Made by a program: the position numbers and the translations under genes. Source: Coriobacteriia bacterium (GTDB lineage Bacteria > Actinomycetota > Coriobacteriia > Coriobacteriales > QAMH01). From it: 64,000 nucleotides of DNA. Every line of letters begins with the position of its first letter. Positions within the stretch are counted from its first letter, which is position 1. Shown piece after piece: positions 1 through 64,000 of this stretch. Below the pieces are notes generated by a model, which made no database searches, was not told the DNA's origin, and saw only the letters and a program-made list of their open reading frames with translations. The stretch spans positions 92,603 to 156,602 of the forward strand of contig QAMH01000007.1 of assembly GCA_003149935.1 (NCBI GenBank). The letters are read 5' to 3'.

Positions 1-1
1 T

Positions 2-1183
2 ATGCTGGATGACAAGATCACGCTGTGGGATTCGACGAAGGACCCGGGCCGCCCGGACCTTTTCACCTTCGGCGGAGAAAAGCATCCGCTGTACAAGTCC
101 TTCGGTCGCTCCAACGATCCCAACTCCGTCTTCAAGGCCATGATCACCGGCGAGCCGCGCCCCGTGAAGATGTTCGTCGCCGTCGCCGATGACCCGCTGC
201 TGTGCTATGAGGACGCCAACCTGACCTATCAGGCCATGACCAGTCCCAATCTCGACCTCGTCGTGGTGAAGGACTTCTACCTTTCGCCCACGGCCCAGCT
301 GGCTGACATCGTGCTACCCACGGCCGATTGGTCGGAACGCTGCACGTACGATGAAGAACTGGACGGCCCCTTCATCCTCGCTTTTGACCAGGCCGTGCCC
401 GCGCCCGGTGAGTGCAAGGATGACTGGTGGTTCTGGTTGCAATGGGGCAAGCGCATGAATCCCGAGCAATGGCCCTGGAAGGACGAGAAGGAAATGGTCC
501 TCTGGCGCCTCAAGGAGTTCTACGACTTCGACCTCACCTGGGAGGAATTCCAGGGGGTGCCGGTGCGCGTCGTCGGTAACGCCGACCTCACCGCCGAGCC
601 GGTGTACAAGAAGTACGAGAAGGGTATGCTGCGCCCCGACGGTCAGCCGGGATTCCCGACTGTCACGGGCAAGATCGAGTTTTCCTCGCCGACCATGCAG
701 CTGTTCGGATACGACCCGCTGCCAGATTACACCGAGCCGGCCGAGAGCCCCTATTCCACGCCCGAGCTGGCCGAGGAATACCCGCTCATCGGCTCGACGG
801 GGCATCGCGTCTACAGCTTCTTCCATTCCGCGTGGACAAACGTGCCCGCCCAGCGCTACTTCTACCCCGAGCCGTTCGTCGTCATCCATCCGGACGATGC
901 CGCCACCTACAAGGTGACCGATGGCGAGTGGGTGACCATCTCCTCGCCGCGCGGCTCGATCATCTCCAAGGCGCTCGTGTCGCGCGAGGCCAAAAAGGGT
1001 GTCGTGTTCATTCCGCGTCCCGCCTGGCGTGACGAATGCGAGGCGCTGGGGCTGCCCGGCTACGGTTGGGACAAGGCCAACGGTAACGTGCTCGTTCCGT
1101 CTGAGCCTGCCGAGCCTGGCTACGGTGCTACGGCCATGCGTTCTTTCCTCTGCAAGATCGAGCCCGGAAGGGGTGAGCTGTAA
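2..1183 (+). CDS. Molybdopterin (bis-MGD, DMSO-reductase family) oxidoreductase catalytic subunit, C-terminal ~390 aa; 5' end outside window
   Basis: ORF is open to the window edge. Its C-terminal half is collinear by eye with the complete paralog at 12970-15135. TAATG stop/start overlap with the Fe-S gene at 1183. Confidence 0.8.
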   Translation: MLDDKITLWDSTKDPGRPDLFTFGGEKHPLYKSFGRSNDPNSVFKAMITGEPRPVKMFVAVADDPLLCYEDANLTYQAMTSPNLDLVVVKDFYLSPTAQLADIVLPTADWSERCTYDEELDGPFILAFDQAVPAPGECKDDWWFWLQWGKRMNPEQWPWKDEKEMVLWRLKEFYDFDLTWEEFQGVPVRVVGNADLTAEPVYKKYEKGMLRPDGQPGFPTVTGKIEFSSPTMQLFGYDPLPDYTEPAESPYSTPELAEEYPLIGSTGHRVYSFFHSAWTNVPAQRYFYPEPFVVIHPDDAATYKVTDGEWVTISSPRGSIISKALVSREAKKGVVFIPRPAWRDECEALGLPGYGWDKANGNVLVPSEPAEPGYGATAMRSFLCKIEPGRGEL

Positions 1184-1518
1184 TGAGTCGTGTTGATGGT
1201 GGCGGAATCGCCATGCTTTTGGACCTGGACGATTGCATCGGCTGCTACGGCTGCGAGGCGGCGTGCAGGGAGACCCATCGCTATCCCTATCATGAGGACT
1301 GGCTGAAGGTCATTCGTCGCGAGCCGTTCCTGGTGGGCGGGGAGCTGCGACAGTATCACGAGGTCGCGCCTGTGCTGGACAAGTGCAAGGTGTGTTATGA
1401 AGCCGATCCGAATCCGCTGTGCGTGACGGGATGTGCCGCGCAGTGCCTCAAGATTGGTCCGTTCGTCGAGATTGTGAAGGAGGCAGCGGGGCGCCATTGT
1501 GCCATCTACACTGCCTAG
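1183..1518 (+). CDS. Small 4Fe-4S ferredoxin-type subunit partnered with the upstream Mo enzyme
   Basis: CIGCYGCEAAC (CxxCxxCxxxC) plus a second Cys group CKVC...CVTGC. Start overlaps the upstream stop. Confidence 0.8.
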   Translation: MSRVDGGGIAMLLDLDDCIGCYGCEAACRETHRYPYHEDWLKVIRREPFLVGGELRQYHEVAPVLDKCKVCYEADPNPLCVTGCAAQCLKIGPFVEIVKEAAGRHCAIYTA

Positions 1519-1715
1519 GGGGAACTTCGCGTATGCCCGCTGGGGCAGATGAGGAGGCGGGACCATCGGGTTTGCCATAGGCCCGGTGATCCCGCCTTCG
1601 CACGCGTGTCTATCGTGTGACGCGAATAAAAGCCTGCATGCGGCACGCGAAAGCTCTAAGATGGAAGCAGACGGGTTATACTCGTTATGTCGCTCATCGT
1701 TCGAAGGAACATGCC

Positions 1716-2693
1716 ATGTCGAAAATCGTCGTGTCAGATTTCGATCTCGGGGATACTGCGCTCGAGAGGCAAATGGTCGAGGCTGCTGGCATCGAGTTCG
1801 CCGCATTTGGAAACGAGGATGACCGTGCTCCCGAGGCGCTCATCGAGCACCTGCAGGATGCCGATGGCGCCATCACTTCATATGGTGACTATACCGCCGC
1901 GGTGTTCCAGGCGCTGCCCAAGCTCAAGGTCGTGAGCAAGACGGGCACGGGTGTCGACAACATCGACGTGGCTGCGGCCACCAAGAACGGTACTGCGGTT
2001 TGCAATGTTCCCGGCTACGGTACGGAGGTCGTCTCCGATCACGCCATTGCGCTCGCGATGTGCGTGTTGCGTCGCATTAACGAGATGGATGTCGATATGC
2101 GACAGGGCGTGTGGGACTTTCACAAACGCCGCCCGCTCGGGCAGGTGCAGGGGCGCAGCTTCGGCATTGTCGGTTACGGGCATATCGGACGGGCGACGGC
2201 GCGCAAGGCCCGCGGACTTGGCTTTGATGTCATGGTCTGGGACCGCAAGGGCGTGCCGGGGCGTTTCACGCCGGAGGACTTCCCGTACGTGAGTCTGGAT
2301 GACCTTTTTGCACGGGCCGATATCGTGAGCTTTCACACGGCGCTTACGCCCGAGACGCATCATCTGCTCGATGCGAAGCGCATCGCCACCATGAAGCCCG
2401 ACGCCATCGTGATAAACACCTCGCGCGGCGCGGTGGTGGATACCGACGCGCTGGCCGACGCACTTGTTGCCGGCAATCTCTGGGGGGCGGGTATCGACGT
2501 GTTCGAGGAGGAGCCCGTCTCGCCCGATGCGCCCATCTGCAAGGCACCGCACACGGTGCTCACGCCGCATGCCGCCTATTGGTCGGAGGAATCGGCCGTC
2601 CAGCTACGCACACGCTGCACGCAAAACGCCATCGACGTGGTGCTCGGCAAGAAGCCCGAAAGCTGCGTGAATGCCGAGGTGCTCGCGGGCTAA
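1716..2693 (+). CDS. D-isomer-specific 2-hydroxyacid dehydrogenase family protein (NAD-binding)
   Basis: GIVGYGHIGR dinucleotide motif and TPHAAY catalytic-His region. Start moved from ORF-track 1617 to ATG 1716, which sits behind a GAAGGA RBS. Confidence 0.85.
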   Translation: MSKIVVSDFDLGDTALERQMVEAAGIEFAAFGNEDDRAPEALIEHLQDADGAITSYGDYTAAVFQALPKLKVVSKTGTGVDNIDVAAATKNGTAVCNVPGYGTEVVSDHAIALAMCVLRRINEMDVDMRQGVWDFHKRRPLGQVQGRSFGIVGYGHIGRATARKARGLGFDVMVWDRKGVPGRFTPEDFPYVSLDDLFARADIVSFHTALTPETHHLLDAKRIATMKPDAIVINTSRGAVVDTDALADALVAGNLWGAGIDVFEEEPVSPDAPICKAPHTVLTPHAAYWSEESAVQLRTRCTQNAIDVVLGKKPESCVNAEVLAG

Positions 2694-2710
2694 CGGAGTG
2701 GTTTGTCGCG

Positions 2711-5302
2711 TCACAGTAGCGGCTTGAGGTACTTTCCCGTCACGCTGTCCGCACATGTGACGACATGTTCGGGCGTGCCGGCGCAGACGATTTCGCCACC
2801 CGCCTCACCGCCGCCTGGTCCCATGTCGATCACGCAATCGGAGTTCGCGATGAGGTCGAGGTCATGCTCGATGACGATGACCGTCGCGCCCTTCTCGACG
2901 AGTCTCTGCAAGACGCGTAGCAGCACCTCGACGTCTGCCGGATGCAATCCGATGGTGGGCTCGTCGAAGACGAAGAGCGCGTCTGCCTGCTTCTTGTGCA
3001 TCTCGCCGGCGAGCTTGAGGCGCTGCGCCTCGCCACCCGAGAGCGCGGGCGTGGCCTCGCCCAGCGTGAGGTATCCCAGCCCCAGGTCGGAGAGCGTCTG
3101 GAGCTTGGTCTTGGCTTTGGCGATGCTGCCCGTCGCCATGCACAGCAGCTCGTCTACCGTGAGCGCGAGCACATCGGGAAGCGCGAGCTCCTTGGTATCC
3201 GACGACGTTTTCTCATCCGTGCCATCGATGCATGCGTCGACGTTTTCCAGTGGCAGGCGTACCGCGTATGCTTCCTCGCCATAGCGCGAGCCATGGCAAT
3301 CGGGGCAGGGGATGTCCACGTCGGGGAGGAACTGCACGTCAAGCGATATCTGTCCCGTGCCATCGCAGGTGGGGCAACGCAAGCTGCCCGTGTTGTACGA
3401 GAAGGCGCCGGCTTTGAGCTTGCGCTCCTTGGCCGCAGGCGCGGATGCGAAGGCGCGGCGCAGGTCGTCCATGATGCCGGAGTAGGTCGCCACCGTCGAG
3501 CGAACGTTTGCGCCGATGGGCGTTGCGTCGATAAGATGCACGCGCTTGATGTCGCCTGCATCGACCTCGTGCACGTGAGCGGGTAACTTGTTGCCGTCAA
3601 GCATGGCCCGCAAAGCCGGAATCAGGCTCTCGAGGATGAGCGTAGTCTTGCCCGATCCCGAGACGCCGGTGATGGCCGTCATGCGCCCAACGGGAATGCG
3701 CACGCTGAGTGACTTCACGGTATGCAGCGGGCCGGTCTCCAGCTCGATGGCCCCGTTATCGAACATGTCCTCGTCATTTGCACGCTTGCGCACATGTACG
3801 CTTTTCGCGCCTGAAAGATACGGGCCGATGCGTGATGCGGGATCATTCTCGACGTGCTTGACCGTGCCCTGGGCGATGACGCGGCCGCCATCAGAGCCGG
3901 AGCCGGGGCCGATCTCCACGAGGTAATCGGCATTTCTGAGCACGCGCAGGTCATGGTCGACGACCACGACCGAGTTGCCATCACCCATGAGGTCGTCGAT
4001 GACGCCGAGCAAGCCCTCGACATTCGATGGGTGCAGGCCGATGGAGGGCTCATCGAGCACGTAGAGCACGCCGGTGGTACGCGTGCGCACGGCACGCGCG
4101 AGCTGGACGCGCTGCAGCTCGCCGTTGGAGAGCGTGGAGCCGGCGCGGTCGAGACTCAGGTAGCCAAGCCCCAGTTGCCGCAGGCGCTGCATGGGCTCGC
4201 GCAGCTCGGAGATGATGGACGTGGCCATGGGACGCATCTCCTCGGGCAGCTTGCCTGGCAGGGCCGGCACCCAATCCGCGAGCTCGTCGAGCGTCTGCGC
4301 GGTCGCCTGCGCCAGGTTCATGCCGTCCAGAAGGCTCGAGCGTGCCTTGGCTGACAGACGCGTGCCGTGGCAATCGGGGCAGGTGCCCTGCTTGAGGAAG
4401 CGCGACACGCGGGCAAGCCCCTTCTCGTCCTTCACCTTGGCAAGCGCGTTTTTCACGGTGTTGACGGCACTGTAGTACGTGAAGTCGAGCTCGGTGGCGT
4501 GGTCCTTGTTCTTGGGCACGTAGAGGATGTGGCGCTTTTCCATGGGGCCATGCAGCACGATGTCCTTCTCGTGATCGGTGAGGTCACGGTATGGCACGTC
4601 GATGCGCACGCCCATCTCCTTGGCGACTTGCGGCATGAGCGACCACATGAGCTGACGCCACGGTGCGACCGCCCCCTCCTCGAGCGTGAGCGAGTCATCC
4701 GAGATGAGCGTGGACTCGTCGATTTCGCGCACGACGCCCGTGCCGCCGCAGGTGGGGCAGGCGCCCGCGCTGTTGAAGGCGAGGTCCTCGGCGCTGGGAC
4801 CGTAGAACTTCACATGGCAGACGGGACACTCGATGGGCTTCTCGGCGGCGACGTTGAGGCTGGGCGGCACGTGATGGCCGTTCGGGCACTCATGGCTACC
4901 CAGGCGTGAGAACATGAGACGTAGGTAGTTCAGCAGCTCGGTGGAGGTGCCGAAGGTGGAATGCACGCCAGGCACGGCCGGGCGCTGGCGCAGCGCGATG
5001 GCAGCCGGTACGTGCAGCACCTCGTCAACTTGGGCGCGTGTCGTCTGGCCGATGCGGCGGCGTGTGTAGGTGGAGAGCGCTTCCAGGTAGCGGCGGCTTC
5101 CCTCCGCATACAGCACGCCCAACGCAAGCGAGCTCTTGCCGGACCCGGAAACGCCGGCGATGCCGACCATCTGATGCAGTGGGATGTCGACGTTGATGTC
5201 CTTCAGGTTGTGGACGCGTGCGCCGCGCACCTCGATATCCGCCGGCTCGCGAAAGACGAGCCCGCCAACCTTGCACCTCGCCTCTTCGTTTGTGTTCGTC
5301 AT
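2711..5302 (-). CDS. UvrA-family double-ABC ATPase, paralog type (shorter than canonical UvrA)
   Basis: Walker A GVSGSGKSS and GVSGSGKTT; signatures LSNGELQRV and LSGGEAQRL; Walker B DEPSIGLH and DEPTIGLH; CxxC zinc modules (CPVC, CPTC, CPDCHG twice). It is 863 aa, and the region where the UvrB-binding domain normally sits looks absent by eye. Confidence 0.85.
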   Translation of the reverse strand: MTNTNEEARCKVGGLVFREPADIEVRGARVHNLKDINVDIPLHQMVGIAGVSGSGKSSLALGVLYAEGSRRYLEALSTYTRRRIGQTTRAQVDEVLHVPAAIALRQRPAVPGVHSTFGTSTELLNYLRLMFSRLGSHECPNGHHVPPSLNVAAEKPIECPVCHVKFYGPSAEDLAFNSAGACPTCGGTGVVREIDESTLISDDSLTLEEGAVAPWRQLMWSLMPQVAKEMGVRIDVPYRDLTDHEKDIVLHGPMEKRHILYVPKNKDHATELDFTYYSAVNTVKNALAKVKDEKGLARVSRFLKQGTCPDCHGTRLSAKARSSLLDGMNLAQATAQTLDELADWVPALPGKLPEEMRPMATSIISELREPMQRLRQLGLGYLSLDRAGSTLSNGELQRVQLARAVRTRTTGVLYVLDEPSIGLHPSNVEGLLGVIDDLMGDGNSVVVVDHDLRVLRNADYLVEIGPGSGSDGGRVIAQGTVKHVENDPASRIGPYLSGAKSVHVRKRANDEDMFDNGAIELETGPLHTVKSLSVRIPVGRMTAITGVSGSGKTTLILESLIPALRAMLDGNKLPAHVHEVDAGDIKRVHLIDATPIGANVRSTVATYSGIMDDLRRAFASAPAAKERKLKAGAFSYNTGSLRCPTCDGTGQISLDVQFLPDVDIPCPDCHGSRYGEEAYAVRLPLENVDACIDGTDEKTSSDTKELALPDVLALTVDELLCMATGSIAKAKTKLQTLSDLGLGYLTLGEATPALSGGEAQRLKLAGEMHKKQADALFVFDEPTIGLHPADVEVLLRVLQRLVEKGATVIVIEHDLDLIANSDCVIDMGPGGGEAGGEIVCAGTPEHVVTCADSVTGKYLKPLL

Positions 5303-5371
5303 AGTGGTCCCTCGGATAAGTCAAATACACGGGGTATTTGTTTTATTTTACCGCCAACGCTACATTTCCTC

Positions 5372-5402
5372 TTGACCTTCACGCAACGTCAAAGCGCAGG
5401 AT
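5372..5402 (+). promoter_or_regulatory. Candidate MerR-type promoter with a 19-nt spacer
   Basis: TTGACC (5372-5377), then a 19-nt spacer carrying a TTGAC/GTCAA dyad, then CAGGAT (5397-5402). It lies 40 nt upstream of the MerR-family gene. A 19-bp spacer is the MerR-family hallmark. Confidence 0.4.
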
Positions 5403-5442
5403 GCCTCTCGAAGATGCGTTTGGACCGCGATAGAGGAAGGAA

Positions 5443-6207
5443 ATGTCCATGCACATGACCATCGGCCAGATGGCACGGGAAGCCGGGGTGAGCACGCGAA
5501 CGCTGCGGCATTACGAGGAGCAAGGGCTGCTCGCTCCGCAGCGTACCGATGCGGGTTATCGCGTCTATGGCGATGCGGATGCCCGGCAGCTCGCGTGGGT
5601 GCTCGCCTTGCGCGCATGCAATGTGCCGCTTCCCACCATCCGCCGCCTCATCAATGCCCCAGATGAGGACCTCGCCAGCGCCCTCCGCGCGCATCTTCGT
5701 TCCCTCGAGGAGCAGGGAACCTCATTGGATGCGGCAATCGCGAGGACGAGAGCCGCGTTGGCAACCGTAGAGAGGATGGAAGACATGTCGACGAAAGACG
5801 CCTTCGAGATGATGAAGGAGCAGGGTCTGCGTGATTTCGAGCAAGAGTTTGGCGAGGAAGCGCGTAGCCTGTACGGTGATGAGGCCATCGATGCGAGCAA
5901 CGTGCGCATGATGGCACTCACCAAGGACGAGTGGGATGCGAAGGAGCTGCTGGAAGAGAGCATCAAGGTGCAGTTGCGCATCGCCATGGCAACCGACGAT
6001 CCCGCGAGCGACGCGGCCCAGGAGCTCGTGCGCATGCACAAGCGCTGGATCGACCTGCACTGGGGCGAGGGCTATGACCCGGAGCAATACTTCGCGCTCG
6101 CAGAGGGCTACCTGGCCGATCCGCGCTTCGTGAAGTACTACGATTCCGCCGCGGGCGAGGGTGCTACCGAGTTTCTGGTGAAGGCGGTACGCGCCTCGAG
6201 GAGATAG
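5443..6207 (+). CDS. MerR-family regulator with TipAS-like C-terminal effector domain (TipAL-like)
   Basis: N-terminal HTH IGQMAREAGVSTRTLRHYEEQGLL. Long C-terminal domain (...HWGEGYDPEQYFALAEGYLADPRFVKYYD). Divergent from the UvrA paralog. Confidence 0.85.
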   Translation: MSMHMTIGQMAREAGVSTRTLRHYEEQGLLAPQRTDAGYRVYGDADARQLAWVLALRACNVPLPTIRRLINAPDEDLASALRAHLRSLEEQGTSLDAAIARTRAALATVERMEDMSTKDAFEMMKEQGLRDFEQEFGEEARSLYGDEAIDASNVRMMALTKDEWDAKELLEESIKVQLRIAMATDDPASDAAQELVRMHKRWIDLHWGEGYDPEQYFALAEGYLADPRFVKYYDSAAGEGATEFLVKAVRASRR

Positions 6208-6402
6208 AGGTGGACGAGGGCCAACGCATTGCTCGCCTGGTCGGCTTCCGTCGTGGGATGAGACAGCGCCTCTGGGCATTTGTCTCATTCGCCCCTCAAA
6301 AATGCGGGGTCGTACCCGCAGAATCCCTGTGGTGTGACGGCTATCAGCATGCTTCGGGCGCACCCTAGAATCTTCTCATCATCCGATTCGAGGGAGGTTC
6401 CC

Positions 6403-6618
6403 ATGGGTTATTCGATTGACGATAAGGTCAAGGTGCTGAAGAAGTCTCCGGCTGCTTGCGCGGTCATCACCGAGTATTCGCCCGGATTCGAGACGGATCC
6501 GCAGATGAAGCTCGTCGGCGGTCTGACCTTCCGCAAGCTCGCCTCGTTCCCGCAGGCCGGTCTGACCGAGGAGCAGGTTGCCGAGATTGACGAGAAGCTG
6601 AAGGCTATCGAGGAATAG
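6403..6618 (+). CDS. Small hypothetical protein (71 aa)
   Basis: ATG 6403 sits behind a strong RBS AGGGAGG (6391-6397). No motif recognised. The ORF-track start at 6280 lacks an RBS. Confidence 0.5.
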   Translation: MGYSIDDKVKVLKKSPAACAVITEYSPGFETDPQMKLVGGLTFRKLASFPQAGLTEEQVAEIDEKLKAIEE

Positions 6619-6641
6619 AGCAGGCAAGAACAAGCCGGTGC

Positions 6642-6676
6642 GAGGGGGCTGCCACGAGGCGGTCCCCTTCGTTTTG
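6642..6676. terminator. Bidirectional rho-independent terminator between convergent genes
   Basis: About 12-bp GC-rich stem (6642-6653 pairing with 6658-6669) with an ACGA tetraloop, followed by CGTTTTGG on the plus strand. It sits between the stop at 6616 and the stop at 6678. Confidence 0.6.
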
Positions 6677-6677
6677 G

Positions 6678-8177
6678 CTAGCTGCCCATGGCATCGTAAA
6701 TCTGCTGGGCCTTGAGCAGGATCTCGATGCGCAGGCGCTCGTCGGGATTCTTGAGGTCGCATCCCAGCTCGCGCTCGATGCGCCCGATGCGGTCGAGCAG
6801 CGTGCTGCGGTGGATGAACAGGGCCTTTGCGGTCTTGGCTATGCTCATGCTATTTGCCAGGTAGCAGCGAAGCGTCTCGATGTAGCTCACGTTCGCCTCG
6901 CGGTCGTGCTCGACGAGGCGCTTCATGCCATCGGTGAAGTACATCTCGAGCGGGAGGTCGCCGATGGCGTTGAGCACGAGCTTCATGAACGCGTAGTCCT
7001 GGAAGACGTAGCAGCGCGAGTCCTGCGTCTTGAACTCCGACCCCACGAGCGCGGCAAATGCCTGGTCGTAGTACAGGCGTACCTTGAGCAGGTCCGTGAA
7101 CGCGTCGCTGATGCCGACGGTTACGCCCACTGCCTCGACGAACTCCTCCAGGTCGGCCTTCAGGCGCTCGAGATAGCCCCCATCCTCATCGCACAGGTCA
7201 TCGACGCAGATGAGGCCGACGATGGACGCGCCGTGCGCAAAGGCAATGCTGTGGGGAAAGACGCTTTCCATCTCGGAGCAGATGTAGCCGTACGGAAGCG
7301 AGGCGAGATCCTTCGACAGAACCATCTTCACGCAGACGTAGCGGCGCTTCCCGCCAAGCTTTTCGAGCCGCGAGCGTTGGGCCTGGTCAATCGTCACGCA
7401 ATCCACGAGGTCGGCTATGACGTTGCGGAAGGCTCCGAAGTCTCCGCTTTCCGACGGAGGCAGCTGGCGCATCGCGAGGCTTATCGCGTCAGCGATGTAG
7501 GAGATCATGACGCCATCGCTTGGCAGGCGCCGGCGCCCCGCGTAGTCAAAGGTCACGCTTCCGGCGTATTCCTCGCCGACGAAGATGTTCTGGCACAGGT
7601 AGCTGCCATCGAGAATGGTCATGGAGATCGGGTCGTGCCTCTGCATTGCAAGGTCTTCGCTTGCCAAGAAGGTGCTGAGGTTCGCGAGGTCGAGGTAGGT
7701 GCCCGCCTGGTTTTCGGTCGCCGCCAGGACCCCGAAGTACTCGTCGAGGACGAGGATGTCGGTTCCGAGCACGGGCGCCGCGACATCTACGATTCGCTGG
7801 ATGCCGGCCGTGGTGTTGATGATGTTTGCTATCTCGGCATCGAGCGTCTCGTAGCGATTGTAGATGTCTTGCACGAGGTTGAACACGTTGAAGATGTCCG
7901 TGTCGTCGGTGACGTGGATGATGCAGCATCGGTTCTTGTAGAACGAGAGCTGCATGGTGTCGCCCACGACGACCAGCACCGCACCGGGGCGCACCGACGA
8001 GCGCATCGGTAGCTTGTCGGCGCGGATGATGTAGAGCGTGTCCTTCTCGAAGATCTGGCCGTTGCCGGTGTAGAAGCGTGGGCGACTGAGATGCAGCCCG
8101 CTCTCCTTGCGACCGAGCATCTCGACGGAGATGTGATCATTCAGGTTGTCGAAAACGATATCGGCGTTGAGCTTCAT
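6678..8177 (-). CDS. PucR/CdaR-family transcriptional regulator
   Basis: C-terminal PucR-type HTH (SIAKTAKALFIHRSTLLDRIGRIERELG) and a long N-terminal sensor-like region. Divergent from the operon starting at 8432. Confidence 0.85.
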   Translation of the reverse strand: MKLNADIVFDNLNDHISVEMLGRKESGLHLSRPRFYTGNGQIFEKDTLYIIRADKLPMRSSVRPGAVLVVVGDTMQLSFYKNRCCIIHVTDDTDIFNVFNLVQDIYNRYETLDAEIANIINTTAGIQRIVDVAAPVLGTDILVLDEYFGVLAATENQAGTYLDLANLSTFLASEDLAMQRHDPISMTILDGSYLCQNIFVGEEYAGSVTFDYAGRRRLPSDGVMISYIADAISLAMRQLPPSESGDFGAFRNVIADLVDCVTIDQAQRSRLEKLGGKRRYVCVKMVLSKDLASLPYGYICSEMESVFPHSIAFAHGASIVGLICVDDLCDEDGGYLERLKADLEEFVEAVGVTVGISDAFTDLLKVRLYYDQAFAALVGSEFKTQDSRCYVFQDYAFMKLVLNAIGDLPLEMYFTDGMKRLVEHDREANVSYIETLRCYLANSMSIAKTAKALFIHRSTLLDRIGRIERELGCDLKNPDERLRIEILLKAQQIYDAMGS

Positions 8178-8273
8178 GCTGCCGTCCCTAGAAAGGCGCC
8201 CCGTACCATACGTATCTTGCCCCGCGTGGATGCGCGATTCAACCCTAAAAGCCGTTCATAAAATAGGTGATAA

Positions 8274-8292
8274 CACCTACAGATTGTAGGTG
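8274..8292. promoter_or_regulatory. Candidate operator palindrome in the PucR/operon divergent intergenic region
   Basis: CACCTACA-GAT-TGTAGGTG, perfect 8-bp arms, inside the 254-bp divergent region 8178-8431. Confidence 0.35.
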
Positions 8293-8431
8293 CTCTATGT
8301 GATGCTCCGTGCCATTGAAACGCCTTGCCTGATGGGTGCCAAACCTCCGCTTTGTAGAATACAGCGCGGCCACTTTGCTCCGTAGTATCTGTTCCAAGCG
8401 CGGTTTTCCATCCCGAGAGAAGGAGGATACT

Positions 8432-9631
8432 ATGGCATTGCACGACAAGCTCGACTCCCACAAGGCAGTCGAGACGGTATGGGGCAAGCTCATCCCCGAG
8501 AAGGACGCGTATCGGTACGCCGTCCGCGAAATCGCGGCATTCTGCTCGAACATCTTCCAGGTCATGCGCATTCTCGAACCAGACTTCGATACGTGCACCG
8601 AGGCGATCTGCGAGATGTCCTACAACCTGAACATGGGCGTGTCCGGCGAGGAGTACCTCAACACGTTCTACGACGACTGGAACATCCCCGAGTTTTGCGA
8701 GAAGAGCGCCTGGCTCGGGGCCATCTTCGGTGACTACGGCGACGAGGCCGAGAACATGGCCGGTCGCGTCATCCAGTTCACGAAGGACAGGGTCGAGAAG
8801 GAGCTCGATACCTGCCCGTGGGATATCGTCGGTGCCGAGCTGTGCAACATGACGACGGCGATGTTCACCGCGAACTTCGACCTCGCCAACGGGGGCGAGA
8901 ACGACGTGTCGCTCAACATGTGCGAGGCCCGCGGCTGCGGTGACCGCCATTGCCGCGTCGTCGCCGAGCGTCGCTCCGCCTTCGGACTGCCCAAGCAGGG
9001 ATTCCTCGATCACATGGGCACGCCGGTCATGCCGGTTCATGACACGCCCGAGGAGCGCACGGTCAAGGATGGCCAGATCCTGCGCAATGGACAGTACTCC
9101 AACGCCTTTGGCGAGGAACACAGCCTGGAATACGACTACCGATGGTTGTGCGAGTTTGGCTGGGCGTGGTGCGTCGCCTTCCCGCTCGCCGTCATCCGCG
9201 ACCTTCCCGATGACGAGGAGGAGTTCCTCCGCATCTTCCGCATCGTCTTCTCGACGGCGGGCAAGAACCTGTTCATGGAGCCGTTCACCAAGCGCGCCGT
9301 GCGCGACTGGCTCGGTGTCCCGGATTCCATCGGCGAGAACGACCCGCGCATCATGGGCGCCTACATCAAGACGCTCATGGATTGCCAGCTCGTGCCCAGC
9401 GAGTTCGATGCCTTCACCAAGGACGAGGTCCGCATCAAGGTCAAGACCGACGACTTCAACGGGCGTTTCGAGATGGCGCCGATGGACGAGCTCGCAATCG
9501 GTTACGAGGCCTTGTGGCACAACGCCGTAAAGACGCTGGTGAGCGCCGAGTGGTCGTGCTGGTTCGAGGGCATGGACGACGAGGACATGACCATCGTCGT
9601 CGCCCGCAAGATCGACAAGCACATGATTTAG
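8432..9631 (+). CDS. Cys-rich protein of unknown function (399 aa), possible metal-binding
   Basis: ATG 8432 sits behind an AGGAGG RBS (the ORF-track start at 8336 is upstream). The segment CPWDIVGAELC...MCEARGCGDRHCRV recalls, from memory, the ATC-hydrolase-like Cys-motif family. Family assignment is low confidence. Confidence 0.6.
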   Translation: MALHDKLDSHKAVETVWGKLIPEKDAYRYAVREIAAFCSNIFQVMRILEPDFDTCTEAICEMSYNLNMGVSGEEYLNTFYDDWNIPEFCEKSAWLGAIFGDYGDEAENMAGRVIQFTKDRVEKELDTCPWDIVGAELCNMTTAMFTANFDLANGGENDVSLNMCEARGCGDRHCRVVAERRSAFGLPKQGFLDHMGTPVMPVHDTPEERTVKDGQILRNGQYSNAFGEEHSLEYDYRWLCEFGWAWCVAFPLAVIRDLPDDEEEFLRIFRIVFSTAGKNLFMEPFTKRAVRDWLGVPDSIGENDPRIMGAYIKTLMDCQLVPSEFDAFTKDEVRIKVKTDDFNGRFEMAPMDELAIGYEALWHNAVKTLVSAEWSCWFEGMDDEDMTIVVARKIDKHMI

Positions 9632-9643
9632 GAGGTTGCGGAG

Positions 9644-10639
9644 ATGCTATTCAAGGAAGACGAGGCTGCGCGCGCCGAGGCACGCGCCGTACGCGAGAAC
9701 GCCGCATGGTATCGCTGGACCCACGACCTCGTGGAGGTGAAGGGTCCGGATGCGGATCGGTTCGTCCAGCACCTGTTCGTGAGCGATATGACAAAGGCGC
9801 CGGTCGGGCGCTCCAAGTACACGACCATGCTCAATGAGGACGGCAAGATCATCGACGACACCATCGTCATGCACGTAGACGATGACGTCTACTGGATCTC
9901 GACGTTGTATGCGCCCCAGTTCCTCGAGTGGGCCAGTGCGCATGACGAGGGCTTCGACGTGACGTGCACGGACATTACCAAGAGCGTGGACATGTACGCC
10001 GTGCAGGGGCCCAACTCACTTGCCATGATCAACGCTCTGGCCAGCGAGCCGGTTGACGACCTCAAGCGCTTCGCGATCATGGACGACATCATCGCGGGCG
10101 TGGACGTGAAGATCCATCGCGCGGGTTTCACGGGCGAGCTCGGCTACGAGATTTACGTGCCGATGGAGCAATCGCCGGCCATCGAGGCGGCACTTGCCGA
10201 GACCGGCGAGAAGATGGGCGTTCCCGAGCTCCAGATTCTCGAGGTGTACGTGCGCAGCATTCCGGTCGAGAAGGGTTTTGCCCTGCGACAGGACATGTAT
10301 GGCCTCACGCCCTATGAATGCGACCTGGGTTGGTCGGTTGCCATGGATACGGACTTCGTCGGCAAGGATGCGCTGCAAGTCGCGGTCGAGGCGGGCAACG
10401 ACTATAGGCTCGTGGGCCTCGAGTTTCTCAATGACTCCTATGAGGACATCGCCCAACGCGAGATCGTGTATCGCAAAGGCGTGCCCTGCGGGTTCGTGCG
10501 TGCGGCAATCTACGGCTACACCGTGGACAAGAACATCGGCTTTGCGGTCATCGAGGCTGCCAAGGCGATTAACGGCGAGGAAGTCACAGTTGGCGAGAAC
10601 GAGTCACCCGCCATCATCTGCGACAAGGTATTCGTGTAG
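9644..10639 (+). CDS. GcvT-family (aminomethyltransferase-like) folate-binding protein
   Basis: Typical GcvT-fold sequence (YAVQGPNS..., RAGFTGELGYEIYVP, C-terminal barrel). Strong RBS AGGAGG. Same family as the glycine-cleavage T protein and tetrahydrofolate-dependent demethylases. Confidence 0.8.
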   Translation: MLFKEDEAARAEARAVRENAAWYRWTHDLVEVKGPDADRFVQHLFVSDMTKAPVGRSKYTTMLNEDGKIIDDTIVMHVDDDVYWISTLYAPQFLEWASAHDEGFDVTCTDITKSVDMYAVQGPNSLAMINALASEPVDDLKRFAIMDDIIAGVDVKIHRAGFTGELGYEIYVPMEQSPAIEAALAETGEKMGVPELQILEVYVRSIPVEKGFALRQDMYGLTPYECDLGWSVAMDTDFVGKDALQVAVEAGNDYRLVGLEFLNDSYEDIAQREIVYRKGVPCGFVRAAIYGYTVDKNIGFAVIEAAKAINGEEVTVGENESPAIICDKVFV

Positions 10640-10651
10640 GGGGAGGACGCA

Positions 10652-11431
10652 ATGAAACTCGAGGGTAAATCCATAGTCGTCACCGGCGCGGTCGCCGGCA
10701 TCGGCAATGCCATCACCGAGCTGTTCGCCAACGAGGGCGCGAACATCATCGCCGTCGACAAGCAGGAGAAGCGATTGCTCGACTATTGCGCATCCGTGGA
10801 CGCGCCGGGCAAGGTCGTGCCGTTTCCGGGAGACGTGTCATTCCAGGAGACGACGGATGGCATGATCGATGCGGCGGTACGCGAGTTCGGGTGCTTCGAC
10901 GTCCTCGTGAACAACGCCGGTGTCATGGACGACAATACCGCCATCGGCGATATGAGCGATGCGATGATGGACGAGTGCTTCGCGGTGAACGCGATGGGGC
11001 CCATGCGTGCTATGCGCAAGGCCGTGCAGACCTTCATCGAGCTCAACCCGGATGCCGAGGAAGACGAAGACACCATCGGCAGCATCATCAACCTGACTTC
11101 GGTGGGCGCCGTGCATCAAACGGCCGGTGCGGCATACTGCGCATCGAAGGGCGCGCTGCTCTCGGCAACGAAGAACACCGCCTTCATGTACATCCACAAG
11201 GGCATCCGCTGCAACGCAATCGCGCCGGGCGGCATCGTCACCGAGATTCCCATCACCATGCCACCGTCGGATCCCTTCGGTTTTGGCCGCACAAGCGAGC
11301 TGCTTGTCCATTCGTCGCTGCTCGGCATGCCCGAGGACATCGCGAACGCCGCGCTCTTTCTCGCCCAGGACGAATCGCACTTCGTGAACGGAGCCGTCAT
11401 CACCGTTGATGGAGCCTGGACGACGTTCTAA
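10652..11431 (+). CDS. Short-chain dehydrogenase/reductase (SDR)
   Basis: TGAVAGIGNAI cofactor motif and YCASKGAL (YxxxK) catalytic motif. Confidence 0.9.
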   Translation: MKLEGKSIVVTGAVAGIGNAITELFANEGANIIAVDKQEKRLLDYCASVDAPGKVVPFPGDVSFQETTDGMIDAAVREFGCFDVLVNNAGVMDDNTAIGDMSDAMMDECFAVNAMGPMRAMRKAVQTFIELNPDAEEDEDTIGSIINLTSVGAVHQTAGAAYCASKGALLSATKNTAFMYIHKGIRCNAIAPGGIVTEIPITMPPSDPFGFGRTSELLVHSSLLGMPEDIANAALFLAQDESHFVNGAVITVDGAWTTF

Positions 11432-11652
11432 AAACCGCGCGCCGCTGCAATCTGGGAGAGCAGCGGCGCATCCAGCCAATCGGTGCCCTGGTCCCTCGCT
11501 CGGCCGGGGTGCCGGTCTTTCATCAATGAGACAACATCTCTGCGCAACCGCCTCATTCCAGGTGGCCAATTTCCTCGGCACTCGCGGCTCCTCGATTGCA
11601 ATCCCCTGGCGGCAAGCATTACTATTGGCCAGAGATTTCCAGAGAGGGATTC

Positions 11653-12942
11653 ATGGCAAACGATGTCGTCATTCTTGGGTTCGGCCCTGCCGCCGCCAGC
11701 GCCGTGGAGGCGTTGCGCTCGCAAGGATGCGACGCGAACGTGGACATCGTCACCGCAGGTCCCGCTTTTTGCGAAAGCCCGGTCCTGACTTCGTATAACG
11801 CAGCCGGAATCGTAGCCCGCGAGCAGGGAAGCATCTTCACTTCGGTGCTCGACGATGCCAATACGCACATCTTCCCGAACGAGGAGATCACGTCCTTAGA
11901 TACGGAAGGCCAGACCGTCAAAGCCGCAAGCGGTCGCGAGTGGCTCTATTCCGTTTGCCTGATAGCCACAGGTGCATCGCCCGTGCTTTCGGGCGAAAGC
12001 CCGCTTTTCGAATGCGATCCGCTTACGCTCAGGACCTTCGAAGACGCCGAACGCCTGAGCACGGTGCTTGCCGCACGTCCCCATGTCAGCATCCTCATCT
12101 CCGGGACCTCCATGGTCGCCCTCAAGGCGGCGGAGGCGTGCATCCGCAGGGGCGGGCAGCCGACCGTTCTGGGTCGCAGCCCTCATATCCTCAAAGGGTC
12201 GGCGCATCCCCGTGCGGCTTCCAGGATGGAGGCCCTGCTCGAAGACCAGGGAATAGAGCTCCTGCTCGGCGAGACTGCCGAAAAAGCCCACGTTCTCGAA
12301 GATGGCTCCACAAGCGTTTCCTTTTCCCACCAGGAAGAACCGAAAATTTTCGATGCGGTTCTCGTAGCCCATGGCATGAGCCCCAACATCGACTTCATCG
12401 AAAATGCCAACATACATGCCGATAGGGGAATCGTCGTCGATGCCTTCATGCGCACGAGCGTCCCTCATGTCTATGCGGCGGGAGATGTGGCAAAAGCGCC
12501 CTGCTTGTTTGGAGGAAGCAAGGTGGCCGGGCTCTGGCTCGCGGCACGTCAGCAGGGTAAGGTAGCGGGGGCGAACATGGCAAGGGAGCTTCGCGACGAG
12601 GGAAGGGCATACGCATCCGATGCCTCCGCTTTTGCCGGCAGCATGGAATATCACGGATTTCTTCCCGCGAACATCATCAAGGTCGGAGACGCGCTGTTCG
12701 CCGCTGCGGGAATGATTCCGTCGGCCGAAGATCCATTCGCGATCGAGGAGATCGAGACCGAGAACGAGTATCTGATGAAGTCCTATCTCATCCTGCAGGA
12801 CGGCCGGGCCTTGCTATGCGGTTTCAATCTCGTGGCAAAAGCCGACATGGCCGGACTCTTTGGCAAGCTGACGGATTCGATCGGGCGTATGCAGGCGGAA
12901 ATAGCCCGCAATGCGCTTCAAGGCGCATTCACCAATGTTTGA
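11653..12942 (+). CDS. FAD-dependent pyridine-nucleotide-disulfide-type oxidoreductase
   Basis: VVILGFGPAAASA FAD motif, a second dinucleotide fold (ILISGTSMVALKAAE) and AAGDVA. Start set at ATG 11653 (ORF track 11596). Confidence 0.8.
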   Translation: MANDVVILGFGPAAASAVEALRSQGCDANVDIVTAGPAFCESPVLTSYNAAGIVAREQGSIFTSVLDDANTHIFPNEEITSLDTEGQTVKAASGREWLYSVCLIATGASPVLSGESPLFECDPLTLRTFEDAERLSTVLAARPHVSILISGTSMVALKAAEACIRRGGQPTVLGRSPHILKGSAHPRAASRMEALLEDQGIELLLGETAEKAHVLEDGSTSVSFSHQEEPKIFDAVLVAHGMSPNIDFIENANIHADRGIVVDAFMRTSVPHVYAAGDVAKAPCLFGGSKVAGLWLAARQQGKVAGANMARELRDEGRAYASDASAFAGSMEYHGFLPANIIKVGDALFAAAGMIPSAEDPFAIEEIETENEYLMKSYLILQDGRALLCGFNLVAKADMAGLFGKLTDSIGRMQAEIARNALQGAFTNV

Positions 12943-12969
12943 CGGTTTCATGAGCGAGACGGAGGAGAG

Positions 12970-15135
12970 ATGAACGAGCGCGAGCTGAGGGAAAAGGGCA
13001 AGGTCCCCGGTCCGGAGACGGGCATCGAAATCAAGAAGTCCATCTGCACGATTTGCGACCCGACCACGCAATGCGGGCTTGACCTGTTCGTGAAGGATGG
13101 CAAGATCATTCGAGTCGAGGGTTCGAAGGAGGCCCCGCATTCTCACGGCAGCCTGTGCTCGAAGGGTGCGGCCACGCGGCAATATGTCTATAGTCCCGAC
13201 CGGCTGAAGACCCCGCTGCGGCGTGTGGGCGAGCGTGGCGAGGGCAAGTTCGAGCCAATCAGCTGGGATGAGGCCCTGGACGAAATCGCCAAAAACCTCA
13301 ATGCCGCAAAGGCGGAGTATGGCCCGGAATCGGTCATCTTCTTCGCGGGCTACCCCAAGCACCACAGGCCGTTCTTGCAGCGTCTTGCCATGAGCTTTGG
13401 TTCGCCGAATTACTGCACCGAATCGAGCACGTGCTCGACGGCAACCATCATGGCCCAGCAGCTCACCTATGGTGCGCCTGCAGCCCCGGACAACGGTGAG
13501 TCGGCTTGCATAATGATGTGGTCCAACAACCCGGCAGCGTCAAGGACGCTCATATGTGAAGGATTGTTCAATCGTTTGGACAAGGGGACGAAGCTGATAG
13601 TGGTCGACCCTCGCGTCACCCCTTTCGCGGCTCGTGCAGACATTCACTTGCAGCTGCGCCCCGGCACCGACGGCGCGCTGGCGCTTGCGATGGCCAATGT
13701 CATCATCGAAGAGAACCTCTACGATGCCAACTTCGTCGCCAATTGGACGGTCGGTTTCGAGGAATACGCCAAGCTTGCCGCCGAGATGACTCCGGAAAGG
13801 GCGCAGGACATCACGGGCGTTGACGCGAGCTTGATTCGCGAGGCGGCCCGGATGTACGCGACCACGAAGCCCGCGAGTATCATGACCAGCGCGGCACCTG
13901 TGGTCCATCACACGAATGGCGTGCAGAACTACCGTGCGGTGTTCTGCCTCATCGGATTGACCGGCAACTTCGACATCCATGGTGGGAACCTCATGAACAG
14001 GCCCTCGCTGGTGCACATACCGGGAGGTTTCCCCACGCGCGAGGGCGAGTTCACCTTGGCGTCCCGTCTGAAGGATTTGCCGGAAAGGATTGGCTCCCGC
14101 CGTTTCCCGGTATGGGATCGGTTGACTACGCAAGCGCAGGCGTGCGATATCCCAAGGCAGATTCTGACCGAGGATCCCTACCCGCTCAAGGCCGCGTTTT
14201 GCATGGGCTTCAACCATAGGATGTTCCCCGATTCGCAAGGCTTCATCGACGCCTTCAGCAAACTCGACTTCATAGCGGTGGCAGATCCCTTCCTGACCGA
14301 CAGCGCCAAGTATGCCGACATCGTCTTGCCGGTATGCACCTCGGTGGAGCGCAGCGAAGCGCGGTGCTGGCCCATGGGCTACGTGATGCTCTCGCAGCCC
14401 GCGATAGATCCGGTGGGGCAGTCCCGCTCCGATGTCGATATCATCGCGCAGCTGAGCCGTGAGCTGGGTCTGGGCGATGACCTGCTCGAGTCGGGATTCG
14501 ATGCGTGCCTGGATTGGATGCTCGAGCCCAGCGCCCTGTCCGTTGCAGAGCTCAAGAAGCATCCGGCCGGGATGTTCGTCCCCGATTTCAAGAAGCCCGC
14601 CGAGAGGAAGTACGTCGATCAGGGATTCAAGACCCCGTCGGGCAAGTTCGAATTTGCCTCCAGCGTGCTCTCCGAAATGGACGGCGAGGGATTCGAGGCG
14701 CTTCCCTCTTTCCGGGAGCCGGCTATAAGCCCCGTCTCGCAGCCGGAGATTGCCAAGGAGTACCCGTTCGTCCTGTCCGTCGGTGCTCGCAAGCCCATGT
14801 TCCAGCACAGTCGCACCTTCCGCATTCCCTGGATTCGCCAGTTCGCGCCAGATCCTGTCTGCGACATGAATCCGGCCGACGCCAAGCGTGTCGGCATCGC
14901 CGAGGGCGAGGAAGTCGAGCTCATGACGCCGGAGGGAAGCGTTTTTGTGAAGGCGCATCTGGACGAGATGATTCGCGAAGGTGACGTGCACCTCTATCAT
15001 GACTGGCCCGAGGCCAATGGAAACGACCTCATGTCGGGCGATTACCTCGATCCCATTTCGGGCTTCCCGGGATACAGGTCCCTGCTCTGCAAGGTGGTCC
15101 CCGCCCGCACGAGCGTCAATGCGAAGGAGGCTTAG
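12970..15135 (+). CDS. Molybdopterin (bis-MGD) oxidoreductase catalytic subunit, cytoplasmic type (721 aa)
   Basis: N-terminal 4-Cys Fe-S motif CTICDPTTQC...LCSKG followed by MopB-type and C-terminal dinucleotide-binding regions. No RRxFLK twin-arginine motif. Confidence 0.9.
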   Translation: MNERELREKGKVPGPETGIEIKKSICTICDPTTQCGLDLFVKDGKIIRVEGSKEAPHSHGSLCSKGAATRQYVYSPDRLKTPLRRVGERGEGKFEPISWDEALDEIAKNLNAAKAEYGPESVIFFAGYPKHHRPFLQRLAMSFGSPNYCTESSTCSTATIMAQQLTYGAPAAPDNGESACIMMWSNNPAASRTLICEGLFNRLDKGTKLIVVDPRVTPFAARADIHLQLRPGTDGALALAMANVIIEENLYDANFVANWTVGFEEYAKLAAEMTPERAQDITGVDASLIREAARMYATTKPASIMTSAAPVVHHTNGVQNYRAVFCLIGLTGNFDIHGGNLMNRPSLVHIPGGFPTREGEFTLASRLKDLPERIGSRRFPVWDRLTTQAQACDIPRQILTEDPYPLKAAFCMGFNHRMFPDSQGFIDAFSKLDFIAVADPFLTDSAKYADIVLPVCTSVERSEARCWPMGYVMLSQPAIDPVGQSRSDVDIIAQLSRELGLGDDLLESGFDACLDWMLEPSALSVAELKKHPAGMFVPDFKKPAERKYVDQGFKTPSGKFEFASSVLSEMDGEGFEALPSFREPAISPVSQPEIAKEYPFVLSVGARKPMFQHSRTFRIPWIRQFAPDPVCDMNPADAKRVGIAEGEEVELMTPEGSVFVKAHLDEMIREGDVHLYHDWPEANGNDLMSGDYLDPISGFPGYRSLLCKVVPARTSVNAKEA

Positions 15136-15137
15136 GC

Positions 15138-15647
15138 ATGACTTCCAAAGATACCAAGAGCATCGTCTTCAAGTCCGACCGCTGCATAGGATGCTATTCG
15201 TGCGTCGTGTCATGCATGGATCAGAACGACCTCGATGTCGCGAAGGATGGCTTGTCTTGGCGAATCGTCGAACACGTTCCCGGGAAGCTGGCGGGCAGGC
15301 AGCGTGGCAACGCCAGCGTCTCGATCGCCTGCATGCATTGCGAAGATGCGGTGTGCATAGCCGCGTGCCCTGCAGGGGCGATAACGCGAGATGCCGCAAC
15401 GGGATCCGTGCTGGTGGACGATGGCCTGTGCATCGGCTGTCATGCCTGCGCGATGGCCTGCCCGTTTGGGGCCCCTCGTTTTGGGAGTAGCGGGAAGATG
15501 CAGAAATGCGACGGGTGCTATGCCAGAACGCAGTTCGGGCTGGAACCAGCGTGCGTCAGGAACTGCCCGACCCACGCGCTCGTCTACGAACCGGTTAATG
15601 CCTCGATGGACGAGAAGGCGGCCAGCGCAGCCCGAAAGCTCGTGTAG
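15138..15647 (+). CDS. 4Fe-4S dicluster ferredoxin-type subunit (169 aa)
   Basis: CIGCYSCVVSC, CMHCEDAVCIAACP, CIGCHACAMACP and CDGC...C motifs. Starts 3 nt after the Mo subunit stop. Confidence 0.9.
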   Translation: MTSKDTKSIVFKSDRCIGCYSCVVSCMDQNDLDVAKDGLSWRIVEHVPGKLAGRQRGNASVSIACMHCEDAVCIAACPAGAITRDAATGSVLVDDGLCIGCHACAMACPFGAPRFGSSGKMQKCDGCYARTQFGLEPACVRNCPTHALVYEPVNASMDEKAASAARKLV

Positions 15648-15759
15648 TTGCGGACGCCGGAACGCCGCGTCATGTTAGGTGGAGTGAGCGACGGGGCTTT
15701 TCCGATGCAATGGAAAATGACGGGGCAAATCCTGCGGGATTTCTGCTCAGATGGAAACC

Positions 15760-16416
15760 TCATTCATTGGCGATGCCGTATTTCTCCACGGTCCGCGCGA
15801 GCTTCTTCTCGTAGCAGGAGTGTGCCGTGTACAGCACCGCGCACGGGTTGTTACCGGCGAGGAAGTCCTTCGTGGCAAAGGTCGTGACGGGTGCATCGGA
15901 GTACTTGCAGAAGAGGGCGTCGTGTCCCACGCATATGCCCATGAGGATGTTCAGGTCCGTCTTCGCTTCGTTGAGGAGAAGCGCCTGCATGATGGGATTG
16001 CAGACGACGCCTCCTTCGCCGCCCCTTGTCGGGGGCTCGAGGTCGAGGTCGGCCCTCCGGTTGCTCTCGAGCTTGCAGCCAACCGTCTCGACACAAAAGC
16101 CCGCTTGTTCAAGCAGCTTGGCCAGAATGCGCGTCTCGCGTAGCATGATGGTGCACGACGCGATGCCGATGTGGATGGCGCCGATGAGGTTCGCAAACTT
16201 GATGGTGTCCTGCACGCGTGTGGAATTCACCGTCTCCTCGCTGACCATCGCGGCGGCTTGCATGATGACGTGGTTTTCGGGAAGCGCGTATAGACGTTGC
16301 GCCTCGTCATGTAGCGCAGACGAGACCGCGCCCTGCGCGCAAAACCCCGGTCCTTCGCGATCGGTGTATTCGCATGCGGTGGTTCCGCAGCTCATGCAAT
16401 TGAGCTTTGATTCCAT
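15760..16416 (-). CDS. DUF1847-like Cys-rich putative metal-binding protein, copy 1
   Basis: MESKLNCMSCGTTACEY... N-terminal CxxC. Near-identical paralog at 23141-23806. Start set at ATG 16416 behind a GGGAGG RBS, because the ORF-track extension to 16593 runs across a tRNA gene. The DUF name is from memory. Confidence 0.75.
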   Translation of the reverse strand: MESKLNCMSCGTTACEYTDREGPGFCAQGAVSSALHDEAQRLYALPENHVIMQAAAMVSEETVNSTRVQDTIKFANLIGAIHIGIASCTIMLRETRILAKLLEQAGFCVETVGCKLESNRRADLDLEPPTRGGEGGVVCNPIMQALLLNEAKTDLNILMGICVGHDALFCKYSDAPVTTFATKDFLAGNNPCAVLYTAHSCYEKKLARTVEKYGIANE

Positions 16417-16505
16417 GGTCCCTCCCGATTGGATCTCGCGGGTCGCAGATATGACGACCAATATCATACGACCCCGCTCGAAGGAACGGGGCCGTGGGGT
16501 CATGA

Positions 16506-16580
16506 TGGAGCGGGCGACGGGACTCGAACCCGCGGATACCAGCTTGGGAAGCTGGGGCCTTACCACTTGGCGACGCCCGC
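16506..16580 (-). tRNA. tRNA-Gly(CCC), intact, CCA-encoded
   Basis: GCGGGCGTCGCCAAGTGGTAAGGCCCCAGCTTCCCAAGCTGGTATCCGCGGGTTCGAGTCCCGTCGCCCGCTCCA. It has a perfect 7-bp acceptor stem, a 5-bp anticodon stem CCAGC/GCTGG, loop TTCCCAA, T-loop TTCGAGT and U73. Confidence 0.9.
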
Positions 16581-16630
16581 ATTGAGTGAGCATTATACCG
16601 CTACCTCATCCTTTACTCTGGTCATTTTGG

Positions 16631-17326
16631 CTACTCCTCAATAATGACACCAAGGCGCCGGGCCAGCGCAGCGGCCTGATAGAGCCCGAGCTTCGCGCCG
16701 TACACCTCGTCCATGGCGTCCGATATGGCAATGCCCTCGAGCTGACATGACGTGAAATCGAGGCCGACGAGCTTCGTGCGAAAGAAACTCGTTCCAACGA
16801 AGCGGTCGTCATCGAGCGAGATGCCGCGCAGTTCCATTTCAGACATGTCCGCTGACAAGAAATCGCAGGTGCGAATATGGACAGTCTTCCAGAGGCATCG
16901 GTTGAATGCGCCGTAGGCAAATGTGCACCCGTCTGCGGCGACATGCTTCCAGAGTGCCTCGGCAAAGGACGCGCCGGCGAACTTGCTGTCGCTGAACGTG
17001 CAGCGCGTGAACGCGGCGTTGTCGAATACGCTGTTGGAGAAGTCACAACCATCGAAGGCGATATCGGTGAAAAGCGCACCGGTGAAGTCGCAATCAAGGA
17101 ACTGGCAGTTGGAGATGCGGCCACCGGAAACCTCAAGTTCGACGAATTCCGCTTCCGCAGCATGGAGCCCACGCAATTCAACGGCTTCGAGCGTTCCACG
17201 GTCGGGATCGCAAAGAACGTTCAAAGGCAGTTCGTCGAGGGAAGTGACTATGCGAGGCGCAGCCAGCTTGTAAGACGATGACGCCTTGTCGTAGGCAGCT
17301 TGTGCTGAACTAGGAAAAACGTGCAT
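16631..17326 (-). CDS. Pentapeptide-repeat protein
   Basis: Long runs of A(D/N)LxX-type pentapeptides (CDFSNSVFDNAAFTRCTFSDSKFAGASFAEALW...). Start at ATG 17326 behind an AAGGAGGGG RBS. Confidence 0.8.
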   Translation of the reverse strand: MHVFPSSAQAAYDKASSSYKLAAPRIVTSLDELPLNVLCDPDRGTLEAVELRGLHAAEAEFVELEVSGGRISNCQFLDCDFTGALFTDIAFDGCDFSNSVFDNAAFTRCTFSDSKFAGASFAEALWKHVAADGCTFAYGAFNRCLWKTVHIRTCDFLSADMSEMELRGISLDDDRFVGTSFFRTKLVGLDFTSCQLEGIAISDAMDEVYGAKLGLYQAAALARRLGVIIEE

Positions 17327-17615
17327 GCCCCTCCTTCTCTTCAGCGCCAATGCAATGTAGAGGGCGTCTTATATGTTTGCTACTATCTAGCTATGATATC
17401 GCACGCAACCTCTGCTTTCCCTTTAGCGTTCCATAGCCACGAGTTGGACGGTCAGGAAGTCATGCAACGACTCTCGTAGGACGGGATCAGATAGCCCGCC
17501 TCCTCACAGGCAGCGCTTTGGAAAGCGACGCCTCCAGGTTCCCGGCCTTCCGGCTCTGGTCAAGTTCGGAGCAAGAATAATGAGTCGTTAACGCGGCGAT
17601 TCAAGCGCGGCATAC

Positions 17616-18074
17616 TTATGCAGCGCACCCGAGCTCGCTGAGCGCCGTGAGAGTCGCATCCACGTTCTCGGCGTGCCAGTTCTTGTATCCACCGGTGTAT
17701 TGCGAGGCGTATATGCCCGAGAGTCGGACGTCGCTCAGCTCCTTCTGCTGAGTGGTGAGACGTACGCCGCCACTGTTCGTCTCAATATCGATGATCACGT
17801 TGAGCAAGTCATCGACGAGCTTCACCGATTCGATCTCCGAATAGGGGACGACGAGGGAGACGTCCCGTTCGAGAGTCGACCAACAAGGGTCGAAGGGAAG
17901 CAGGATCATCTCGTTTTCGCACATCTGGAGGACAGCGACATCGCACGCACTGAAGAATCGGACGATCTTCTCGCTCAGATCTCCCGCCGCGCCTTTGACG
18001 ATGATGCATCTACCTTCCAGAGGCGTATATCCTGCCTCGATTGCGTATTCCCATACCTTTTCCTCGCGAGCCAT
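17616..18074 (-). CDS. Hypothetical protein (152 aa)
   Basis: Clean ORF co-oriented with its neighbours. No motif recognised. Confidence 0.5.
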   Translation of the reverse strand: MAREEKVWEYAIEAGYTPLEGRCIIVKGAAGDLSEKIVRFFSACDVAVLQMCENEMILLPFDPCWSTLERDVSLVVPYSEIESVKLVDDLLNVIIDIETNSGGVRLTTQQKELSDVRLSGIYASQYTGGYKNWHAENVDATLTALSELGCAA

Positions 18075-18113
18075 GGTTATTCTGCCCCTTTCGCTATCGA
18101 TGATTTACCTGTT

Positions 18114-18317
18114 CTATTCTTCGATGGGAGTGACGATGGGCTTGCCGTCTGCACCAACAAGCGCGGTCATGCCGGTGCAGCTGACACCAGAAGATGCTAG
18201 AAAGCCTGCCAGGAGATAATTCACTCCAGTCTGGCGGTCGACGAGAACGTATGTGCGATTCGCCAGGCCATGTCGTTGCATGTATGCCTGGACGAAACGA
18301 TCGCCATTTTCTTTCAT
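18114..18317 (-). CDS. Small conserved hypothetical protein (DUF6440-like, from memory)
   Basis: ...LVDRQTGVNYLLAG...MTALVGADGKPIV pattern. Start at ATG 18317 (ORF track 18389). Confidence 0.5.
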   Translation of the reverse strand: MKENGDRFVQAYMQRHGLANRTYVLVDRQTGVNYLLAGFLASSGVSCTGMTALVGADGKPIVTPIEE

Positions 18318-18580
18318 CGGGGAATTCCTTTCGTGTGAACCCGCAGGGTGTATGTGCCGCTTGGAGTTGATGAAAAGCGGCCTTTGCAAACATCATTCTT
18401 CTCATTCGTCCCTATGCCTGCAAGCGAATAATTACCGCAAAATGCCTGTTCAGATGAGTTGTCAAAGGATTTTGACAAGAGCATTCGTGGCATCCGCATC
18501 CCTTTGTCAGGCGCGTGACCTATCATTTCGGTCTACATGGCATCGGGATACGCCGATGGGCAAGCGGAAGGAAGAGGGCA

Positions 18581-19195
18581 ATGGAACTTGCTCGGCAACT
18601 GAAAGCAAAGCGGGAGGAGCATGGCCTTTCCCAAGATGAGGTCGCGAAGGCGATATTCGTGTCGCGTCAGACCGTCTCGAACTGGGAGACCGACAAGACC
18701 TATCCGGATGTGCAGAGCCTGCTCTTGCTGAGCCAGCTGTTCGGCGTTTCCATAGACGAGCTCATCAAAGGGGATGCTGCTGCAATGCAGCAGGCCATCG
18801 AGGAGGACTCGCGCAAGATGAGGCTGCTGTCGATTGGCATGCTCGCCTTTTCGGGACTGGCCTTCCTCTTCCTCCTCGTGTTCTCGCTAGTCTGGCAAGA
18901 ACCGTCGGGCTTTGCCCGCATGAGCAAGGGCAACATCGCGGGAGCGGCCACGTTCGTCGTGCTCTATGCCATCGGATTCGGGATGGCCATCGCCATCGAT
19001 CGCTTGAAGAAGAAGCACGACATCGTTACCTACCGCGAAATTGACCGGTTCCTCAAGGGGGAGTTTGACGGCGAGCCCGACTCGCAGGGCTTCGCGCGCA
19101 GGCACCCGGCCCTCGGCGTGATGGTGAAGCTCCTCGGCGGCGCCGTTATTGGATTGATGCTAGCGGGGTTGCTCCTCGTGCTTGAGGGGTGCTAA
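18581..19195 (+). CDS. XRE-family HTH regulator with C-terminal transmembrane segments
   Basis: LSQDEVAKAIFVSRQTVSNWETDKTYPDVQSLLLLSQLFGVSIDELI, followed by hydrophobic helices. Start at ATG 18581. Confidence 0.8.
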   Translation: MELARQLKAKREEHGLSQDEVAKAIFVSRQTVSNWETDKTYPDVQSLLLLSQLFGVSIDELIKGDAAAMQQAIEEDSRKMRLLSIGMLAFSGLAFLFLLVFSLVWQEPSGFARMSKGNIAGAATFVVLYAIGFGMAIAIDRLKKKHDIVTYREIDRFLKGEFDGEPDSQGFARRHPALGVMVKLLGGAVIGLMLAGLLLVLEGC

Positions 19196-19215
19196 TCCCG
19201 CTGTCGATTTACTCC

Positions 19216-19626
19216 CTATGCCAGTTGCTCGCCGGCCGTGGGACCCGCAGCCATCTGGTACACCGCGTCCACATGGATGAAGCAGCCGCCCTTCGCCTTG
19301 ATGGGAAGCCCCATGGAGGCGAACTTGGCGTCCACCATCTCCTTCTGGACGGCGAACTCGTCACCTTCGTTGACGTAGCGTGCCGTGCCATGAATCTGAT
19401 AGGCGTCGTGTCCCGTCCAGAACGCGACGGCGACCTTCTGGTTCTCCTTCAGGTTGGCCAACGTCTTCTTGAAGAACTGGTCGGAGATGTAGACCGTTTC
19501 CTCGTCGATGACGGTCTTCATGCCGATGGCGGCTCCGTTGGGCGTCCCGTCGGCAGATGCCGTGCACAGGACCATGTTCTCGGCCGTTTCGAATAGTTCC
19601 CTCACGTCTTGGGCCATGGCTGCCAT
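19216..19626 (-). CDS. Pyridoxamine-5'-phosphate-oxidase-like FMN-binding split-barrel protein, copy 1
   Basis: Near-identical paralog at 23866-24276. Start at ATG 19626 behind an AAGGAAG RBS. Family call is by overall sequence pattern and carries medium confidence. Confidence 0.7.
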   Translation of the reverse strand: MAAMAQDVRELFETAENMVLCTASADGTPNGAAIGMKTVIDEETVYISDQFFKKTLANLKENQKVAVAFWTGHDAYQIHGTARYVNEGDEFAVQKEMVDAKFASMGLPIKAKGGCFIHVDAVYQMAAGPTAGEQLA

Positions 19627-19721
19627 GGTGGCTTCCTTTCTCGCAAGCTTTCGTTGCGAATAGTATACGCCCTCGGCTATCATGTCCCTCCTTGTTTCGT
19701 AGCGCGGCAGAGGGGATTCCC

Positions 19722-20381
19722 ATGAACGAGGAAATCGATATCGAAAGCTGGACTGATAGCCTCGTCGGCAAGGTGCTCGGCACCTTTGGTCCTCGTCTGA
19801 AGCTCGTCGGTATCCAGGGCAGCCGTGCCCGAGGCGAGGCCCGGCCTGACAGCGACATCGACGTCGTGCTGATCGTGGAGGGGTTGGATGACGATGACCT
19901 CGCGGCCTATCGCGCCTTGCTGGCTACCATGCCCCACGGCGATCTTGCCTGCGGGTTCACGGGGTCGCCGGAGCTGCTCGCCGCATGGCCGCGCCACGAC
20001 GTATTCAACTTGATCCAGGATACGCGCGTCGCGTTCGGCTCCTTCGACTTCATGGATACGGAATTCACCGCCGATGATGCGATGCTATCTGCCAAGGTAG
20101 GGGCTTCGGAAATCTACCATGCGATGAGCCATGAGCTCGTCTTCGCCGAAGGCTCGCTCGACGCCATCGTTGCCGTCTGCGTAAAATCGGCCTTCTTCGT
20201 CATGCGTGCATTGCACTATGCCAAGACCGGCGAGTATCCGCCGAGCCGCACTGCCATGAGAGAGCTCGCAACGGAGCAAGAGGCGATGTTCCTTGATGCC
20301 TACGACAACCCCGATGCCTTCGGAACCGAGGAACTTGCCCACGCGCTTCTCGCCTGGTCGAGCTCTATCGTAAGCCTATAG
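19722..20381 (+). CDS. Nucleotidyltransferase-domain protein (ANT/KNTase-like fold)
   Basis: GSRARGEARPDSDIDVVLIV (GS...SD[IV]D NTase motif) plus a helical C-terminal domain. Start at ATG 19722 (ORF track 19557). Confidence 0.7.
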   Translation: MNEEIDIESWTDSLVGKVLGTFGPRLKLVGIQGSRARGEARPDSDIDVVLIVEGLDDDDLAAYRALLATMPHGDLACGFTGSPELLAAWPRHDVFNLIQDTRVAFGSFDFMDTEFTADDAMLSAKVGASEIYHAMSHELVFAEGSLDAIVAVCVKSAFFVMRALHYAKTGEYPPSRTAMRELATEQEAMFLDAYDNPDAFGTEELAHALLAWSSSIVSL

Positions 20382-20394
20382 CGACTCTTTCCCC

Positions 20395-21057
20395 TCACGA
20401 GAGGGGGATCATGTCGAGGCGCAGGGTCTGCTCGACGACCTTCATCAGGTCATCGTCGCTGATGTCGGGCTTGACCTTCACGAGTCCCACCAGGCCAAAG
20501 ATTGCGACGCAGAACATTTCGTAGACGAGCTCGATCTCTATCTGATGGTATGCGGCGTATTCGGTGGCGATGTGATCGTAGAGAAGTTCCGCCGTTTCCC
20601 GAGTTGCCCTTACGTCAAACGCGTCACGCACGCCGAGTTCCTCGAGCACGCGAATCATCGGACGCGGGGTGCCCTCGGCATCGTAGAGCGCGTAGCGGAA
20701 GATGCGCACGCACTTCCTGAGCGAGCCCCGGGTGTCTCCGAAGACTCGCTCTTCGTTCCATGCGATGACGCTTTCCACCAGGTCCTCGACATAATCGTCG
20801 ATGACCGCCTCGATGATGCCGTTCTTGTTTCCAAAATGATAGTAGACGAGCTCGCGGGTCACGTTGGCCTCCTGCGCGATGGCCCTGACCGTGGTAGCTC
20901 GTACTCCGTCACGCTCGAAGAGCTTGCGGGCGGCCGTGGCGATGTTGCCGCGCGTTCCCGTGAGCCGGCGTGTCTCATTCAGGTCCTGTCTATGGGGGCG
21001 AACATGCGAGGCAGCTTCGCGCGGTGAGCGCTCCCCATATTCGAGGATTGTCGTCAT
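20395..21057 (-). CDS. TetR-family transcriptional regulator
   Basis: N-terminal HTH ARKLFERDGVRATTVRAIAQEANVTRELVYYHFGNK. Start at ATG 21057 (ORF track 21279). Confidence 0.85.
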   Translation of the reverse strand: MTTILEYGERSPREAASHVRPHRQDLNETRRLTGTRGNIATAARKLFERDGVRATTVRAIAQEANVTRELVYYHFGNKNGIIEAVIDDYVEDLVESVIAWNEERVFGDTRGSLRKCVRIFRYALYDAEGTPRPMIRVLEELGVRDAFDVRATRETAELLYDHIATEYAAYHQIEIELVYEMFCVAIFGLVGLVKVKPDISDDDLMKVVEQTLRLDMIPLS

Positions 21058-21095
21058 GTTCTCACCTGACCTAAGTTGGCAGACTTCGTCATGTC

Positions 21096-21122
21096 TTTCA
21101 CATATTAGGCAAATATGTGAAA
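21096..21122. promoter_or_regulatory. Candidate TetR operator
   Basis: TTTCACATAT-TAGGCAA-ATATGTGAAA, perfect 10-bp arms, in the divergent region between the TetR gene and the membrane-protein genes. Confidence 0.5.
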
Positions 21123-21202
21123 TCTTATTATACTCCGAGATGATACACTGCGGCTGGTTTCCCACATCTAGCTGGGAAAACACCGAGGTGAGGAGACACG
21201 CC

Positions 21203-22150
21203 ATGACGGTTCCTGTTTGGGTCACTCCGATTTCGATGGTGATATACACCATACTCCTGATGTTGTTCACGGAGTTCATGCGTCGTCACTACCGCACCTC
21301 CATGTGGTTCTGGGTGGTCTCTCTTGCCACTATCCCGTTCTGGATCATGAACATACCGGCCGATGACTGGTTCCGCTGGGCCAAGAACCTGTCGGTCATA
21401 CTGCCGCTCATCTATGCCGGAATCGGGCGCATCGCCGCCGTGCAGCAAAAGGACACCCCGTTTTGGCGTCTCATGCGCCAGCGCTGGGTGCGCTGGGTGC
21501 TCTACGGCATCGTGTTCTGCAACATCGCCGAGGCGACCTTGCGCGACGTCGAGATGGGTAACTACATGAACGCCCTGGCCGGATTCATCCTGTGTGTCAC
21601 GATGCCCTTCGGCGACAAGTACTGGAAGTACGACACCGCGCATTACGGCGAGATCATCGCCTACACGGTGCCCATGTGGAACTTCCTCTACACCACGTGG
21701 AACGCGTGCTTCGTCTATGCCGAGGGCCACGCGTTCTTTGCCAGCACGTGCTGCATCCTGGCGGCGGCCGAGCTCTATCCCATCATCAAGCGGCAGCCGG
21801 AGCTCTATATCACCGGCCGAATCTACACCCTGGGCATACACCTGCTGTTGCGCAGCTGTTTCCCGTTGCTGTTCCCCACCATCATGAACAGCGCGGCCTG
21901 GTTCAATCCCGACGTGATGTACTGGTGGGGCATGATCAACGGCATCATCGGCATCCCGTTCGTCTTCTGGTACTGCTACCAGCTGAGCAGCGGAAAGGCC
22001 GATGTCACCTTCCGCCGGCGCAAGGCCCGGGAGGAATACCTCATTGGCCGAGAAGAAGGCCTGATAGATGAGTACGGAGACCCGGTGAGCACCGAGGCTG
22101 CCATCGTCGTCGACGAGCAGGTGGGCGACAAGCCCGAAGTCTCCAAGTAG
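21203..22150 (+). CDS. Polytopic membrane protein of unknown function (315 aa), paralog A
   Basis: Multiple hydrophobic helices. Shares motifs NIAEAxxRD and WNFxYT with the next gene. Start at ATG 21203 behind GGTGAGGAG; the ORF-track 5' extension to 20864 is antisense to the TetR gene. Confidence 0.7.
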   Translation: MTVPVWVTPISMVIYTILLMLFTEFMRRHYRTSMWFWVVSLATIPFWIMNIPADDWFRWAKNLSVILPLIYAGIGRIAAVQQKDTPFWRLMRQRWVRWVLYGIVFCNIAEATLRDVEMGNYMNALAGFILCVTMPFGDKYWKYDTAHYGEIIAYTVPMWNFLYTTWNACFVYAEGHAFFASTCCILAAAELYPIIKRQPELYITGRIYTLGIHLLLRSCFPLLFPTIMNSAAWFNPDVMYWWGMINGIIGIPFVFWYCYQLSSGKADVTFRRRKAREEYLIGREEGLIDEYGDPVSTEAAIVVDEQVGDKPEVSK

Positions 22151-22173
22151 GCATCGAGGGAAGGGGAACCACC

Positions 22174-23136
22174 ATGGGGATTCTGTATCAAGCCGCCGAT
22201 CCCATCTACTGGGCCATCTGGCTGTTCGTCCTGTTCGCGCTCATGGCTTTCAACGAACTGGGACGCGTGAAGCTGTGGGCCGGCCTGGCGCTTTTCGCCA
22301 TCGTTCCCATCGCGCTGACCATCTTCGTCTGGCCCGAGACCGCAGCGCCCGGTAACGAGTACGGAACCGGCACCTGGTTCAATTGGGTGAAGACCTATTC
22401 GGCACTTGCGGGCTGCCTTGGCTTCATCGCCTTGCGCTTCGTCAAGTGGAACGGCAAGGACGGCAAGGTCCACTATCTCTACGAGAAGAAGTGGGCGCTG
22501 TGCTTCCCGCCGCTCATCCTCGCCATCAACATCGCCGAGGCCGTCATTCGCGACTTCCAGGTGTTTGGCTTTGCCCTGTGGAGCGGCGGCGTCGTGGAGA
22601 ACCTCTGGACCATATCCGGCCCGTGGAACATCATGAACGGCATTGCGGGCATCTTGAACATCGTCACGATTTGCGGCTGGTTCGGAATCTTCATCTCGAA
22701 GGATTCCTCCAAGGACATGATCTGGCCCGATATGATCTGGCCCTGGATCATCGCGTATGACCTGTGGAACTTCGCCTACACCTACAACTGCATCTCGGAT
22801 CACTCGGCTTACTGCGGCCTGGCCCTCCTGCTCGCATGCACCATTCCCACCTTCTTCATCAAGCGGGGCGCGTGGTTGCAGCACCGGGCCCAGACGCTTG
22901 CGCTGTGGATCATGTTCGTCATGACGGTCCCGCAGTTTGCCGATGTGCTGGCACCCATTCCCACCACGCACAATCCCACCGCGTTCTTCGTGGTGAGCCT
23001 CATCGCGCTGGCGGCAAACGTCGCCGTGGCCGTCTACCAGCTCTATCGCATCCGCAAGTTCAAGCTCAATCCGCTCAAGGACGAGATCTACAAGGGCACC
23101 AAGCCCTACGAGCGCGTGGTCGAGGAGAATCGCTAA
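22174..23136 (+). CDS. Polytopic membrane protein of unknown function (320 aa), paralog B
   Basis: Distant paralog of 21203-22150 (NIAEAVIRD, LWNFAYTY). Confidence 0.7.
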   Translation: MGILYQAADPIYWAIWLFVLFALMAFNELGRVKLWAGLALFAIVPIALTIFVWPETAAPGNEYGTGTWFNWVKTYSALAGCLGFIALRFVKWNGKDGKVHYLYEKKWALCFPPLILAINIAEAVIRDFQVFGFALWSGGVVENLWTISGPWNIMNGIAGILNIVTICGWFGIFISKDSSKDMIWPDMIWPWIIAYDLWNFAYTYNCISDHSAYCGLALLLACTIPTFFIKRGAWLQHRAQTLALWIMFVMTVPQFADVLAPIPTTHNPTAFFVVSLIALAANVAVAVYQLYRIRKFKLNPLKDEIYKGTKPYERVVEENR

Positions 23137-23140
23137 TGAT

Positions 23141-23806
23141 CTAGCCCGTGGCGGGGTTGTCGATGCGCCACTCCTCCACGGTCTTCTGCAGCTTCTTGCG
23201 ATAGCAGGACTGCGCCGTGTACAGCACCGCGCACGGGTTGTTGCCGGCGAGGAAGTCCTTTGTCGCGAAGGTGGTGACGGGCGCGTCGGAGTACTTGCAG
23301 AAGAGGGCGTCGTGACCCACGCATATGCCCATGAGGATGTTCAGATCCGTCTTGGCTTCGTTGAGCAGGAGCGCCTGCATGATGGGATTGCAAACGACGC
23401 CACCTTCGCCGCCCTTGGCAGGCGGCTCGAGATCCAGGTCCGCGCGCCGATTGCTCTCGAGCTTGCAGCCGACCGTCTCGACACGGAACCCCGCCTGCTC
23501 AAGCAGCTTGGCCAGCGTGCGCGTCTCGCGCAGCATGATGGTGCATGAGGCTATGCCGATGTGCCGTGCTCCGATGAGGTTCGCGAACTTGATGGTGTCT
23601 TGCACGCGTGTCGAGTTCGCGGTGTCCTCGCTGACCTTTGCGGCAGCTTCCATGATCGCATGGTTCTCGGGCAGGGCATACAGGCGGTGCGCTTCGTCAT
23701 GCAACTCGGGCGAGACCGCGGCCTGCGCGCAAAAGCTCGGCTCCTCGCGCTCGGTATATTCGCATGCGGTGGTTCCGCAGCTCATGCATGTGAGCTTCGA
23801 TTCCAT
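23141..23806 (-). CDS. DUF1847-like Cys-rich putative metal-binding protein, copy 2
   Basis: MESKLTCMSCGTTACEY.... Near-identical to 15760-16416 at both the protein and nucleotide level by eye. Confidence 0.75.
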   Translation of the reverse strand: MESKLTCMSCGTTACEYTEREEPSFCAQAAVSPELHDEAHRLYALPENHAIMEAAAKVSEDTANSTRVQDTIKFANLIGARHIGIASCTIMLRETRTLAKLLEQAGFRVETVGCKLESNRRADLDLEPPAKGGEGGVVCNPIMQALLLNEAKTDLNILMGICVGHDALFCKYSDAPVTTFATKDFLAGNNPCAVLYTAQSCYRKKLQKTVEEWRIDNPATG

Positions 23807-23865
23807 GGTGTCTCCTATGTGGTTTGACAGGCGCTTATGAACGCATATGCATATGTTGCGAGGCT

Positions 23866-24276
23866 CTATGCGAGCTGGCTTCCCGCCTCGGGGCCAGCTG
23901 CCATCTGGTACACCGCGTCCACGTGGATGAAACAGCCGCCCTTGGCCTTGATGGGCAGGCCCATGGACGCGAACTTCGCGTCCACCATCTCCTTTTGCAC
24001 GGCAAAATCATCGCCGTCGTTGACGTAGCGCGCCGTGCCGTGAATCTGGAAGGCGTCGTGGCCGGTCCAGAACGCGACGGCGACCTTCTGGTTTTCCTGC
24101 AGGTTGGCGAGCGTCTTCTTGAAGAACTGGTCCGAGATGTACACGGTCTCGTCGTCGATGACGGTCTTCATGCCGATGGCGGCGCCGTTAGGTGCTCCGT
24201 CGGCGGATGCGGTGCACAGCACCATGTTCTCGGCGGTCTCGAACAGCTCGCGTGCGTTTTGGGGAAGCTTTGCCAT
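23866..24276 (-). CDS. Pyridoxamine-5'-phosphate-oxidase-like FMN-binding protein, copy 2
   Basis: Near-identical to 19216-19626. Lies 59 bp upstream of DUF1847-like copy 2 on the same strand. Start at ATG 24276. Confidence 0.7.
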   Translation of the reverse strand: MAKLPQNARELFETAENMVLCTASADGAPNGAAIGMKTVIDDETVYISDQFFKKTLANLQENQKVAVAFWTGHDAFQIHGTARYVNDGDDFAVQKEMVDAKFASMGLPIKAKGGCFIHVDAVYQMAAGPEAGSQLA

Positions 24277-24314
24277 GGTCGGTCCCTTCTCGCGATGTGC
24301 GTTGTGGATAGTAT

Positions 24315-24345
24315 ACGCCTCGGGAAGAAGGGGCCTTACCACTTG
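24315..24345 (-). other. tRNA-Gly-derived fragment (D-arm to anticodon-loop region)
   Basis: Positions 24330-24345 (GGGGCCTTACCACTTG) match the tRNA-Gly at 16506-16580 exactly over 16 nt. The adjacent 15 nt match 10/15, including CTTCCC. Confidence 0.5.
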
Positions 24346-24356
24346 TTATTTCATTA

Positions 24357-24417
24357 TTTTCATGTACATGCTGTACACGAAATTATAAATTTTCATGTAC
24401 AATATGTACACGAAATT
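24357..24417. repeat. Two 28-bp direct repeats in an AT-rich promoter region
   Basis: TTTTCATGTACATGCTGTACACGAAATT (24357-24384) and TTTTCATGTACAATATGTACACGAAATT (24390-24417), with a 33-bp period. Each contains a TGTACA-N-TGTACA dyad. Confidence 0.6.
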
Positions 24418-24463
24418 GAGAATTGGAGCAAACTCGAGCAGACGTGATTCAGGGGCTGATTTT

Positions 24464-25849
24464 ATGGAATATATGCGTCGCAAGCTTGAAACGGACATAG
24501 CGAGCTGGGCCTCTTCTGCCCGTATGCAGCCCCTTCTTATCCAGGGCGCGCGCCGCGTAGGAAAGACGGTGCTCGCAGAGCGCATGGGCGAGGAGTGCTT
24601 CGCCGACGGTTTCGTGAAGCTTGATTTCCAAACGGACCTCTCGAGGGCTCAGGCGATTTTTGATTGGCCAACTGATGACGTGGACGGAATAGTCAGGCGC
24701 GTTTCCGAGTACAAGGGCATGCCCATTCTTCCGGAAAAGACGCTTATCATTCTTGACGAGGTCCAGCTGTGCGAGCAGGCGCTCAATGCCCTCAGGTTTT
24801 TCGAGGGAACACGTTGGCGCATCCTTGCTACAGGGAGCCTGCTCGGAGTAACCACCAAGCGGAGGAGCCTGCCTTTTCCTTCTGGAGTGCGTCAACTCGA
24901 GCTTCATCCACTCGACTTCGAGGAATACCTTTGGGCCTTGGACGAAGGCACCATGGCTTGCGACATACGCGCGCATGCTGAAACGGGCGAACCATACGTT
25001 CGACATGACCAAGCCCTTGACCTGTATCATAAATACCTGGTGCTCGGAGGAATGCCCCGAGTGCTTGATGCCTATCGCCATGAAGGTGGGTTTTCGGCGG
25101 CCGGTGAGGTGCAAGCTGAAATAGATGCCACCTACACGGCGGATATGACTGATCCCGAAAACGGCATAAGCGGCATTTCGGCAAAGCGGATTTGGGACAG
25201 TCTTCCCAAGCAGCTCCTTCGTGCGTCGACGAAAAAGTTCAAGTATTCCGAGGTGATACGCGGAGGGCGCCGAGAGCGCCTCCTAGAGCCCCTTGAATGG
25301 CTTGCTGCAGCTGGCGTGATTTCGATAAATGACTTGACGTGCGACGATCGTGCTCCGCTGGCTCCATACAATGACGAGGACGGGAGCTACTTCAAGGTGT
25401 ATGTGGCCGATACAGGCATCATGTTCCATAAGTTCGGAATCGATCCGGTGGTGTTTCTTGACGACGGGAGGAGGGCGATCCTCGCTTCCGACTTCCGCGG
25501 AGCGCTTGCCGAGAACTACGTCATGCAGGCGTTGCAGGCAAACGGGCTGAAGACGTTTTATTGGATGCCAAACGATAAGGTGGGAAACGGAGAGGTAGAC
25601 TTCGTCTTTCAGAACCGCATGGCGCAGGTCATTCCCGTCGAGGTTAAGTCGTCGCGAAATGTCAAGGCAAAGAGCTTGATGAAGCTTATGAGAGAGGGCA
25701 ACGCGCCCTATGCAGTCAGGCTTTCGGAGGCAAATTTCGGGACAAGCTCTATTGAAGGGGCCGATGGCGAGGTGCTATTGCGCGATCTCCCGTTGTATGC
25801 AGCGTTTTGCGTTGGCTCAGAAGCGGCGGAGGAAACTCGTACGGGATGA
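24464..25849 (+). CDS. AAA+ ATPase (DUF4143-type ATP-binding protein, name from memory)
   Basis: Walker A GARRVGKT and Walker B LIILDEVQ, with a C-terminal domain typical of this family. Start at ATG 24464. Confidence 0.75.
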   Translation: MEYMRRKLETDIASWASSARMQPLLIQGARRVGKTVLAERMGEECFADGFVKLDFQTDLSRAQAIFDWPTDDVDGIVRRVSEYKGMPILPEKTLIILDEVQLCEQALNALRFFEGTRWRILATGSLLGVTTKRRSLPFPSGVRQLELHPLDFEEYLWALDEGTMACDIRAHAETGEPYVRHDQALDLYHKYLVLGGMPRVLDAYRHEGGFSAAGEVQAEIDATYTADMTDPENGISGISAKRIWDSLPKQLLRASTKKFKYSEVIRGGRRERLLEPLEWLAAAGVISINDLTCDDRAPLAPYNDEDGSYFKVYVADTGIMFHKFGIDPVVFLDDGRRAILASDFRGALAENYVMQALQANGLKTFYWMPNDKVGNGEVDFVFQNRMAQVIPVEVKSSRNVKAKSLMKLMREGNAPYAVRLSEANFGTSSIEGADGEVLLRDLPLYAAFCVGSEAAEETRTG

Positions 25850-25897
25850 GGACTGGAAATTTCCGGGTGCCATCGGATGGATGTGGGGGATGAAACG

Positions 25898-25924
25898 CGG
25901 ACGCCGTCTTCCTGACGGCGTCCG
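25898..25924. terminator. Strong hairpin between the ATPase gene end and the tRNA-like 3' end
   Basis: CGGACGCCGTC-TTCCT-GACGGCGTCCG, an 11-bp perfect stem with a 5-nt loop. Confidence 0.6.
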
Positions 25925-25935
25925 ACCTTGTCCTT

Positions 25936-26010
25936 TGGAGCAGGCGACGGGGTTCGAACCCGCGAATACTGGCTTGGGAAGCTCCTGTTCTACCATTGAA
26001 CTACGCCCGC
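25936..26010 (-). tRNA. Hybrid tRNA-Gly(CCC)-like sequence with a disrupted anticodon stem (probable junction product, possibly non-functional)
   Basis: GCGGGCGTAGTTCAATGGTAGAACAGGAGCTTCCCAAGCCAGTATTCGCGGGTTCGAACCCCGTCGCCTGCTCCA. Acceptor, D and T arms fold normally, but the anticodon stem strands GGAGC/GCCAG pair at only 2 of 5 positions. Confidence 0.6.
25972..25982. repeat. 11-nt core shared by both junctions (att-core candidate, left copy)
   Basis: GCTTGGGAAGC on the plus strand (the anticodon loop plus 2 nt on each side). Identical copy at 40945-40955. Confidence 0.65.
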
Positions 26011-26082
26011 AGTGCCGGCCTATTATACTCTTCCCTATCCGCATCGCCACGGGCATTTCAGCAAATCCCCATGGGTCGCACC

Positions 26083-26565
26083 CTAAGCGGCCTCCCTCAG
26101 GAAGTTCATGTAGCGCGCGCCGATGCCTATTCCGGTATTCGGCACGTACCCGGCGTAGAGGTCAAGCGTGTAGGCGGAGCTGGCGTGCCCCATGAACACC
26201 GACACCGTCTTGATGTTCTCGCCGTTGGCGAGGTTCAACGTCGCGAAGGTGTGTCGGAGGGCGTAGGGGCGTACTCCCTCGAACCCGGCGTCGGCCGCGA
26301 ACCTCAGCCAGTCGCGGTGTCACGATTGGTAGGTTTGGGGGATCATCTCGGGGCCACATACCAGCATGCTCATGGACGGCTTGAAACCGAGTTCCTTCAT
26401 CAGGTTCGACTTGAGCTCTATCCATTGCCTCAGAACCTCTGCCGTGTACTCATCGACGGGAACGCTGCGCTTCGACGCGTCGGATTTGGGGTACTCCCTT
26501 ATCTCCTTGCCGTCGCAGTCTCGCGCCTGGCGCCCCGAGACGCCCCTATCCAAGGAAGTCTGCAT
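26083..26565 (-). pseudogene. Tyrosine recombinase/integrase remnant (C-terminal catalytic half only, with an in-frame TGA)
   Basis: ALRHTFAT... and [17 protein letters not shown] (catalytic Tyr region). In-frame TGA at 26320-26322 (...QTYQS*HRDWLRF...). The frame closes at 26575-26577 and the Crp/Fnr gene end overlaps it, so the N-terminal half is missing. Confidence 0.8.
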
Positions 26566-27322
26566 CGTGGTGACCTAACAACTCCGACATGGTGCTCAGC
26601 TGCCGTTTGAAGCGCGGGGATCGCCTCCACTTCTCAGTCCAGATGAGAATGGAATTGGGTCGTAGTGTTACCATCCCGTCGGCCTCCATCTTCTTGAGCG
26701 CTCGCGACACGTTGGCACGCTCCGCGTGAATGATGGTGCCTACTGTCTCATGGGTCATGGCAAGCTCCAGCGCGCCTTCCTGGTCTCCGTGCATGCGCCA
26801 AAGGCACATGGCGAACAGTCGCTCGATGCGATTGGCGATGCGCGTTCCCTGCAAGATCCACGATTGGCGCACGTAATTGGTGGTGTTGTTGGAAGTTCCC
26901 GCCAACACATCGACAAGCAGCCTTGCATCATGTCTGATGACATCCATATAGGCACGCTCGGGAATGACGCAGACCTCCAGGTCCGTAGCCGCAAAGATGT
27001 AGTCGCCAGCATCGGCGCCAAGGTAGGCCCCGGTTTCACCAATGGTGTCTCCAACCCCCAGCACGCAGCTCACAAGCTTGTCGCCATTTTCCTGGAGAAG
27101 ATACGAAATCGCCAGCCCTCGCATGATGACCATCACGTAATTCGTTACCCCACGCTCGATGATCTGCCCTCGCAAATAGTTCTTTGTGAGCACACCCGTA
27201 ATTACGGGGCCCTCATGCAGTCTGCTGCATATATGCCGGAAATGGCACTTTCTCTGGAGCTTGCAATACGCTGGCTTGCCGCCTGCAGCGCCGTTGTCCC
27301 CCGAATCGCCCTTCGTACCCAT
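26546..27322 (-). CDS. Crp/Fnr-family transcriptional regulator with N-terminal Cys cluster
   Basis: Effector-domain pattern plus C-terminal HTH ([29 protein letters not shown]). N-terminal [13 protein letters not shown]. Divergent from the Mo-enzyme operon. Confidence 0.8.
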
Positions 27323-27403
27323 AGCCCCTCCATCTATTTATGAGCTGCGAAACATTATAATCTCCTGCACTTACTCCAACGCCTGCCAGCCAGCTCAAGC
27401 GAG

Positions 27404-27419
27404 TGTGTTAGGTAACACA
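27404..27419. promoter_or_regulatory. Candidate Crp/Fnr-family operator
   Basis: TGTGTTA-GG-TAACACA is a perfect palindrome (TGTGT-N6-ACACA, CRP-like) in the divergent region 27323-27624. The adjacent ACGTGTCT motif is repeated at 27423 and 27443. Confidence 0.5.
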
Positions 27420-27624
27420 TTCACGTGTCTTTTACCATGTGAACGTGTCTCTAATCACTGAAAAAGTCCCCCGAACCCACTAATCTGGCAGCCATGATCG
27501 ATCATGAAGGTACCACTATCGTGGCTTAGGTTCGCGCGCTTCCTCATGGGTTTCCAGACACCCCATGTCCCTTGCGCGTGTGCAACCCCAAGCCACTTCT
27601 CCAAAGAAGATAGGGGGATTCTAA

Positions 27625-30171
27625 ATGACTGATCAATATGCACCGCTCGAAGGGCAGCTCGAAGAAGTCAAGTGCAAACTCCTTGCCCGCCACGAAGGTG
27701 AGACCATCGAGTTTTCCACCTGCCCCAACAACGGATGCTTTGACATGTGCGTGCTCAAGCAGCATGTCAAGAACGGCAAGGTCGTTTCCATCGAGACCGA
27801 CGATAGCATTCACAAGGGCATGGGACGCGAGGATAAGTACTGTCCTTGGGAGGACATACAGCTGGGCATGTATCAAAAGCGTGCCTGCGTACGCGGCCGC
27901 GGCCAGCGTTCCGACGCCTATTCGCCGACGCGCCTGCTCTATCCCATGAAGCGCAAGGGCCCCAAGCCATCCTGGGACTTCGAGCGCATCAGCTGGGACG
28001 AGGCACTAGACGAAATCGCCAACAAATACATGGAGACCCGCGAGAAGTATGGCCCCTTGAGCGTCTATTCCGATGGCATGCAGGGCCAAACCTGGGATCC
28101 GTTTGGCGAGTACATGGGCGGCGCCATCGCCCTGTGGGGCGAGGACTCCTTCGAGCCCACCAACACCGCCGACATGCTCACCTACAACATCCAGAACACC
28201 CTTTGCTTCGGCATTGACGGCCTGTCCGAAAACCAGACCTTCTTCGACGCCAAGGCAATCATTCTCATCGGCTTCGATGCGGCAATCAACTATCCCGAGA
28301 CGGTCTACTACCTGCTGCTGGCCAAGGAAAAGGGCGTGCCCATCATCACCATCGACCCACGCTACACCTGGACTGCCGAGGCCATCGGCACCCAGCACAT
28401 CTTCATCCGCCCGGGCACCGACCTTGCCCTGCTCGAGGCCATGGCCTATGTGCTCTTCAGCGAGGAGCTCTACGACAAGGAATTCTGCGATCAGTGGGTC
28501 GAGCCTGAGGGCTTCGAGCTCTATCGCGCCTACATCACCGGCATCGCCGATGGCGAGATTCCCAAGACGCCCGAATGGGCCGAGGGCATCACCGGCATTC
28601 CCGCCGAGACTATCTACGATCTCGCCCGCTTCTATGGAGAAGCCAAACCCTGCTACATCCGCATGGTTTGGGCAGCAGCTCGGCAGGTCTACGGCAAACA
28701 GGCGGCTCGTGGCCTCAACTATCTGCAGGCCCTTGGCGGCAACATCGGCCACAACGGCTGCGCAGGCTCCGGTGTCGGCTTCTCCGGCGCCGAGCACATC
28801 ATGACACCCTTTGCCTTCATGCCGCAGTTCATGGGCGAGACCGGGCCCACCACCCCGGCTACCGTCTGTATGGAGGCCGAAATGTGGCATCGCGCCATAC
28901 TCCTTCGCCAGAAGGTCGACGCTGGTGAGATGGACCTCGAGGATTACAAAGCCGAGATCGGCTGCCCCAAGAACACTGAGGCGCCGAACATCCACATGAT
29001 GCTTTGCATCAACTCCAACCGCAATCACCTCTCGGGCTGGTACGGCTGCAACGAACGTCGCGAGGCCATGCTCGCCGTGGATTACATCGCCTTTGCCCAC
29101 TACAATCTCAGGCACCCGAGCATTCCCTATGCCGACATCGTCCTTCCCATTTCGAGTCCGTTCATCGAGGGCGTGAACCAAATCCCCTCCTCGCCTCATA
29201 TGGGAAGCTACACCATCGGCATTAACACGGGCACCCAAAACGCCATGATGTATGGCCGTGGTGGCGGCGACCTTCCTGGCGAGACGCGCCCCATGGGTTG
29301 GATCATCAAGCAGATTGCCGATCGCATGGGTATTGGCGACAAGATCATGCCCGTCATGGAAAGCGTCGGCTGGGAACAATGGGCCGACAAGACCGAAGAA
29401 GTCGCCCATGACGTGTACGACTTCTGGAAGAACATACCCGCGCCCGACGGCCAGATGATGCCCGACGTTCCCGAATGGGAGGAGTTCAGGAAGTATCCCA
29501 TCTACCGCCGCCCTATGGATAGCGGCTATCATGTCTTTGCCCGCGCCCAGATAGAAGGCGGTGCGCCCTTCCCGACCCAGTCCGGCAAGATCGAGTTCTA
29601 TAGCAAGTGGGTTGCGGAAAACGACCTTACTGTCGCACCCTATCCCGATGCGGGCCAGAAGTGCTTTGGCAAGGGCAATCTGCCGCCCATGGCCAAGTAC
29701 AAGCACACCCCTGAGGGCATGATGTCGCCAAAGACCTTGGACTATCCGCTCTACATGGTCACGCCGCATTCCTTCTATCGCCACCACTGCGCCTACGACC
29801 ACAGCCTCTGGTACCGCGACGAATTCCGCAACTCCGTGTGGATGAGCGTCTCGGACGCCAAGGCCCGTGGCATTAAGGATGGCGATAAGGTGCATGTGCA
29901 CTCCACCGTGGGCGAATGTCTTCTCACTGCCTATGTCACGAGCCGCATGACCCCCGGCGTCTGCTGCATCATCTTTGGCCGCTGGTACGAGCCGAGCGGC
30001 ATCAAGACCGAGCTCATGCCCGGCGGCATCGATACGCGCGGCGACTGTAACTTCCTCATCCCGTCAGACTTCTACGATGACGTGCTCGGCGCTGACCTCA
30101 ATAACGCGCTCGTTCAAATCGAGCTGGCAGAAGACTACCTCAAGCTCGACAAGCTCATGGAGGTGAAGTAA
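27625..30171 (+). CDS. DmsA-like molybdopterin (bis-MGD) oxidoreductase catalytic subunit, cytoplasmic type (848 aa)
   Basis: N-terminal Cys group CPNNGCFDMC...ACVRG, MopB core and a DmsA-like C-terminus (...GIKDGDKVHVHSTVGECLLTAYVTSRMTPGV...). No twin-arginine motif. Confidence 0.9.
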   Translation: MTDQYAPLEGQLEEVKCKLLARHEGETIEFSTCPNNGCFDMCVLKQHVKNGKVVSIETDDSIHKGMGREDKYCPWEDIQLGMYQKRACVRGRGQRSDAYSPTRLLYPMKRKGPKPSWDFERISWDEALDEIANKYMETREKYGPLSVYSDGMQGQTWDPFGEYMGGAIALWGEDSFEPTNTADMLTYNIQNTLCFGIDGLSENQTFFDAKAIILIGFDAAINYPETVYYLLLAKEKGVPIITIDPRYTWTAEAIGTQHIFIRPGTDLALLEAMAYVLFSEELYDKEFCDQWVEPEGFELYRAYITGIADGEIPKTPEWAEGITGIPAETIYDLARFYGEAKPCYIRMVWAAARQVYGKQAARGLNYLQALGGNIGHNGCAGSGVGFSGAEHIMTPFAFMPQFMGETGPTTPATVCMEAEMWHRAILLRQKVDAGEMDLEDYKAEIGCPKNTEAPNIHMMLCINSNRNHLSGWYGCNERREAMLAVDYIAFAHYNLRHPSIPYADIVLPISSPFIEGVNQIPSSPHMGSYTIGINTGTQNAMMYGRGGGDLPGETRPMGWIIKQIADRMGIGDKIMPVMESVGWEQWADKTEEVAHDVYDFWKNIPAPDGQMMPDVPEWEEFRKYPIYRRPMDSGYHVFARAQIEGGAPFPTQSGKIEFYSKWVAENDLTVAPYPDAGQKCFGKGNLPPMAKYKHTPEGMMSPKTLDYPLYMVTPHSFYRHHCAYDHSLWYRDEFRNSVWMSVSDAKARGIKDGDKVHVHSTVGECLLTAYVTSRMTPGVCCIIFGRWYEPSGIKTELMPGGIDTRGDCNFLIPSDFYDDVLGADLNNALVQIELAEDYLKLDKLMEVK

Positions 30172-30173
30172 CC

Positions 30174-30932
30174 ATGACCCAGTACGCATTCTTCTTTGAC
30201 CAGAGCCGTTGCACAAATTGCCATGCCTGCGCCGTGGCCTGCAAGGACTGGAACTATGGAGAGGAAATCGAGTCCACCAACGTTAAATGGCTGCGCATGA
30301 TGCAGTGGGAAAAGGGCGTCTATCCGGAAGTCGAGATGCACACGCTCATGGCCACCTGCTACCACTGTGAAAAGCCCATTTGCGTGGATTCCTGTCCCAA
30401 CCATGCGCTCTTCAAGGAAGACGAGTTCGGCGCCGTCCTGCTCGATTCCGACAAGTGCAAGGGCACCCGTCAATGCTGGGTTGCCTGCCCTTATGGCGCT
30501 CCCCAATACGAGGATAACGCCCCTGGCACGCCCATGAGCAAGTGCACGATGTGTTATGACAGGCTCGTGGAGGGCGAACTGCCCATCTGCGTGGCCGCAT
30601 GCCCCCAGCGCGCGCTCGACTTTGGCCCCATCGAGGAGATGCGGGAGCGCTATGGCGATCTCGCGGCCCTCGAGGACATGCCCTCACCCGACACAGTGCA
30701 GCCCGCCGTCGTTTTCAAGCCGAGGACGACCAAGCAAAAGCACGTGAAGTATGACCCGTCCAAAGTTCTTGACATCATGGGGATCCGCGCCGACACGGGC
30801 TTCCCTGACATCTACGAAAAGCACGAGGATGTCACGCAGGTTTGGGATGGCCTCGTTGGCTATGACAAGCTCGTCATGAAAGCGGCAAGTGTGGAGGAGA
30901 CGCTTGCCCGCTCAAAGAACGAAGACGGCTGA
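30174..30932 (+). CDS. DmsB-like 4Fe-4S cluster subunit (252 aa)
   Basis: CTNCHACAVACK, CYHCEKPICVDSCP, CKGTRQCWVACP and CTMCYDR...CVAACP motifs. Starts 3 nt after the catalytic subunit stop. Confidence 0.9.
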   Translation: MTQYAFFFDQSRCTNCHACAVACKDWNYGEEIESTNVKWLRMMQWEKGVYPEVEMHTLMATCYHCEKPICVDSCPNHALFKEDEFGAVLLDSDKCKGTRQCWVACPYGAPQYEDNAPGTPMSKCTMCYDRLVEGELPICVAACPQRALDFGPIEEMRERYGDLAALEDMPSPDTVQPAVVFKPRTTKQKHVKYDPSKVLDIMGIRADTGFPDIYEKHEDVTQVWDGLVGYDKLVMKAASVEETLARSKNEDG

Positions 30933-31080
30933 TACCCCTTTTCCGTGGATGGGCCGGCCTCTAGCAGCCCCCGCTGTCGGCCCATTCGCTTCTCTCATGC
31001 TACCAAGGGCGTGGCGTGCATCACGCGAAGCGTGACACCAAGATGCGTCCTTGACCCCCAACTCCAAGGAGGGAATCATT

Positions 31081-31527
31081 ATGGCTATTCACTCTGGGCA
31101 TACGTCCATTTGCGTATCCGACATGGGCCGCGCGCTCGATTTCTACTGCGGCGTCTTGGGCCTGAAGATGTCAAAGGATTACGGAACCACGCCTGCCGAT
31201 GGCCTAACGCGCGTTTCGGGTTCCACCATGACTTTCAACTTGCTTGAAGACTCCGAGGGAAACCAATGCGTCGAGCTCTTCCAGTTCGAAAACATCCGCC
31301 AGCGCAAGTTCGATGGCACCTCGCGTCATGAGGACTTCTGGTCGAGCCATGTCTGCTTCCTCTTCGATCCGGAAAGCATCGATGAGGTCTACCAGCGCAT
31401 CGTGGATTCGGGGGCGGGTATCGACATACCCCTTTCCGACATGGACGGCGGCAAGTTCGCCTATGTCTATGACCCTGACGGTTACATGGTTGAGCTCGTC
31501 ACCTGGTATAACGGCCGCGCGGAATAG
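31081..31527 (+). CDS. VOC/glyoxalase-fold protein
   Basis: GHTSICVSDMGRALDFYCGVLGLK... and ...YVYDPDGYMVEL. Start at ATG 31081 behind an AAGGAGGG RBS. Confidence 0.8.
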   Translation: MAIHSGHTSICVSDMGRALDFYCGVLGLKMSKDYGTTPADGLTRVSGSTMTFNLLEDSEGNQCVELFQFENIRQRKFDGTSRHEDFWSSHVCFLFDPESIDEVYQRIVDSGAGIDIPLSDMDGGKFAYVYDPDGYMVELVTWYNGRAE

Positions 31528-31616
31528 GCCCGCTTCGGGCGAACATCGTCTCCTGACATCGCTCGTGTTTGTACAGGCCGAGCTTTGCTCGGCTCGCCTT
31601 CAGAAAGGATACAGCA

Positions 31617-32360
31617 ATGTCTTATGCAATCGTTACCGGCGCAAGCCGTGGCCTTGGCGCCGGAATGGCAAAGAAACTGGCCCAAATGGGCTACGATGTC
31701 GTCGTTAACTACACCTCCGAGTCAAGCGCCGAGAAGGCCCAAACCGTCGCAGATGATATTATCGGCGTCTACAATAAGAAGGCTCTTGTGGTCAAGGCCG
31801 ACATGTCTACCCTCGAAGGCTGCGAGCAGTTGGTTTATGAGTCGCGCGAGCATTTCGGCGACGACATTGCAGTGCTTATCAACAATGCCGGCATCTCCCA
31901 GACTCAGGATTTCCTTGACACCTCGCTCGAGCGCATTAAGTTCATTGTCGACACCAACCTCATGAGCGTGCTCTACATGAGCCGCCTAGTCTATCCCCTC
32001 ATGGTGGATAAGGGCAAAGGTTGCGTCATCGACATCGCCTCCACCGGCGGCATCAACGGCTGCCAGGGACAAATCGTTTACACGGCCACCAAGGCGGGCA
32101 TCATCGGCCTGGTCAAGGGCTTCACGGCCGAGTTCGCGCATTTGGGCATACGCACTAACGCCATCGCCCCCGGCCTCACCGAAACCGACATTATCCGTGG
32201 CCTGGGCGAAGAGGCCATCGAGTACTGCAAGAACACCAACCCCATGCGCGACAACGGCACCGTTGATGATATCGTCGATGCCATGGAATACCTGGTGAAG
32301 ACGCGCTTCGTGTGCGGTCAGACCATCGTTGTCGATGGCGGCGGATCGGTGGTTGCCTGA
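31617..32360 (+). CDS. Short-chain dehydrogenase/reductase (SDR)
   Basis: VTGASRGLGAGMA and YTATKAGI (YxxxK). Start at ATG 31617. Confidence 0.9.
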   Translation: MSYAIVTGASRGLGAGMAKKLAQMGYDVVVNYTSESSAEKAQTVADDIIGVYNKKALVVKADMSTLEGCEQLVYESREHFGDDIAVLINNAGISQTQDFLDTSLERIKFIVDTNLMSVLYMSRLVYPLMVDKGKGCVIDIASTGGINGCQGQIVYTATKAGIIGLVKGFTAEFAHLGIRTNAIAPGLTETDIIRGLGEEAIEYCKNTNPMRDNGTVDDIVDAMEYLVKTRFVCGQTIVVDGGGSVVA

Positions 32361-33655
32361 TGGATACGACCGTCGATGCAAAGGCGAGGCAGTCAAAGTC
32401 ACGCGCCAACAAGGTTCTCATTGGCTGCATACTGCTCATTGCCGTCGAATATGGCACGCTCAACATACTGTCGCTCTACATTGAGCCCATCTGCACGACA
32501 CTGGGGGTGGACGCGACGGCCGTCTCGTTCATGTTCACAATCACGAACATCGTGAGCGTTGCTTCGGGTTTCCTCGTCGCCCTGCTCATCGAGAAGGTGA
32601 ACCCGCGCCTCATCATGTTTACGGGCGTCATCTGCTTCATGCTCTTCTTCGGCATCCTCTACGTGGCCACGAGCATCGTCATGATCTACGTGGGCGCCGT
32701 ATTCTATGGCGTGAGCCAGGTGTTCGTTGGTTTTGCCGTGACCCAGCCGCTCATTAGCTGGTGGCATGCCAAAAACGTCGGCATGAAGATGAGCTCCCTC
32801 TCTCTTGCCATGTCCGTGGGCGCGCTCATCATGGCGCCTACCATCGGTAGCGCGCTTCCCGCCTTGGGCATGCCGGGAACGGTGCTTGTCAACGGCGGCG
32901 TCCTGGGCGTGCTCATGCTCATCGCCGTAGCCTTTCTCATCTCGGGCAAACCCGAGACCTATGGCCTCAAGCCATACGGCTACGAGGAGGCCCAAGAAGA
33001 GGTCGCCCAAGAGGAGCTCGCCGGGGAAGCATCGGTTGCAAGCGGCCTCACCTTCAAGCAGTGCCTCAAGACCTATCCCTTCTGGGCCATACTCTTTGTG
33101 CCCTTCCTGCTCTACATCCCGGGCAATGGCTTCGTCACTAACGAGGCCGTGATTTTTCAGTCCTGCGGCTTCGATTCTGGCGGAGTGAGCATGCTCATGT
33201 CCGTCTATAGCGGGTGCATGATCGTCTGGGTGCTTCTCTACGGATTCTTGAGCGACCATATCGGGCCAGCCAAGGCAAGCATCATCTATGCCATCGGCGG
33301 TATCGTATGCCTGCTGGGATTCGTCATCCTCGGCGGTCAGGCTGGAGCCATCTTCCTAGCCGTCACTATCGGCATCATCAACTCCTTCAGCGGCATGATT
33401 GCGGCCATCATGTTCGGCAAGCTCTTTGGTACCCGCGCTGTTGGAACGCTCATAGCTGTCGGCAATATCGTGGGTGGCGTGGCTGCGGCAGTCGCCCCTC
33501 CCATTGCGAGCTTCATCAACGCGGCGACGGGCAGCTTTACGGCATTTATGGTGCTTTCTGCCGTTATAGTTGTCGTGGTGCTTTTCTTGCTCGTTACGGC
33601 GACGTCCAAGAGGCAAGTAGCCAGGATTCAGGCGCTTGAGGCCTCAGGGGAGTAA
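32360..33655 (+). CDS. MFS transporter
   Basis: About 12 hydrophobic helices with a central loop. ATGA start/stop overlap with the SDR gene. Confidence 0.85.
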   Translation: MDTTVDAKARQSKSRANKVLIGCILLIAVEYGTLNILSLYIEPICTTLGVDATAVSFMFTITNIVSVASGFLVALLIEKVNPRLIMFTGVICFMLFFGILYVATSIVMIYVGAVFYGVSQVFVGFAVTQPLISWWHAKNVGMKMSSLSLAMSVGALIMAPTIGSALPALGMPGTVLVNGGVLGVLMLIAVAFLISGKPETYGLKPYGYEEAQEEVAQEELAGEASVASGLTFKQCLKTYPFWAILFVPFLLYIPGNGFVTNEAVIFQSCGFDSGGVSMLMSVYSGCMIVWVLLYGFLSDHIGPAKASIIYAIGGIVCLLGFVILGGQAGAIFLAVTIGIINSFSGMIAAIMFGKLFGTRAVGTLIAVGNIVGGVAAAVAPPIASFINAATGSFTAFMVLSAVIVVVVLFLLVTATSKRQVARIQALEASGE

Positions 33656-33751
33656 GGGCAGGGGTTCCGGGCAACGGATGTCTGCGGCATTGCTCGTCTC
33701 GTGCTGGAGCCGAGCATTGCTCGGCCCGCCGCAACCAAGTTACGAAAGGCC

Positions 33752-34249
33752 ATGGTCATGACCATTGATGAAACGGACAAGGAGGCATCCGCCTACGCCC
33801 TCGAGTTGTTCGCCCAGCACCCCGAGCCCACAGGTCGGCTGCTATTCGTCTTGAACGGGCTTCAGGAGCGCTTTCGCTACCTTCCCGCCAGCGCCTGCGA
33901 GGTTATTGCCAGCGAGCTCGGGCTCGAAGACTCCGACGTTCGCGCCTTCGCCAGCGCCTTTCGCAACTACTCGCTCGATCCCGTGGGCCGCGTCGTAGTG
34001 GAGGTATGCGATGGCGCGGCCTGCCATGCCGCCGGTGCCGAAAAGCTCATCGCCAAATTGGAGGGCCAGCTTGGCATCAAGTGCGGCACCACAAGCGATG
34101 ATGGCCTCTTCACACTGCGCACGGTGCGCTGTGTGGGATCATGCTCGGCGGCTCCCATCACAGTCATAGAAGGCGACGTCCGCGGTCACATGCGCATCTC
34201 CCAGATGGGCGACCTAATCTCGCAGATTAAGGGGCTTGCCAATGAATAG
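33752..34249 (+). CDS. NuoE/HydC-like thioredoxin-fold [2Fe-2S] protein
   Basis: VCDGAACHAAG...VRCVGSCSAAP Cys pattern typical of the 24-kDa subunit family. Start at ATG 33752. Confidence 0.8.
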   Translation: MVMTIDETDKEASAYALELFAQHPEPTGRLLFVLNGLQERFRYLPASACEVIASELGLEDSDVRAFASAFRNYSLDPVGRVVVEVCDGAACHAAGAEKLIAKLEGQLGIKCGTTSDDGLFTLRTVRCVGSCSAAPITVIEGDVRGHMRISQMGDLISQIKGLANE

Positions 34250-36101
34250 TGAAGCACTCGAGAGCTTGCGTCGGTGCGGTAAGGCCCAGCTGGGCACGTA
34301 CCCCCGCATAACGGTGGGCCTCGGCACCTGCGGTAACGCTGCCGGAGCCCAGAAGGTCTACGACGCTTTCCAGGAGACCCTTGCCGGCGCTATAGCCGAA
34401 GGCCGCGTGCGCTTGGACGGCGTCGGCTGCCGAGGCGCCTGCTGGGCCGAGCCTCTCGTTGAGGTGCAGATGGGAGACGGGCGCAGCTATGTCTTTGCCA
34501 ACGTGACCGAGGGCCGCGCCCCCATCATCGCCAAGCAGGTTCTGGCAGGCAAGCTCAACGCCCGCCGCTGCATCGGTTACTACCAGTGCGGCGCAGATTC
34601 CGAAGATGTTTCCTCTCCCTTGCTTGCACAGGTTGAGGACCTCGCATCGGGCCAGAGTCGTTACTTGATGGGCCCTTGCGGCTACCTTGACCCGCTCTCC
34701 TTGGAGCAATATGCCGCGATCGGAGGATTGCGCGCCCTTCAGGCGACGCTATCTAAAGGCGGTGCCGAAGAGGTTCTTCTCAAGCTGGGAGAGGCGGGCC
34801 TGCGTGGGCGCGGAGGCGCAGGCTTTCCCACGGCTCAGAAGTGGCGTGCCGCGGCAGACTCCGACGACCCCGTGCGCTATGTCATCGTCAACGGCGACGA
34901 AGGCGATCCTGGAGCCTATATGGACCGCACACTCATGGAATCGGCCCCTTACCAGGTGCTTGAGGGTGCGCTTCTCGCTGCCGTAGGCATTGGCGCCCAC
35001 GAGGTCATCGTTTTCGTGCGAAGCGAGTACAAGCAGGCCTGCACGACCCTCGAGCGCGCCGTCCAGGTGCTGCGCGAGAACGGGGTCATCGGGCCAAACG
35101 CTCTTGGCAGCGGCTACGGGCTCGACGTCTTTGTCGAGAAAAGCGCCGGATCTTTTGTGTGCGGGGAGGAGACGGCGCTCATCGCTGCGTTTGAAGGTCG
35201 CATACCTCGACCCTCGAAAAAGCCGCCCTATCCCGCGGAGCGTGGCCTGTTCGGGCATCCCACAGTCATCGACAACGTCGAGACTCTCGCCAACGCACCC
35301 CTCATCGTTGCCGGCGGCGTTGGGTCCTTTCGCAGCCATGGCACGGTCCTGTGCCCGGGTACCAAGACCATCTGCCTCACCGGTGCCGTCAATCGAACGG
35401 GCGTGGTCGAAGTTGACATGGGCACGCCGCTGTCCCACGTGGTCTGCGAGCTTGGTGGTGTCGACGAGGCCAGCGTCAAGGCGGTGCAGCTCGGAGGTCC
35501 TTCCGGGGCTTTCATCGCCCAAGGCGAACTCGGCATGCCCCTCGACTTCGAGAGCATCGCCCAGGAGGGTACCATCATGGGCTCTGGAGGCGCGCTTGTC
35601 ATCGGGCAGGGCGATTGCGTCGTTGACCTCACCCGCTACCTCATGGAGTTTTGCGCCGAGGAGTCCTGCGGACGTTGCAAGCCTTGCGCCGGTGGGACAA
35701 GGGAGTGCGCTCGCATTTTGGAGCGCCTGTGTGACGGCCAGGGGCATCCGGAGGATCTGGATGGGCTTGAGGATTTGGGGAACGCAATGATGCGCGGCTC
35801 TCTTTGCGGTTTGGGCAAGTCCGCCTCAGGACCGTTGCTCAGCGCGATCGCGCAATTTCGCCCTGAGTTCGAGGCCCATATTGAGGGTACGTGCCCCAGC
35901 GCCGTATGCCGCAGCCTGGTGCAGCTCGTCATCGTGCCCGAAAAGTGCCAAGGCGAGCGCTGCTGCCTGGGGACCTGCCCCGGAAACGCCGTCAAAGGCA
36001 AGTTCGGCAAGCCTGGCACCATCGACCCGCGCCTGTGCGAGAAGTGCTTCACTTGCATCGACGCCTGCCCCTACGACGCCATAAAGGTGCTTCCCAGCTG
36101 A
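34242..36101 (+). CDS. NuoF/HydB-like NAD(H)- and FMN-binding Fe-S flavoprotein with C-terminal 2x[4Fe-4S] domain
   Basis: GRGGAGFPTAQKW, FVCGEETALIAAFEG and ESCGRCKPCAGGTRE motifs. N-terminal thioredoxin-like extension and C-terminal CxxCxxCxxxCP-type ferredoxin domain. Start overlaps the upstream stop. Confidence 0.85.
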   Translation: MNSEALESLRRCGKAQLGTYPRITVGLGTCGNAAGAQKVYDAFQETLAGAIAEGRVRLDGVGCRGACWAEPLVEVQMGDGRSYVFANVTEGRAPIIAKQVLAGKLNARRCIGYYQCGADSEDVSSPLLAQVEDLASGQSRYLMGPCGYLDPLSLEQYAAIGGLRALQATLSKGGAEEVLLKLGEAGLRGRGGAGFPTAQKWRAAADSDDPVRYVIVNGDEGDPGAYMDRTLMESAPYQVLEGALLAAVGIGAHEVIVFVRSEYKQACTTLERAVQVLRENGVIGPNALGSGYGLDVFVEKSAGSFVCGEETALIAAFEGRIPRPSKKPPYPAERGLFGHPTVIDNVETLANAPLIVAGGVGSFRSHGTVLCPGTKTICLTGAVNRTGVVEVDMGTPLSHVVCELGGVDEASVKAVQLGGPSGAFIAQGELGMPLDFESIAQEGTIMGSGGALVIGQGDCVVDLTRYLMEFCAEESCGRCKPCAGGTRECARILERLCDGQGHPEDLDGLEDLGNAMMRGSLCGLGKSASGPLLSAIAQFRPEFEAHIEGTCPSAVCRSLVQLVIVPEKCQGERCCLGTCPGNAVKGKFGKPGTIDPRLCEKCFTCIDACPYDAIKVLPS

Positions 36102-36330
36102 ATGTGTCAAGTTGTGTCAAGTCACCGTATGGCGGGCTCAGGCGAGCATTGGCAATCGTCACCTTATGGCTAAATCGTCCGCACCCCCATAGCTATAGTT
36201 CTGACATGGCAAAAATCGACATCACGCGCGAAGCTTGACTAGCGCGAAGGCAGTCGGCTGATGGCTGCATTATCACGCTTTTGGTTCTCGTTATATGGCG
36301 CAACAATACCAATTATGGTATGGTTCTGCC

Positions 36331-36864
36331 ATGAGCTATTACGACGACATATACGAGATTGCCGTAGATAACCACGGGTACGTCTCCACGGAAACGGCCT
36401 CAAGGGTCGGGGTCCCGGCTGTAGAGCTCGCGAAGCTGGCTCACAGGGGAAGGCTGGAGAACATCTCTCGGGGGCTCTACCGCCTTACCCGGTTCGTCCC
36501 TACCGAGAACGGCTCTTATGCGGAAGCTGTGGCGAGACTTGGAGGCGACGCGTACCTATTCGGCGAGTCCGTCATAGCCATGCTCGGACTCGCTCCGACA
36601 AACCCGAGCTACATCTGCGTGGCGACCCCCCATCGCACTAGGCGCAAGCTTCCAGCCTATATAAGGGTGAAGAAGCCAGGGAAAGGCGACACGGTCACCT
36701 CATATGACGGAATCCCGAGCCAGGATGTCGCGACGGCCGTTCGAAGCGCAAAGGCGACGATGATGGACGAGCGACTGCGAGATGCCGTGGAGGAGGCGAG
36801 ATGCCAGGGGTATCTCAGGCGCGATGATTACGAGAGCCTCAAGAAAGACATGGGATGGGAATGA
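36331..36864 (+). CDS. abiEi: AbiEi-type antitoxin/transcriptional regulator (type IV TA)
   Basis: N-terminal wHTH (...GYVSTETASRVGVPAVELAKLAHRGRLENISRGLYRL...) and position directly upstream of an AbiEii-type nucleotidyltransferase. Confidence 0.75.
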   Translation: MSYYDDIYEIAVDNHGYVSTETASRVGVPAVELAKLAHRGRLENISRGLYRLTRFVPTENGSYAEAVARLGGDAYLFGESVIAMLGLAPTNPSYICVATPHRTRRKLPAYIRVKKPGKGDTVTSYDGIPSQDVATAVRSAKATMMDERLRDAVEEARCQGYLRRDDYESLKKDMGWE

Positions 36865-36893
36865 AGTGACCAAACAGTCAGCGCAACCTCGAC

Positions 36894-37639
36894 ATGGCGA
36901 TCCGCCGCCTCGGCGCAGGTGAGAAAGCCTTCCTTTCGAACCGGAGCATCATCGCAAACGCGATCGTCGGACAGCTGATGGCCGGAGCCGTGGTGAAAGG
37001 CGGCTCGTCCCTGAAGATACGCTTCGGGAACGCGGCAACGAGAGCGACCACCGACTTCGATGCCGCGAGGTCTGTCGGCGAATACGAGTTCGAGGAAGGG
37101 TTCGCGAAAGTTTGGCAACAGGATGGGAGGGCTTCACGGGCCGACTTGTCGAGCTGCCGAAGGCGCATCCGGAAGGCGTCCCAGAGCCGTACGTCATGCA
37201 GCCCTACGCAGTCAAGCTGAGCTATCTGGGAAGACCGTGGTGCACCGTCGACCTGGAGCTGGGCTACAACGAGCTCGGAGATGCCGACCACGCCGATATG
37301 GTGGTTCCCGCCGATGCGAACGAACTGCTTGCCGCGATGGGGCTTCCGGAGTTCGGACCGATTCCGCTCATGGCCCTTCATTACCAGATTGCCCAGAAGC
37401 TCCATGGCGCATCGGAGCCGGGAAGCCAAAGGGCTCATGACTTGGTCGACCTTCAGATCATGGTCGAAAACGGCGAAATAGAACTTCGCGCGACAAGAAA
37501 TACGTGCATCCGCCTGTTTTCATATCGGCGCATGCAAGCGTGGCCTCCTGAGTTCCATCTTTTTGCGAAGAAGGGCAGGGGCGTGATGATGCATGGCGGC
37601 AAAGACGATTGGCTCTGCAGGAAAGCTTTGAGAATATAG
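36894..37639 (+). pseudogene. abiEii: AbiEii-type nucleotidyltransferase toxin, frameshifted
   Basis: KGGSSLKIRFG...TTDFDAA NTase motif. ORF pieces 36894-37220 and 37112-37639 join (..EEGFAK|SLATGWEGF..) if one A is added to the AAA run at 37107-37109. Confidence 0.7.
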
Positions 37640-37727
37640 TCGCAGATTCGAAAACCTTCGGGTTTTACAAGGGCCGATCTCGCGGGATTGGCCCTAGTTT
37701 TACCCAGCCCTCTTTTACGATCCTCCA

Positions 37728-38993
37728 TCAGGCGCATCCCCTTTCGAACTGCATGAAAGCCGGACGAACCGCTTCATTGCGCATGTGCTCCAGCTCCGAT
37801 GCGTTGGCGGAGAGCACCTCGCACATCTTCACGTAGCGCCCGTAGCGCTCCTCGCATGCGGCCCAGTAGCGCTGGCAGGAGGCGTCCTCGGCGCATCTCT
37901 CCAGCACCTCGAACTCGGGCGGGCGACTGCCGTCCATGTAGAGCTGCGACCTGATGACGCTGCGCCTCGTCTGCACCTTGCGCCAGAGCTTCGCGAAGCC
38001 GGGGTCGACCTGGGCGAGGCCGGGCATGTCCAGGGGCTCCCCGTCGGCCCCCAGGATGTCGGGCGCTATGGGCTCGTCGGCCCAGGCGGCCAGCCCGTCG
38101 TCGCATTCGAGCCAGCGCGGAAGGTTCTTCGCGAGGCGGTTGTCGTCGCCGTTCCTGATCCAGTAGTCCTTGGCGTAGGCCGCATACGCGTCGATGATCT
38201 GCTCCGGCTCGAAGCCCGATGCCACCCTGGCCTTCCAGACCTTCAGGCAGTCCCGCTTGAACTTGAGCGACGTGAGCGGCTTGAGCGACAGGGCGCACAG
38301 CCGCTCGAACGGCTCCGGGAACTCGCCCTTCCGGTACTCCCTGAAATCCCCTGCGCCCTTCTCCCCCGGCCTGTCGGCTGGCTCCGAGTCGCAAGAGAGG
38401 GGTTCTTTTAGTTCTTTATCGCCTTTGGGCGATTTATCGGATGAGTAATTTATAGGTGCCGGTTTCCCAGATGTGGGTTTTCCAGATACGGGTTTTCCCG
38501 TTCTGGTTCTGAGTTGGGACGACTTGCCGGTTTCGTCCGTTTCGCAGGTTTCGCCCTCGCGTTCCTCGGCTTTCGCAGAGTCGTTATCGTGAGGGGCTTC
38601 CGGTGACGTTTGGGAATGCTCGAACTCCGACAGCACGGCGAACCCGTCAGCCTTCAGCTCCGCGCACACGTCATCGTGCATCGCCGGGTCGTCGAGGGTT
38701 ACCCAGGTGGCCTCCTCGGCCTTCAGGAAGCGGCCGTTCTCGCTGCGCTTGCGGGCGCGGATGATGTAGCCCGCCGCCTCGAGCTCCTTGATGCCGGCGG
38801 TCACCGCGTCCGCGCCGTCGCGCACGAGCGAGGCGAACCCCTTGATGGTGAACACCCACTCGGGGTTGCCCTCAAGCGAGCGTATCTGGCAGTAGATGCC
38901 CTTGGCCTTCGCCGAGAGGCCGTGGTCGAAGAAGATGGTGTTCTCGACGTGCGTGAAGGAGCCCTTGCCCCTGTGCATAACGTTGCCCATCAC
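37728..38993 (-). CDS. Plasmid/phage-type wHTH protein, putative replication initiator
   Basis: N-terminal wHTH-like region (FTHVENTIFFDHGLSAKAKGIYCQIRSL...AGIKELEAAGYI), a low-complexity linker (GKPVSGKPTSGKPAP), and a start overlapping the parB stop. Confidence 0.55.
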   Translation of the reverse strand: MMGNVMHRGKGSFTHVENTIFFDHGLSAKAKGIYCQIRSLEGNPEWVFTIKGFASLVRDGADAVTAGIKELEAAGYIIRARKRSENGRFLKAEEATWVTLDDPAMHDDVCAELKADGFAVLSEFEHSQTSPEAPHDNDSAKAEEREGETCETDETGKSSQLRTRTGKPVSGKPTSGKPAPINYSSDKSPKGDKELKEPLSCDSEPADRPGEKGAGDFREYRKGEFPEPFERLCALSLKPLTSLKFKRDCLKVWKARVASGFEPEQIIDAYAAYAKDYWIRNGDDNRLAKNLPRWLECDDGLAAWADEPIAPDILGADGEPLDMPGLAQVDPGFAKLWRKVQTRRSVIRSQLYMDGSRPPEFEVLERCAEDASCQRYWAACEERYGRYVKMCEVLSANASELEHMRNEAVRPAFMQFERGCA

Positions 38994-39934
38994 GCACCGC
39001 CCCGTCCGTCGCGGCGAGCCTCCGCCTGCTCCAAGAGCTCAAGCGCCCGGATGATGCGCCCTTCTATCTCGTCCCTGGTGGCAGTGGGGCGGAAGAAGCG
39101 GGCTATGCTCTTGCGCGGTATCTTGAACTGCTCGACCTGGTTGGGCTTCTCCTCCTCCATGATGGAGCGGATCAGCGCCGGTGTGAGCGAGCCCTCCTTC
39201 GAGTAGCGCTTCAGCTTGATGGCCTGGGCGTGCGAGGGCGTTGCCGCCTGCGCCCCGATGGCGTCCAGCAGGTGCTCCTGCTCGCTCTGGGAGAGATGGC
39301 TTACCTCCACAGCGGGGAGCATCTTCATGCGCCCCTCGTCCACGAGGGCAAGAAGACCTGGAATAAGGAAGGTCAACCGTATGAAGCGTTGAATCCTGTC
39401 CTTACTCACGCCGAGCTCTTCGGCCAAAATGTCACGCGACCTCCTGCCGTCTGACTTGTGCGCAAGTTGCGCACAAGTCAGGTCGGTGCGCTGCCCCTGG
39501 CGCTTCATCGCCTCAAGCCGCATCGAGTACGCGAACGCCCGCTCGCTCGGCAGGATGGTCTCCCTCTGGAGGTTCGAGTCCACCATGGCGATTGTGGCCT
39601 CGTCGTCGGTCAAGCTGCGCACGATGCACGGCGCGCTCTCCAACCCCGCCAGCTCCGCCGCACGCGCGCGCCTGTGCCCGCTCACCAGCTCGTAGCGCTC
39701 GGGGCCCGAAGGCCGCACCGTGAGCGGCACCAGCACCCCGTTCTCGGCGATGCTCTCCGCGAGCCGCTCCATCTCCTCGTCGTCGCGCACCTAGAAGGGA
39801 TGGCCCGGGAACGGGTCGATGAGCGAGAGCGGTATGTCGGCCACGCCTGCGAGGGCGGAGCCGTCGCGCTCCTCCTGCGACGTGAACAGCTCGTCCACGC
39901 CGGGCAGCGTTATGGGAACCTTCCTCCTAGCCAC
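38990..39934 (-). pseudogene. parB: ParB-family partition protein with an in-frame TAG
   Basis: ParB box LVSGHRRARAAELAG. The reading frame continues upstream of the ORF-track start through a single TAG at 39791-39793 (...DPFPGHPF*VRDDEEM...) to a GTG at 39934 that overlaps the parA stop. Confidence 0.75.
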
Positions 39935-40712
39935 GGGCGATCACCTCCTCTGCGAGGCGTTCGAAGGCGCGCGCCGCCTTTCCGCGCCCGTCGTAGGAGA
40001 AGATGCTCGTCCCCACGGCGGGAGCCTCGGCAGCGGACACCGCCCGGGGGATGACCGTCTCGAACACGCGGTAGGTCTCCCCGTACTGCTCGCGGATGGC
40101 CCCCTCGACCTCGCGGGCCAGGTTGTTGCGGCTGTCGGAGAGCGTGATGAGTATGCCCTCAACGGTTAGCGACGGGTTGATCTGGCGTCGCACGCGCCCG
40201 ACGGTCTTCAAGAGCGCCGTCATGGCGGAGGCGGGAAGGTACTCGGCCGACACCGGCACGAGCACGCTGTCCGCGGCGACGAGGGCGTTCACCGGGATTA
40301 TCCCGAGCGTCGGCGCGCAGTCGATGAGTATGAAGTCGTAGTCCGCCTTGAGGGGCGAGAGCCACACGTTCATCAGCTGCTCGCGCGACATCGCCATGAG
40401 GATGGGCATCTCCATCCCGGCGAGCTCGATGTTCGCGGGCATGAGGTCGATGCCCTCCTTGTGGGGGAGGATTCCCTCGCGGGGATCGAGCCCCTCGCCC
40501 TCGATAACCGTGTTCAGATGATTCGCGAGCGTGACCTCCAGGGCGTCGGGGTCGCTCCACCCGAGCGACTTGGTGAGGTCGCCCTGCGGGTCGGCGTCCA
40601 CGAGAAGCACGCGCCTCCCGAGGCGCGCGAGCGCCACTCCCAGGCTCAGGGTCGTGGCCGTCTTGCCGGTTCCGCCCTTCTGGTTGGCTACTGCGATCGT
40701 CCTGCATGGCAT
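39927..40712 (-). CDS. parA: ParA-family partition ATPase
   Basis: Deviant Walker A AVANQKGGTGKTATT. Start at ATG 40712 behind a GAAGGAGG RBS (ORF track 40811). Confidence 0.9.
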   Translation of the reverse strand: MPCRTIAVANQKGGTGKTATTLSLGVALARLGRRVLLVDADPQGDLTKSLGWSDPDALEVTLANHLNTVIEGEGLDPREGILPHKEGIDLMPANIELAGMEMPILMAMSREQLMNVWLSPLKADYDFILIDCAPTLGIIPVNALVAADSVLVPVSAEYLPASAMTALLKTVGRVRRQINPSLTVEGILITLSDSRNNLAREVEGAIREQYGETYRVFETVIPRAVSAAEAPAVGTSIFSYDGRGKAARAFERLAEEVIARG

Positions 40713-40788
40713 GTTCCATGCACCTCCTTCTGCGGTTGCCCGCATCTGGAGGTCAGACGGTTCTCGCACGATGTGCGAAAGGCGTGCG

Positions 40789-40798
40789 TTTCGCGAAA
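40789..40798. promoter_or_regulatory. Candidate parS/operator palindrome upstream of parA
   Basis: TTTCGCGAAA is a perfect palindrome. Half-sites TTTCGCG recur at 40910-40916 and 40919-40925. Confidence 0.3.
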
Positions 40799-40944
40799 AT
40801 ACTGGAAGCACACTGGAAAACTCGGGGTTTCAGGAAAAGCGGAGAAGTTGGAAGCGTTTCCCCTGTTTCAAAAACCATGCCTTTGAACTGGGGATTTCTC
40901 GATTGCGCATTTCGCGCGTTTCGCGGGACGCTACCCTGCCAACA

Positions 40945-40955
40945 GCTTGGGAAGC
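40945..40955. repeat. 11-nt core shared by both junctions (att-core candidate, right copy)
   Basis: GCTTGGGAAGC, identical to 25972-25982. Confidence 0.65.
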
Positions 40956-40983
40956 CAGGGCCTTACCACTTGGCGACCCCCGC
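40945..40983 (-). pseudogene. Orphan 5' half of a tRNA-Gly(CCC) gene
   Basis: GCGGGGGTCGCCAAGTGGTAAGGCCCTGGCTTCCCAAGC covers the acceptor 5' strand, the D arm, anticodon-stem strand CTGGC and the loop, then diverges into non-tRNA sequence. Confidence 0.8.
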
Positions 40984-41051
40984 ATGGGTGAGCATTATAC
41001 CGTTCTCCCGCACAGAAGTCTCGAAGTAGGCGGTGCTTTCAGGTGCTATCG

Positions 41052-41690
41052 CTAGCCCTCGTGAATCTCTTCCTTCGTCTTGGGGCGAATCGTGCCCGCG
41101 ATGGGCTTCTCGCCCGGGCGGGCAAGCGGCCTCACCAGCTCGTGGGCCACGTAAGGCTCTTCCAGATAGTCCATCTCCTCCTTGGAGAGCTCGATGTCGA
41201 CCGCCGCCACGGCGTCGTCCACGCGAGACGGCTTCGAGAATCCGAGCGTCGGGCTTTCGACTCCCTTGTTGAGATGCCACGCGATGGCGATCTGGGCCAT
41301 GGGGACGTCGCGGCGCTGTGCAAGCTTCGCGACGCGCTCGATGATGGGGATGTCGAGCGATTTTGCCCGGTCGTACTTGTCGGCCATGGTCAGATCGGTC
41401 TTGCTGCGAAGCGAATCGATATCCCATGCCTTGCGCGTAAGATGGCCCGAAGCCAGAGGGCTATAGGGCGTGAGCGCCATGTCGAACTGGCGGCAGACCG
41501 GTATCATCTCGCGCTCGTTCTCGCGGTAGAGCAGGTTGTAGTGGCATTGCATGTTCGTAAACTTCTCCCAGCCGTTCTGCTCCGCGATGTCCTGCATGTT
41601 GTGGAGCTGGTAGGCGAACATCTAGCTCGCGCCGATGGCGCGCACCTTACCGGCGCGGACCAAGGCATCGAGCGCTTTCGTTTGCGGTGG
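41052..41690 (-). pseudogene. Aldo/keto reductase remnant (N-terminus missing, with an in-frame TAG)
   Basis: ...ALDALVRAGKVRAIGAS*MFAYQL...YNLLYRENEREMIPVC... with TAG at 41622-41624. Similarity fades near 41680-41690. Confidence 0.7.
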
Positions 41691-42007
41691 GCGATCGGGT
41701 GGCGCTCGTGGTGTGCGCCGGAGACACGCGCATAGCGAATCCGAAGTTCAAGACGCGCTTCGGGTGCAAGTCGAAGATGCTGTCTGCCGACGAGGCGGAG
41801 GAGCGCATCGGTCATGCCGTCGGTGGCGTGTGTCCCTTTGGCGTGAAAGACGAGTGCGATGTCTATCTCGACGAGTCCCTGCGCAGGTTCGACATGGTCT
41901 ATCCGGCGTGCGGAAGCTCCAACAGCGCCATCGCGTTGACGCCCGATGAGCTGGCGGCGATTGTTCCCAAAAGCGAATGGGTGGACGTCTGCAAGCTGCC
42001 GGAGTGA
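41687..42007 (+). pseudogene. YbaK/ProX-type aminoacyl-tRNA deacylase remnant (C-terminal ~105 aa only)
   Basis: ...VALVVCAGDTRI...AEERIGHAVGGVCPFGV...VYLDESL... pattern. It lacks the N-terminal third and abuts the AKR remnant head-to-head. Confidence 0.6.
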
Positions 42008-42067
42008 GACACGCCACCTGTTTCGATTGGGCTTTCCCGCGCGGCAATAGGCGAGCCTACGGCTATA

Positions 42068-43285
42068 GTGTGTGCGTACCAAGACGAAGGCGGCCGCGTG
42101 AAAAAGCAAAAAGAGAGCATCTGGAGCTTTCCCTACATCGCGTTGATGATGGTGAACCTCTTCCAGTCTATGGCTGCGTTCATGGCCAACACCACGCTTC
42201 CGGTGTATGCTGACGCGCTGGGAGCATCTCCTTCCATGGTAGGTATAGTGGTGAGCTCGTTTTCCGTGACGGCATTGCTCATCAGGCCCTTCGCGGGCCC
42301 TGCGTTCGACAGCTTCTCGCGCAAGCGTCTGCTCATGGCGTCGCAGTGCATCATATGTGCCTGCATGTTCCTCTACGGTGTGGTGGATTCCCTGCAGGGG
42401 CTTGTCATCGTCAGGCTCGTACACGGCATTGGGATTGGCTGCAGTGGTCCGCTCGCCATGTCGCTCGTATCGGAGTTCCTTCCGGAGTCGAGGTTCGCGA
42501 GCGGAATAAGCATCTATGCCCTGGCGCAGTCGTTCGCGCAGGTGGTCGGTCCGGCAGCGGGGTTGTACCTGGTGAATGCCATCGGCTTTTCACCATCCTA
42601 TTTCCTCGCCGCGGGTTGCCTCCTGGTGGCCATTTGCGGTGTCGGGCTCATACGGGAGCCGTATCGGGAGCGTTTGCGCTACGAGCTGAAACTTGATCGT
42701 ATGTTCGCGCCGGAGGCAGTGGGAAAGGGGGTCGCCCTGATGCTGCTCGCAACCTCGTTTTCGTGCATGGGCGCCTATGTCGTGCTGTATGGCTATTCCG
42801 TGGGAGTTTCCCAGATGGGGGTCTTCTTCATCGTGTACGCCTTCTGCCTGTTGGGGACGCGCCCCCTATTTGGAAGCATGGCTGACAGGTTTGGTGCGCC
42901 GCGCATGCTCGCCGTCGGTATCGCGTTCTTTGCGGCGTCCTACGTTGCGCTTGCCGTCGCGGACAATCTGGTGGCGTTCATCATCGCCGCGATTTTAGGC
43001 TCGGCCGGATTCGGATGCTGCGGTCCGCTGCTCCAATCCGCCGCGTTGGCCTCCGTGCCCCCATCTCGCCGCGGCGCCGCAAGCAATACCGCCTTCACGG
43101 GGCTCGACCTGGGAATGCTCATCGGTCCCATCATCGGGGGCATGGTCATAGAGGCTGCGACGCCGATTCTCGGCAGCCAACCCGAGGCGTATTCGCTCAT
43201 GTGGCTGGCGATGCTCGTACCCGCCATAGGCGCCTCTCTGATTGTCTTGCGTTGGAATCTGCAGCGTCGGCAGGATATGACATAG
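42068..43285 (+). CDS. MFS transporter
   Basis: Polytopic, with MFS-like loop motifs (..RPFAGPAFDSFSRKR..). The start is uncertain: GTG 42068 or GTG 42098. Confidence 0.8.
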   Translation: MCAYQDEGGRVKKQKESIWSFPYIALMMVNLFQSMAAFMANTTLPVYADALGASPSMVGIVVSSFSVTALLIRPFAGPAFDSFSRKRLLMASQCIICACMFLYGVVDSLQGLVIVRLVHGIGIGCSGPLAMSLVSEFLPESRFASGISIYALAQSFAQVVGPAAGLYLVNAIGFSPSYFLAAGCLLVAICGVGLIREPYRERLRYELKLDRMFAPEAVGKGVALMLLATSFSCMGAYVVLYGYSVGVSQMGVFFIVYAFCLLGTRPLFGSMADRFGAPRMLAVGIAFFAASYVALAVADNLVAFIIAAILGSAGFGCCGPLLQSAALASVPPSRRGAASNTAFTGLDLGMLIGPIIGGMVIEAATPILGSQPEAYSLMWLAMLVPAIGASLIVLRWNLQRRQDMT

Positions 43286-43411
43286 TCGCATTATTGGCCG
43301 GTATCTCGCATATCGGCCATTTTTGTGCGTCGCGGCGAATCTTAGACTAGTCAGAAAAGCAAAACGCGGTATTGCGGCCCTTTCGGCCAGGCAAGAGGAA
43401 AGGCCCGGATT

Positions 43412-44884
43412 ATGAGACCAATGGACTTTGCAAAGCGCACGGCGGCCAACAAGCTCGTCGACTACCTCTGCGCAGATCCCGAAAACAACATGAGCAAGGT
43501 GATGGACAAGATCAACGCCATTTGCCCCGACGCCCTGTTTCCCGCGCAGCGCGAGGCGTTCACGAAGGTCATGTCCGATCCCGACAACAACATGTACCAG
43601 CTCATGATGCGGATCATGGATCTCAACCCCGCGGTTCGCAACGACATGATCAAGACCGTCCTGGTCGAGTCCAACCTCATAGCGTGGGGCGTACAGGAGA
43701 AGATGCGCGAGAAGTATCGCTGCAACATCCCCTGGGCCATCCTGCTCGATCCCACGAGCGCCTGTAACCTGCACTGCACGGGTTGCTGGGCCGCGGAGTA
43801 CGGCCACAAGCTCAACCTGAGCTATGACGAGATCGACTCCATCATCCGCCAGGGCAAGGAGCTCGGCGTCCACATCTACATCTACACAGGCGGCGAGCCG
43901 CTGGTGCGCAAGCACGACCTCATCAAGCTCTGTGAGGCGCATCCGGATTGCGCGTTTCTATGCTTCACCAACGCCACGCTCATCGACGAGGAGTTCTGTC
44001 AGGAGATGATTCGCGTCAAGAACTTTATCCCGGCCATCTCGGCCGAGGGCGACGAGGCCGCCACCGATGGGCGCAGGGGCGAGGGTACCTACGCCAAGGT
44101 GGAAGCTGCCATGGATTTGCTGAACAGCCATGGGCTGCCCTTTGGCGTTTCCATTTGCTACACCCACGACAACGCGCCTTCCGTGGCAAGCGACGAGTAC
44201 TTCGACTGGCTCATCGAGAAGGGCGCGTTGTTCGCTTGGATCTTCACCTACATGCCCGTGGGCAAGGACGCCCCCACCTCTCTCATGCCCACGCCCGAAG
44301 ACCGCGAGCGCCTCTACCGCTTCAACCGTCGCATACGCGAGACCAAGCCCATCCTCACTCTGGACTTCCAGCACGATGGCGAGTTCGTGGGCGGATGCAT
44401 CGCCGGTGGCAGACGCTACCTGCACATCAATGCTGCCGGTGACGTCGAACCCTGCGTGTTCATCCACTATTCGAATGCCAATGTCCGCGAGATGTCGCTT
44501 CTCGACTGCCTGCGCTCGCCCATCTTCATGGCCTACTACGAAGGACAGCCCTTCAACGACAATCTGCTGCGACCGTGTCCGATGCTCGAGAATCCCGAGT
44601 GCATCGAGCGCATGGTCGAGGAGACGGGGGCCCACTGCACCGATTTGCAGGCGACCGAAAGCGCTCACGACCTTGCGGAGAAATGCCGACCCGCGGCGCG
44701 CGCGTGGGCGCCGGTGGCAGAAAGGCTCTGGACCGACCCGGATGATCCGCGCGCTGAGCTGCGCAACCGCACTTGCAGCGGCCTGGCCGATAGCGACCTG
44801 GAACGCCTGGGGTATCAAGGGCGCACGATGCACGGCGCCTTCGATCCCGACCGCGACAAGGACTCCATCTTCGCGACAAAATAA
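43412..44884 (+). CDS. Radical SAM protein (490 aa) with Cys-rich C-terminal domain
   Basis: CNLHCTGC (CxxxCxxC) cluster motif and additional downstream Cys residues (GGCIAG...EPCVF...RPCPMLENPEC). Confidence 0.8.
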   Translation: MRPMDFAKRTAANKLVDYLCADPENNMSKVMDKINAICPDALFPAQREAFTKVMSDPDNNMYQLMMRIMDLNPAVRNDMIKTVLVESNLIAWGVQEKMREKYRCNIPWAILLDPTSACNLHCTGCWAAEYGHKLNLSYDEIDSIIRQGKELGVHIYIYTGGEPLVRKHDLIKLCEAHPDCAFLCFTNATLIDEEFCQEMIRVKNFIPAISAEGDEAATDGRRGEGTYAKVEAAMDLLNSHGLPFGVSICYTHDNAPSVASDEYFDWLIEKGALFAWIFTYMPVGKDAPTSLMPTPEDRERLYRFNRRIRETKPILTLDFQHDGEFVGGCIAGGRRYLHINAAGDVEPCVFIHYSNANVREMSLLDCLRSPIFMAYYEGQPFNDNLLRPCPMLENPECIERMVEETGAHCTDLQATESAHDLAEKCRPAARAWAPVAERLWTDPDDPRAELRNRTCSGLADSDLERLGYQGRTMHGAFDPDRDKDSIFATK

Positions 44885-44965
44885 CGGCTGACGCAACGCG
44901 TGTCAGTCGCCCATCGTCACGTATTTGTAACGTCTGCCGGGACTGTCTGCATGCTATTCTTCCTG

Positions 44966-44990
44966 TTAATTGGCTGCACAGGCTAATTAA
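44966..44990. promoter_or_regulatory. Candidate TetR operator
   Basis: TTAATTGGC-TGCACAG-GCTAATTAA imperfect palindrome (8/9), 27 nt upstream of the TetR gene. Confidence 0.35.
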
Positions 44991-45016
44991 ATAGCCGATG
45001 CATCCATGGTTCGTCG

Positions 45017-45613
45017 ATGGGGAGAGTCATGCCGAGACCCCACTACAAAAAGGGCGATGATACCGCCCGTGACAAGTTGGAAGCGGCGTTTTGGGATGCG
45101 CTTGCCGAAGGATCCTACGAGGGCATAAGCGTGGTGGGGCTGTGCCGCGCCGCCGGCGTGAACAAGAACACCTTCTACTACCACTTCGACAACATCGACG
45201 AGCTGGCCCGTGCGGCGGCGGAGTCCCTCGTCGAGACGCAGTTCATCTACACGGTTATCGAGGCGATCAGGGGAGATGCCCAGCTTCCCGACTACCTCTC
45301 GAAGAGCGAGTTCTCGATGCGCCTGGATCGGGTATGCCTCCTGGCCGATGATAGAGCTCCTTCCCAGCTGCGCCGCATGTTACATGACGCCATCCTGAGG
45401 ATGTGGAGCGCCAAGTTGGGCATCGATGTGGACGGGCTCGATTTGCGAGACCGTACGTCCCTGGAGTTCGTCATCGGCGGATTTCTGGGAATCTTCGCGT
45501 ACAGGAGTCGCGAGAGCGGAAGCTTCGACCTGAAGGACATCTGGGGCGCAGATTACCTATATCACGCGTTCGATATCGTGAACAAGCTGGTGGAGGATAG
45601 CCAGCAGACGTGA
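45017..45613 (+). CDS. TetR-family transcriptional regulator
   Basis: HTH region ISVVGLCRAAGVNKNTFYYHFDNIDEL. Confidence 0.8.
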   Translation: MGRVMPRPHYKKGDDTARDKLEAAFWDALAEGSYEGISVVGLCRAAGVNKNTFYYHFDNIDELARAAAESLVETQFIYTVIEAIRGDAQLPDYLSKSEFSMRLDRVCLLADDRAPSQLRRMLHDAILRMWSAKLGIDVDGLDLRDRTSLEFVIGGFLGIFAYRSRESGSFDLKDIWGADYLYHAFDIVNKLVEDSQQT

Positions 45614-45753
45614 GACGCGAGAGCGAGCAAAGCGATGCCGGTTGTCGCGACTACTGGTCGCGCCTGTTTGCCATGACGCTTTTCGGCTAAGTCGGACAGA
45701 GCATCTTGACGAGTTGCGCGAGCGTATCGCAAAGATGTCAGGATGAGGGCCGC

Positions 45754-47004
45754 CTACTCCGTGCTGCGCTTGCGGCCACGCCAGGCAAGTACGGCGAACA
45801 CGACGGCTGCGAGAAACGCGATACCCGCCAGCGTGCCCACGATGGCGATCGTCCTGTCACCGGTTTCGACGAGCGTCATGGTCTTTTCCGTGCCGGTCGT
45901 GTAGGCGTTGATGGTCTCTTCGGCATCCTTCTTGTTCACAGGGTTTTCGAGCATCTCGTCGGTGATCTCGACCGTGTCGTCAACGGCCTCGCCGTTGCCG
46001 GGCGCATCGTCGTTTCCATTCCCGACGAAGTCCTCGACGATCACGTCATCGGGAAGCGTGGTGATGAGGTCGTCATGGTCGAAGATCTGGTCGGGAATCT
46101 CCACGGCATCTGGCAACGTGGTGATCTGATCGTCATAATTGACGTCCCCATCGGGAACTTCCACGGCATCCGGCAAGGTGGTGATCTGGTCGTCGTGGTC
46201 GAAGATGCCATCGGGAATCTCGATGCCATCAGGCAGCGTCGTTGACGAGGGCGTGTAAAGCACGTTGATCACGTTGTTGTCAGGGTCCGTGCCCAGGCGA
46301 ATCTGGGCCGGATACGTGTCGATCACGTAGGTGTCATCAATCTTGTACTCGTAGGCATCGCCCACGATGAGCTTGTCGAAGCGCTGGTTCGTGAAAGTCT
46401 CCGATCCGAGTTTGGTGAACTCGACATCTTGGGGCGCCAGGGCACCGCTCCACGAATCGGCAGTTAGGTCGGCGCCAGTCATAAGATAGTAGTTGACCGT
46501 ATATTCGGAATTCCACAGCCGCACGTAGTTGAGCGTGTAGACGTTTTGGCTCGGATCACGCGACACGACCATCCTGTTGGGCCATCCATCCCAGAAGAAG
46601 TAGCCTGGAATGTCCACGACATAGCTCCAGGCAGTTAGCTCCTGGCCTTCGTGAAAGCCCGAGAGAGTGCGCGTCCCCATGAGGCGAAGGCCATTCTCGT
46701 CTTTGGGTACGTCGGGGTCATCGAACATGACCATCTCGTAGTAGTTGAGCGTGATGGAGCAATTGTCGGCGGGAGAGAGGCCAGCATCTTCGTCGCTAGC
46801 CAGGGTCTGGTCCTGCACTGTTGACGTCGGGACCTCGAGCTCGTTTCCCTGCGTATCCACGACGGTTTGCGTGGGGTTTTCGGCGAAGGCGCTGTAGGCG
46901 CAGTACGCGCTCAGGACAATGCCAATGCACAGGAGCGCAATTGCCGAGACCAGGGTGACCTTGAAGAAACGCATGGAAGTGGGGCCTGAAGCAAGCGTCT
47001 TCAT
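45754..47004 (-). CDS. Cell-surface protein with signal/TM anchor, internal tandem repeats and sortase-type C-terminal sorting signal
   Basis: N-terminal hydrophobic segment. C-terminal LVETG, then a hydrophobic stretch, then an RGRKRSTE tail. Three and a half 20-aa repeats (TLPDxxExPD...DDxIT). Start at ATG 47004 behind an AAGGAGG RBS. Confidence 0.8.
   Translation of the reverse strand: MKTLASGPTSMRFFKVTLVSAIALLCIGIVLSAYCAYSAFAENPTQTVVDTQGNELEVPTSTVQDQTLASDEDAGLSPADNCSITLNYYEMVMFDDPDVPKDENGLRLMGTRTLSGFHEGQELTAWSYVVDIPGYFFWDGWPNRMVVSRDPSQNVYTLNYVRLWNSEYTVNYYLMTGADLTADSWSGALAPQDVEFTKLGSETFTNQRFDKLIVGDAYEYKIDDTYVIDTYPAQIRLGTDPDNNVINVLYTPSSTTLPDGIEIPDGIFDHDDQITTLPDAVEVPDGDVNYDDQITTLPDAVEIPDQIFDHDDLITTLPDDVIVEDFVGNGNDDAPGNGEAVDDTVEITDEMLENPVNKKDAEETINAYTTGTEKTMTLVETGDRTIAIVGTLAGIAFLAAVVFAVLAWRGRKRSTE
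46027..46239. repeat. 60-bp tandem repeat (about 3.5 copies) inside the surface-protein gene
   Basis: Period-60 units such as GCATC(T/C)GGCAA(C/G)GTGGTGATCTG.TCGTC... encode the 20-aa repeats. Confidence 0.8.
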
Positions 47005-47116
47005 AATAAACGCCTCCTTAAGTGTTAATGATGTTGCTGTCAAGAATAATACAGCGTTTATTTGTCTTTCGGTAGCAAATTATCGGTATAGTTTCCAAAA
47101 AGACAGAAATGCGATA

Positions 47117-47310
47117 TGTCATTTCGAGCGAAAAAAGGGAAATCTCTCCATTCCGCGGCCTTGCGGCCGCTCCAGTCGAGATGACAAAAGGGCCAGGCGC
47201 CGCTCCCGCTGTCATTTCGAGCGGAGCGAAGCGCCCCCCCCTGTCATTTCGAGCGAAGCGGTGTCCCACTGTCATTTCGAGCGGAGCGAAGCGTAGTCGA
47301 GAAATCTCAC
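47117..47310. repeat. Cluster of TGTCATTTCGAGCG-family palindromic elements (locus A)
   Basis: A 70-bp unit has inverted ends TGTCATTTCGA...TCGAGATGACA (47117-47186). Three tandem heads CTGTCATTTCGAGCG(G)AGCGAAGCG follow at 47209, 47241 and 47269, the last followed by GTCGAGAAATCTC. Confidence 0.8.
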
Positions 47311-47434
47311 TCCACCCTCATTGGATTCTATTGTCCCCAGTCCCATCGGCTTACAATCTTGTCATTCTCGGTCATGCGGCCCCATCATCTAGTAACTTAC
47401 CTCGTATGGATAGGAACTTCGCGATGGAGGTGAG

Positions 47435-48469
47435 ATGCAGATGGGGTCAGTCAGCTCGTTTTTGAGCAGCTTTAGCGGTAGCTTCAAAGCTGCTCTTCTC
47501 ATCTGGCCGTTCCTCTCCTTTGCTCTCACGCTTCCCGTGCTCGTGTACCTCTATCATCGTGACGGTCGACTGCGCCTGTCGTCGGCCGTGAGTGCCTACC
47601 TCGCCATCCTCTACATCGCGGGTCTGGGCTGCTTCACGCTCTATCCGCTCCCCAGTGGTGATGCCGGTCCGGGCATCACCTACGGCATCCCGCCGCAGTT
47701 CGATCCTCTCAACTTCGTCCACGACATCGCGAAGGACGGTATCAAGGCGGTTCTGCAGCTGCTATTCAACATCGTGCTGTTCATACCGCTTGGCTTCATA
47801 GCGAAGCGCTTTCTGCGCTTGGGCTTCGGTGTGACCGTGCTCATCTCGCTTGGGACGACGATTCTTATCGAGACCGCACAACTCACGGGCCTCTTTGGCA
47901 TCTATCCGTACGCCTATCGCACCTTCGAGGTGGACGATATTATCTGCAACACACTTGGCGGCATCGTTGGATGGTGGTGCGCCTATGGGCTAAGGCGCGT
48001 GCTGCCCGAGGAGAAGGCCATCTTCCTGAAGACGACCCATGCCCCCGGCTTCGTGCGGCGATGCGTCGCCCTTTGGGTTGACCTGATTGTTATCGCCCTG
48101 TGCACGGAGGGGCCTTGGCTGTTGCTGGCCCTGGCGAGCGAGGCGTTTCTCGACGAGCCCTTCACGATAGCGGGGCTTACCGCGCCCCAGACCGAGACGC
48201 TCATGATGTACGTCTGCTTCGCCCTTTCCTATGTCGTCTTCGAGGTCGTGGTGCCCTGGCGTAACGATGGGAGTACGGTTGGCGGCAAGCTCGTGCATAT
48301 GTCGTTCGAGACGAGAAAGCGGATGGGAACGCAGCGGGTGCTCTTCTACGCGGTGCGCACTGCCGCGCTCATCGCCATTCTCATGTTTCCGCTCGCGCTT
48401 GTCCCGGTTATCGTCATCTTCTACCTCATCGCGCGTAAGATGCCCTACGACTATCTACCGGGGCAATGA
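47435..48469 (+). CDS. VanZ-like / RDD-domain fusion membrane protein
   Basis: VanZ-type helices (NIVLFIPLGF..., IETAQL..., DDIICNTLGGIVGWW) followed by an RDD-like C-terminal membrane domain (RRCVALWVDLIVI...). Confidence 0.75.
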   Translation: MQMGSVSSFLSSFSGSFKAALLIWPFLSFALTLPVLVYLYHRDGRLRLSSAVSAYLAILYIAGLGCFTLYPLPSGDAGPGITYGIPPQFDPLNFVHDIAKDGIKAVLQLLFNIVLFIPLGFIAKRFLRLGFGVTVLISLGTTILIETAQLTGLFGIYPYAYRTFEVDDIICNTLGGIVGWWCAYGLRRVLPEEKAIFLKTTHAPGFVRRCVALWVDLIVIALCTEGPWLLLALASEAFLDEPFTIAGLTAPQTETLMMYVCFALSYVVFEVVVPWRNDGSTVGGKLVHMSFETRKRMGTQRVLFYAVRTAALIAILMFPLALVPVIVIFYLIARKMPYDYLPGQ

Positions 48470-48476
48470 AACCACT

Positions 48477-48632
48477 TCCATTTCGAGCAAAATGGCGAGA
48501 TTCCTCCACTTCGGGACCTTACGGTCCCTTCGGTCGGAATGACAGTAGGCAGCGGCTCCCACTTGTCATTTCGATCGAGGCGGTGCCCCCGCTGTCATTT
48601 CGAGCGGAGCGAAGCGGAGTCGAGAAATCTCG
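48477..48632. repeat. Cluster of TGTCATTTCGAGCG-family palindromic elements (locus B)
   Basis: A degenerate 69-bp unit (48477-48545, ...CCATTTCGAGC...CGGAATGACAG), then TTGTCATTTCGATCG and CTGTCATTTCGAGCGGAGCGAAGCGGAGTCGAGAAATCTCG. Confidence 0.8.
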
Positions 48633-48705
48633 TCATGCTGCCAGCCAGCGCATGCCGATTGGAGGATAATCAGCCCAATAGAACGCGACGATCCGGGAGG
48701 GACCC

Positions 48706-50652
48706 ATGAAGCGCGATTACCCCAACCTCTGCAAACCCCTCAAGGTAGGCAACCTGACATTCCGCAACCGCATGGTGTCTGCTCCCATGGGCGCCACCGA
48801 CATCACGGCAGAGGGTACGCCGGGCCTGCGCACGCTAGGCTTCTACGAGGCCCGTGCCAAGGGTGGTGTCGCTGCGGTCACCGTGAGCGAGCTCGTCGTG
48901 CACCCGGAGACGGACGGCTCGCAGATGCTGCACCTCTCGCTCGCAACCCCTGGTCAGCTCGGTGCGTTTGCCTACGTTGCCGATGCCATCAAGCGTCACG
49001 GGGCCATCGCCTCCATCGAGCTGTCGCATTCTGGCCAGTACGCGGGCACTTATATGGTGGACAAGAAGAAAAAAGGCGACCTGTGCCAGTACGGGCCATC
49101 CGATGGCGTGCGCCCCGACGGCATCCCCGTGAAGGCACTCACGCACGAGCAGATCGATGACATCGTCGCCGCTTACGCCAACGCTGCCGTGTTGGCACGG
49201 CGCGCCGGATTCCAGATGTGCATGGTGCATGCGGGGCATGGCTGGCTCATCAACCAGTTCCTCTCGCCGTACTTCAACAAACGCACCGACGAGTACGGCG
49301 GTTCCCTCGAGAACCGCCTGCGCTTCGCTCGCCAGATACTCACCGCGATTCGCGAGGCTACGGGCCCCGGCTTTCCCATCGAGCTGCGCATGAGTGGCTC
49401 GGAGCTTTTCGACGGCGGCTATGACATCGAGGAGGGATGCCGCATCGCCCAAGGCCTCGAGGATCTTGTTGATCTCATTCACGTGTCGGCCGGCTCCTAC
49501 CAGTTTGGCTTCTCGATCACCCATCCGTCGATGTTCCGCGATCACGGTTGCAATGTGCCGCTGGCCGCGCAGATCAAGCAGCATGTGTCCGTGCCGGTCA
49601 TCGCCATCGGCGGCTTGTCCGACCCGGCGCAGATGGAGGAAATCGTCGCCAGTGGCCAGGCCGATGCCGTCGCCATGGCCCGCGCGCTGCTTGCCGACCC
49701 CGAGCTTCCCAACAAGGTCATGGCCAACCGGGGTGACGAGGTCGTGAAGTGCCTACGTTGCTTCGTCTGCATGGCCGAGCGCCCCGTGACCCAAACACGT
49801 CGCTGCGCCGTGAACCCGCTCATCGGCCGTGAGTTCGAGGGGCTGACCGTGACGCCCACGGCCTGGCCAAAGCGTGTGCTCGTGGCCGGCGGTGGCATTG
49901 CCGGCATGAAGGCGGCCCACACCGCAGCGCTACGCGGCCATGACGTGACGCTATGCGAGGCAAGTGACGAGCTCGGCGGCATCCTGCGCACCGAGGCGGC
50001 GCTTCCCTTCAAGTACGACATGTACGAGTTGGGGCGCACCTATGCGCATCTGTGCCGCGAGGCCGGCGTCGACATTCGGCTCGAGACACCCGTGACCGCC
50101 GCATTGTGCGAAGAGCTCGACCCCGACGCGCTTATCATCGCCGTAGGCTCCGAGCCCATCAAGCTCCCCTTCCCCGTGGCTGAGGACGCTCGCGTGATTT
50201 CCATAGACGAGCTCTACCTGGACGGCGCCGAGCCGGGACCAGAGGTCACCGTCATTGGCGGCGGTCTCACCGGCTGCGAGTGCGCGCTGCAACTGGCACG
50301 CACGGGTCACAAGGTGCACCTCATCGAGATGCGTTCCGAACTGGCTCCCGATGCCAACATTCGCCATCGTCCCATCTTGCTGGCAGAGCTGGAGGGCGAG
50401 GATATTGACGTGCTGACGGGTGCGGCCGCGAAGTGCGTGGACGCCGATGGCGTAACGGTCACCATCGATGGCGAGGGGAGAGTGGTGCCGTGTCAGTCGG
50501 TCATCGCCGCCATCGGTCAGCGCTCGCGCAGCGCGGTTGTCGACGAGCTACGCGATGGTGCGCCTTTCGTACGCGTCATCGGCGATGCCCAGCGGCCGGC
50601 CAACATCACGCTCGCGATCTACGAGGCCTACCACGCCGCGCTGGATGTGTAA
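48706..50652 (+). CDS. Old-Yellow-Enzyme/2,4-dienoyl-CoA-reductase-type FMN + Fe-S + FAD/NAD(P) oxidoreductase (enoate-reductase family)
   Basis: TIM-barrel OYE motifs (NRMVSAPMG, HAGHGWLINQFLSP), the Cys group CLRCFVC...C, and a C-terminal VLVAGGGIAGMKAA dinucleotide fold. Confidence 0.85.
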   Translation: MKRDYPNLCKPLKVGNLTFRNRMVSAPMGATDITAEGTPGLRTLGFYEARAKGGVAAVTVSELVVHPETDGSQMLHLSLATPGQLGAFAYVADAIKRHGAIASIELSHSGQYAGTYMVDKKKKGDLCQYGPSDGVRPDGIPVKALTHEQIDDIVAAYANAAVLARRAGFQMCMVHAGHGWLINQFLSPYFNKRTDEYGGSLENRLRFARQILTAIREATGPGFPIELRMSGSELFDGGYDIEEGCRIAQGLEDLVDLIHVSAGSYQFGFSITHPSMFRDHGCNVPLAAQIKQHVSVPVIAIGGLSDPAQMEEIVASGQADAVAMARALLADPELPNKVMANRGDEVVKCLRCFVCMAERPVTQTRRCAVNPLIGREFEGLTVTPTAWPKRVLVAGGGIAGMKAAHTAALRGHDVTLCEASDELGGILRTEAALPFKYDMYELGRTYAHLCREAGVDIRLETPVTAALCEELDPDALIIAVGSEPIKLPFPVAEDARVISIDELYLDGAEPGPEVTVIGGGLTGCECALQLARTGHKVHLIEMRSELAPDANIRHRPILLAELEGEDIDVLTGAAAKCVDADGVTVTIDGEGRVVPCQSVIAAIGQRSRSAVVDELRDGAPFVRVIGDAQRPANITLAIYEAYHAALDV

Positions 50653-50682
50653 CAGACCCCACACGCGAACAATGAACGCATC

Positions 50683-52017
50683 ATGAACAAGCAGACCGAA
50701 CATACATCGCGCATGGATGTCATTTCGCTGGTCGTCCTGGTCGTCGTGACGGCGTTCACGGCCCTCTACATGAAGGGCCTGAACAGCGGTATTCCCTACT
50801 ACTACGATAGCATCGGCTATTCGGCCACCATCGGCGGCACCTTCGTCGCGGTGTTCACGCTGGCAAGCACCGTCATGCGTCTGGTCGGTGGGCAGATCAC
50901 CGACCACTTCTCCCATTACCGGGTCCTCATGGCAAGTTTGCTGGGACTGCTTCTGGGCGTCGCCATTCCCGCCGTATGGGACGACTTCTTCGTTGTGATG
51001 GCCGCGCGCGTGCTCCAGGGCGCGGCGTTCGCGCTGGCGACCAATGTCATGACCGTTGCCGTCATGAGCACTGCCTCCATGAAGCATATGGGTCGGCGCA
51101 TGGGAATCAAGGGAGCGGGGACGTCACTGGGCACCATGTTCGGTGCGCTCGTCGCCACGGGACTTCTCGACGGTATCGGATTCCAGGGGTTCTTCGGATT
51201 CTACGTTGCGCTCATGCTGGCCGCCATGCTCATGGTTTTCCTGCTCAAGCGGGCAGAGCGTGCGGAGGCGAAGAGGGCTCAGCAGGCAGCGGCACCGCAA
51301 GGTGAAGACGCGTCCGCGGCATCCACAACCACCACCGCGGACGCGGTGCAGGACACCAAGCGCGAAGAGAAGACGCCGCCTGTCGCGCAGCAAGGCGACA
51401 CGCCCAAGCTCACCGCTGGCCAACGCCTGCGCGCCCTCATCAAGCCGTATCTCATGCCGCAGGTGTTTCCCTTTCTGGCCATGTCGTTTGCGCGCCGCAT
51501 GCCCAAGGGCTTCTGCATCTCGTTCATCCTGATATTCGCCCGATACACCGGAATCGAGATGGGCGCCCTCTTCTTCGTCGTCGCGGGAGCTACGACTCTG
51601 ACTTGCCGGCTGCTGGGCGGCAAACTGTTCGATAGCGAGAAAACCTGGCTGCTCCTGCCCGTGATCTCGGCGCAGATAGTGGGGTTTGCCCTGCTGGCCG
51701 CATTTCCCTCTCTCGTCACGCTCATCGTCGCCGCCGTGGGTTATGGGATCTCCGTCGGACTTAGCTCGCCATTCATCAAGACGCTTACCGCCAAGTCGGC
51801 GCCAAAGGAGCACTGGGGCGTCGTCAACGGGGAGCTGTATTTCTTCGGTGACATGGGCAAGGCGCTGGGCGCTTTCCTAGGCGGCATCATCATCGACATG
51901 CTGAGCAAAAGCCTCATCCCCGAAATCGCGCTGGGCTTCTCCATCGTCACCAGCGTGCTCACGGCAATCGCGCTTATCGCCGGCCATCGCGCCAAGCGCG
52001 CAAATGACCGCTCCTAG
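50683..52017 (+). CDS. MFS transporter with a long charged central loop
   Basis: Polytopic halves flank a hydrophilic loop (RAERAEAKRAQQAAAPQGED...). Confidence 0.8.
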   Translation: MNKQTEHTSRMDVISLVVLVVVTAFTALYMKGLNSGIPYYYDSIGYSATIGGTFVAVFTLASTVMRLVGGQITDHFSHYRVLMASLLGLLLGVAIPAVWDDFFVVMAARVLQGAAFALATNVMTVAVMSTASMKHMGRRMGIKGAGTSLGTMFGALVATGLLDGIGFQGFFGFYVALMLAAMLMVFLLKRAERAEAKRAQQAAAPQGEDASAASTTTTADAVQDTKREEKTPPVAQQGDTPKLTAGQRLRALIKPYLMPQVFPFLAMSFARRMPKGFCISFILIFARYTGIEMGALFFVVAGATTLTCRLLGGKLFDSEKTWLLLPVISAQIVGFALLAAFPSLVTLIVAAVGYGISVGLSSPFIKTLTAKSAPKEHWGVVNGELYFFGDMGKALGAFLGGIIIDMLSKSLIPEIALGFSIVTSVLTAIALIAGHRAKRANDRS

Positions 52018-52961
52018 CCGAAAAGCCTCATGCTGCGCTCGCGCGTGACGACGCCTTGCGCGGCGCTCAGGTGTATGCGCACGGCCTCTTCGTCGCTGTG
52101 GCACGTCTCGAGGAGCGCGTCATGCGTGGGAAGAAGCAGCCCTTCCGTTCGGTCACGCCCCTTTTGCGTCAACTGCAGCAACTTGGTCCGGCGGTTTTCC
52201 GTGCTACGTTCCTTGGAGATGAGCCCCTGAGATTCCAGGGTCTTCATGGGTGCCGTGATGTCGCTGCTCTTCAGGAAAAGGTAGTCGGCGATGCGGGATG
52301 CGGTCACGTTGGGACCGAGCACGTAGAGCGCGAGCAATACGCGGAGCTCGGACGTCTTGAGGCCGAGTTCGCGTAGACGTTGCGCCGTGAGCGTGCGCGA
52401 GATCATGATGGTGTCGAAGAATGCCGTGTCCAGGCGGAATTTGCCGTTCTCGATGCGCTGCGCGTCGTGCAGGGTCACCGCATCGGTCGAACTGGCGAAG
52501 GCGGCTTCGAGCTGCTCGGGCGTGAGGTTCTTCCAGTAGTTCTGCAAGAACTGCCCGACGTGGTAATCCGCCCGCTCGATGGACGAAGCTCCCTTGGCGG
52601 TAAGGGCGAGCGACACTACGCGCATGTCATCGGGGTCTTCCGTCCTCGTGACGAGCCCGTCGTCCACAAGGTGGGGAACTGCAGCCGAAACCGTGCTCAC
52701 GCCGACGCACAGGTTGGCGGCAAGGTCGGTGCTGCGCATGGTCTGCCGCGGGGCCGATAGCAGGCGCAAAAGCATGCGGTACTGCAGAGTCGTGAGAGAA
52801 CAGTCGCTTTCCAGGATGCGACTGATGGATTTGTACAGCAGATTCATGATGGTGAGGTAGTCTGACAGGCCCTCGACTGCGGCGACATGCTGTGGATGAT
52901 TGACGTCCTCGAGTTTGCGGCGTTCCTGGCCAAGTTCTGCTGCGATCATGAAAGCCCCCAT
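52014..52961 (-). CDS. Fused double MarR-family regulator (two wHTH domains in one chain)
   Basis: Two MarR-like modules: (...LTTLQYRMLLRLLSAPRQTMRSTDLAANLCVGVSTVSAAVPHLVDDGLVTR...) and (...LKTSELRVLLALYVLGPNVTASRIADYLFLKSSDITAPMKTLESQGLISK...). Divergent from the Mo enzyme at 53128. Confidence 0.75.
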   Translation of the reverse strand: MGAFMIAAELGQERRKLEDVNHPQHVAAVEGLSDYLTIMNLLYKSISRILESDCSLTTLQYRMLLRLLSAPRQTMRSTDLAANLCVGVSTVSAAVPHLVDDGLVTRTEDPDDMRVVSLALTAKGASSIERADYHVGQFLQNYWKNLTPEQLEAAFASSTDAVTLHDAQRIENGKFRLDTAFFDTIMISRTLTAQRLRELGLKTSELRVLLALYVLGPNVTASRIADYLFLKSSDITAPMKTLESQGLISKERSTENRRTKLLQLTQKGRDRTEGLLLPTHDALLETCHSDEEAVRIHLSAAQGVVTRERSMRLFG

Positions 52962-53127
52962 TACGCTGGCTTTGCGAAAAATTATTCAACCACAATATTA
53001 TTTAATGCATATATTGTTAATGAAAAATGCTTTACATAAGGATGGATGGGCGTAATCTGGTCGTGACTGGTCATCGCGGATGCGTCGCATGCCGCAGCCA
53101 GCAAAGAGAGAGCGAGAGGAGTTTCGC

Positions 53128-55548
53128 ATGTCGGAAGAATCGTTCGTCTACACCGCCTGCCCTGGCTGGGGCGATCACGACTACTGTGCGCTCAAGACCA
53201 TCGTGAAAGATGGCAAGATCGAGCGCATGGAGCGTATCGTTTACTCGGCCCCGGAAGAGCCCGATGGGCACATCTGCCAGAAGGGCTGCCTTGCAGGCCG
53301 TCAGCCCTATGATCCCAAGCGCCTGAAGAAGCCGCTCAAGCGCGTCGGCGAGCGCGGCGAAGGCAAGTGGGAGGAGATCAGCTGGGATCAGGCCCTCGAC
53401 GAGATCGGCGAGAAGCTCTGCAAGATTCGCGACGAGTACGGCCCGGACAAGGTCGTCCTCTGGAATCTTGGCGCAGGCGTTCCCGCCCAGTACAGCTTCG
53501 AGAACCTGATGCCGTTCCGCTTCGCGAACACCTTTGGCGTCACCGTCCCGCTCGGTTCGATCGGCCTGGACAACGGCCCGTTCTATGCCGAGTTCTACAA
53601 TGCCGGCAGCGAGTTTCCGCGCACGGTCATCGACCCGCGCATCATGGTCGGCACGGACCTCATCTACGTGTGGGGCTGCAACCCCATCGAGAACCAGATG
53701 CGCTGCGCCCAGAACCTCGTGCGCGCACGCGAGGCCGGCGCCCGCATCGTCGACCTCGGCCTCATCTTCGACGGCACCGCCGGCTTTGCCGACGAGTTCG
53801 TCGCGATGAAGCCAGCCTCCGACGGCTACCTGGCGATGGCGATGGTCAACTACATCCTGCAAAACGACCTGCAGGCAAGCGAGTACCTGCTCGCTCGCTC
53901 CATCGCTGCCTATCTCGTCGACGATGAGACCGGCCTGCTGGCGCGTGATGGCGAGGGTAACTACCTCGTCTGGGATGCGGCGAGCAATGCGGCCGTGCCC
54001 GTTGCGCCCAAGGCCGGCGCGTATCCCGAGGGTGCCGATATCCCGCTGTTTGGCAGCTATCAAATCGACGGCAAGAGCTACACGACGGCGCTCCAGAAGC
54101 TCAAGGACGCGGCCGCGGAGTACACCTTCGAGTTGGCTGCCGAGAAGTGCGGCATCGGCGCCGAAGACGCCGAGCGCCTCGCGCGTGACTGGGTCGAGGC
54201 CGAGAACGCCTTCATCCTGTCGGGCTATGGTCTGCGCTACCGCAACTCCAATGAGACCTACCGCCAGTTCCTCCTGCTCGGCGCGCTGACCGGCCGCCTG
54301 GGCAAGCCGGGCAGCGGCGTCTTCGAGGCGCTGCAGCTCCAGAGCTGGCCGCTCGTCTTCAACGACCTGCCCATCAGCTGCCCCGATGGCGTGCCCGGCG
54401 TCAAGTCCGTGCCGGTGCGCATGGGCGAGTGGTTCGCCAAGGCCGAGGCTCCCGATAGCCCCTACAAGGCGCTCATCGTGTGCTCGGGCAACCCCGTGCA
54501 CCAGCAGCCCGACCGTCAGCGTTGGCTCGACGTCGTCGATGGCATGGAGCTCGTCGTCGACTACGACGTGTGGCTCACCGACACCGGCGAAATCGCCGAC
54601 TACGTGCTCCCCGACCTCATGTCCTTCGAGCGTGAGGACCTCATCACGGGCGCCTGCTACAACCACATCATCCTGCAGGAGCCGGCCATCGAGCCGCAGG
54701 TTGACGGCCACGAGCCCGTCTGGGTCTTCAGCGAGCTCGCCAAGCGCGTCGGTCTCGGCGACTACTTCACGATGAGTATCCCCGAGTACATCGACATCCG
54801 CCTGCAGACGCAGTACCCGCTGATTGCTGGTGTCCAGCCGCCCGTCACCTACGAGCGCCTCAAGGCCGAGAAGATGATCCGCGCCGCCGCGCCGCCCGAG
54901 CCCAAGTACACGCCATACCTCAACCCCGCCGAGGTCCTCGACAACGAGACCGGCCGCATGGAGATCATGTACTCCGAGAAGCTCGCCGAGCTCGACATGG
55001 CGACGACCAAGGTGCTCGAGCCGAACAAGATCGGCAAGTCGACCGAGTATCCCTACCAGCTCTTCACCGGCCGCCAGCGCTTCTTCATGCAATCGAGCTT
55101 CACCGACGATCCAATCACCGTGAAGCTGTCGGGCGAGACGCCGGCGACGAGGCTCAATCCCGTCCAGGCGCAGCGCCTTGGTCTGGCCGAGGACGACATG
55201 GTCGAGGTCTTCAACGAGCGTGGCCACGTCGTCACGCGCCTCGTGCTCGACGAGAGCGTGCCCGATGGCACCGTTCACGTGTGGTTCGGCTGGCGTCGCC
55301 GCCAGTTCGAGGAGGGCACCTACGCCGAGATCACGCACCAGTGCGCCGGCAAGGATTCGCAGGGCCCGCTCGAGGACAAGTGGTTTGCCGATTGGCTTGC
55401 CGCAGGTCATCATCCCAACCCGTACGTCGAGTCGATGAGTTCGCTCACGGGCTCGACCGACTGCTACTGGGATTCGTGGTGCGACATCCGCAAGTTCGAG
55501 GGTGAGATTACGCCCAATCCGCAGGGCACCATCGTAAAGGAGGCTTAG
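53128..55548 (+). CDS. Molybdopterin (bis-MGD) oxidoreductase catalytic subunit, cytoplasmic type (806 aa)
   Basis: MopB-type core collinear with the other paralogs. Atypical N-terminal Cys spacing (CPGWGDHDYC...CQKGC). No twin-arginine motif. Start at ATG 53128 behind GAGAGGA. Confidence 0.9.
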   Translation: MSEESFVYTACPGWGDHDYCALKTIVKDGKIERMERIVYSAPEEPDGHICQKGCLAGRQPYDPKRLKKPLKRVGERGEGKWEEISWDQALDEIGEKLCKIRDEYGPDKVVLWNLGAGVPAQYSFENLMPFRFANTFGVTVPLGSIGLDNGPFYAEFYNAGSEFPRTVIDPRIMVGTDLIYVWGCNPIENQMRCAQNLVRAREAGARIVDLGLIFDGTAGFADEFVAMKPASDGYLAMAMVNYILQNDLQASEYLLARSIAAYLVDDETGLLARDGEGNYLVWDAASNAAVPVAPKAGAYPEGADIPLFGSYQIDGKSYTTALQKLKDAAAEYTFELAAEKCGIGAEDAERLARDWVEAENAFILSGYGLRYRNSNETYRQFLLLGALTGRLGKPGSGVFEALQLQSWPLVFNDLPISCPDGVPGVKSVPVRMGEWFAKAEAPDSPYKALIVCSGNPVHQQPDRQRWLDVVDGMELVVDYDVWLTDTGEIADYVLPDLMSFEREDLITGACYNHIILQEPAIEPQVDGHEPVWVFSELAKRVGLGDYFTMSIPEYIDIRLQTQYPLIAGVQPPVTYERLKAEKMIRAAAPPEPKYTPYLNPAEVLDNETGRMEIMYSEKLAELDMATTKVLEPNKIGKSTEYPYQLFTGRQRFFMQSSFTDDPITVKLSGETPATRLNPVQAQRLGLAEDDMVEVFNERGHVVTRLVLDESVPDGTVHVWFGWRRRQFEEGTYAEITHQCAGKDSQGPLEDKWFADWLAAGHHPNPYVESMSSLTGSTDCYWDSWCDIRKFEGEITPNPQGTIVKEA

Positions 55549-55552
55549 AGCC

Positions 55553-55972
55553 ATGGCTTACAAGATGTTGGTCGACATTGACCGCTGCATTGGCTGCTGG
55601 ACGTGCGCGATGGGCTGCAAGGTTGGCAACCACCTGGAAGATGACGAGTACCGTGTCGAGATCAAGACGCATGGATCGGGCGCCGGCATCGACCGTCCTG
55701 AGGGCGTCTATCCCGACCTGCACATGTGGTGGCAGCCTATCTACCTGCCCAACTGCACCTTCTGTCCCGAGCGCATGAAGGAGGGCGAACCGCAGTTCTG
55801 CGTAATGGATTGCCCGACGCTTGCGTTGGCCTTTGGCGATGCCGACGACCCGGACTCCGCCTACTCGCAGGCTCGTGCACGACTCGAGGCTCGCGGTGCG
55901 CGGTTCTGGGAGCTCGACGATGCCGGCACGACGACGCGCTCCTGTATCGAGTACGCAAGCACCCGCCAATAA
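55553..55972 (+). CDS. Small 4Fe-4S ferredoxin-type subunit (139 aa)
   Basis: CIGCWTCAMGC and CTFC...CVMDCP motifs. Starts 5 nt after the catalytic subunit stop. Resembles the 111-aa protein at 1183-1518. Confidence 0.85.
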   Translation: MAYKMLVDIDRCIGCWTCAMGCKVGNHLEDDEYRVEIKTHGSGAGIDRPEGVYPDLHMWWQPIYLPNCTFCPERMKEGEPQFCVMDCPTLALAFGDADDPDSAYSQARARLEARGARFWELDDAGTTTRSCIEYASTRQ

Positions 55973-56003
55973 TCAGAGCGCAAATGTGGGGCGATTGCGC
56001 GGG

Positions 56004-56240
56004 TCATGCAAGGAATTTTCGATTTTGTGAGGTTGCAGCACGGCCCGTGCAAAGATTTTTCGATTATGTGAGACTGCAGCGAGGACCTTGCAGAAAAATT
56101 GCGATTATGTGAGACCTTCGGATTACAGGGTCTCACATAATCGAAAAAACGTGCATTCCCCGTCAGGTGGCTTCACACAATCGCGTTTTTTCTGCATATG
56201 CCGCTGAGTGATTACACATAATCGAAAAAAACGTGCATCC
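56004..56240. repeat. Compound palindrome: three ~41-bp units in direct orientation followed by three inverted
   Basis: Unit cores (T/G)CGATT(A/T)TGTGAG(A/G) at 56019, 56060 and 56101 (forward) and at 56129, 56171 and 56211 (reverse). The central perfect 15-bp stem CGATTATGTGAGACC (56102-56116) pairs with 56129-56143 across a 12-nt loop. Confidence 0.85.
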
Positions 56241-56392
56241 TGTTCCTGCGCGAGTGAAGCAAGGCGAAGCGGCCCTCGGTTTTCCGGGGCCGCTTTCGCT
56301 TAGTGAGACAGATGTACCTGTCCAATCTGTCTCATGCTCTCGTTCTGCTGCTAAAATGAAATCATCGCTACCGACTATAAAAGGAGGTTCCC

Positions 56393-56743
56393 ATGAAATA
56401 CGAAATCGTCGATGCCGCCTACGTGCTCGAGCACCTTGGCAAGATGCCCATCGTGGACGTGCGTCCCAAGGACATGTACCTGGAAAGCCGCATTCCCGGT
56501 GCGGTCTCGGCTCCGCTTCTGGAGGCCAAGGAAGCACCGGAGGACACGACCGAGTTCTTCCTGCGCGAGGTCCTCGACGCGGGAATCGACCCCACCAAGG
56601 ACTTCATCGTCTACTGCTACAACGGCGGACTTGCTCGCGAGGCCTGCGACCTGCTCGAGAATGCTGGCAACATCTGCCAGAAATGCTACGAGGGTAGCTG
56701 GATCGACTGGATTTCCGACTCCTCACGCCCTGTCGAGAAATGA
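56393..56743 (+). CDS. Single-domain rhodanese-like sulfurtransferase
   Basis: IVDVRP..., active-site loop CYNGGLAR; 116 aa. RBS AAAGGAGG. Confidence 0.8.
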   Translation: MKYEIVDAAYVLEHLGKMPIVDVRPKDMYLESRIPGAVSAPLLEAKEAPEDTTEFFLREVLDAGIDPTKDFIVYCYNGGLAREACDLLENAGNICQKCYEGSWIDWISDSSRPVEK

Positions 56744-56774
56744 GACAACTGCTCTGAGCAACTGTCTCATTTTT
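56738..56774 (+). terminator. Rho-independent terminator of the rhodanese gene
   Basis: AAATGAGACA (56738-56747) pairs with TGTCTCATTT (56763-72) across a 15-nt loop, followed by a T run. The hairpin includes the TGA stop. Confidence 0.7.
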
Positions 56775-56960
56775 GTCATTTCGGGCGAAGCAGCCGAAGT
56801 GGTCCCCACTGTCATTTCGAGCGAAGCAGCCGAAGGCTGCGAAGTCGAGAAATCTCGGTCTTGCCGTAACGGTAGATCGGGATTTCTCCATTCCGGGGCT
56901 TCGCCCCTCCAGTCGAAATGACAACGGTGAGGGCTTCGCCCCTCCAGTCGAAAAGGGCAA
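56774..56960. repeat. TGTCATTTCGAGCG-family elements (locus C), including one apparently complete 116-bp unit
   Basis: In unit 56809-56924, CTGTCATTTCGAGCG...GTCGAGAAATCTCG...CGGGATTTCTCC...CAGTCGAAATGACAA has outer and inner inverted repeats. A partial head lies at 56774 and a partial tail duplication at 56929-56960. Confidence 0.8.
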
Positions 56961-56974
56961 CGGGGGCAGCCCCG

Positions 56975-58261
56975 CTACTCGGCCATGAGCTTTTCGAGGG
57001 CGGTCATGCGCGCGCAGACGGTGAAGATGCGTGCCGCCTGCTCGAGCTCCTCGATGCTCGGGAAGCTCGGCGCGATGCGGATGTTGGAGTCGTGTGGGTC
57101 GTTCCCGCATGGCCAGGTCGCACCAGCGCCCGTCAGCGCGACGCCAGCATCTTTTGCCTTGGCTACGGTCGCCTTGGCCGTACCGTCAAGACCGGTGAAG
57201 CTGATGAAGTAGCCACCGCGCGGGTGGGTCCAGCTTCCAATGCCCGTGCCACCCAAGTCCTCGTCGAAGATCTCGAGCACCTTCTCGAAACGCGGACGCA
57301 GCAGTTCCGCGTGCTTGCTCATGTGCGCGGCAACGCCCTCGGCATCTTCCAAAAAGCGCACGTGGCGCAGCTGGTTGAGCTTGTCGAACCCGATGGTCTG
57401 CGCTCCCATCGCCGCGAGCATTTCATTTACGTTGGCAACGCTGGAAACAAAAGCCGAGATACCCGCTCCGGGAAGCGTCACCTTCGAGGTCGAGCAGAAC
57501 TCGAAGACCATGTCGGGATTGCCCGCATCGGCGCAAGCATCGATGATGTTGAGCACGTGATCCTGCTGCGTGGGCTCATCATAGAGATGGTGCACGGCGT
57601 AGGCATTGTCCCAGAAGATCCTGAAGTCGCTGGCAGCCGGCTCAAGTGCGGTCAGCCCGCGCACGACTTCGTCCGAGTAGGTGTAGCCACAGGGATTCGA
57701 GTATTGCGGGACGCACCAGATGCCCTTGACCGCCGGGTCTGCCACGAGGCGCGCGACCTCGGCGACGTCCGGGCCATCCTCGCCCAGCTCGACGGGAATC
57801 ATCTCGATGCCGAAGTGCTCGCAGATGGCGAAGTGACGATCATAGCCAGGAACAGGGCAGATGAACTTGACGCTATCGAGCTTGCTCCAGGGCAGCTGTC
57901 CGCCTAGGCCGGAAATCCAGGCACGTGCGATGGTGTCGAACATGACGTTGAGACTCGAGGCGCCGCACACGATGACTTGCTCGGGCGCAACATCGAGCAT
58001 GCTGGCGATGAACGTGCGCGCTTCGGGCAGGCCGGCCAGCACGCCATAGTTGCGGCAGTCGGTGCCGTCGGCGGCGCGGTAGTCGCTTGTCGAGTTAACG
58101 CAGTCGAGCATCGGCATGCTGAGCTCGAGCTGTTCGGGACTCGGTTTGCCACGGGCCATGTTGAGCTCGAGATTCAAGGCGCAATACTTCTCGTATTGCT
58201 TCTCAAGCGCGTCATAGAGCGTGCGCATCTCGTCTGTGCTCAGGTCCTTGTACTCGGTCAT
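56975..58261 (-). CDS. PLP-dependent aminotransferase (class I/II fold)
   Basis: Aminotransferase-like sequence with CSTSKVTLPG (SxSK Lys motif). Start at ATG 58261 (ORF track 58300). Confidence 0.75.
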   Translation of the reverse strand: MTEYKDLSTDEMRTLYDALEKQYEKYCALNLELNMARGKPSPEQLELSMPMLDCVNSTSDYRAADGTDCRNYGVLAGLPEARTFIASMLDVAPEQVIVCGASSLNVMFDTIARAWISGLGGQLPWSKLDSVKFICPVPGYDRHFAICEHFGIEMIPVELGEDGPDVAEVARLVADPAVKGIWCVPQYSNPCGYTYSDEVVRGLTALEPAASDFRIFWDNAYAVHHLYDEPTQQDHVLNIIDACADAGNPDMVFEFCSTSKVTLPGAGISAFVSSVANVNEMLAAMGAQTIGFDKLNQLRHVRFLEDAEGVAAHMSKHAELLRPRFEKVLEIFDEDLGGTGIGSWTHPRGGYFISFTGLDGTAKATVAKAKDAGVALTGAGATWPCGNDPHDSNIRIAPSFPSIEELEQAARIFTVCARMTALEKLMAE

Positions 58262-58331
58262 GCCCGCTTCTTTCTTCGTGGTGAGAATGTCGGCGCCCAT
58301 TATAGACGCAATGGCTATAATGAACGACGCA

Positions 58332-58467
58332 TCTGTTCAAGGCGGGGCGGAATTCCCCACCGGCGGTAAGCGGCCAGAGGCGCCGTGCAGCCCGCAAACC
58401 CTTCTTCGGAAGGGCCGATCCAGTGAGACTCTGGAGCCGACGGTCATAGTCCGGATGAGAGAGCAGA
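58332..58467 (+). promoter_or_regulatory. FMN riboswitch (RFN element)
   Basis: Conserved blocks AGGCGGGGCGGAATTCCCCACCGGCGGTAAG, AGCCCGC, GATCCAGTGAGACTCTGGAGCCGACGGTCATAGTCCGGATGAGAGA. P1 pairs TCTGTTC (58332-38) with GAGCAGA (58461-67). The RBS follows immediately. Confidence 0.85.
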
Positions 58468-58482
58468 AAGGAGCGGATTACT

Positions 58483-59064
58483 ATGTCCGAAATCTCTCAC
58501 GCAGGCGGGAGCGTCACCCCGCAGCAATCACGCAAGGCCACATGGAGCACGCGCAAGCTCGTCCTGCTCGCGCTCTTCACGGCACTTTCGCTCATCCTGT
58601 CCTTCATCGAGGCGCCCATCTTTCCCGCAGCGCCGTTTCTGAAGTACGACCCGTCGGCCGTCATCGCGGGCTTTGCCGCCTGCGGCCTTGGTGTGGGTGC
58701 TGGCTTGCTCGTGGGCATTGCCTCGGCTGCCATCCATGGCCTCATCATGGGTGATCCTTGGGGCTCGCTCATGACCATCATCGCCGTGGCATGCTGGATC
58801 GTGCCCATGGCGCTCATCTATCGCACCAAGGGGACGCGTACGACGCTGCTCATCGGCATCATCGTAGGCTCCATCCTCTCGCTGGCCGGCGCCATCGTGG
58901 GCAATCTGCTTATCACGCCCATATACACGGGGACGAACGTGGCAACGGTCGCAGCCATGATCATTCCCATCCTGCTTCCCTTCAACGCGCTCAAGATCCT
59001 CATCAACGACGTGCTCGCCTTCGTGCTCTACAAGCCGGTCGAGAACCTCATGTCCAAGGACTAG
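58483..59064 (+). CDS. ribU: ECF-transporter substrate-specific (S) component, riboflavin type
   Basis: Six-helix small membrane protein directly downstream of an FMN riboswitch and upstream of the ECF ATPase genes. Confidence 0.75.
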   Translation: MSEISHAGGSVTPQQSRKATWSTRKLVLLALFTALSLILSFIEAPIFPAAPFLKYDPSAVIAGFAACGLGVGAGLLVGIASAAIHGLIMGDPWGSLMTIIAVACWIVPMALIYRTKGTRTTLLIGIIVGSILSLAGAIVGNLLITPIYTGTNVATVAAMIIPILLPFNALKILINDVLAFVLYKPVENLMSKD

Positions 59065-59067
59065 TGC

Positions 59068-59919
59068 ATGGGTGACGGCCTCGACAATCCAGGCAAGATT
59101 TCGTTCGATCACGTATCGTTTTCGTACAAGGCAGATGCACCCTGCGTGCTCGATGACATCTGCCTGGATATCGAGGCCGGACAATTCGTCGCTGTTCTCG
59201 GCGCCAATGGCTCGGGCAAGTCGACGCTGGCCAAGCACATCAACGCGCTGCTTACGCCCACGAGCGGATGTGTCGCGGTAGGCGGCCTCGATACGCGCGA
59301 TGAGCACAGCGTCTTTGCCATCCGAGAGAGCGCGGGCATGTTGTTCCAGAATCCCGACAATCAGGCAGTCGCCTCCGTCGTGCGCGACGACGTCGCCTTC
59401 GGCCCGGAAAACCTTGGCCTCGCTCCCGACGAGATTCGCGCGCGCGTCGAAGAGGCGCTTGCGACCGTTGCCATGCAAGATCATGCGCTTGACGAAATCG
59501 AAAGTTTGTCCGGCGGCCAAAAGCAGCGTATCGCCATCGCGGGCGTTCTGGCCATGCGGCCGCGAATCCTCATACTCGACGAGCCGGGCGCCATGCTCGA
59601 TGCACGCGGCAGGCGCGGCATCACGCGCGTGGCCCACGAGCTCAATGCCGACGGAATGACCGTCGTGCTCATCACGCACTTCATGGAAGACGCGCTCGGC
59701 GCCGACCGCGTCGTCGTGCTCGATCGCGGACGCATCGCACTCGAGGGCACGCCCGATGAGGTCTTTACCGATGCCACGGCGCTGCGTGCGTTGCGCCTCG
59801 AGTTGCCGTTCTCGATTCAACTCGCGGAGGACCTGCGCGCGCGAGGTGTCGAGGTCGGGATGGGGCTTTCCGAGGAGAAACTGGAGGAGGAGCTGTGCCA
59901 ATTGCTTTCGAACAGGTGA
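59068..59919 (+). CDS. ecfA1: ECF transporter ATPase component A1
   Basis: Walker A GANGSGKST, signature LSGGQKQR, Walker B LILDEP. Overlaps the next gene. Confidence 0.85.
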   Translation: MGDGLDNPGKISFDHVSFSYKADAPCVLDDICLDIEAGQFVAVLGANGSGKSTLAKHINALLTPTSGCVAVGGLDTRDEHSVFAIRESAGMLFQNPDNQAVASVVRDDVAFGPENLGLAPDEIRARVEEALATVAMQDHALDEIESLSGGQKQRIAIAGVLAMRPRILILDEPGAMLDARGRRGITRVAHELNADGMTVVLITHFMEDALGADRVVVLDRGRIALEGTPDEVFTDATALRALRLELPFSIQLAEDLRARGVEVGMGLSEEKLEEELCQLLSNR

Positions 59920-60731
59920 GCTTCTCCTACGATGACGAGCATGACGCCCTCCAGAACATCGACCTCGTCGTGGAGGATGGCGAATTTCTGGGCGTCATTG
60001 GTCACACTGGCTCGGGTAAGTCAACGCTCGTGCAGCTCATGAACGCCCTGCTCGTTCCCACAGCCGGCTGCGTGCTCGTGGATGGGCTCGATACGCGCGA
60101 GCGCAAGCTGCGTCGCGAGGTGCGCACGAAGGTTGGCTTGGCTTTCCAATATCCCGAGACGCAGCTTTTTGCCAACACGGTTGCCGAAGACGTCGCCTTT
60201 GGTCCTCGCAACTTGGGATTATCCGATGACGAGGTTAATCGGCGTGTGCGAGAGGCCCTCGATCATGTGGGGTTGGATTACGATGCCATCGCGCAACGAA
60301 GCCCCTTCGATCTCTCGGGCGGTCAGCAGCGTCGCGTGGCGCTTGCCGGCATACTCGCGATGGAGCCGAGCGTGCTCGTGCTCGATGAGCCTGCTGCCGG
60401 CATGGATCCGGCGACGGTGGACGAGATTCGAAATTACCTGCGTGACCTCAACGATCAGGGCCTCACCATCGTTCTCGTCTCGCATTCGATGGATGACGTC
60501 GCCGAGCTCTGCTCGCGCATCGTCGTGCTCGATCATGGCGTGCTGCACATGCAGGGAACACCCGACGAGCTGTTCACGGCGCAAAACGCCGCCGAGTTGC
60601 GTCGCATCAACCTTGACGTGCCCCGCGCTACGAAGTTTGCCCTAGAATTGGCACAACGCGGGCTCGTATTGCCCGAGCCCATTCTCGATGAGCAACAGCT
60701 TGTCGAGGCGCTGATTACGTTGCATGCGTGA
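59895..60731 (+). CDS. ecfA2: ECF transporter ATPase component A2
   Basis: Walker A GHTGSGKST, signature LSGGQQRR, Walker B LVLDEP. GTG start at 59895. Confidence 0.85.
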   Translation: MPIAFEQVSFSYDDEHDALQNIDLVVEDGEFLGVIGHTGSGKSTLVQLMNALLVPTAGCVLVDGLDTRERKLRREVRTKVGLAFQYPETQLFANTVAEDVAFGPRNLGLSDDEVNRRVREALDHVGLDYDAIAQRSPFDLSGGQQRRVALAGILAMEPSVLVLDEPAAGMDPATVDEIRNYLRDLNDQGLTIVLVSHSMDDVAELCSRIVVLDHGVLHMQGTPDELFTAQNAAELRRINLDVPRATKFALELAQRGLVLPEPILDEQQLVEALITLHA

Positions 60732-60833
60732 CAGTGGGGACGGGGCTTCTGTCACGCTGGATTCGCGACATGTGCCAAGGGGTCTGACCCCCTGACACAC
60801 AGACGTGACAGAAGCCCCGTCCCCACTGTCACG
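60727..60833. repeat. Perfect 30-bp inverted repeat with a 47-nt spacer
   Basis: CGTGACAGTGGGGACGGGGCTTCTGTCACG (60727-60756) and its exact reverse complement (60804-60833). Each arm is itself end-palindromic (GTGACAG...CTGTCAC). It overlaps the ecfA2 stop. Confidence 0.9.
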
Positions 60834-60859
60834 CCTACCGTATAGAGAGGTACATAACC

Positions 60860-61261
60860 ATGCCGCAGATTTCGCCTGAGCTCGATCAGCTTTCGATTGC
60901 ACTCATCCAGACAGCGATTGACATGCTCGACGTGCATGACGATGTTCCCGTCATGCTTGCGGTGGATTGCGATGACGAACTATTGACCTTCGAGGATGAC
61001 ACGCCCGATGGCTGCTATCGTGCCGCTCGCGAGCAGGTGCGATCCTATGGCAAGGACTGCACGCGCTATGCGTTGCTCACCCAGGGCTTCGTTCAGGAGG
61101 ACGAGACCGATTCGGGGCAGCCGGCCCTGCTCTTCGAGTTTGCCGAGCGCGGCATGGATTGCGCATGGAGCGGCTTCATGCTGTACCGACGTGACGAGGA
61201 TGGTCACATCGAGGTGAGCGAACCCATGCCGGCTGGCGAGGAAGAGCTTCTCTTCGGGTAG
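60860..61261 (+). CDS. Hypothetical acidic protein (133 aa)
   Basis: Clean ORF. No motif recognised. Flanked by two long perfect inverted repeats. Confidence 0.5.
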   Translation: MPQISPELDQLSIALIQTAIDMLDVHDDVPVMLAVDCDDELLTFEDDTPDGCYRAAREQVRSYGKDCTRYALLTQGFVQEDETDSGQPALLFEFAERGMDCAWSGFMLYRRDEDGHIEVSEPMPAGEEELLFG

Positions 61262-61277
61262 CGGTTTACGAGCGCTA

Positions 61278-61446
61278 GACGGGACGACGGACGACGGGAA
61301 GCATCTCGAGCAGACCCACGGTGAGCGCGATGCGGTCTTGCGAGGACTGTCTGAGCGCGCGATCTGTGCGCGCGAGTTCCGCAGCGGCATCGCGCGAGAC
61401 GCGGGTCGGGTGCGAGAGCAAGCTTCCCGTCGTCCGTCGTCCCGTC
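61278..61446. repeat. Perfect 25-bp inverted repeat with a 119-nt spacer
   Basis: GACGGGACGACGGACGACGGGAAGC (61278-61302) and its exact reverse complement (61422-61446), in the typA upstream region. Confidence 0.9.
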
Positions 61447-61538
61447 CCTCCATTCCCGCAATGAAATGCTGCGCGAGCGCATCAAGCGTGGTATCCTGCA
61501 AGGCTGTACGAAATACAGCTGACAACGGGATAACGCAC

Positions 61539-63362
61539 ATGCTTCAAGAACATATCCGCAACATCGCCATCATCGCGCACGTCGATCACGGCAAGACCAC
61601 ACTCGTCGATCGCCTTCTGCAAACTGCCGGTGTCTTCCGCGAGAACCAGCAAGTCGAGGAGCGCGTCTTAGACTCCAACGATCAGGAGCGCGAGCGCGGC
61701 ATCACGATTCTCTCCAAGAACGTCTCCATCCGCTACAAGGACGTGAAGATCAATGTCATCGACACGCCGGGCCATGCCGACTTCGGTGGCGAGGTCGAGC
61801 GCGTGCTCAAGATGGCCGACGGCGTCTTGTTGCTGGTCGATGCCTTCGAGGGCCCCATGCCGCAGACGCGTTTCGTTCTCAAGCATGCCCTCAGCCTCAA
61901 TCTGGTGCCCATCGTCGTCATCAACAAGATTGACCGCCCGGGTGCGCGTCCCGACGAAGTCCTCGATGAGGTCTTCGAGCTCATGCTCGAGCTGGGCGCA
62001 AGCGATGAGCAACTCGACTTCACGACTGTCTACGCGAGCGCGATGAACGGCTACGCACGCCTCGATCCGGATGACGGCAACATGGATATGCTGCCGCTGC
62101 TCGATACCATCCTCGAGCATATTCCCGCGCCCGATGTCGACCCGGACGGCCCCGTCGCCATGCAGATTTGCACGGTCGACCATTCCGAGTACGTGGGTCG
62201 TATCGGCACGGGTCGCCTGTTCTCCGGCTCCATCGAAGCTGGTCAGCAGGTGCTTGTCATCAAGAACAACGGCACTACTCGCTACGAGACCACCATCAAG
62301 CACCTCTACACCTTTGAGGCCCTGGGCCGCGAGGAAGCGCAGAGCGCCGAAGCCGGTGACATCATCGCCATCGTTGGCGTCGAGGACGCGGACGTGGGCG
62401 ACGTCGTGACCGACATCGAGAACCCCGTCGAGATGGAACCCATCGAGGTCGAGGAGCCAACGCTTTCGGTCATCTTCGAGGCATCCTCGAGCCCGCTTGT
62501 GGGCAAGGAAGGCGATATCGTTGGCGGCCGTCAGCTCAAGGAGCGCCTCATGCGCGAGGGCGAGGCCAATATCTCGATGCGCATCGAGGAGCTCGAGGAC
62601 AAAAGCGGTATCGAGGTTGCCGGTCGCGGCATTCTGCATCTCTCCGTGCTCATGGAGACCATGCGCCGCGAGGGCTATGAGTTCCAGGTCGGGCGCCCCC
62701 GCGTGCTTTATAAGACCATTGACGGCGTCAAGATGGAGCCCATCGAGGACGCGTCGGTCGAGACGCCCGAGGAGTACTCGGGCAAGATCATCGAGCTCTT
62801 TGGCACGGCCGGTGGCGAGATGACCAACATGACCACGCATCAAGACCAGACGGTCCTCTCCTTCAAGATCCCGACGCGCGGCATCATGGGCCTGCGCACC
62901 AAGATACTCAACGCGAGTCACGGCGAGGCCATCTTTAGCCACCGTTTCTCGGAGTATGGCCCCATGCGTGGCGAGCTCGGCATGCGCAAGAACGGCGCCA
63001 TGGTTGCCATGCATTCCGACAAGGCCGTCGCCTACGCGCTCGACACGCTGCAGCAGCGTGGCACGCTCTACGTCGAGCCCGGTGACGAATGCTACGAGGG
63101 CATGATCGTGGGCGAGAACGCCAAGGAAGGCGACATGGACGTGAACGTGTCGAAGACCAAGCAGCTCGGCAATCAGCGTGCGTCGAGCGCCGACAAGGCC
63201 ATCATGCTCACGCCTCCGGTCAAGTTCACGCTCGAGGAGGCGCTCGAGTACATTGCCGATGACGAGCTCGTCGAGATCACTCCCAAATCGATTCGCTTGC
63301 GCAAGCGCACGCTCGATAAGATTGGAAGAAAGAAGGAACGCGCCCGTGCATTGGGCAAATAG
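61539..63362 (+). CDS. typA: Translational GTPase TypA/BipA
   Basis: [24 protein letters not shown] and NKID GTPase motifs with EF-G-like domains; 607 aa from ATG 61539. The ORF-track 5' extension from 61338 crosses the inverted repeat. Confidence 0.9.
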
Positions 63363-63375
63363 CTAAGGAGCCACC

Positions 63376-64000
63376 ATGACCCAGGAACTGCTTCGTCTTC
63401 ATGACGCAAAAGTAAAGATGGACGGCCGTGTAATCCTCGACGTCGATGACTTCGTCATCAACCAAGGCGAGCACATCGTCGTGCTCGGACCCAACGGCTC
63501 AGGCAAGTCGACGCTGGTCAAACTGCTCACCAAGGAAATCGAGCCGGTTTGGCGCGAGACGCCGCCGGTGCTCTTCATGGGCCAGCCCGATCCCTCCGAG
63601 GAGACCCTCATCGAGACCGTGGGCCTCGTATCCACCGATGTGCAGGAGCGCATGATGGTGCACCGCACGGTGTTCGACATCGTGCTCGGCGGCTTTTTCG
63701 GAAGCGTCGGCGTGCCCTTCCACATCGGTGCCTCCGACGAGCAGGTCGAGCAGGCGCGCAAGGCCATCCGCGAGATCGGCATCCCGTCGCTGTCCGAGCG
63801 CGACATGCTCACGCTTTCCACGGGCCAGGCGCGCCGCGCGCTCATCGCCCGTGCCCTCATCAACGGGCCCGCGCTGCTCATCTTCGACGAGCCGACGCTC
63901 GGCCTCGATCCCGAGGGTGCCTGGAACATGCGCCAGTCGCTGTCCGCACTGGCCAAGGCCGGTCACACGGTTCTTGTCATCACGCATAACGTCGGCGACA
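63376..64000 (+). CDS. ABC-transporter ATP-binding protein, 3' end outside window
   Basis: Not in the ORF track because it runs off the window end. My own translation from ATG 63376 (RBS AAGGAG at 63365-70) gives Walker A GPNGSGKST, signature LSTGQARR and Walker B LLIFDEPT. Confidence 0.8.
   Translation, partial: MTQELLRLHDAKVKMDGRVILDVDDFVINQGEHIVVLGPNGSGKSTLVKLLTKEIEPVWRETPPVLFMGQPDPSEETLIETVGLVSTDVQERMMVHRTVFDIVLGGFFGSVGVPFHIGASDEQVEQARKAIREIGIPSLSERDMLTLSTGQARRALIARALINGPALLIFDEPTLGLDPEGAWNMRQSLSALAKAGHTVLVITHNVGD

Follow-up and report, generated by a model that had tools for sequence, protein, structure and literature searches.

A DmsAB-like molybdoenzyme gene pair linked to a BfuC/BfuB-type flavoprotein core on a tRNA-Gly island of gut Coriobacteriia

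Four genes, encoding a DmsA/DorA-like molybdenum (Mo) catalytic subunit, a DmsB-like Fe-S subunit and a BfuC/BfuB-type pair, were found in an operon of gut Coriobacteriia within a 64,000-nucleotide stretch of DNA that was analysed at its full length (hereafter the window), and only these four are conserved as a unit. Judging from its sequence, this core could represent a soluble, four-subunit, BfuA-less "type 4" Mo-Bfu oxidoreductase that works in the reductive direction, a reading to which we assign a probability of about 0.5. The initial annotation did not recognise the arrangement as a described system, and no description of it was found in the literature searched.

Gene Organization and Regulation

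All eight genes were confirmed at the coordinates first given for them, but the plus-strand run, initially counted as eight genes, comprises seven, and eight is reached only when the regulator is included. The genes for the Mo and Fe-S subunits lie 2 nt apart, and two gene pairs overlap, namely SDR/MFS, whose junction had been read as an ATGA overlap and is actually TGATG (1 nt), and the NuoE-like/NuoF-like pair, in which the start of the latter does overlap the preceding stop, by 8 nt (ATGAATAG). No terminator-like sites were detected in the intergenic gaps of the operon. A Pfam scan of the predicted window proteins revealed neither a DmsC/NrfD-type anchor, in line with the earlier description, nor a NuoG/BfuA-like gene product. 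The window contains four Mo-enzyme genes, and the host genome is reductase-rich.

The VOC gene (31081..31527, plus strand, in an ORF that opens at 31051) encodes a 148-aa glyoxalase-I-type metalloprotein with an invariant H7/E65/H90/E138 tetrad. Orthologues with 44-62% identity are present at loci L005, L006, L085, L090 and L093, and VOC genes are recurrent at related loci, but belong to two unrelated subtypes. The classical, FabG-like SDR (247 aa, 31617..32360, plus strand) is not conserved at related loci, the SDRs found elsewhere being only ~30% identical to it, and the MFS transporter (431 aa, 32360..33655, plus strand), with organic-anion carriers as its nearest relatives, is missing from all other copies of the module. 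The eight-gene unit as a whole is not conserved.

Divergent from the operon lies the gene for a 258-aa FNR-like regulator of the Crp/Fnr family (26546..27322, minus strand) with HTH_Crp_2 and cNMP_binding domains. The N-terminal Cys cluster previously noted in this protein is present, but its reading was corrected to C20-x5-C26-x5-C32, plus C118, and all four residues are invariant in seven regulator homologues that adjoin related operons. At 27404..27419, the sequence TGTGTTAGGTAACACA, formerly termed a perfect palindrome, is not a perfect 16-mer but an inverted repeat with two perfect 7-bp arms around GG (7+2+7; TGTGTTA-GG-TAACACA). The pattern TGTGT-N6-ACACA is unique in the window (1 observed vs 0.04 expected), exact boxes of this form are located upstream of related operons at L085, L087 and L088, and the repeat is a probable operator of the FNR-like regulator.

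The Catalytic Subunit and Its Fe-S Partner

The Mo-bisPGD catalytic subunit (848 aa, 27625..30171, plus strand; PF00384 and PF01568) had been judged DmsA-like rather than formate-dehydrogenase-like, an assignment that is supported by its Ser ligand and by profile and fold searches, in which DorA, MtsZ and TorA are nearest (fold TM 0.69-0.72). Ser175, which is aligned to the Mo-ligand Ser147 of DorA, is invariant, as are the FS0 cysteines C33, C38, C42 and C88 across homologues. Being DmsA/DorA-like with a Ser rather than a Cys/SeCys ligand, the subunit is not a formate dehydrogenase, and the score for TIGR01591 is 157 against a cut-off of 666. The reported lack of a twin-arginine signal was corroborated, since the RR motif and a hydrophobic N-terminus are both absent; the RR motif is also missing from 118 of 120 homologues. 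Although dmsA_ynfE is the top NCBIfam match, it scores 364 bits against a cut-off of 777.7, and the Tyr114/Trp116 loop of DorA is absent in the alignment to DorA, so that S-/N-oxide chemistry is the nearest analogy only.

The second-ranked enzyme type by similarity, below DorA/TorA, is pyrogallol-phloroglucinol transhydroxylase (pyrogallol hydroxytransferase, 4v4c; 250 bits by profile, TMq 0.72 by fold), which is likewise a cytoplasmic alpha-beta, Ser-ligated bisPGD enzyme, but one whose reaction is net non-redox and involves no NAD(H) module. With 158 bits, against 296 for TorA, acetylene hydratase is 20th in the profile ranking, and it is 39th by fold; a catechol dehydroxylase identity was rejected on account of this far lower rank and of the DorA-like clade. 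A neighbouring 721-aa enzyme (12970-15135), 26% identical to the 848-aa subunit, scores 273 bits to acetylene hydratase, the enzyme that published catechol dehydroxylases most resemble according to the available text of PMC7028382, and thus fits that group.

The Fe-S subunit (252 aa, 30174..30932, plus strand), initially described as a four-cluster DmsB-like protein, is DmsB-like and has four Cys groups, of which I, II and IV are canonical, but group III contains three Cys only (C95-x5-C101-x3-C105), hence the distal cluster is probably [3Fe-4S]. DorA, TorA, MtsZ and DmsAB(C) provide the best sequence and fold matches of the window enzyme and share its Ser Mo-ligand position, and DmsAB(C) in particular likewise has the DmsB-type four-group partner and, in DmsA, an FS0-type Cys motif. 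In contrast to these enzymes, the window enzyme has no Tat signal and no DmsC anchor, the Tyr114/Trp116 loop of DorA is missing, its score is well under the family cut-off of DmsA/YnfE, and its electrons would come from NAD(H)/ferredoxin rather than from quinol or a cytochrome.

The BfuC/BfuB Pair and Its Recurrence

The NuoE-like protein is a BfuC/HydC-type [2Fe-2S] subunit (165 aa, 33752..34249, plus strand; PF01257), whose eight best-scoring PDB entries each represent the C subunit of a bifurcating Bfu enzyme, HydC, NfnC and StnA being among the best. As anticipated, the NuoF-like FMN/NAD(H) flavoprotein (619 aa, 34242..36101, plus strand) is of the bifurcating HydB/BfuB type, since it aligns end to end with bifurcating B subunits (501 bits for NfnB, 9n5u_B) and its nearest structures are all bifurcating enzymes (437-501 bits), while FdsB reaches 322 bits. 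It consists of an N-terminal 2Fe-2S-type extension, the B1 site, the His/Cys site and a C-terminal 2x[4Fe-4S] (double-ferredoxin) domain, and all cluster Cys of structurally characterised bifurcating B subunits are matched, one of them in a shifted position. The first C-terminal ferredoxin motif is non-canonical, CQGERCC...CP replacing CxxCxxC; throughout the Mo-linked BfuB subfamily the canonical second Cys of this motif is lost and the C-terminal domain is conserved. By its sequence, the pair is the full BfuC/BfuB core of the Bfu (HydABC-type) family, with no BfuA present.

BfuCB adjoin Mo homologues of 44-75% identity in at least 12 distinct loci (the window, L005, L006, L009, L085, L086/L089, L088, L090, L091, L092, L094 and L095), among which the gene order is shuffled, with divergent genes in L085 and a BfuC-BfuB fusion in L092. 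No BfuCB were found within 10 kb of the Mo homologue of L007 (44% identity), nor in ~55 loci with Mo homologues of 30-38% identity. Reciprocally, the private CxGERCC motif is present in 21 of the top 120 BfuB matches, these being the top-ranked ones, and homologues of this type with known context lie in the same clusters, beside the Mo/FeS pair. The genetic wiring of the Mo/FeS pair to the NuoE/NuoF-type pair, claimed at the outset from the window, is therefore a conserved one, and the pairing is not due to chance.

Location on a Genomic Island

The operon sits on a mobile element, as had been proposed, namely a ~15-kb island that lies at a tRNA-Gly site and carries a decayed integrase. The tRNA-Gly(CCC) gene (16506..16580, minus strand, called by ARAGORN) is the probable primary integration site of the tandem islands to its right, and in L001 the segment found next to this gene in the window lies immediately beside the operon-bearing element. 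The left att-like junction is a degenerate tRNA-Gly-like sequence (25935..26010) that aligns with the tRNA-Gly gene and has no ARAGORN call, and homology of the window to L001 and L004 begins at 25933-25936. A tyrosine-recombinase remnant (26086..26565, minus strand), whose minus-frame translation includes ALRHTFAT and an in-frame stop after QTYQS, retains the C-terminal part only and overlaps the 3' end of the regulator gene. Beyond the operon lie an AbiEi/AbiEii type IV toxin-antitoxin pair (36295..37639, plus strand), with AbiEii split into two ORFs in the window but intact in L001, L002 and L004, and a maintenance module of a 421-aa HTH_36 protein, ParB and ParA (37728..40811, minus strand), which is 86-88% identical between island copies, compared to 99% for the operon. 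A direct repeat (92%) of the tRNA-Gly 5' half and flank (40943..41002; self-BLAST and alignment) is the probable right end of the island.

A Putative Mo-Bfu Oxidoreductase and Its Alternatives

A physical complex of the Mo/FeS pair with BfuCB is suggested by gene adjacency, the one line of evidence for it. In such a complex, electrons would pass between the alpha subunit, with its Ser-ligated Mo-bisPGD and FS0 [4Fe-4S] cluster, and the BfuC/BfuB core through the DmsB-like beta subunit as a wire. The core is predicted to bind FMN and NAD(H) and to carry ferredoxin-facing C-terminal clusters as in HydABC/Nfn-type enzymes, and, as no BfuA/NuoG-like subunit is encoded, beta would take the place of BfuA, which is the "type 4" layout. 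BfuA-less type 4 enzymes have been defined, for example the predicted Rub-Bfu (Schut et al. 2022, PMC9304861), and in the available text their third substrate is mostly unknown (PMC9304861, PMC12018979). With the Bfu family (HydABC, NfnABC, StnABC, Fdh-Bfu, WOR-Bfu), the locus has in common the BfuB site and domain set, a BfuC carrying the C1 [2Fe-2S] cluster and adjacent, overlapping BfuC/BfuB genes, and with type 4 the lack of a BfuA gene. It differs in its Ser-ligated DmsAB-like partner and in the private CQGERCC of its BfuB subfamily; such a partner is not named in the classification in the available text of PMC9304861, where "molybd" and "DMSO" do not occur. FdsABG and Fdh-Bfu also couple a Mo/W-bisPGD enzyme to a NuoE/NuoF-type flavoprotein module, but with Cys/SeCys as the ligand and a NuoG-like bridge, whereas the window has Ser, a DmsB-like bridge and no resemblance to a formate dehydrogenase.

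The Mo-Bfu would most likely remove an oxygen atom or hydroxyl group from an imported small organic anion in the cytoplasm, possibly by oxo-transfer as in its nearest relatives, the S-/N-oxide reductases. NADH would be the electron source. Ferredoxin would serve as a second redox partner that donates electrons alongside NADH or, if the acceptor is high-potential, acts as a co-acceptor; the latter would provide the cell with reduced ferredoxin independently of a membrane. The VOC metalloenzyme would probably isomerise or epimerise the substrate or product, in this copy the SDR could contribute a further redox modification and the MFS could serve for uptake, and expression is probably controlled by the FNR-like [4Fe-4S] regulator binding TGTGT-N6-ACACA. 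Against this reading, the known third substrates of Bfu enzymes, such as H2, formate and NADPH, are mid-potential, a high-potential oxo-transfer acceptor needs no confurcation, and no Bfu core is known to bifurcate electrons that come from NADH. The non-canonical ferredoxin motif counts against ferredoxin coupling, as the ferredoxin path could be altered.

A plain NADH-dependent soluble reductase without bifurcation has a rather lower probability. In it, the pair would only feed NADH electrons to the Mo enzyme in the manner of FdsBG, and the additional clusters of BfuB would have a structural role or be vestigial. Established redox potentials allow NADH to reduce an S-/N-oxide-like acceptor readily and unaided, NuoEF-type modules are known from NAD-linked Mo enzymes, with FdsB 6vw7_B and 6tg9_B among the BfuB matches, and the lost Cys of the whole subfamily fits as well. 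However, every B2-B5 ligand is kept or relocated in the window BfuB, whereas non-bifurcating homologues without these sites are described in the available text of PMC9304861, and both the exclusively bifurcating nearest structures and the conserved C-terminal domain speak against this alternative.

It is improbable that the enzyme operates oxidatively, with the Mo subunit oxidising or hydroxylating a substrate of low potential and the Bfu core, like that of Fdh-Bfu or WOR-Bfu, dividing the electrons between NAD+ and ferredoxin, even though all characterised Bfu enzymes covered in the available text of PMC9304861 take mid- or low-potential electrons from their third substrate. The Ser ligand and the low formate dehydrogenase model score disfavour this direction, the nearest relatives are reductases, and the neighbouring genes suggest no obvious low-potential substrate. 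Ethylbenzene catabolism is known to pair a Mo hydroxylase with a subsequent SDR alcohol dehydrogenase, but C-H hydroxylation couples are too positive for NAD+ reduction.

Quite unlikely is an ordinary Gordonibacter-type catechol dehydroxylase (Mo, 4Fe-4S, MFS) with BfuCB merely nearby, despite the reductase-rich host and the many cytoplasmic two-subunit dehydroxylases beside MFS genes in Coriobacteriia (PMC7028382, PMC12771579, PMC11887054). In the available text of their papers, these enzymes (Dodh, Cldh, Gp Hcdh, Eadh1/2) share with the window enzyme the host class, the cytoplasmic two-subunit Mo/Fe-S composition, a neighbouring MFS and a regulator of their own, and no electron donor is named; they are acetylene-hydratase-like rather than of the DorA-like clade, with a beta subunit of ~170 aa vs 252 aa, a LuxR-type instead of an FNR-type regulator, and differ in the BfuCB linkage of the window. 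The low acetylene hydratase ranks, the distant 721-aa neighbour that does have this likeness, and the recurrence of the linkage all weigh against this explanation. A non-redox enzyme of the pyrogallol-phloroglucinol transhydroxylase type, with the SDR as its phloroglucinol-type reductase, is very improbable. That enzyme does rank high, and SDR phloroglucinol reductases follow it in gallate degradation, but a net non-redox reaction would not call for a conserved NAD(H)/ferredoxin module. The invariance of the FS0 cysteines, the lack of SDR conservation and the absence of downstream ring-cleavage genes also weigh against it.

The reductive Mo-Bfu is thus the reading we prefer, and the recurrence of Mo genes beside a bifurcating NADH/ferredoxin core points to a mode of electron supply to a cytoplasmic molybdoenzyme that, as far as the literature searched shows, is new.

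Organization of the Operon

ORF listing combined with Pfam and NCBIfam scans delineates a divergent Crp/Fnr-type regulator (26546-27322, minus strand) and, on the plus strand, genes for an 848-aa molybdopterin oxidoreductase (Mo subunit, alpha; 27625-30171), a 252-aa DmsB-like Fe-S protein (beta; 30174-30932), a VOC protein (31081-31527), an SDR (31617-32360), an MFS transporter (32360-33655), a 165-aa NuoE-like protein (BfuC; 33752-34249) and a 619-aa NuoF-like protein (BfuB; 34242-36101). The initial annotation had described an eight-gene plus-strand run, of which the gene set stands but not the count, as seven genes lie on the plus strand and eight are reached only with the regulator. The gene starts match independent gene calls on four other contigs encoding an identical Mo protein. 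The Mo and Fe-S genes are 2 nt apart, the NuoF-like start overlaps the NuoE-like stop, as had been noted, by 8 nt, and the SDR/MFS junction, formerly given as an ATGA overlap, in fact reads TGATG with a 1-nt overlap. No terminator-like site was found in the three longer intergenic gaps of the operon, where promoter and terminator scans stayed at background level and are hence uninformative. The Pfam scan of the predicted window proteins revealed neither a DmsC/NrfD-type anchor, in agreement with the initial annotation, nor a NuoG/BfuA-type protein.

The BfuCB Core

The electron-bifurcating Bfu enzymes (HydABC, NfnABC, StnABC, Fdh-Bfu and WOR-Bfu) are defined by a BfuBC core; in their classification, BfuA (NuoG/HydA-N-like) is required for types 1-3, while type 4 is without BfuA and comprises 47 members (clade 57) whose third substrate is mostly not identified (Schut et al., PMC9304861). 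By its predicted gene content, the operon, being BfuA-less, corresponds to type 4. Besides matching PF01512, PF10531, PF10589 and, weakly, Fer4 models, as expected of a BfuB (FMN/NADH domain, SLBB, B1 4Fe-4S domain and, C-terminally, the B3/B4 ferredoxin domain), the 619-aa BfuB aligns over its full length with the B subunits of structurally characterized Bfu enzymes (NfnB 9n5u_B, 501 bits; further 9bov_B, HydB 7p5h_B, StnB 8oh5_B, NiFe-HydB 7t2r_B, HydB 8a6t_B and 7q4v_B), which outscore the non-bifurcating FdsB (322 bits) and complex I NuoF (~295 bits) and thereby uphold the initial reading of this protein as HydB-like by placing it with the bifurcating HydB/BfuB type. BfuB Cys459, 476, 479, 482, 522, 551, 556, 569, 575, 579, 599, 602, 605 and 609 were matched to NfnB cluster cysteines. 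The single exception is NfnB C550, which is second among the cysteines of the first ferredoxin motif in the C-terminal domain; BfuB has Glu572 here, with Cys574 two residues downstream. The B2/Zn-site His is kept in BfuB, where AHIEGTCPSAVC aligns with NfnB AHIEGRCPAKVC; this conserved His is described as absent from non-bifurcating homologues (PMC9304861). BfuC matches PF01257 with 125 bits, in keeping with a BfuC that has the C1 [2Fe-2S] cluster, and its best eight PDB matches are all BfuC subunits of Bfu enzymes (8/8).

A private motif, K-C-Q-G-E-R-C-C-L-x-T-C-P (BfuB residues 569-579), occurs in 21 of the best 120 BfuB homologues, namely the top-ranked ones, and is shared by the Mo-linked BfuBs (P0121-P0159), while generic BfuBs have C-x2-C-x2-C-x3-C-P instead. 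The bifurcation site is formed by FMN, B1 and C1, and the route to ferredoxin runs via C1, B3 and B4 (PMC12018979); judged from the alignment, the private motif may alter the ferredoxin-facing B3/B4 cluster. A related BfuB group carries C-x-G-C-x-C-C. BfuC-BfuB fusions of 783-841 aa were seen at locus L092 (393-2918) and in the BfuB homologues P0130 and P0131.

Conserved Linkage of the Molybdoenzyme With BfuCB

To score linkage, the eight window proteins were each compared by tblastn with 80 genome loci that carry a Mo-subunit homologue, and the contigs of metagenomic Mo homologues were looked up in addition. BfuC and BfuB are adjacent to the Mo/Fe-S pair in the window and in L001-L004, and BfuCB adjoins the pair in L005 (Adlercreutzia sp. 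ZJ473; 52% Mo-subunit identity to the window copy), L006 (51%), L009 (45%), L088 (57%), L090 (Adlercreutzia sp. ZJ242; 49%) and, transcribed divergently, L085 (75%). Two Mo/Fe-S pairs accompany a single BfuCB in L086 (69%) and L089 (58%), and in L092 (45%) the pair lies beside an 841-aa BfuC-BfuB fusion. In L091 (49%), BfuCB and Mo/Fe-S are accompanied by a TorD-like chaperone, and BfuB is followed, at this locus only, by a small protein of 217 aa with Fer2_4/Fer4 domains that resembles the BfuA N-terminus. The L087 contig (60%) stops shortly after the Mo, Fe-S, SDR and VOC genes, and L007 (44%) has no BfuCB within 10 kb. BfuCB was found at none of the ~55 loci with 30-38% Mo homologues, which come from Eggerthellaceae, Desulfitobacterium-like Firmicutes, Chloroflexota, Syntrophales, archaea and Bacillaceae.

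In a reciprocal test starting from BfuB, three homologues with the private motif were picked regardless of Mo content. Two of them lie with Mo/Fe-S genes, L094 having two such pairs, VOC and BfuCB, and L095 having Mo, Fe-S, chaperone and BfuCB genes; in the third, L093, BfuCB lies together with an FNR-like regulator gene and a VOC orthologue where the contig ends. Because the linkage is conserved with shuffled gene order, includes a gene fusion and co-varies with a BfuB signature, the comparison argues for Mo/Fe-S and BfuCB forming one functional unit. The survey thus answers in the negative the case that could have spoken against the initial proposal of such a unit, that is, NuoEF-like genes keeping other partners in relatives.

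Paralogous Mo/Fe-S pairs, two per BfuCB, span 6362-13376 in L086, 10001-17020 in L089 and 2121-13285 in L094, and one flavoprotein core may serve two catalytic modules there.

The Catalytic Mo Subunit

Matches to PF00384 (E = 4e-22) and PF01568 (E = 1e-19) place the 848-aa protein in the DMSO reductase (Mo/W-bisPGD) superfamily. A twin-arginine signal is lacking, as initially stated, since the RR motif is absent and the N-terminus is not hydrophobic, which is likewise true of 118 among the 120 best homologues. The nearest NCBIfam model is dmsA_ynfE (TIGR02166), which at 364 bits stays far under its cut-off (777.7); the exception models for DmsA, YnfE and YnfF give 251-264 bits (cut-offs 1600-1675), and the formate dehydrogenase models TIGR01591 and TIGR01553 give 157 bits (cut-off 666) and 76 bits (cut-off 814). 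A profile built from 21 members of the Mo family (alignment A1) aligned nearly full-length with TorA/DorA (296 bits), followed by pyrogallol hydroxytransferase (250), PhsA (209), FdhH (169) and acetylene hydratase (158 bits, 20th). An invariant Ser175 (WGEDSFEP) aligns with the Mo-ligand Ser of DorA (precursor Ser189, mature Ser147), while the DorA Tyr114/Trp116 loop ('sygw' in DorA/TorA) is an insertion relative to the Mo-family profile and has no counterpart there. Since Cys 33, 38, 42 and 88 near the N-terminus are invariant among the 21 members, an FS0 cluster is expected. The AlphaFold2 model (pLDDT 81, pTM 0.83) has a TM score of 0.72 to DorA, and its fold ranking (DorA, MtsZ, TorA, pyrogallol transhydroxylase, PcrA) follows the same order as the sequence comparison, with formate dehydrogenases ranked 20th or lower and acetylene hydratase 39th.

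A formate dehydrogenase can be set aside, given Ser in place of the Cys/SeCys ligand, the low scores of the formate dehydrogenase models and the ranking of such folds at position 20 or below; the initial impression of a DmsA-like rather than formate dehydrogenase-like subunit is thus confirmed by the Ser ligand, the higher dmsA_ynfE score and the DorA-like fold. Published Eggerthella and Gordonibacter catechol dehydroxylases are closest to acetylene hydratase (PMC7028382). With acetylene hydratase at 158 bits against 296 for TorA/DorA, and only 39th by fold, the 848-aa protein falls outside the catechol dehydroxylase clade by this published criterion. As a positive control, the 721-aa Mo enzyme of the window (12970-15135), only 26% identical to the 848-aa protein, retrieved acetylene hydratase as best match (273 bits). 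The idea of an E. lenta/Gordonibacter corticoid 21-dehydroxylase was dropped, as the source paper names no Mo cluster; the sole Gordonibacter locus recovered was L057 (Gordonibacter sp. 28C, 36%), and none of the 80 loci kept is from E. lenta. Because it fails the acetylene hydratase test, TorA/DorA rank first and Ser175 is conserved, the 848-aa protein is assigned to the DmsA/DorA side of the superfamily as a predicted Ser-ligated, redox-competent, cytoplasmic enzyme, and it is without a characterized close relative.

The Fe-S Subunit

Of the four Cys groups in the beta subunit, I, II and IV are canonical, while group III reads C95-x5-C101-x3-C105-P, with the second Cys missing. In every Bfu-linked homologue this position is T, S, A or D (alignment A3). 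The second Cys is also missing in the non-linked L010 and L024 and in the first Fe-S gene of L094, and the non-linked L057 and L036 have the canonical CxxCxxCxxxCP. Owing to the missing Cys, and by analogy with NarH and the DmsB-C102 variants, a [3Fe-4S] centre is probable at the distal position. Conservation of the C-terminal tail (...LVMKAASVEENLARSKNEDG) is unusually strong (alignment A3).

Accessory Genes and Regulation

VOC orthologues with 44-62% identity occur in L005, L006, L085, L090 and L093, and an unrelated VOC subtype (Glyoxalase_4) is present in L086, L087, L089, L091 and L094. The window VOC retains the glyoxalase-I metal tetrad H7/E65/H90/E138, which points to an isomerase or epimerase acting by proton transfer. 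SDRs are common at related loci, yet only ~30% identical to the window SDR, and the MFS gene was found in this copy only among the related loci compared. The models closest to the MFS protein are those of lactate, bile-salt, galactonate and oxalate/formate carriers, hence its substrate is probably an organic anion. Comparison of VOC and SDR with solved structures and NCBIfam returned generic matches only (glyoxalase I, ChaP, FabG), with no clue to a substrate.

In seven regulators beside related operons, C20, C26, C32 and C118 are invariant, and this pattern is that expected of the 3+1 arrangement of FNR-type [4Fe-4S] sensors, the E. coli FNR counterparts being C20/C23/C29/C122. The inverted repeat TGTGTTA-GG-TAACACA at 27404-27419 occurs once in the window, against 0.04 expected, and in L085, L087 and L088 the Mo or Bfu operon is preceded, at a distance of 170-220 bp, by an exact TGTGT-N6-ACACA box. 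This conserved box has CRP-like spacing and does not match the FNR box TTGAT-N4-ATCAA. Regulators at other related loci are of LysR, sigma-54, PucR-like or GerE type.

Genomic Island Context

A tRNA-Gly(CCC) gene lies at 16506-16580, a degenerate tRNA-Gly-like copy at ~25935-26010 and a 61-nt repeat (92%) of the tRNA-Gly 5' half at 40943-41002. The degenerate copy is adjoined by a tyrosine-recombinase C-terminus with an in-frame stop, the N-terminal half of which is missing; no intact integrase was found on the island. Gene calls for L001-L004 all contain this fragment as an 81-aa ORF, and those for L001, L002 and L004 an extra 36-aa ORF. To the right of the operon follow AbiEi/AbiEii, an HTH_36 protein, ParB and ParA. 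L001 and L004 are 99% identical to the window from 25933-25936 to 37549 and 86-88% identical across the maintenance genes, and the homology of L002 begins at 26050. Left neighbourhoods differ between L001, L002, L004 and window/L003, and in L001 the element directly adjoins the sequence that in the window lies beside the true tRNA-Gly. G+C is slightly reduced across 24-34 kb. On the basis of the tRNA-derived repeats, the differing left flanks and the integrase remnant, the operon is interpreted as cargo of a ~15-kb island at the tRNA-Gly site, in tandem array and with its own integrase decayed. The mobile setting proposed initially is thereby substantiated by direct repeats and by the recurrence of this cargo in differing neighbourhoods. 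When plasmids were searched with the 421-aa HTH_36 protein, the matches were weak and partial only, so that the element is not assignable to any known family of plasmids or ICEs.

A separate ~9.3-kb block (16600-25930), which follows the tRNA-Gly gene and precedes the operon island, partly duplicates other window sequence: DUF1847 genes are found at 15784-16419 and 23174-23809 (86% nucleotide identity) and PNPOx-like genes at 19216-19676 and 23866-24323 (84%). L001 is without the PNPOx and AAA_14 genes (23866-25849), the DUF1847/tRNA-flank segment there abutting the operon island, and L002 has like-oriented modules of a ~400-aa protein, ParB and ParA on both sides of the operon (5193-8113 and 20231-22547). 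Related islands appear to stack in tandem at the tRNA-Gly site. In the window and L003, the AbiEii toxin gene (36894-37639) is broken up into overlapping ORFs of 108 and 175 aa; in L001, L002 and L004 it is intact (261 aa). A 31-nt palindrome lies within parB (39451-39481), and a near-perfect inverted repeat with 35-nt arms (97% identity) near the end of an ABC-transporter gene (60726-60834).

Other Molybdoenzymes in the Window

A second cytoplasmic Mo enzyme region (11596-15647) encodes the 721-aa enzyme, which is predicted to be catechol-dehydroxylase-like because its best PDB match is acetylene hydratase, and a 169-aa Fe-S partner. Directly before the enzyme gene lies that of a 448-aa pyridine-nucleotide-disulphide-family flavoprotein, which may connect a further cytoplasmic Mo enzyme to NAD(P)H; the trio recurs in L001, followed by MerR and MFS genes. 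A third locus (48706-55972) carries a 648-aa OYE-type and Pyr_redox_2 flavoenzyme, an MFS protein, a duplicated-MarR regulator and a Mo enzyme of 822 aa, whose identity to the 848-aa enzyme across the N-terminal third is only ~25%; no Fe-S partner is recognizable, the next ORF (139 aa) being without a Pfam hit. The fourth Mo enzyme, at 2-1183, is truncated.

Proposed Mechanism and Alternatives

The best-supported model is a soluble alpha-beta-BfuB-BfuC complex (Mo-Bfu), in which the DmsB-like subunit would stand in for BfuA as the connection to B1, the BfuB FMN would be the NAD(H) site and ferredoxin would react at the BfuB C-terminal clusters. We favour reductive oxo-transfer or dehydroxylation on account of the Ser ligand and the resemblance to DorA, MtsZ and TorA, and the presence of a Bfu core suggests coupling to ferredoxin; for direction, coupling and substrate alike, this is what we infer. 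A new bifurcating class, in which a BfuA-less BfuBC core works on a DmsAB-type molybdoenzyme and strongly exergonic electron transfer from NADH to an organic oxo or hydroxy acceptor drives ferredoxin reduction, is a tentative proposal, to which we give a probability of roughly 30%.

A plain NADH reductase, against which the Bfu-type character of BfuB speaks, is possible while well short of probable. An oxidative dehydrogenase would find its parallel in the formate dehydrogenases joined to such modules; set against the reductase-like ligand and fold, it seems unlikely. That the operon encodes a catechol dehydroxylase with chance neighbours would suit a window holding four Mo-enzyme genes, and is quite improbable in view of the conserved linkage and the low rank of acetylene hydratase. 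A transhydroxylase, suggested by the second-ranked pyrogallol hydroxytransferase profile score, is scarcely credible, since a conserved NAD(H)/ferredoxin module would be superfluous to an enzyme without net redox chemistry.

Implications

Mo-bisPGD enzymes joined to NuoEF or Bfu modules are already known in formate dehydrogenases; what is new in comparison is the non-formate-dehydrogenase, DmsAB-type partner, the BfuA-less wiring and the dedicated BfuB subfamily, as well as the occurrence in gut Coriobacteriia. The terms 'molybd' and 'DMSO' are absent from the text of the Bfu classification (PMC9304861), and the available portions of the Bfu literature examined describe no Mo partner other than formate dehydrogenase. 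The full-text literature searched, a corpus outside which most subscription journals lie, holds no account of this NuoE/NuoF-molybdoenzyme arrangement.

Gut Coriobacteriia possess tens of Mo enzymes acting on drugs, hormones and dietary polyphenols, and no physiological electron donor for the cytoplasmic ones is named in the available parts of PMC7028382, PMC12771579 and PMC11887054. An NAD(H)/ferredoxin Bfu core is a concrete, conserved candidate for this role, and the locus provides Bfu enzymes of the BfuA-less type 4 with a catalytic partner. As the module is found in the cultured Adlercreutzia strains ZJ473 and ZJ242 and an expression host for Coriobacteriia Mo enzymes exists, the questions of electron donor and bifurcation are directly testable. 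If the proposal is true, it would widen electron bifurcation to Mo oxo-transfer chemistry beyond formate, and Mo-Bfu would act in gut Coriobacteriia as an energy-conserving 'terminal reductase' that is soluble and independent of the membrane, and would be a possible model for the electron supply of their other cytoplasmic Mo reductases.

Follow-up and report, generated by a model that had tools for sequence, protein, structure and literature searches.

The window, by which we mean the whole 64-kb stretch of DNA analyzed here, carries a double-MarR gene (52014-52961) and the gene of an 822-aa molybdopterin oxidoreductase (53080-55548; the Mo-enzyme), which precedes that of a 4Fe-4S (Fe-S) subunit. 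Farther downstream lies a rhodanese gene with a separate promoter region and its own terminator (56741-56774). Between the Fe-S and rhodanese genes sits an array of short AT-rich modules, the first of which (U1) begins 35 nt after the Fe-S stop codon (Table 1); genes within 8 kb of the array encode the Mo-enzyme, MarR, MFS and rhodanese proteins, an aminotransferase and an ECF transporter.

An earlier note on this DNA had described a 240-bp compound palindrome of six units of ~41 bp, three forward and three inverted, and we indeed found three modules in each orientation on a 41-bp period, the note's coordinates being right to within 1-2 nt. The forward cores start at 56020, 56061 and 56102 and the inverted cores end at 56143, 56183 and 56224, giving successive steps of 41, 41, 41, 40 and 41. 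At the center, the 15-bp stem that the note had reported is a perfect inverted repeat, CGATTATGTGAGACC (56102-56116) and GGTCTCACATAATCG (56129-56143), around a 12-nt loop (56117-56128) contained in a central spacer of the same length as those between direct modules. The clustering is not due to chance: three exact 14-mers and three copies with 3 mismatches are all grouped in the array, elsewhere in the window a single solitary site, at 58416, matches with ≤3 mismatches, and a unit HMM run over the 64 kb gave no further match of ≥12 bits outside the array. About 300 kb of flanking DNA hold one extra array. A possible degenerate, out-of-phase module is visible in the left flank (55979-56003).

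Table 1. Coordinates of the array, its modules and adjacent features in the window
Feature	Position	Strand	Basis or remark
4Fe-4S subunit gene, 139 aa	55553..55972	+	upstream of array
Whole varying segment (array, ~34 nt left flank, ~10 nt right flank)	55973..56247	.	allele alignment
Module U1, forward: TGCAAGGAATTTTCGATTTTGTGAGGT	56007..56033	+	unit HMM 19 bits
Module U2, forward: TGCAAAGATTTTTCGATTATGTGAGAC	56048..56074	+	unit HMM 23 bits
Module U3, forward, innermost: TGCAGAAAAATTGCGATTATGTGAGAC	56089..56115	+	unit HMM 22 bits
Central 14-nt spacer, site of module polarity flip	56116..56129	.	
Module U4, inverted, innermost: GTCTCACATAATCGAAAAAACGTGCA	56130..56155	-	unit HMM 18 bits
Module U5, inverted: CTTCACACAATCGCGTTTTTTCTGCA	56171..56196	-	unit HMM 13 bits
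Module U6, inverted, outermost: TTACACATAATCGAAAAAAACGTGCA	56212..56237	-	unit HMM 20 bits
GC-rich terminator-like hairpin, GCGAAGCGGCCCTCGG-TTTT-CCGGGGCCGCTTTCGC then TT	56264..56299	+	kept with and without array
Rhodanese gene, 116 aa	56393..56743	+	downstream of array

Scanning for terminators near the array returned a weak 5-bp stem at 56038 and a separate conserved hairpin at 56277, and none at the array center, where the AT-rich stem is followed by TAATCGAAAAAA, an A-run rather than a U-run. The array is not the terminator: its stem is AT-rich and lacks a U-tract, and the separate downstream hairpin is conserved in all alleles, including those devoid of an array. The Mo-enzyme/Fe-S operon probably has its true 3′ end at this hairpin. 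The array is a passenger in the 3′ UTR, lying between the Fe-S stop codon and the operon's own terminator. A promoter scan over the array gave no promoter-like site, and CATAAT was rejected as an outward -10 box, showing neither a conserved -35 nor a TG extension.

Module, lattice and polarity of a dispersed repeat family

The window array almost certainly belongs to a dispersed repeat family, one that is restricted to gut Eggerthellaceae/Adlercreutzia-like Coriobacteriia, the Eggerthellaceae being a gut clade that metabolizes drugs and diet. When 185,579 species genomes were searched for the exact pattern, real arrays came up in two gut Coriobacteriia MAGs only, and a metagenome scan added at least ~28 further array-bearing loci; genome MGYG-HGUT-02074 holds three unrelated array loci. 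Altogether, the arrays occupy at least ~15 independent, unrelated intergenic loci in gut Coriobacteriia. None lies inside a gene, and each has a stop codon 1-35 nt away on one side or both; some fall between convergent genes. Around 12 independent arrays, the genes up to 5 kb away have ordinary housekeeping or metabolic roles; among the neighbor families listed, no regulator or transposase recurs, and those families that do are generic (MFS, Mo-enzymes).

The earlier note had held that a dispersed repeat without positional preference would speak against a role of the structure at this locus. Dispersal is what we found, with the unit at ~15 unrelated loci and the array missing from a near-identical strain, and so the note's local reading falls; a lack of preference is not, for the arrays favor intergenic, stop-codon-hugging positions. 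A full-text literature search that included the core sequence found no relevant paper on such arrays. The family is apparently undescribed, and no interspersed intergenic repeats seem to have been described in Eggerthellaceae.

The module spans 27 bp and is AT-rich, reading TG(C/T)A, an A/T tract, then TT(T/G)CGATT(A/G)TGTGAGAC, with 2 nt between TG(C/T)A and the 6-7-nt A/T tract and TGTGAG(A)(C) at its end. As its logo illustrates (TGCA box, A/T tract, then CGATTnTGTGAG), it is asymmetric and not itself a palindrome. Across 100 distinct units, information is high from -13 to +13 and drops to about 0 in the spacer. The spacers, including the central one, are 14 bp long, GC-rich (58% GC versus 37% in the modules) and unconserved, which together with the module makes a lattice of 41 bp. 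Of 81 neighboring pairs, 76 have core spacings of 41±1 bp (65 pairs at 41 bp, 8 at 40 bp and 3 at 42 bp), and two are 52 bp apart, that is, 41+11 or about one extra helical turn. The note's idea of six phased, putative binding sites about four helical turns apart holds up and is strengthened by the family-wide lattice; the spacing statistics and just two +11 cases suggest that the phasing is helical.

Polarity is equally strict. One to three forward modules are followed by one to three inverted ones, with a single switch per array and the TG(C/T)A box always facing outward; the opposite order was never seen in any array. The two arms always abut across 14 nt, total size is 150-250 bp, and degeneracy is often greatest in the outermost modules.

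Folding of the window array, which the earlier note had proposed to predict, gave values far below shuffled sequences for both RNA (55990-56300, including the downstream terminator; -136.7 kcal/mol, z = -7.2) and DNA (56000-56245; -52 kcal/mol, z = -5.9). Mutual complementarity is, however, confined to the 27-nt modules. Because the 14-15-nt spacers between them are not complementary, the array does not form one continuous long hairpin. Of the note's proposal that each unit can pair with its mirror partner, the complementarity of modules survives; the spacers do not pair, and the best partners are not strictly mirror ones (U2/U4 100%, U3/U5 88%, U1/U6 79%). Family-wide, the innermost modules and their mirror images show pairing in 72.6% of cells versus 74.0% in shuffles, which is no excess, and their covariation score of 0.135 compares with 0.158 in shuffles, 416/500 of which scored at least as high as observed. 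Given this lack of compensatory pairing, it is sequence and spacing that are constrained, not a hairpin. A long hairpin or cruciform, as the note had envisaged, is physically possible, but with no covariation, non-complementary spacers and often unequal arms (1+3, 2+3, 3+1) it is not a conserved feature of the family.

Arrays at orthologous loci

Lineages that have diverged to the level of species still carry arrays at the same loci. Substitutions between six pairs of orthologous arrays affect 110/836 module sites, as against 115/353 spacer sites (Fisher p = 6e-14). In the pair L058/L134, modules differ by 12% and spacers by 23%, and third codon positions of the flanking hypB/ahcY genes by 25-30%. 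Overall, the divergence of modules is 2-3 times slower than that of spacers or third codon positions. Indels between orthologous arrays measure 1, 11, 38 and 41 nt, those of 38, 1 and 11 nt all coming from the comparison of the window with L130, an ortholog that is missing U3; in addition, L006 and L015 share an 81-nt deletion spanning part of U4, U5 and part of U6. The 41-nt unit indels exclude a coding role. Spacer sequences are essentially unique to each locus and saturated with substitutions while the 41-bp lattice is kept. Non-orthologous arrays resemble each other only over single 25-31-nt modules, save for one local duplication and one 61-nt stretch, in which U1-spacer-U2 of the window matches U2-spacer-U3 of L026 at 87%. 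This match is residual multi-unit homology between different loci.

At the window locus itself, alleles come with the array (window, L002, L161, L130) or without it (L003/L004, L155-157), and those without it retain the MarR, Mo-enzyme, Fe-S and rhodanese genes. The flanking genes of the array-less L004 are 99.5% and 99.7% identical to those of L002, which has 3+3 units. In array-less alleles, the varying segment is replaced by ~34 nt with a small hairpin remnant (...GAGCAACTGTCTCAT), an untidy-ended replacement rather than a clean insertion. Both allele classes are old and have been reshuffled by homologous recombination; the junction between window-type and L002-type alleles falls within U2. 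Further mosaic or rearrangement junctions in or at arrays involve L015, L004, L038 and L068, a set of observations biased by the fact that only neighborhoods of arrays were inspected.

Presence likewise varies at the hypB locus, where an array is present in L058 but missing from relatives whose HypB shares 82-90% identity with the L058 protein. These array-less hypB-ahcY relatives carry an extra IF-2B-family gene at the array position, and for this reason the insertion boundaries are not definable there. In L038, two arrays flank a 321-aa ORF with weak Pfam matches only (AbiEi_1/DUF559-like), an arrangement suggestive of duplication in place or of arrays having recombined with each other. We rejected this ORF as a cognate gene of the family; its homologs in other Coriobacteriia (57-67% identical) lie upstream of the rplC operon with no arrays nearby.

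Comparison with known elements

The covariance models of Rfam 15 gave nothing overlapping the window array even at E ≤ 10, and blastn of the array against 72,556 plasmid and 50,697 phage sequences found no match. Seven viral-contig matches are due to chance, none reaching 12 bits with the unit HMM. DnaA box, CRP half-site, IHF and sigma-54 consensus sequences gave no convincing fit to the module. We also dismissed a CRISPR array, given the flip of orientation mid-array, spacers of 14 nt (~26-72 nt in CRISPR) and no cas gene among the genes within 8 kb. Iterons and centromeres of plasmids or phages, such as the twelve 43-bp repeats of F sopC, resemble the arrays in having repeats that bind protein, as the modules presumably do, and a period of about four turns. 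They differ in being single-copy, in belonging to plasmids or phages, where par or rep genes adjoin them, and in consisting of direct repeats throughout, whereas the arrays are chromosomal, lie at multiple loci among housekeeping genes with no plasmid or phage similarity, and have two mirrored arms.

Closer parallels are found among interspersed repeats. REP/BIME elements of enterobacteria and pseudomonads, mobilized as REPINs by the Y1 transposase RAYT, are likewise extragenic, dispersed and near gene 3′ ends; they share with the arrays short units in both orientations, unit numbers that vary by strain, the lack of target-site duplications (TSDs), units conserved in place and possible binding by proteins. 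However, the REP unit is a ~35-nt palindrome and BIME units alternate with conserved linkers, whereas the array module is asymmetric, its units stand in two blocks on a strict 41-bp lattice, its spacers are unconserved and its copy number appears much lower; among the neighbor families listed for the 5 kb around arrays, no RAYT is recurrent. BOX elements of Streptococcus pneumoniae (boxA-boxBn-boxC) and ERIC/IRU are similarly modular and intergenic, with variable internal modules and overall dyad symmetry, without ORF or known transposase, and often co-transcribed with their neighbors. BOX is nonetheless unrelated in sequence, with contiguous modules conserved from end to end, no unique fixed-length spacers and no polarity rule.

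With MITEs (Correia/CREE, RUP, MITEAba12) the arrays have in common a size of 150-250 bp, inverted ends, a non-coding, intergenic and dispersed nature, no ORF, and presence/absence polymorphism. In contrast to MITE copies, which share full-length sequence and usually have TSDs and a recognizable parent IS, the arrays share modules only, and no TSD was found at the outer TGCA boundaries in 20 arrays. No parent element or transposase was found among at least ~40 array loci, in plasmid and phage collections, or among the neighbor families listed, nor was there a copy with its arms separated by cargo among the arrays examined.

In their architecture, the arrays are reminiscent of multi-site transposon ends (Tn7 TnsB sites, MuA L1-L3/R1-R3, IS21, Tn402, and the IR-DR ends of Tc1-like elements such as Sleeping Beauty and Bari3). 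Such ends carry direct bipartite sites of ~20-30 bp, are inverted to each other with a TG...CA-type box outward, and assemble a multi-protomer complex, their insertion leaving a TSD of 4-8 bp. The resemblance is architectural only: known multi-site ends lack symmetry and regular spacing, have transposase genes between them and generate TSDs, whereas the arrays have uniform spacing, arms that abut without cargo, and a TGCA box on every module, with no specialized terminal module.

Origin and function of the arrays

The reading we favor, about which we are evenly divided between belief and doubt, is that the array is an interspersed intergenic BIME/MITE-like element whose modules are phased protein-binding sites. 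Each module would be the bipartite recognition site of one sequence-specific DNA-binding protein. With a period of 41 bp (~3.9 turns), bound protomers would lie on nearly one face of the helix, and since they would do so, a cooperative two-armed nucleoprotein complex becomes possible. Mechanistically, the inverted ends of Tn7, Mu, IS21 and IR-DR transposons, each with several sites, would come closest, and the array would then be a cargo-less, non-autonomous element that spread into gaps beside stop codons and has since been kept in place, changing mostly by gain or loss of whole 41-bp units. Such a phased binding mechanism, of the transposase/recombinase type, is one that we hold only tentatively, at slightly less than even confidence. 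Against mobility speak the degenerate outermost modules, opposite to what transposon termini need, the locus-unique spacers where young MITE families share whole sequences, the untidy replacement at the window locus, and the fact that TSD, cargo copy, parent and linked transposase were all missing in the loci searched. Slow in-place evolution of modules is also unexpected for a selfish element, unless gene conversion among copies homogenizes them.

The same slow evolution, 2-3 times below spacers and third codon positions, is what one would expect of a host-selected chromosomal lattice, in which the modules are cis-sites for a nucleoid-associated, insulating or recombination-related host protein rather than ends of a mobile element. 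Retention of the lattice between saturated spacers, stability at the same loci across species, the missing TSD, parent and terminal specialization, and the several mosaic junctions in or at arrays (with the sampling bias mentioned above) all fit this explanation. We nonetheless regard it as rather unlikely: near-identical strains differ in the presence of the whole array and close relatives have none at the same loci, which argues against an essential role; copy number is low, with one array in the 64 kb here and one more in ~300 kb of flanks; the taxonomic range is very narrow; and the stop-codon-hugging placement is typical of tolerated insertions. A decaying selfish repeat with no present function, its modules homogenized by gene conversion and its period a relic of some ancestral duplication, tandem and inverted, of 41 bp, would explain the degenerate outer modules, the recombination junctions inside modules, and shifts of unit number in 41/81-nt steps typical of slippage or unequal recombination. 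Yet a stretch of 27 bp is barely long enough for homologous conversion, module-only conversion would not preserve spacer length where the sequence is saturated, and both length changes seen are of +11 nt, making this explanation distinctly unlikely.

Transcript-level roles have been proposed for REP, BOX and ERIC elements, and a large RNA hairpin in 3′ UTRs, acting as mRNA stabilizer, RNase III target, or aid to termination or roadblock, would suit the position between stop codon and terminator here and in the L056 group, the arrays in convergent-gene gaps without other obvious terminator, the very stable predicted fold, and the U-rich tracts that follow the core in the inverted arm of some arrays. 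We consider it unlikely, however, as mirrored modules show neither covariation nor excess pairing, spacers do not pair, arms are often unequal, the central stem in the window is followed by an A-run and no terminator, and the orientation of T-rich tracts is independent of the direction of flanking genes; moreover, a hairpin would be equally good with TGCA boxes facing inward, an order never seen. Least of all do we credit a locus-specific operator or cruciform bound by a nearby regulator (the double-MarR protein) and controlling the Mo-enzyme operon or rhodanese gene, as the earlier note had suggested. Six phased sites close to a regulator gene would be in its favor, but modules recur at ~15 unrelated loci without MarR or Mo-enzyme neighbors, the array is absent from alleles that keep all four genes, including the near-identical L004, and it lies downstream of the operon, with a terminator between it and the rhodanese promoter. 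The window array is neither an operator for its MarR, Mo-enzyme or rhodanese neighbors nor a regulatory device of the latter two, a deflationary outcome as far as this locus is concerned.

Returning to protein-binding sites as the preferred function of the modules, there is a small chance that the arrays constitute a new chromosomal cis-element, a lattice kept by selection that would nucleate a two-armed nucleoprotein complex on one DNA face. Such a complex could be a hotspot of recombination or insertion, an insulator of transcription or replication between genes, or the docking site of a domesticated transposase or recombinase. If true, this would amount to a REP/RAYT-like partnership with a wholly different architecture in an understudied clade of gut actinobacteria. 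What sets the family apart is the strict four-turn lattice with free spacers, the one-way polarity rule, and a constraint on sequence and spacing instead of pairing, which together lead us to predict one specific binding protein.

Interspersed intergenic repeats (REP/BIME, BOX, ERIC, Correia) influence how long mRNAs last, how genomes recombine and how plastic they are, and serve as markers for strain typing. The arrays, for their part, coincide with recombination-mosaic junctions around accessory Mo-enzyme operons, and they could be of use for strain tracking because unit number differs between strains. They also break short-read assemblies: contigs often terminate within arrays, as seen for L005, L012, L013, L038, L050 and L068.

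A dispersed, clade-restricted family of arrays

The earlier note had described a compound palindrome of six 41-bp units, and the sequence indeed holds three forward units followed by three inverted ones around a perfect central stem. While units of 41 nt are present, only 26 to 27 nt of each (the module) are actually repeated; the 14- to 15-nt spacers between modules are mutually unrelated and non-complementary across the dyad. The unit occurs nowhere else in the 64-kb window, where an HMM of it gave no other match of ≥12 bits.

Searching one genome per species (185,579 species) for the exact pattern TGCA-N8-9-CGATTATGTGAGAC returned 11 matches, four of them real and all four in gut Coriobacteriia MAGs: three at unrelated intergenic loci of one genome, the fourth an orthologue in a second genome. 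A looser two-core pattern yielded at least 120 matches in metagenome contigs; after filtering, true arrays were found at no fewer than ~28 loci among the matches listed, which grouping of orthologues reduced to at least ~15 independent loci. The window structure belongs to a repeat family that is dispersed and restricted to one clade, and it is not specific to the Mo-enzyme operon. Nor is it the operon's terminator; no GC-rich stem leading into a U-tract is present in it. Short-read contigs frequently end within arrays, as multi-copy repeats typically cause assemblies to do.

The arrays are always intergenic, typically 1 to 35 nt from a stop codon, and some occupy the entire gap between convergent genes, for example, hypB/ahcY, where 16 and 17 nt are left over. 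Around 12 independent arrays, the genes found within 5 kb are of ordinary housekeeping or metabolic kinds (ThiC, PntB, AccA, AhcY, TatC, peptidases, MFS transporters), and no regulator, transposase or integrase recurs there among the families listed. At the hypB locus, the array is absent from relatives whose HypB is 82 to 90% identical to that of the array-bearing contig L058. As for the host, the window matches a Coriobacteriia MAG: of its proteins looked up, four have exact counterparts in the protein collection, three of these under GenBank accessions PWL785xx. The 90%-identity protein cluster of the Fe-S protein preceding the window array includes Adlercreutzia faecimuris, which makes the organism an Adlercreutzia-like member of the Eggerthellaceae.

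Metagenome contig L038 (1-1630) carries two arrays 1.4 kb apart; units one and two are common to both, as are 9 nt of the flank on the left. Between the arrays lies a 321-aa ORF that weakly matches AbiEi_1/DUF559 (PD-(D/E)xK-like) and has its stop codon within the second array's first TGTAA. Homologues of this ORF elsewhere precede the rplC operon and have no arrays.

Features of the array region and other repeats, in window positions
Feature	Position	Remarks
60-nt tandem repeat	46042-46239	3.3 copies, 73% match (TRF score 200)
Third repeat family	47150-47310; 56775-56965	TRF periods 28-32 nt at ~47.2 kb; second cluster in rhodanese-aminotransferase gap
Mo-oxidoreductase/Fe-S operon	53080-55972	822-aa molybdopterin oxidoreductase gene, then 139-aa Fe-S protein gene with stop codon 35 nt before array
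Array	55997-56240	three forward, three inverted units
Forward cores, CGATT(A/T)TGTGAG	starts 56020, 56061, 56102	forward
Inverted cores	ends 56143, 56183, 56224	inverted
Central perfect 15-bp inverted repeat	56102-56116 and 56129-56143	12-nt loop
GC-rich terminator-like hairpin	56264-56299	downstream of array; followed by rhodanese promoter region and gene
TGAGAC-N14-19-GTCTCA	6259-6287; 17756-17784; 56304-56334; 56741-56769; 56110-56135	last copy at array centre
Extended -10-like box, TGcTAAAAT	56349-56357	35 nt 5' of rhodanese ATG
Rhodanese gene	56393-56743	116 aa

Constraint on module sequence and spacing

Among the matches listed, every array has first its forward modules, usually one to three and rarely four, and then one to three inverted ones, with the TG(C/T)A box pointing outward and GAGAC inward; the opposite polarity order was seen in none. 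In a logo built on 100 distinct units, conserved TG(C/T)A occupies positions -13 to -10, positions -6 to -4 are strictly A/T, TT(T/G) spans -3 to -1, and CGATT(A/G/T)TGTGAG(A)(C) covers 0 to 13, with information near zero at spacer positions. GC content is 37% in modules and 58% in spacers. Over 81 neighboring pairs, spacing is 41 bp in 65, 40 bp in eight, 42 bp in three, 52 bp (41+11) in two, and about two units (72, 78, and 82 bp) in three. The spacer at the polarity switch is likewise 14 nt, so that the whole array forms a single regular lattice of 27-bp sites.

The array of contig L133 is typical except that two positions of its lattice (1730-1810) hold a variant module, TGTAGGTTTTTTGCGAAAGTGTGCAG, with core GCGAAAGTGTGCAG replacing CGATTGTGTGAAG; the array family therefore has sub-types. 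An AT-rich tandem array of 40/41-nt period on an unrelated low-GC metagenome contig (L143, 2860-3160) has CACATAATCGA in common with the module, but its units share one orientation and lack the TGCA box, and we judged the resemblance to be due to chance.

Non-orthologous arrays resemble each other in single modules only, save for a 61-nt stretch common to the window and contig L026 and the local duplication in L038. In six orthologous pairs, modules differ at 110/836 positions (13%) and spacers at 115/353 (33%; p = 6e-14), one pair (window/L002) being confounded by a recombination junction inside unit 2; without it, the values are 103/674 (15%) and 102/284 (36%). Between L058 and L134, modules differ by 12% and spacers by 23%, alongside 25 to 30% at third codon positions in hypB and ahcY, the genes on either side. 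Spacers thus drift roughly neutrally, and modules are restrained from doing so. Orthologues differ in length by 1 nt, by 11 nt, or by roughly one unit (38 to 41 nt).

Base pairing shows no such signature. In the innermost mirrored modules of ten independent arrays, 72.6% of cells pair, compared to 74.0% with partners shuffled, and covariation is not in excess, with 416 of 500 shuffles scoring at least as high as observed; a second, separate shuffle test of mirrored-module pairing again revealed no covariation. Constraint therefore acts on module sequence and lattice spacing, not on hairpin complementarity. Together with the non-complementary spacers, this leaves the earlier cruciform or hairpin reading unsupported.

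Allele states at the window locus and nature of the arrays

Contigs carrying the same flanking genes as the window array fall into several states: an identical 3+3 array (forward plus inverted modules; L001 and others); 3+3 with a diverged first unit (L002, L161); 3+1, with exactly 81 nt (two units) absent (L006, L015); 2+3 with one spacer 11 nt longer, in the more distant lineage of L130; and no array (L003, L004, L155-157). Array-less alleles have, after the stop codon, ~34 to 45 nt with a small hairpin remnant and then the same terminator hairpin. Array-less L004 matches 3+3 L002 with 99.5% identity in the Fe-S gene and 99.7% in the rhodanese gene. Presence or absence of the array is thus truly polymorphic in closely related strains. 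Array-bearing and array-less alleles differ by an untidy-ended replacement, with no clean insertion. The locus is a recombination mosaic, in which Fe-S genes are 85 to 92% identical where rhodanese genes are 98.6 to 100% identical between strains, and window-type and L002-type alleles join within unit 2.

The Mo-oxidoreductase/Fe-S operon, with the window compared to L002, L003, L004, L130, L155, and L161, is such a mosaic, at 85 to 92% nucleotide identity between strains with 98.6 to 100% identity in the adjacent rhodanese gene. L015 joins a window-type operon to an L002-type array, and L004 an L002-type operon to an array-less allele. Upstream of the operon, HTH/HipA toxin-antitoxin genes replace an MFS transporter gene in some strains.

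The 27-bp module looks like a putative bipartite protein recognition site, its two or three conserved boxes joined by the A/T tract. At 10.5 bp per turn, periods of 41 bp (3.9 turns) and 52 bp (4.95 turns) would place successive protomers on nearly the same helix face. In having right-pointing sites that meet a left-pointing row, the arrays follow the scheme of multi-site inverted transposon ends (Tn7, Mu, IS21, IR-DR), probably the closest mechanistic likeness, although the arrays lack cargo and terminal specialization. We favor the interpretation that they are cargo-less, non-autonomous elements of the broad BIME/MITE class, whose modules would bind a putative transposase- or recombinase-type protein. 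Several points count against a classical MITE: no target-site duplication was found at the outer TGCA boundaries of 20 arrays, the outermost modules are degenerate, no parent element turned up in array-bearing loci, plasmid and phage collections, or neighboring genes among the families listed, spacers are unique to each locus, and modules are constrained in place. On these same points, we keep a binding lattice selected by the host as a serious rival, if an unlikely one.

A hairpin acting at the transcript level appears rather improbable: predicted folding is much more stable than for shuffled controls (z = -7.2 for RNA, -5.9 for DNA), but mirrored modules do not covary. We give slightly less credence still to a functionless repeat with modules homogenized by gene conversion. 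The earlier proposal of phased sites for a nearby regulator such as the double MarR survives in its phasing, borne out by the 41-bp lattice; an operator array specific to this locus is effectively refuted by the family's dispersal.

In function and ecology, the family is similar to REP/BIME, BOX, and ERIC elements as well as to MITEs. Unlike REP/BIME, however, its units are non-palindromic and non-alternating; unlike MITEs, its copies lack full-length shared sequence; unlike CRISPR, the arrays flip orientation and have 14-nt spacers. Rfam gave no match, and a full-text literature search that included the core sequence as a query found no description of the family; we place it among interspersed intergenic repeats, and it is apparently undescribed so far. 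While the result is ordinary for the window locus, the family's architecture is unusual and testable, in an understudied gut clade.

Other repeats in the window and its relatives

The genome seems rich in modular palindromic repeats. TGAGAC-N14-19-GTCTCA palindromes, which have the TGAGAC motif in common with the array core, occur five times in the window versus 0.11 expected (0/100 shuffles reach five). The copy at 56741-56769 has the TGA stop of the rhodanese gene as its first three bases and TTTTT behind it, and so constitutes that gene's terminator. The copy at 56304-56334 (TGAGACAGAT...ATCTGTCTCA) lies immediately 5' of the extended -10-like box, its right arm over the expected -35 position, and may be a candidate operator of the rhodanese gene; a promoter scan with stricter criteria called no promoter at this box. 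A degenerate hairpin of this type sits exactly at the array's place in array-less L003, L004, and L155, and such hairpins flank the array of L116 on both sides.

A third repeat family, which looks REP/BIME-like, consists of ~30-nt units, (C)TGTCATTTCGAGCG(G)AGCGAAGC..., that cluster as direct repeats and have inverted partners (...CTCCAGTCGAAATGACA); L160 carries a similar motif 5' of its rhodanese homologue. The 60-nt tandem repeat is probably inside a coding region. Finally, in L158 (2862-2932), a perfect ~70-nt palindrome (GGATGAGTAAAAGGGACGTTCCAAAACGCTCAT...ATGAGCGTTTTGGAACGTCCCTTTTACTCATCC) precedes a rhodanese homologue of 90% identity whose gene neighborhood is different.
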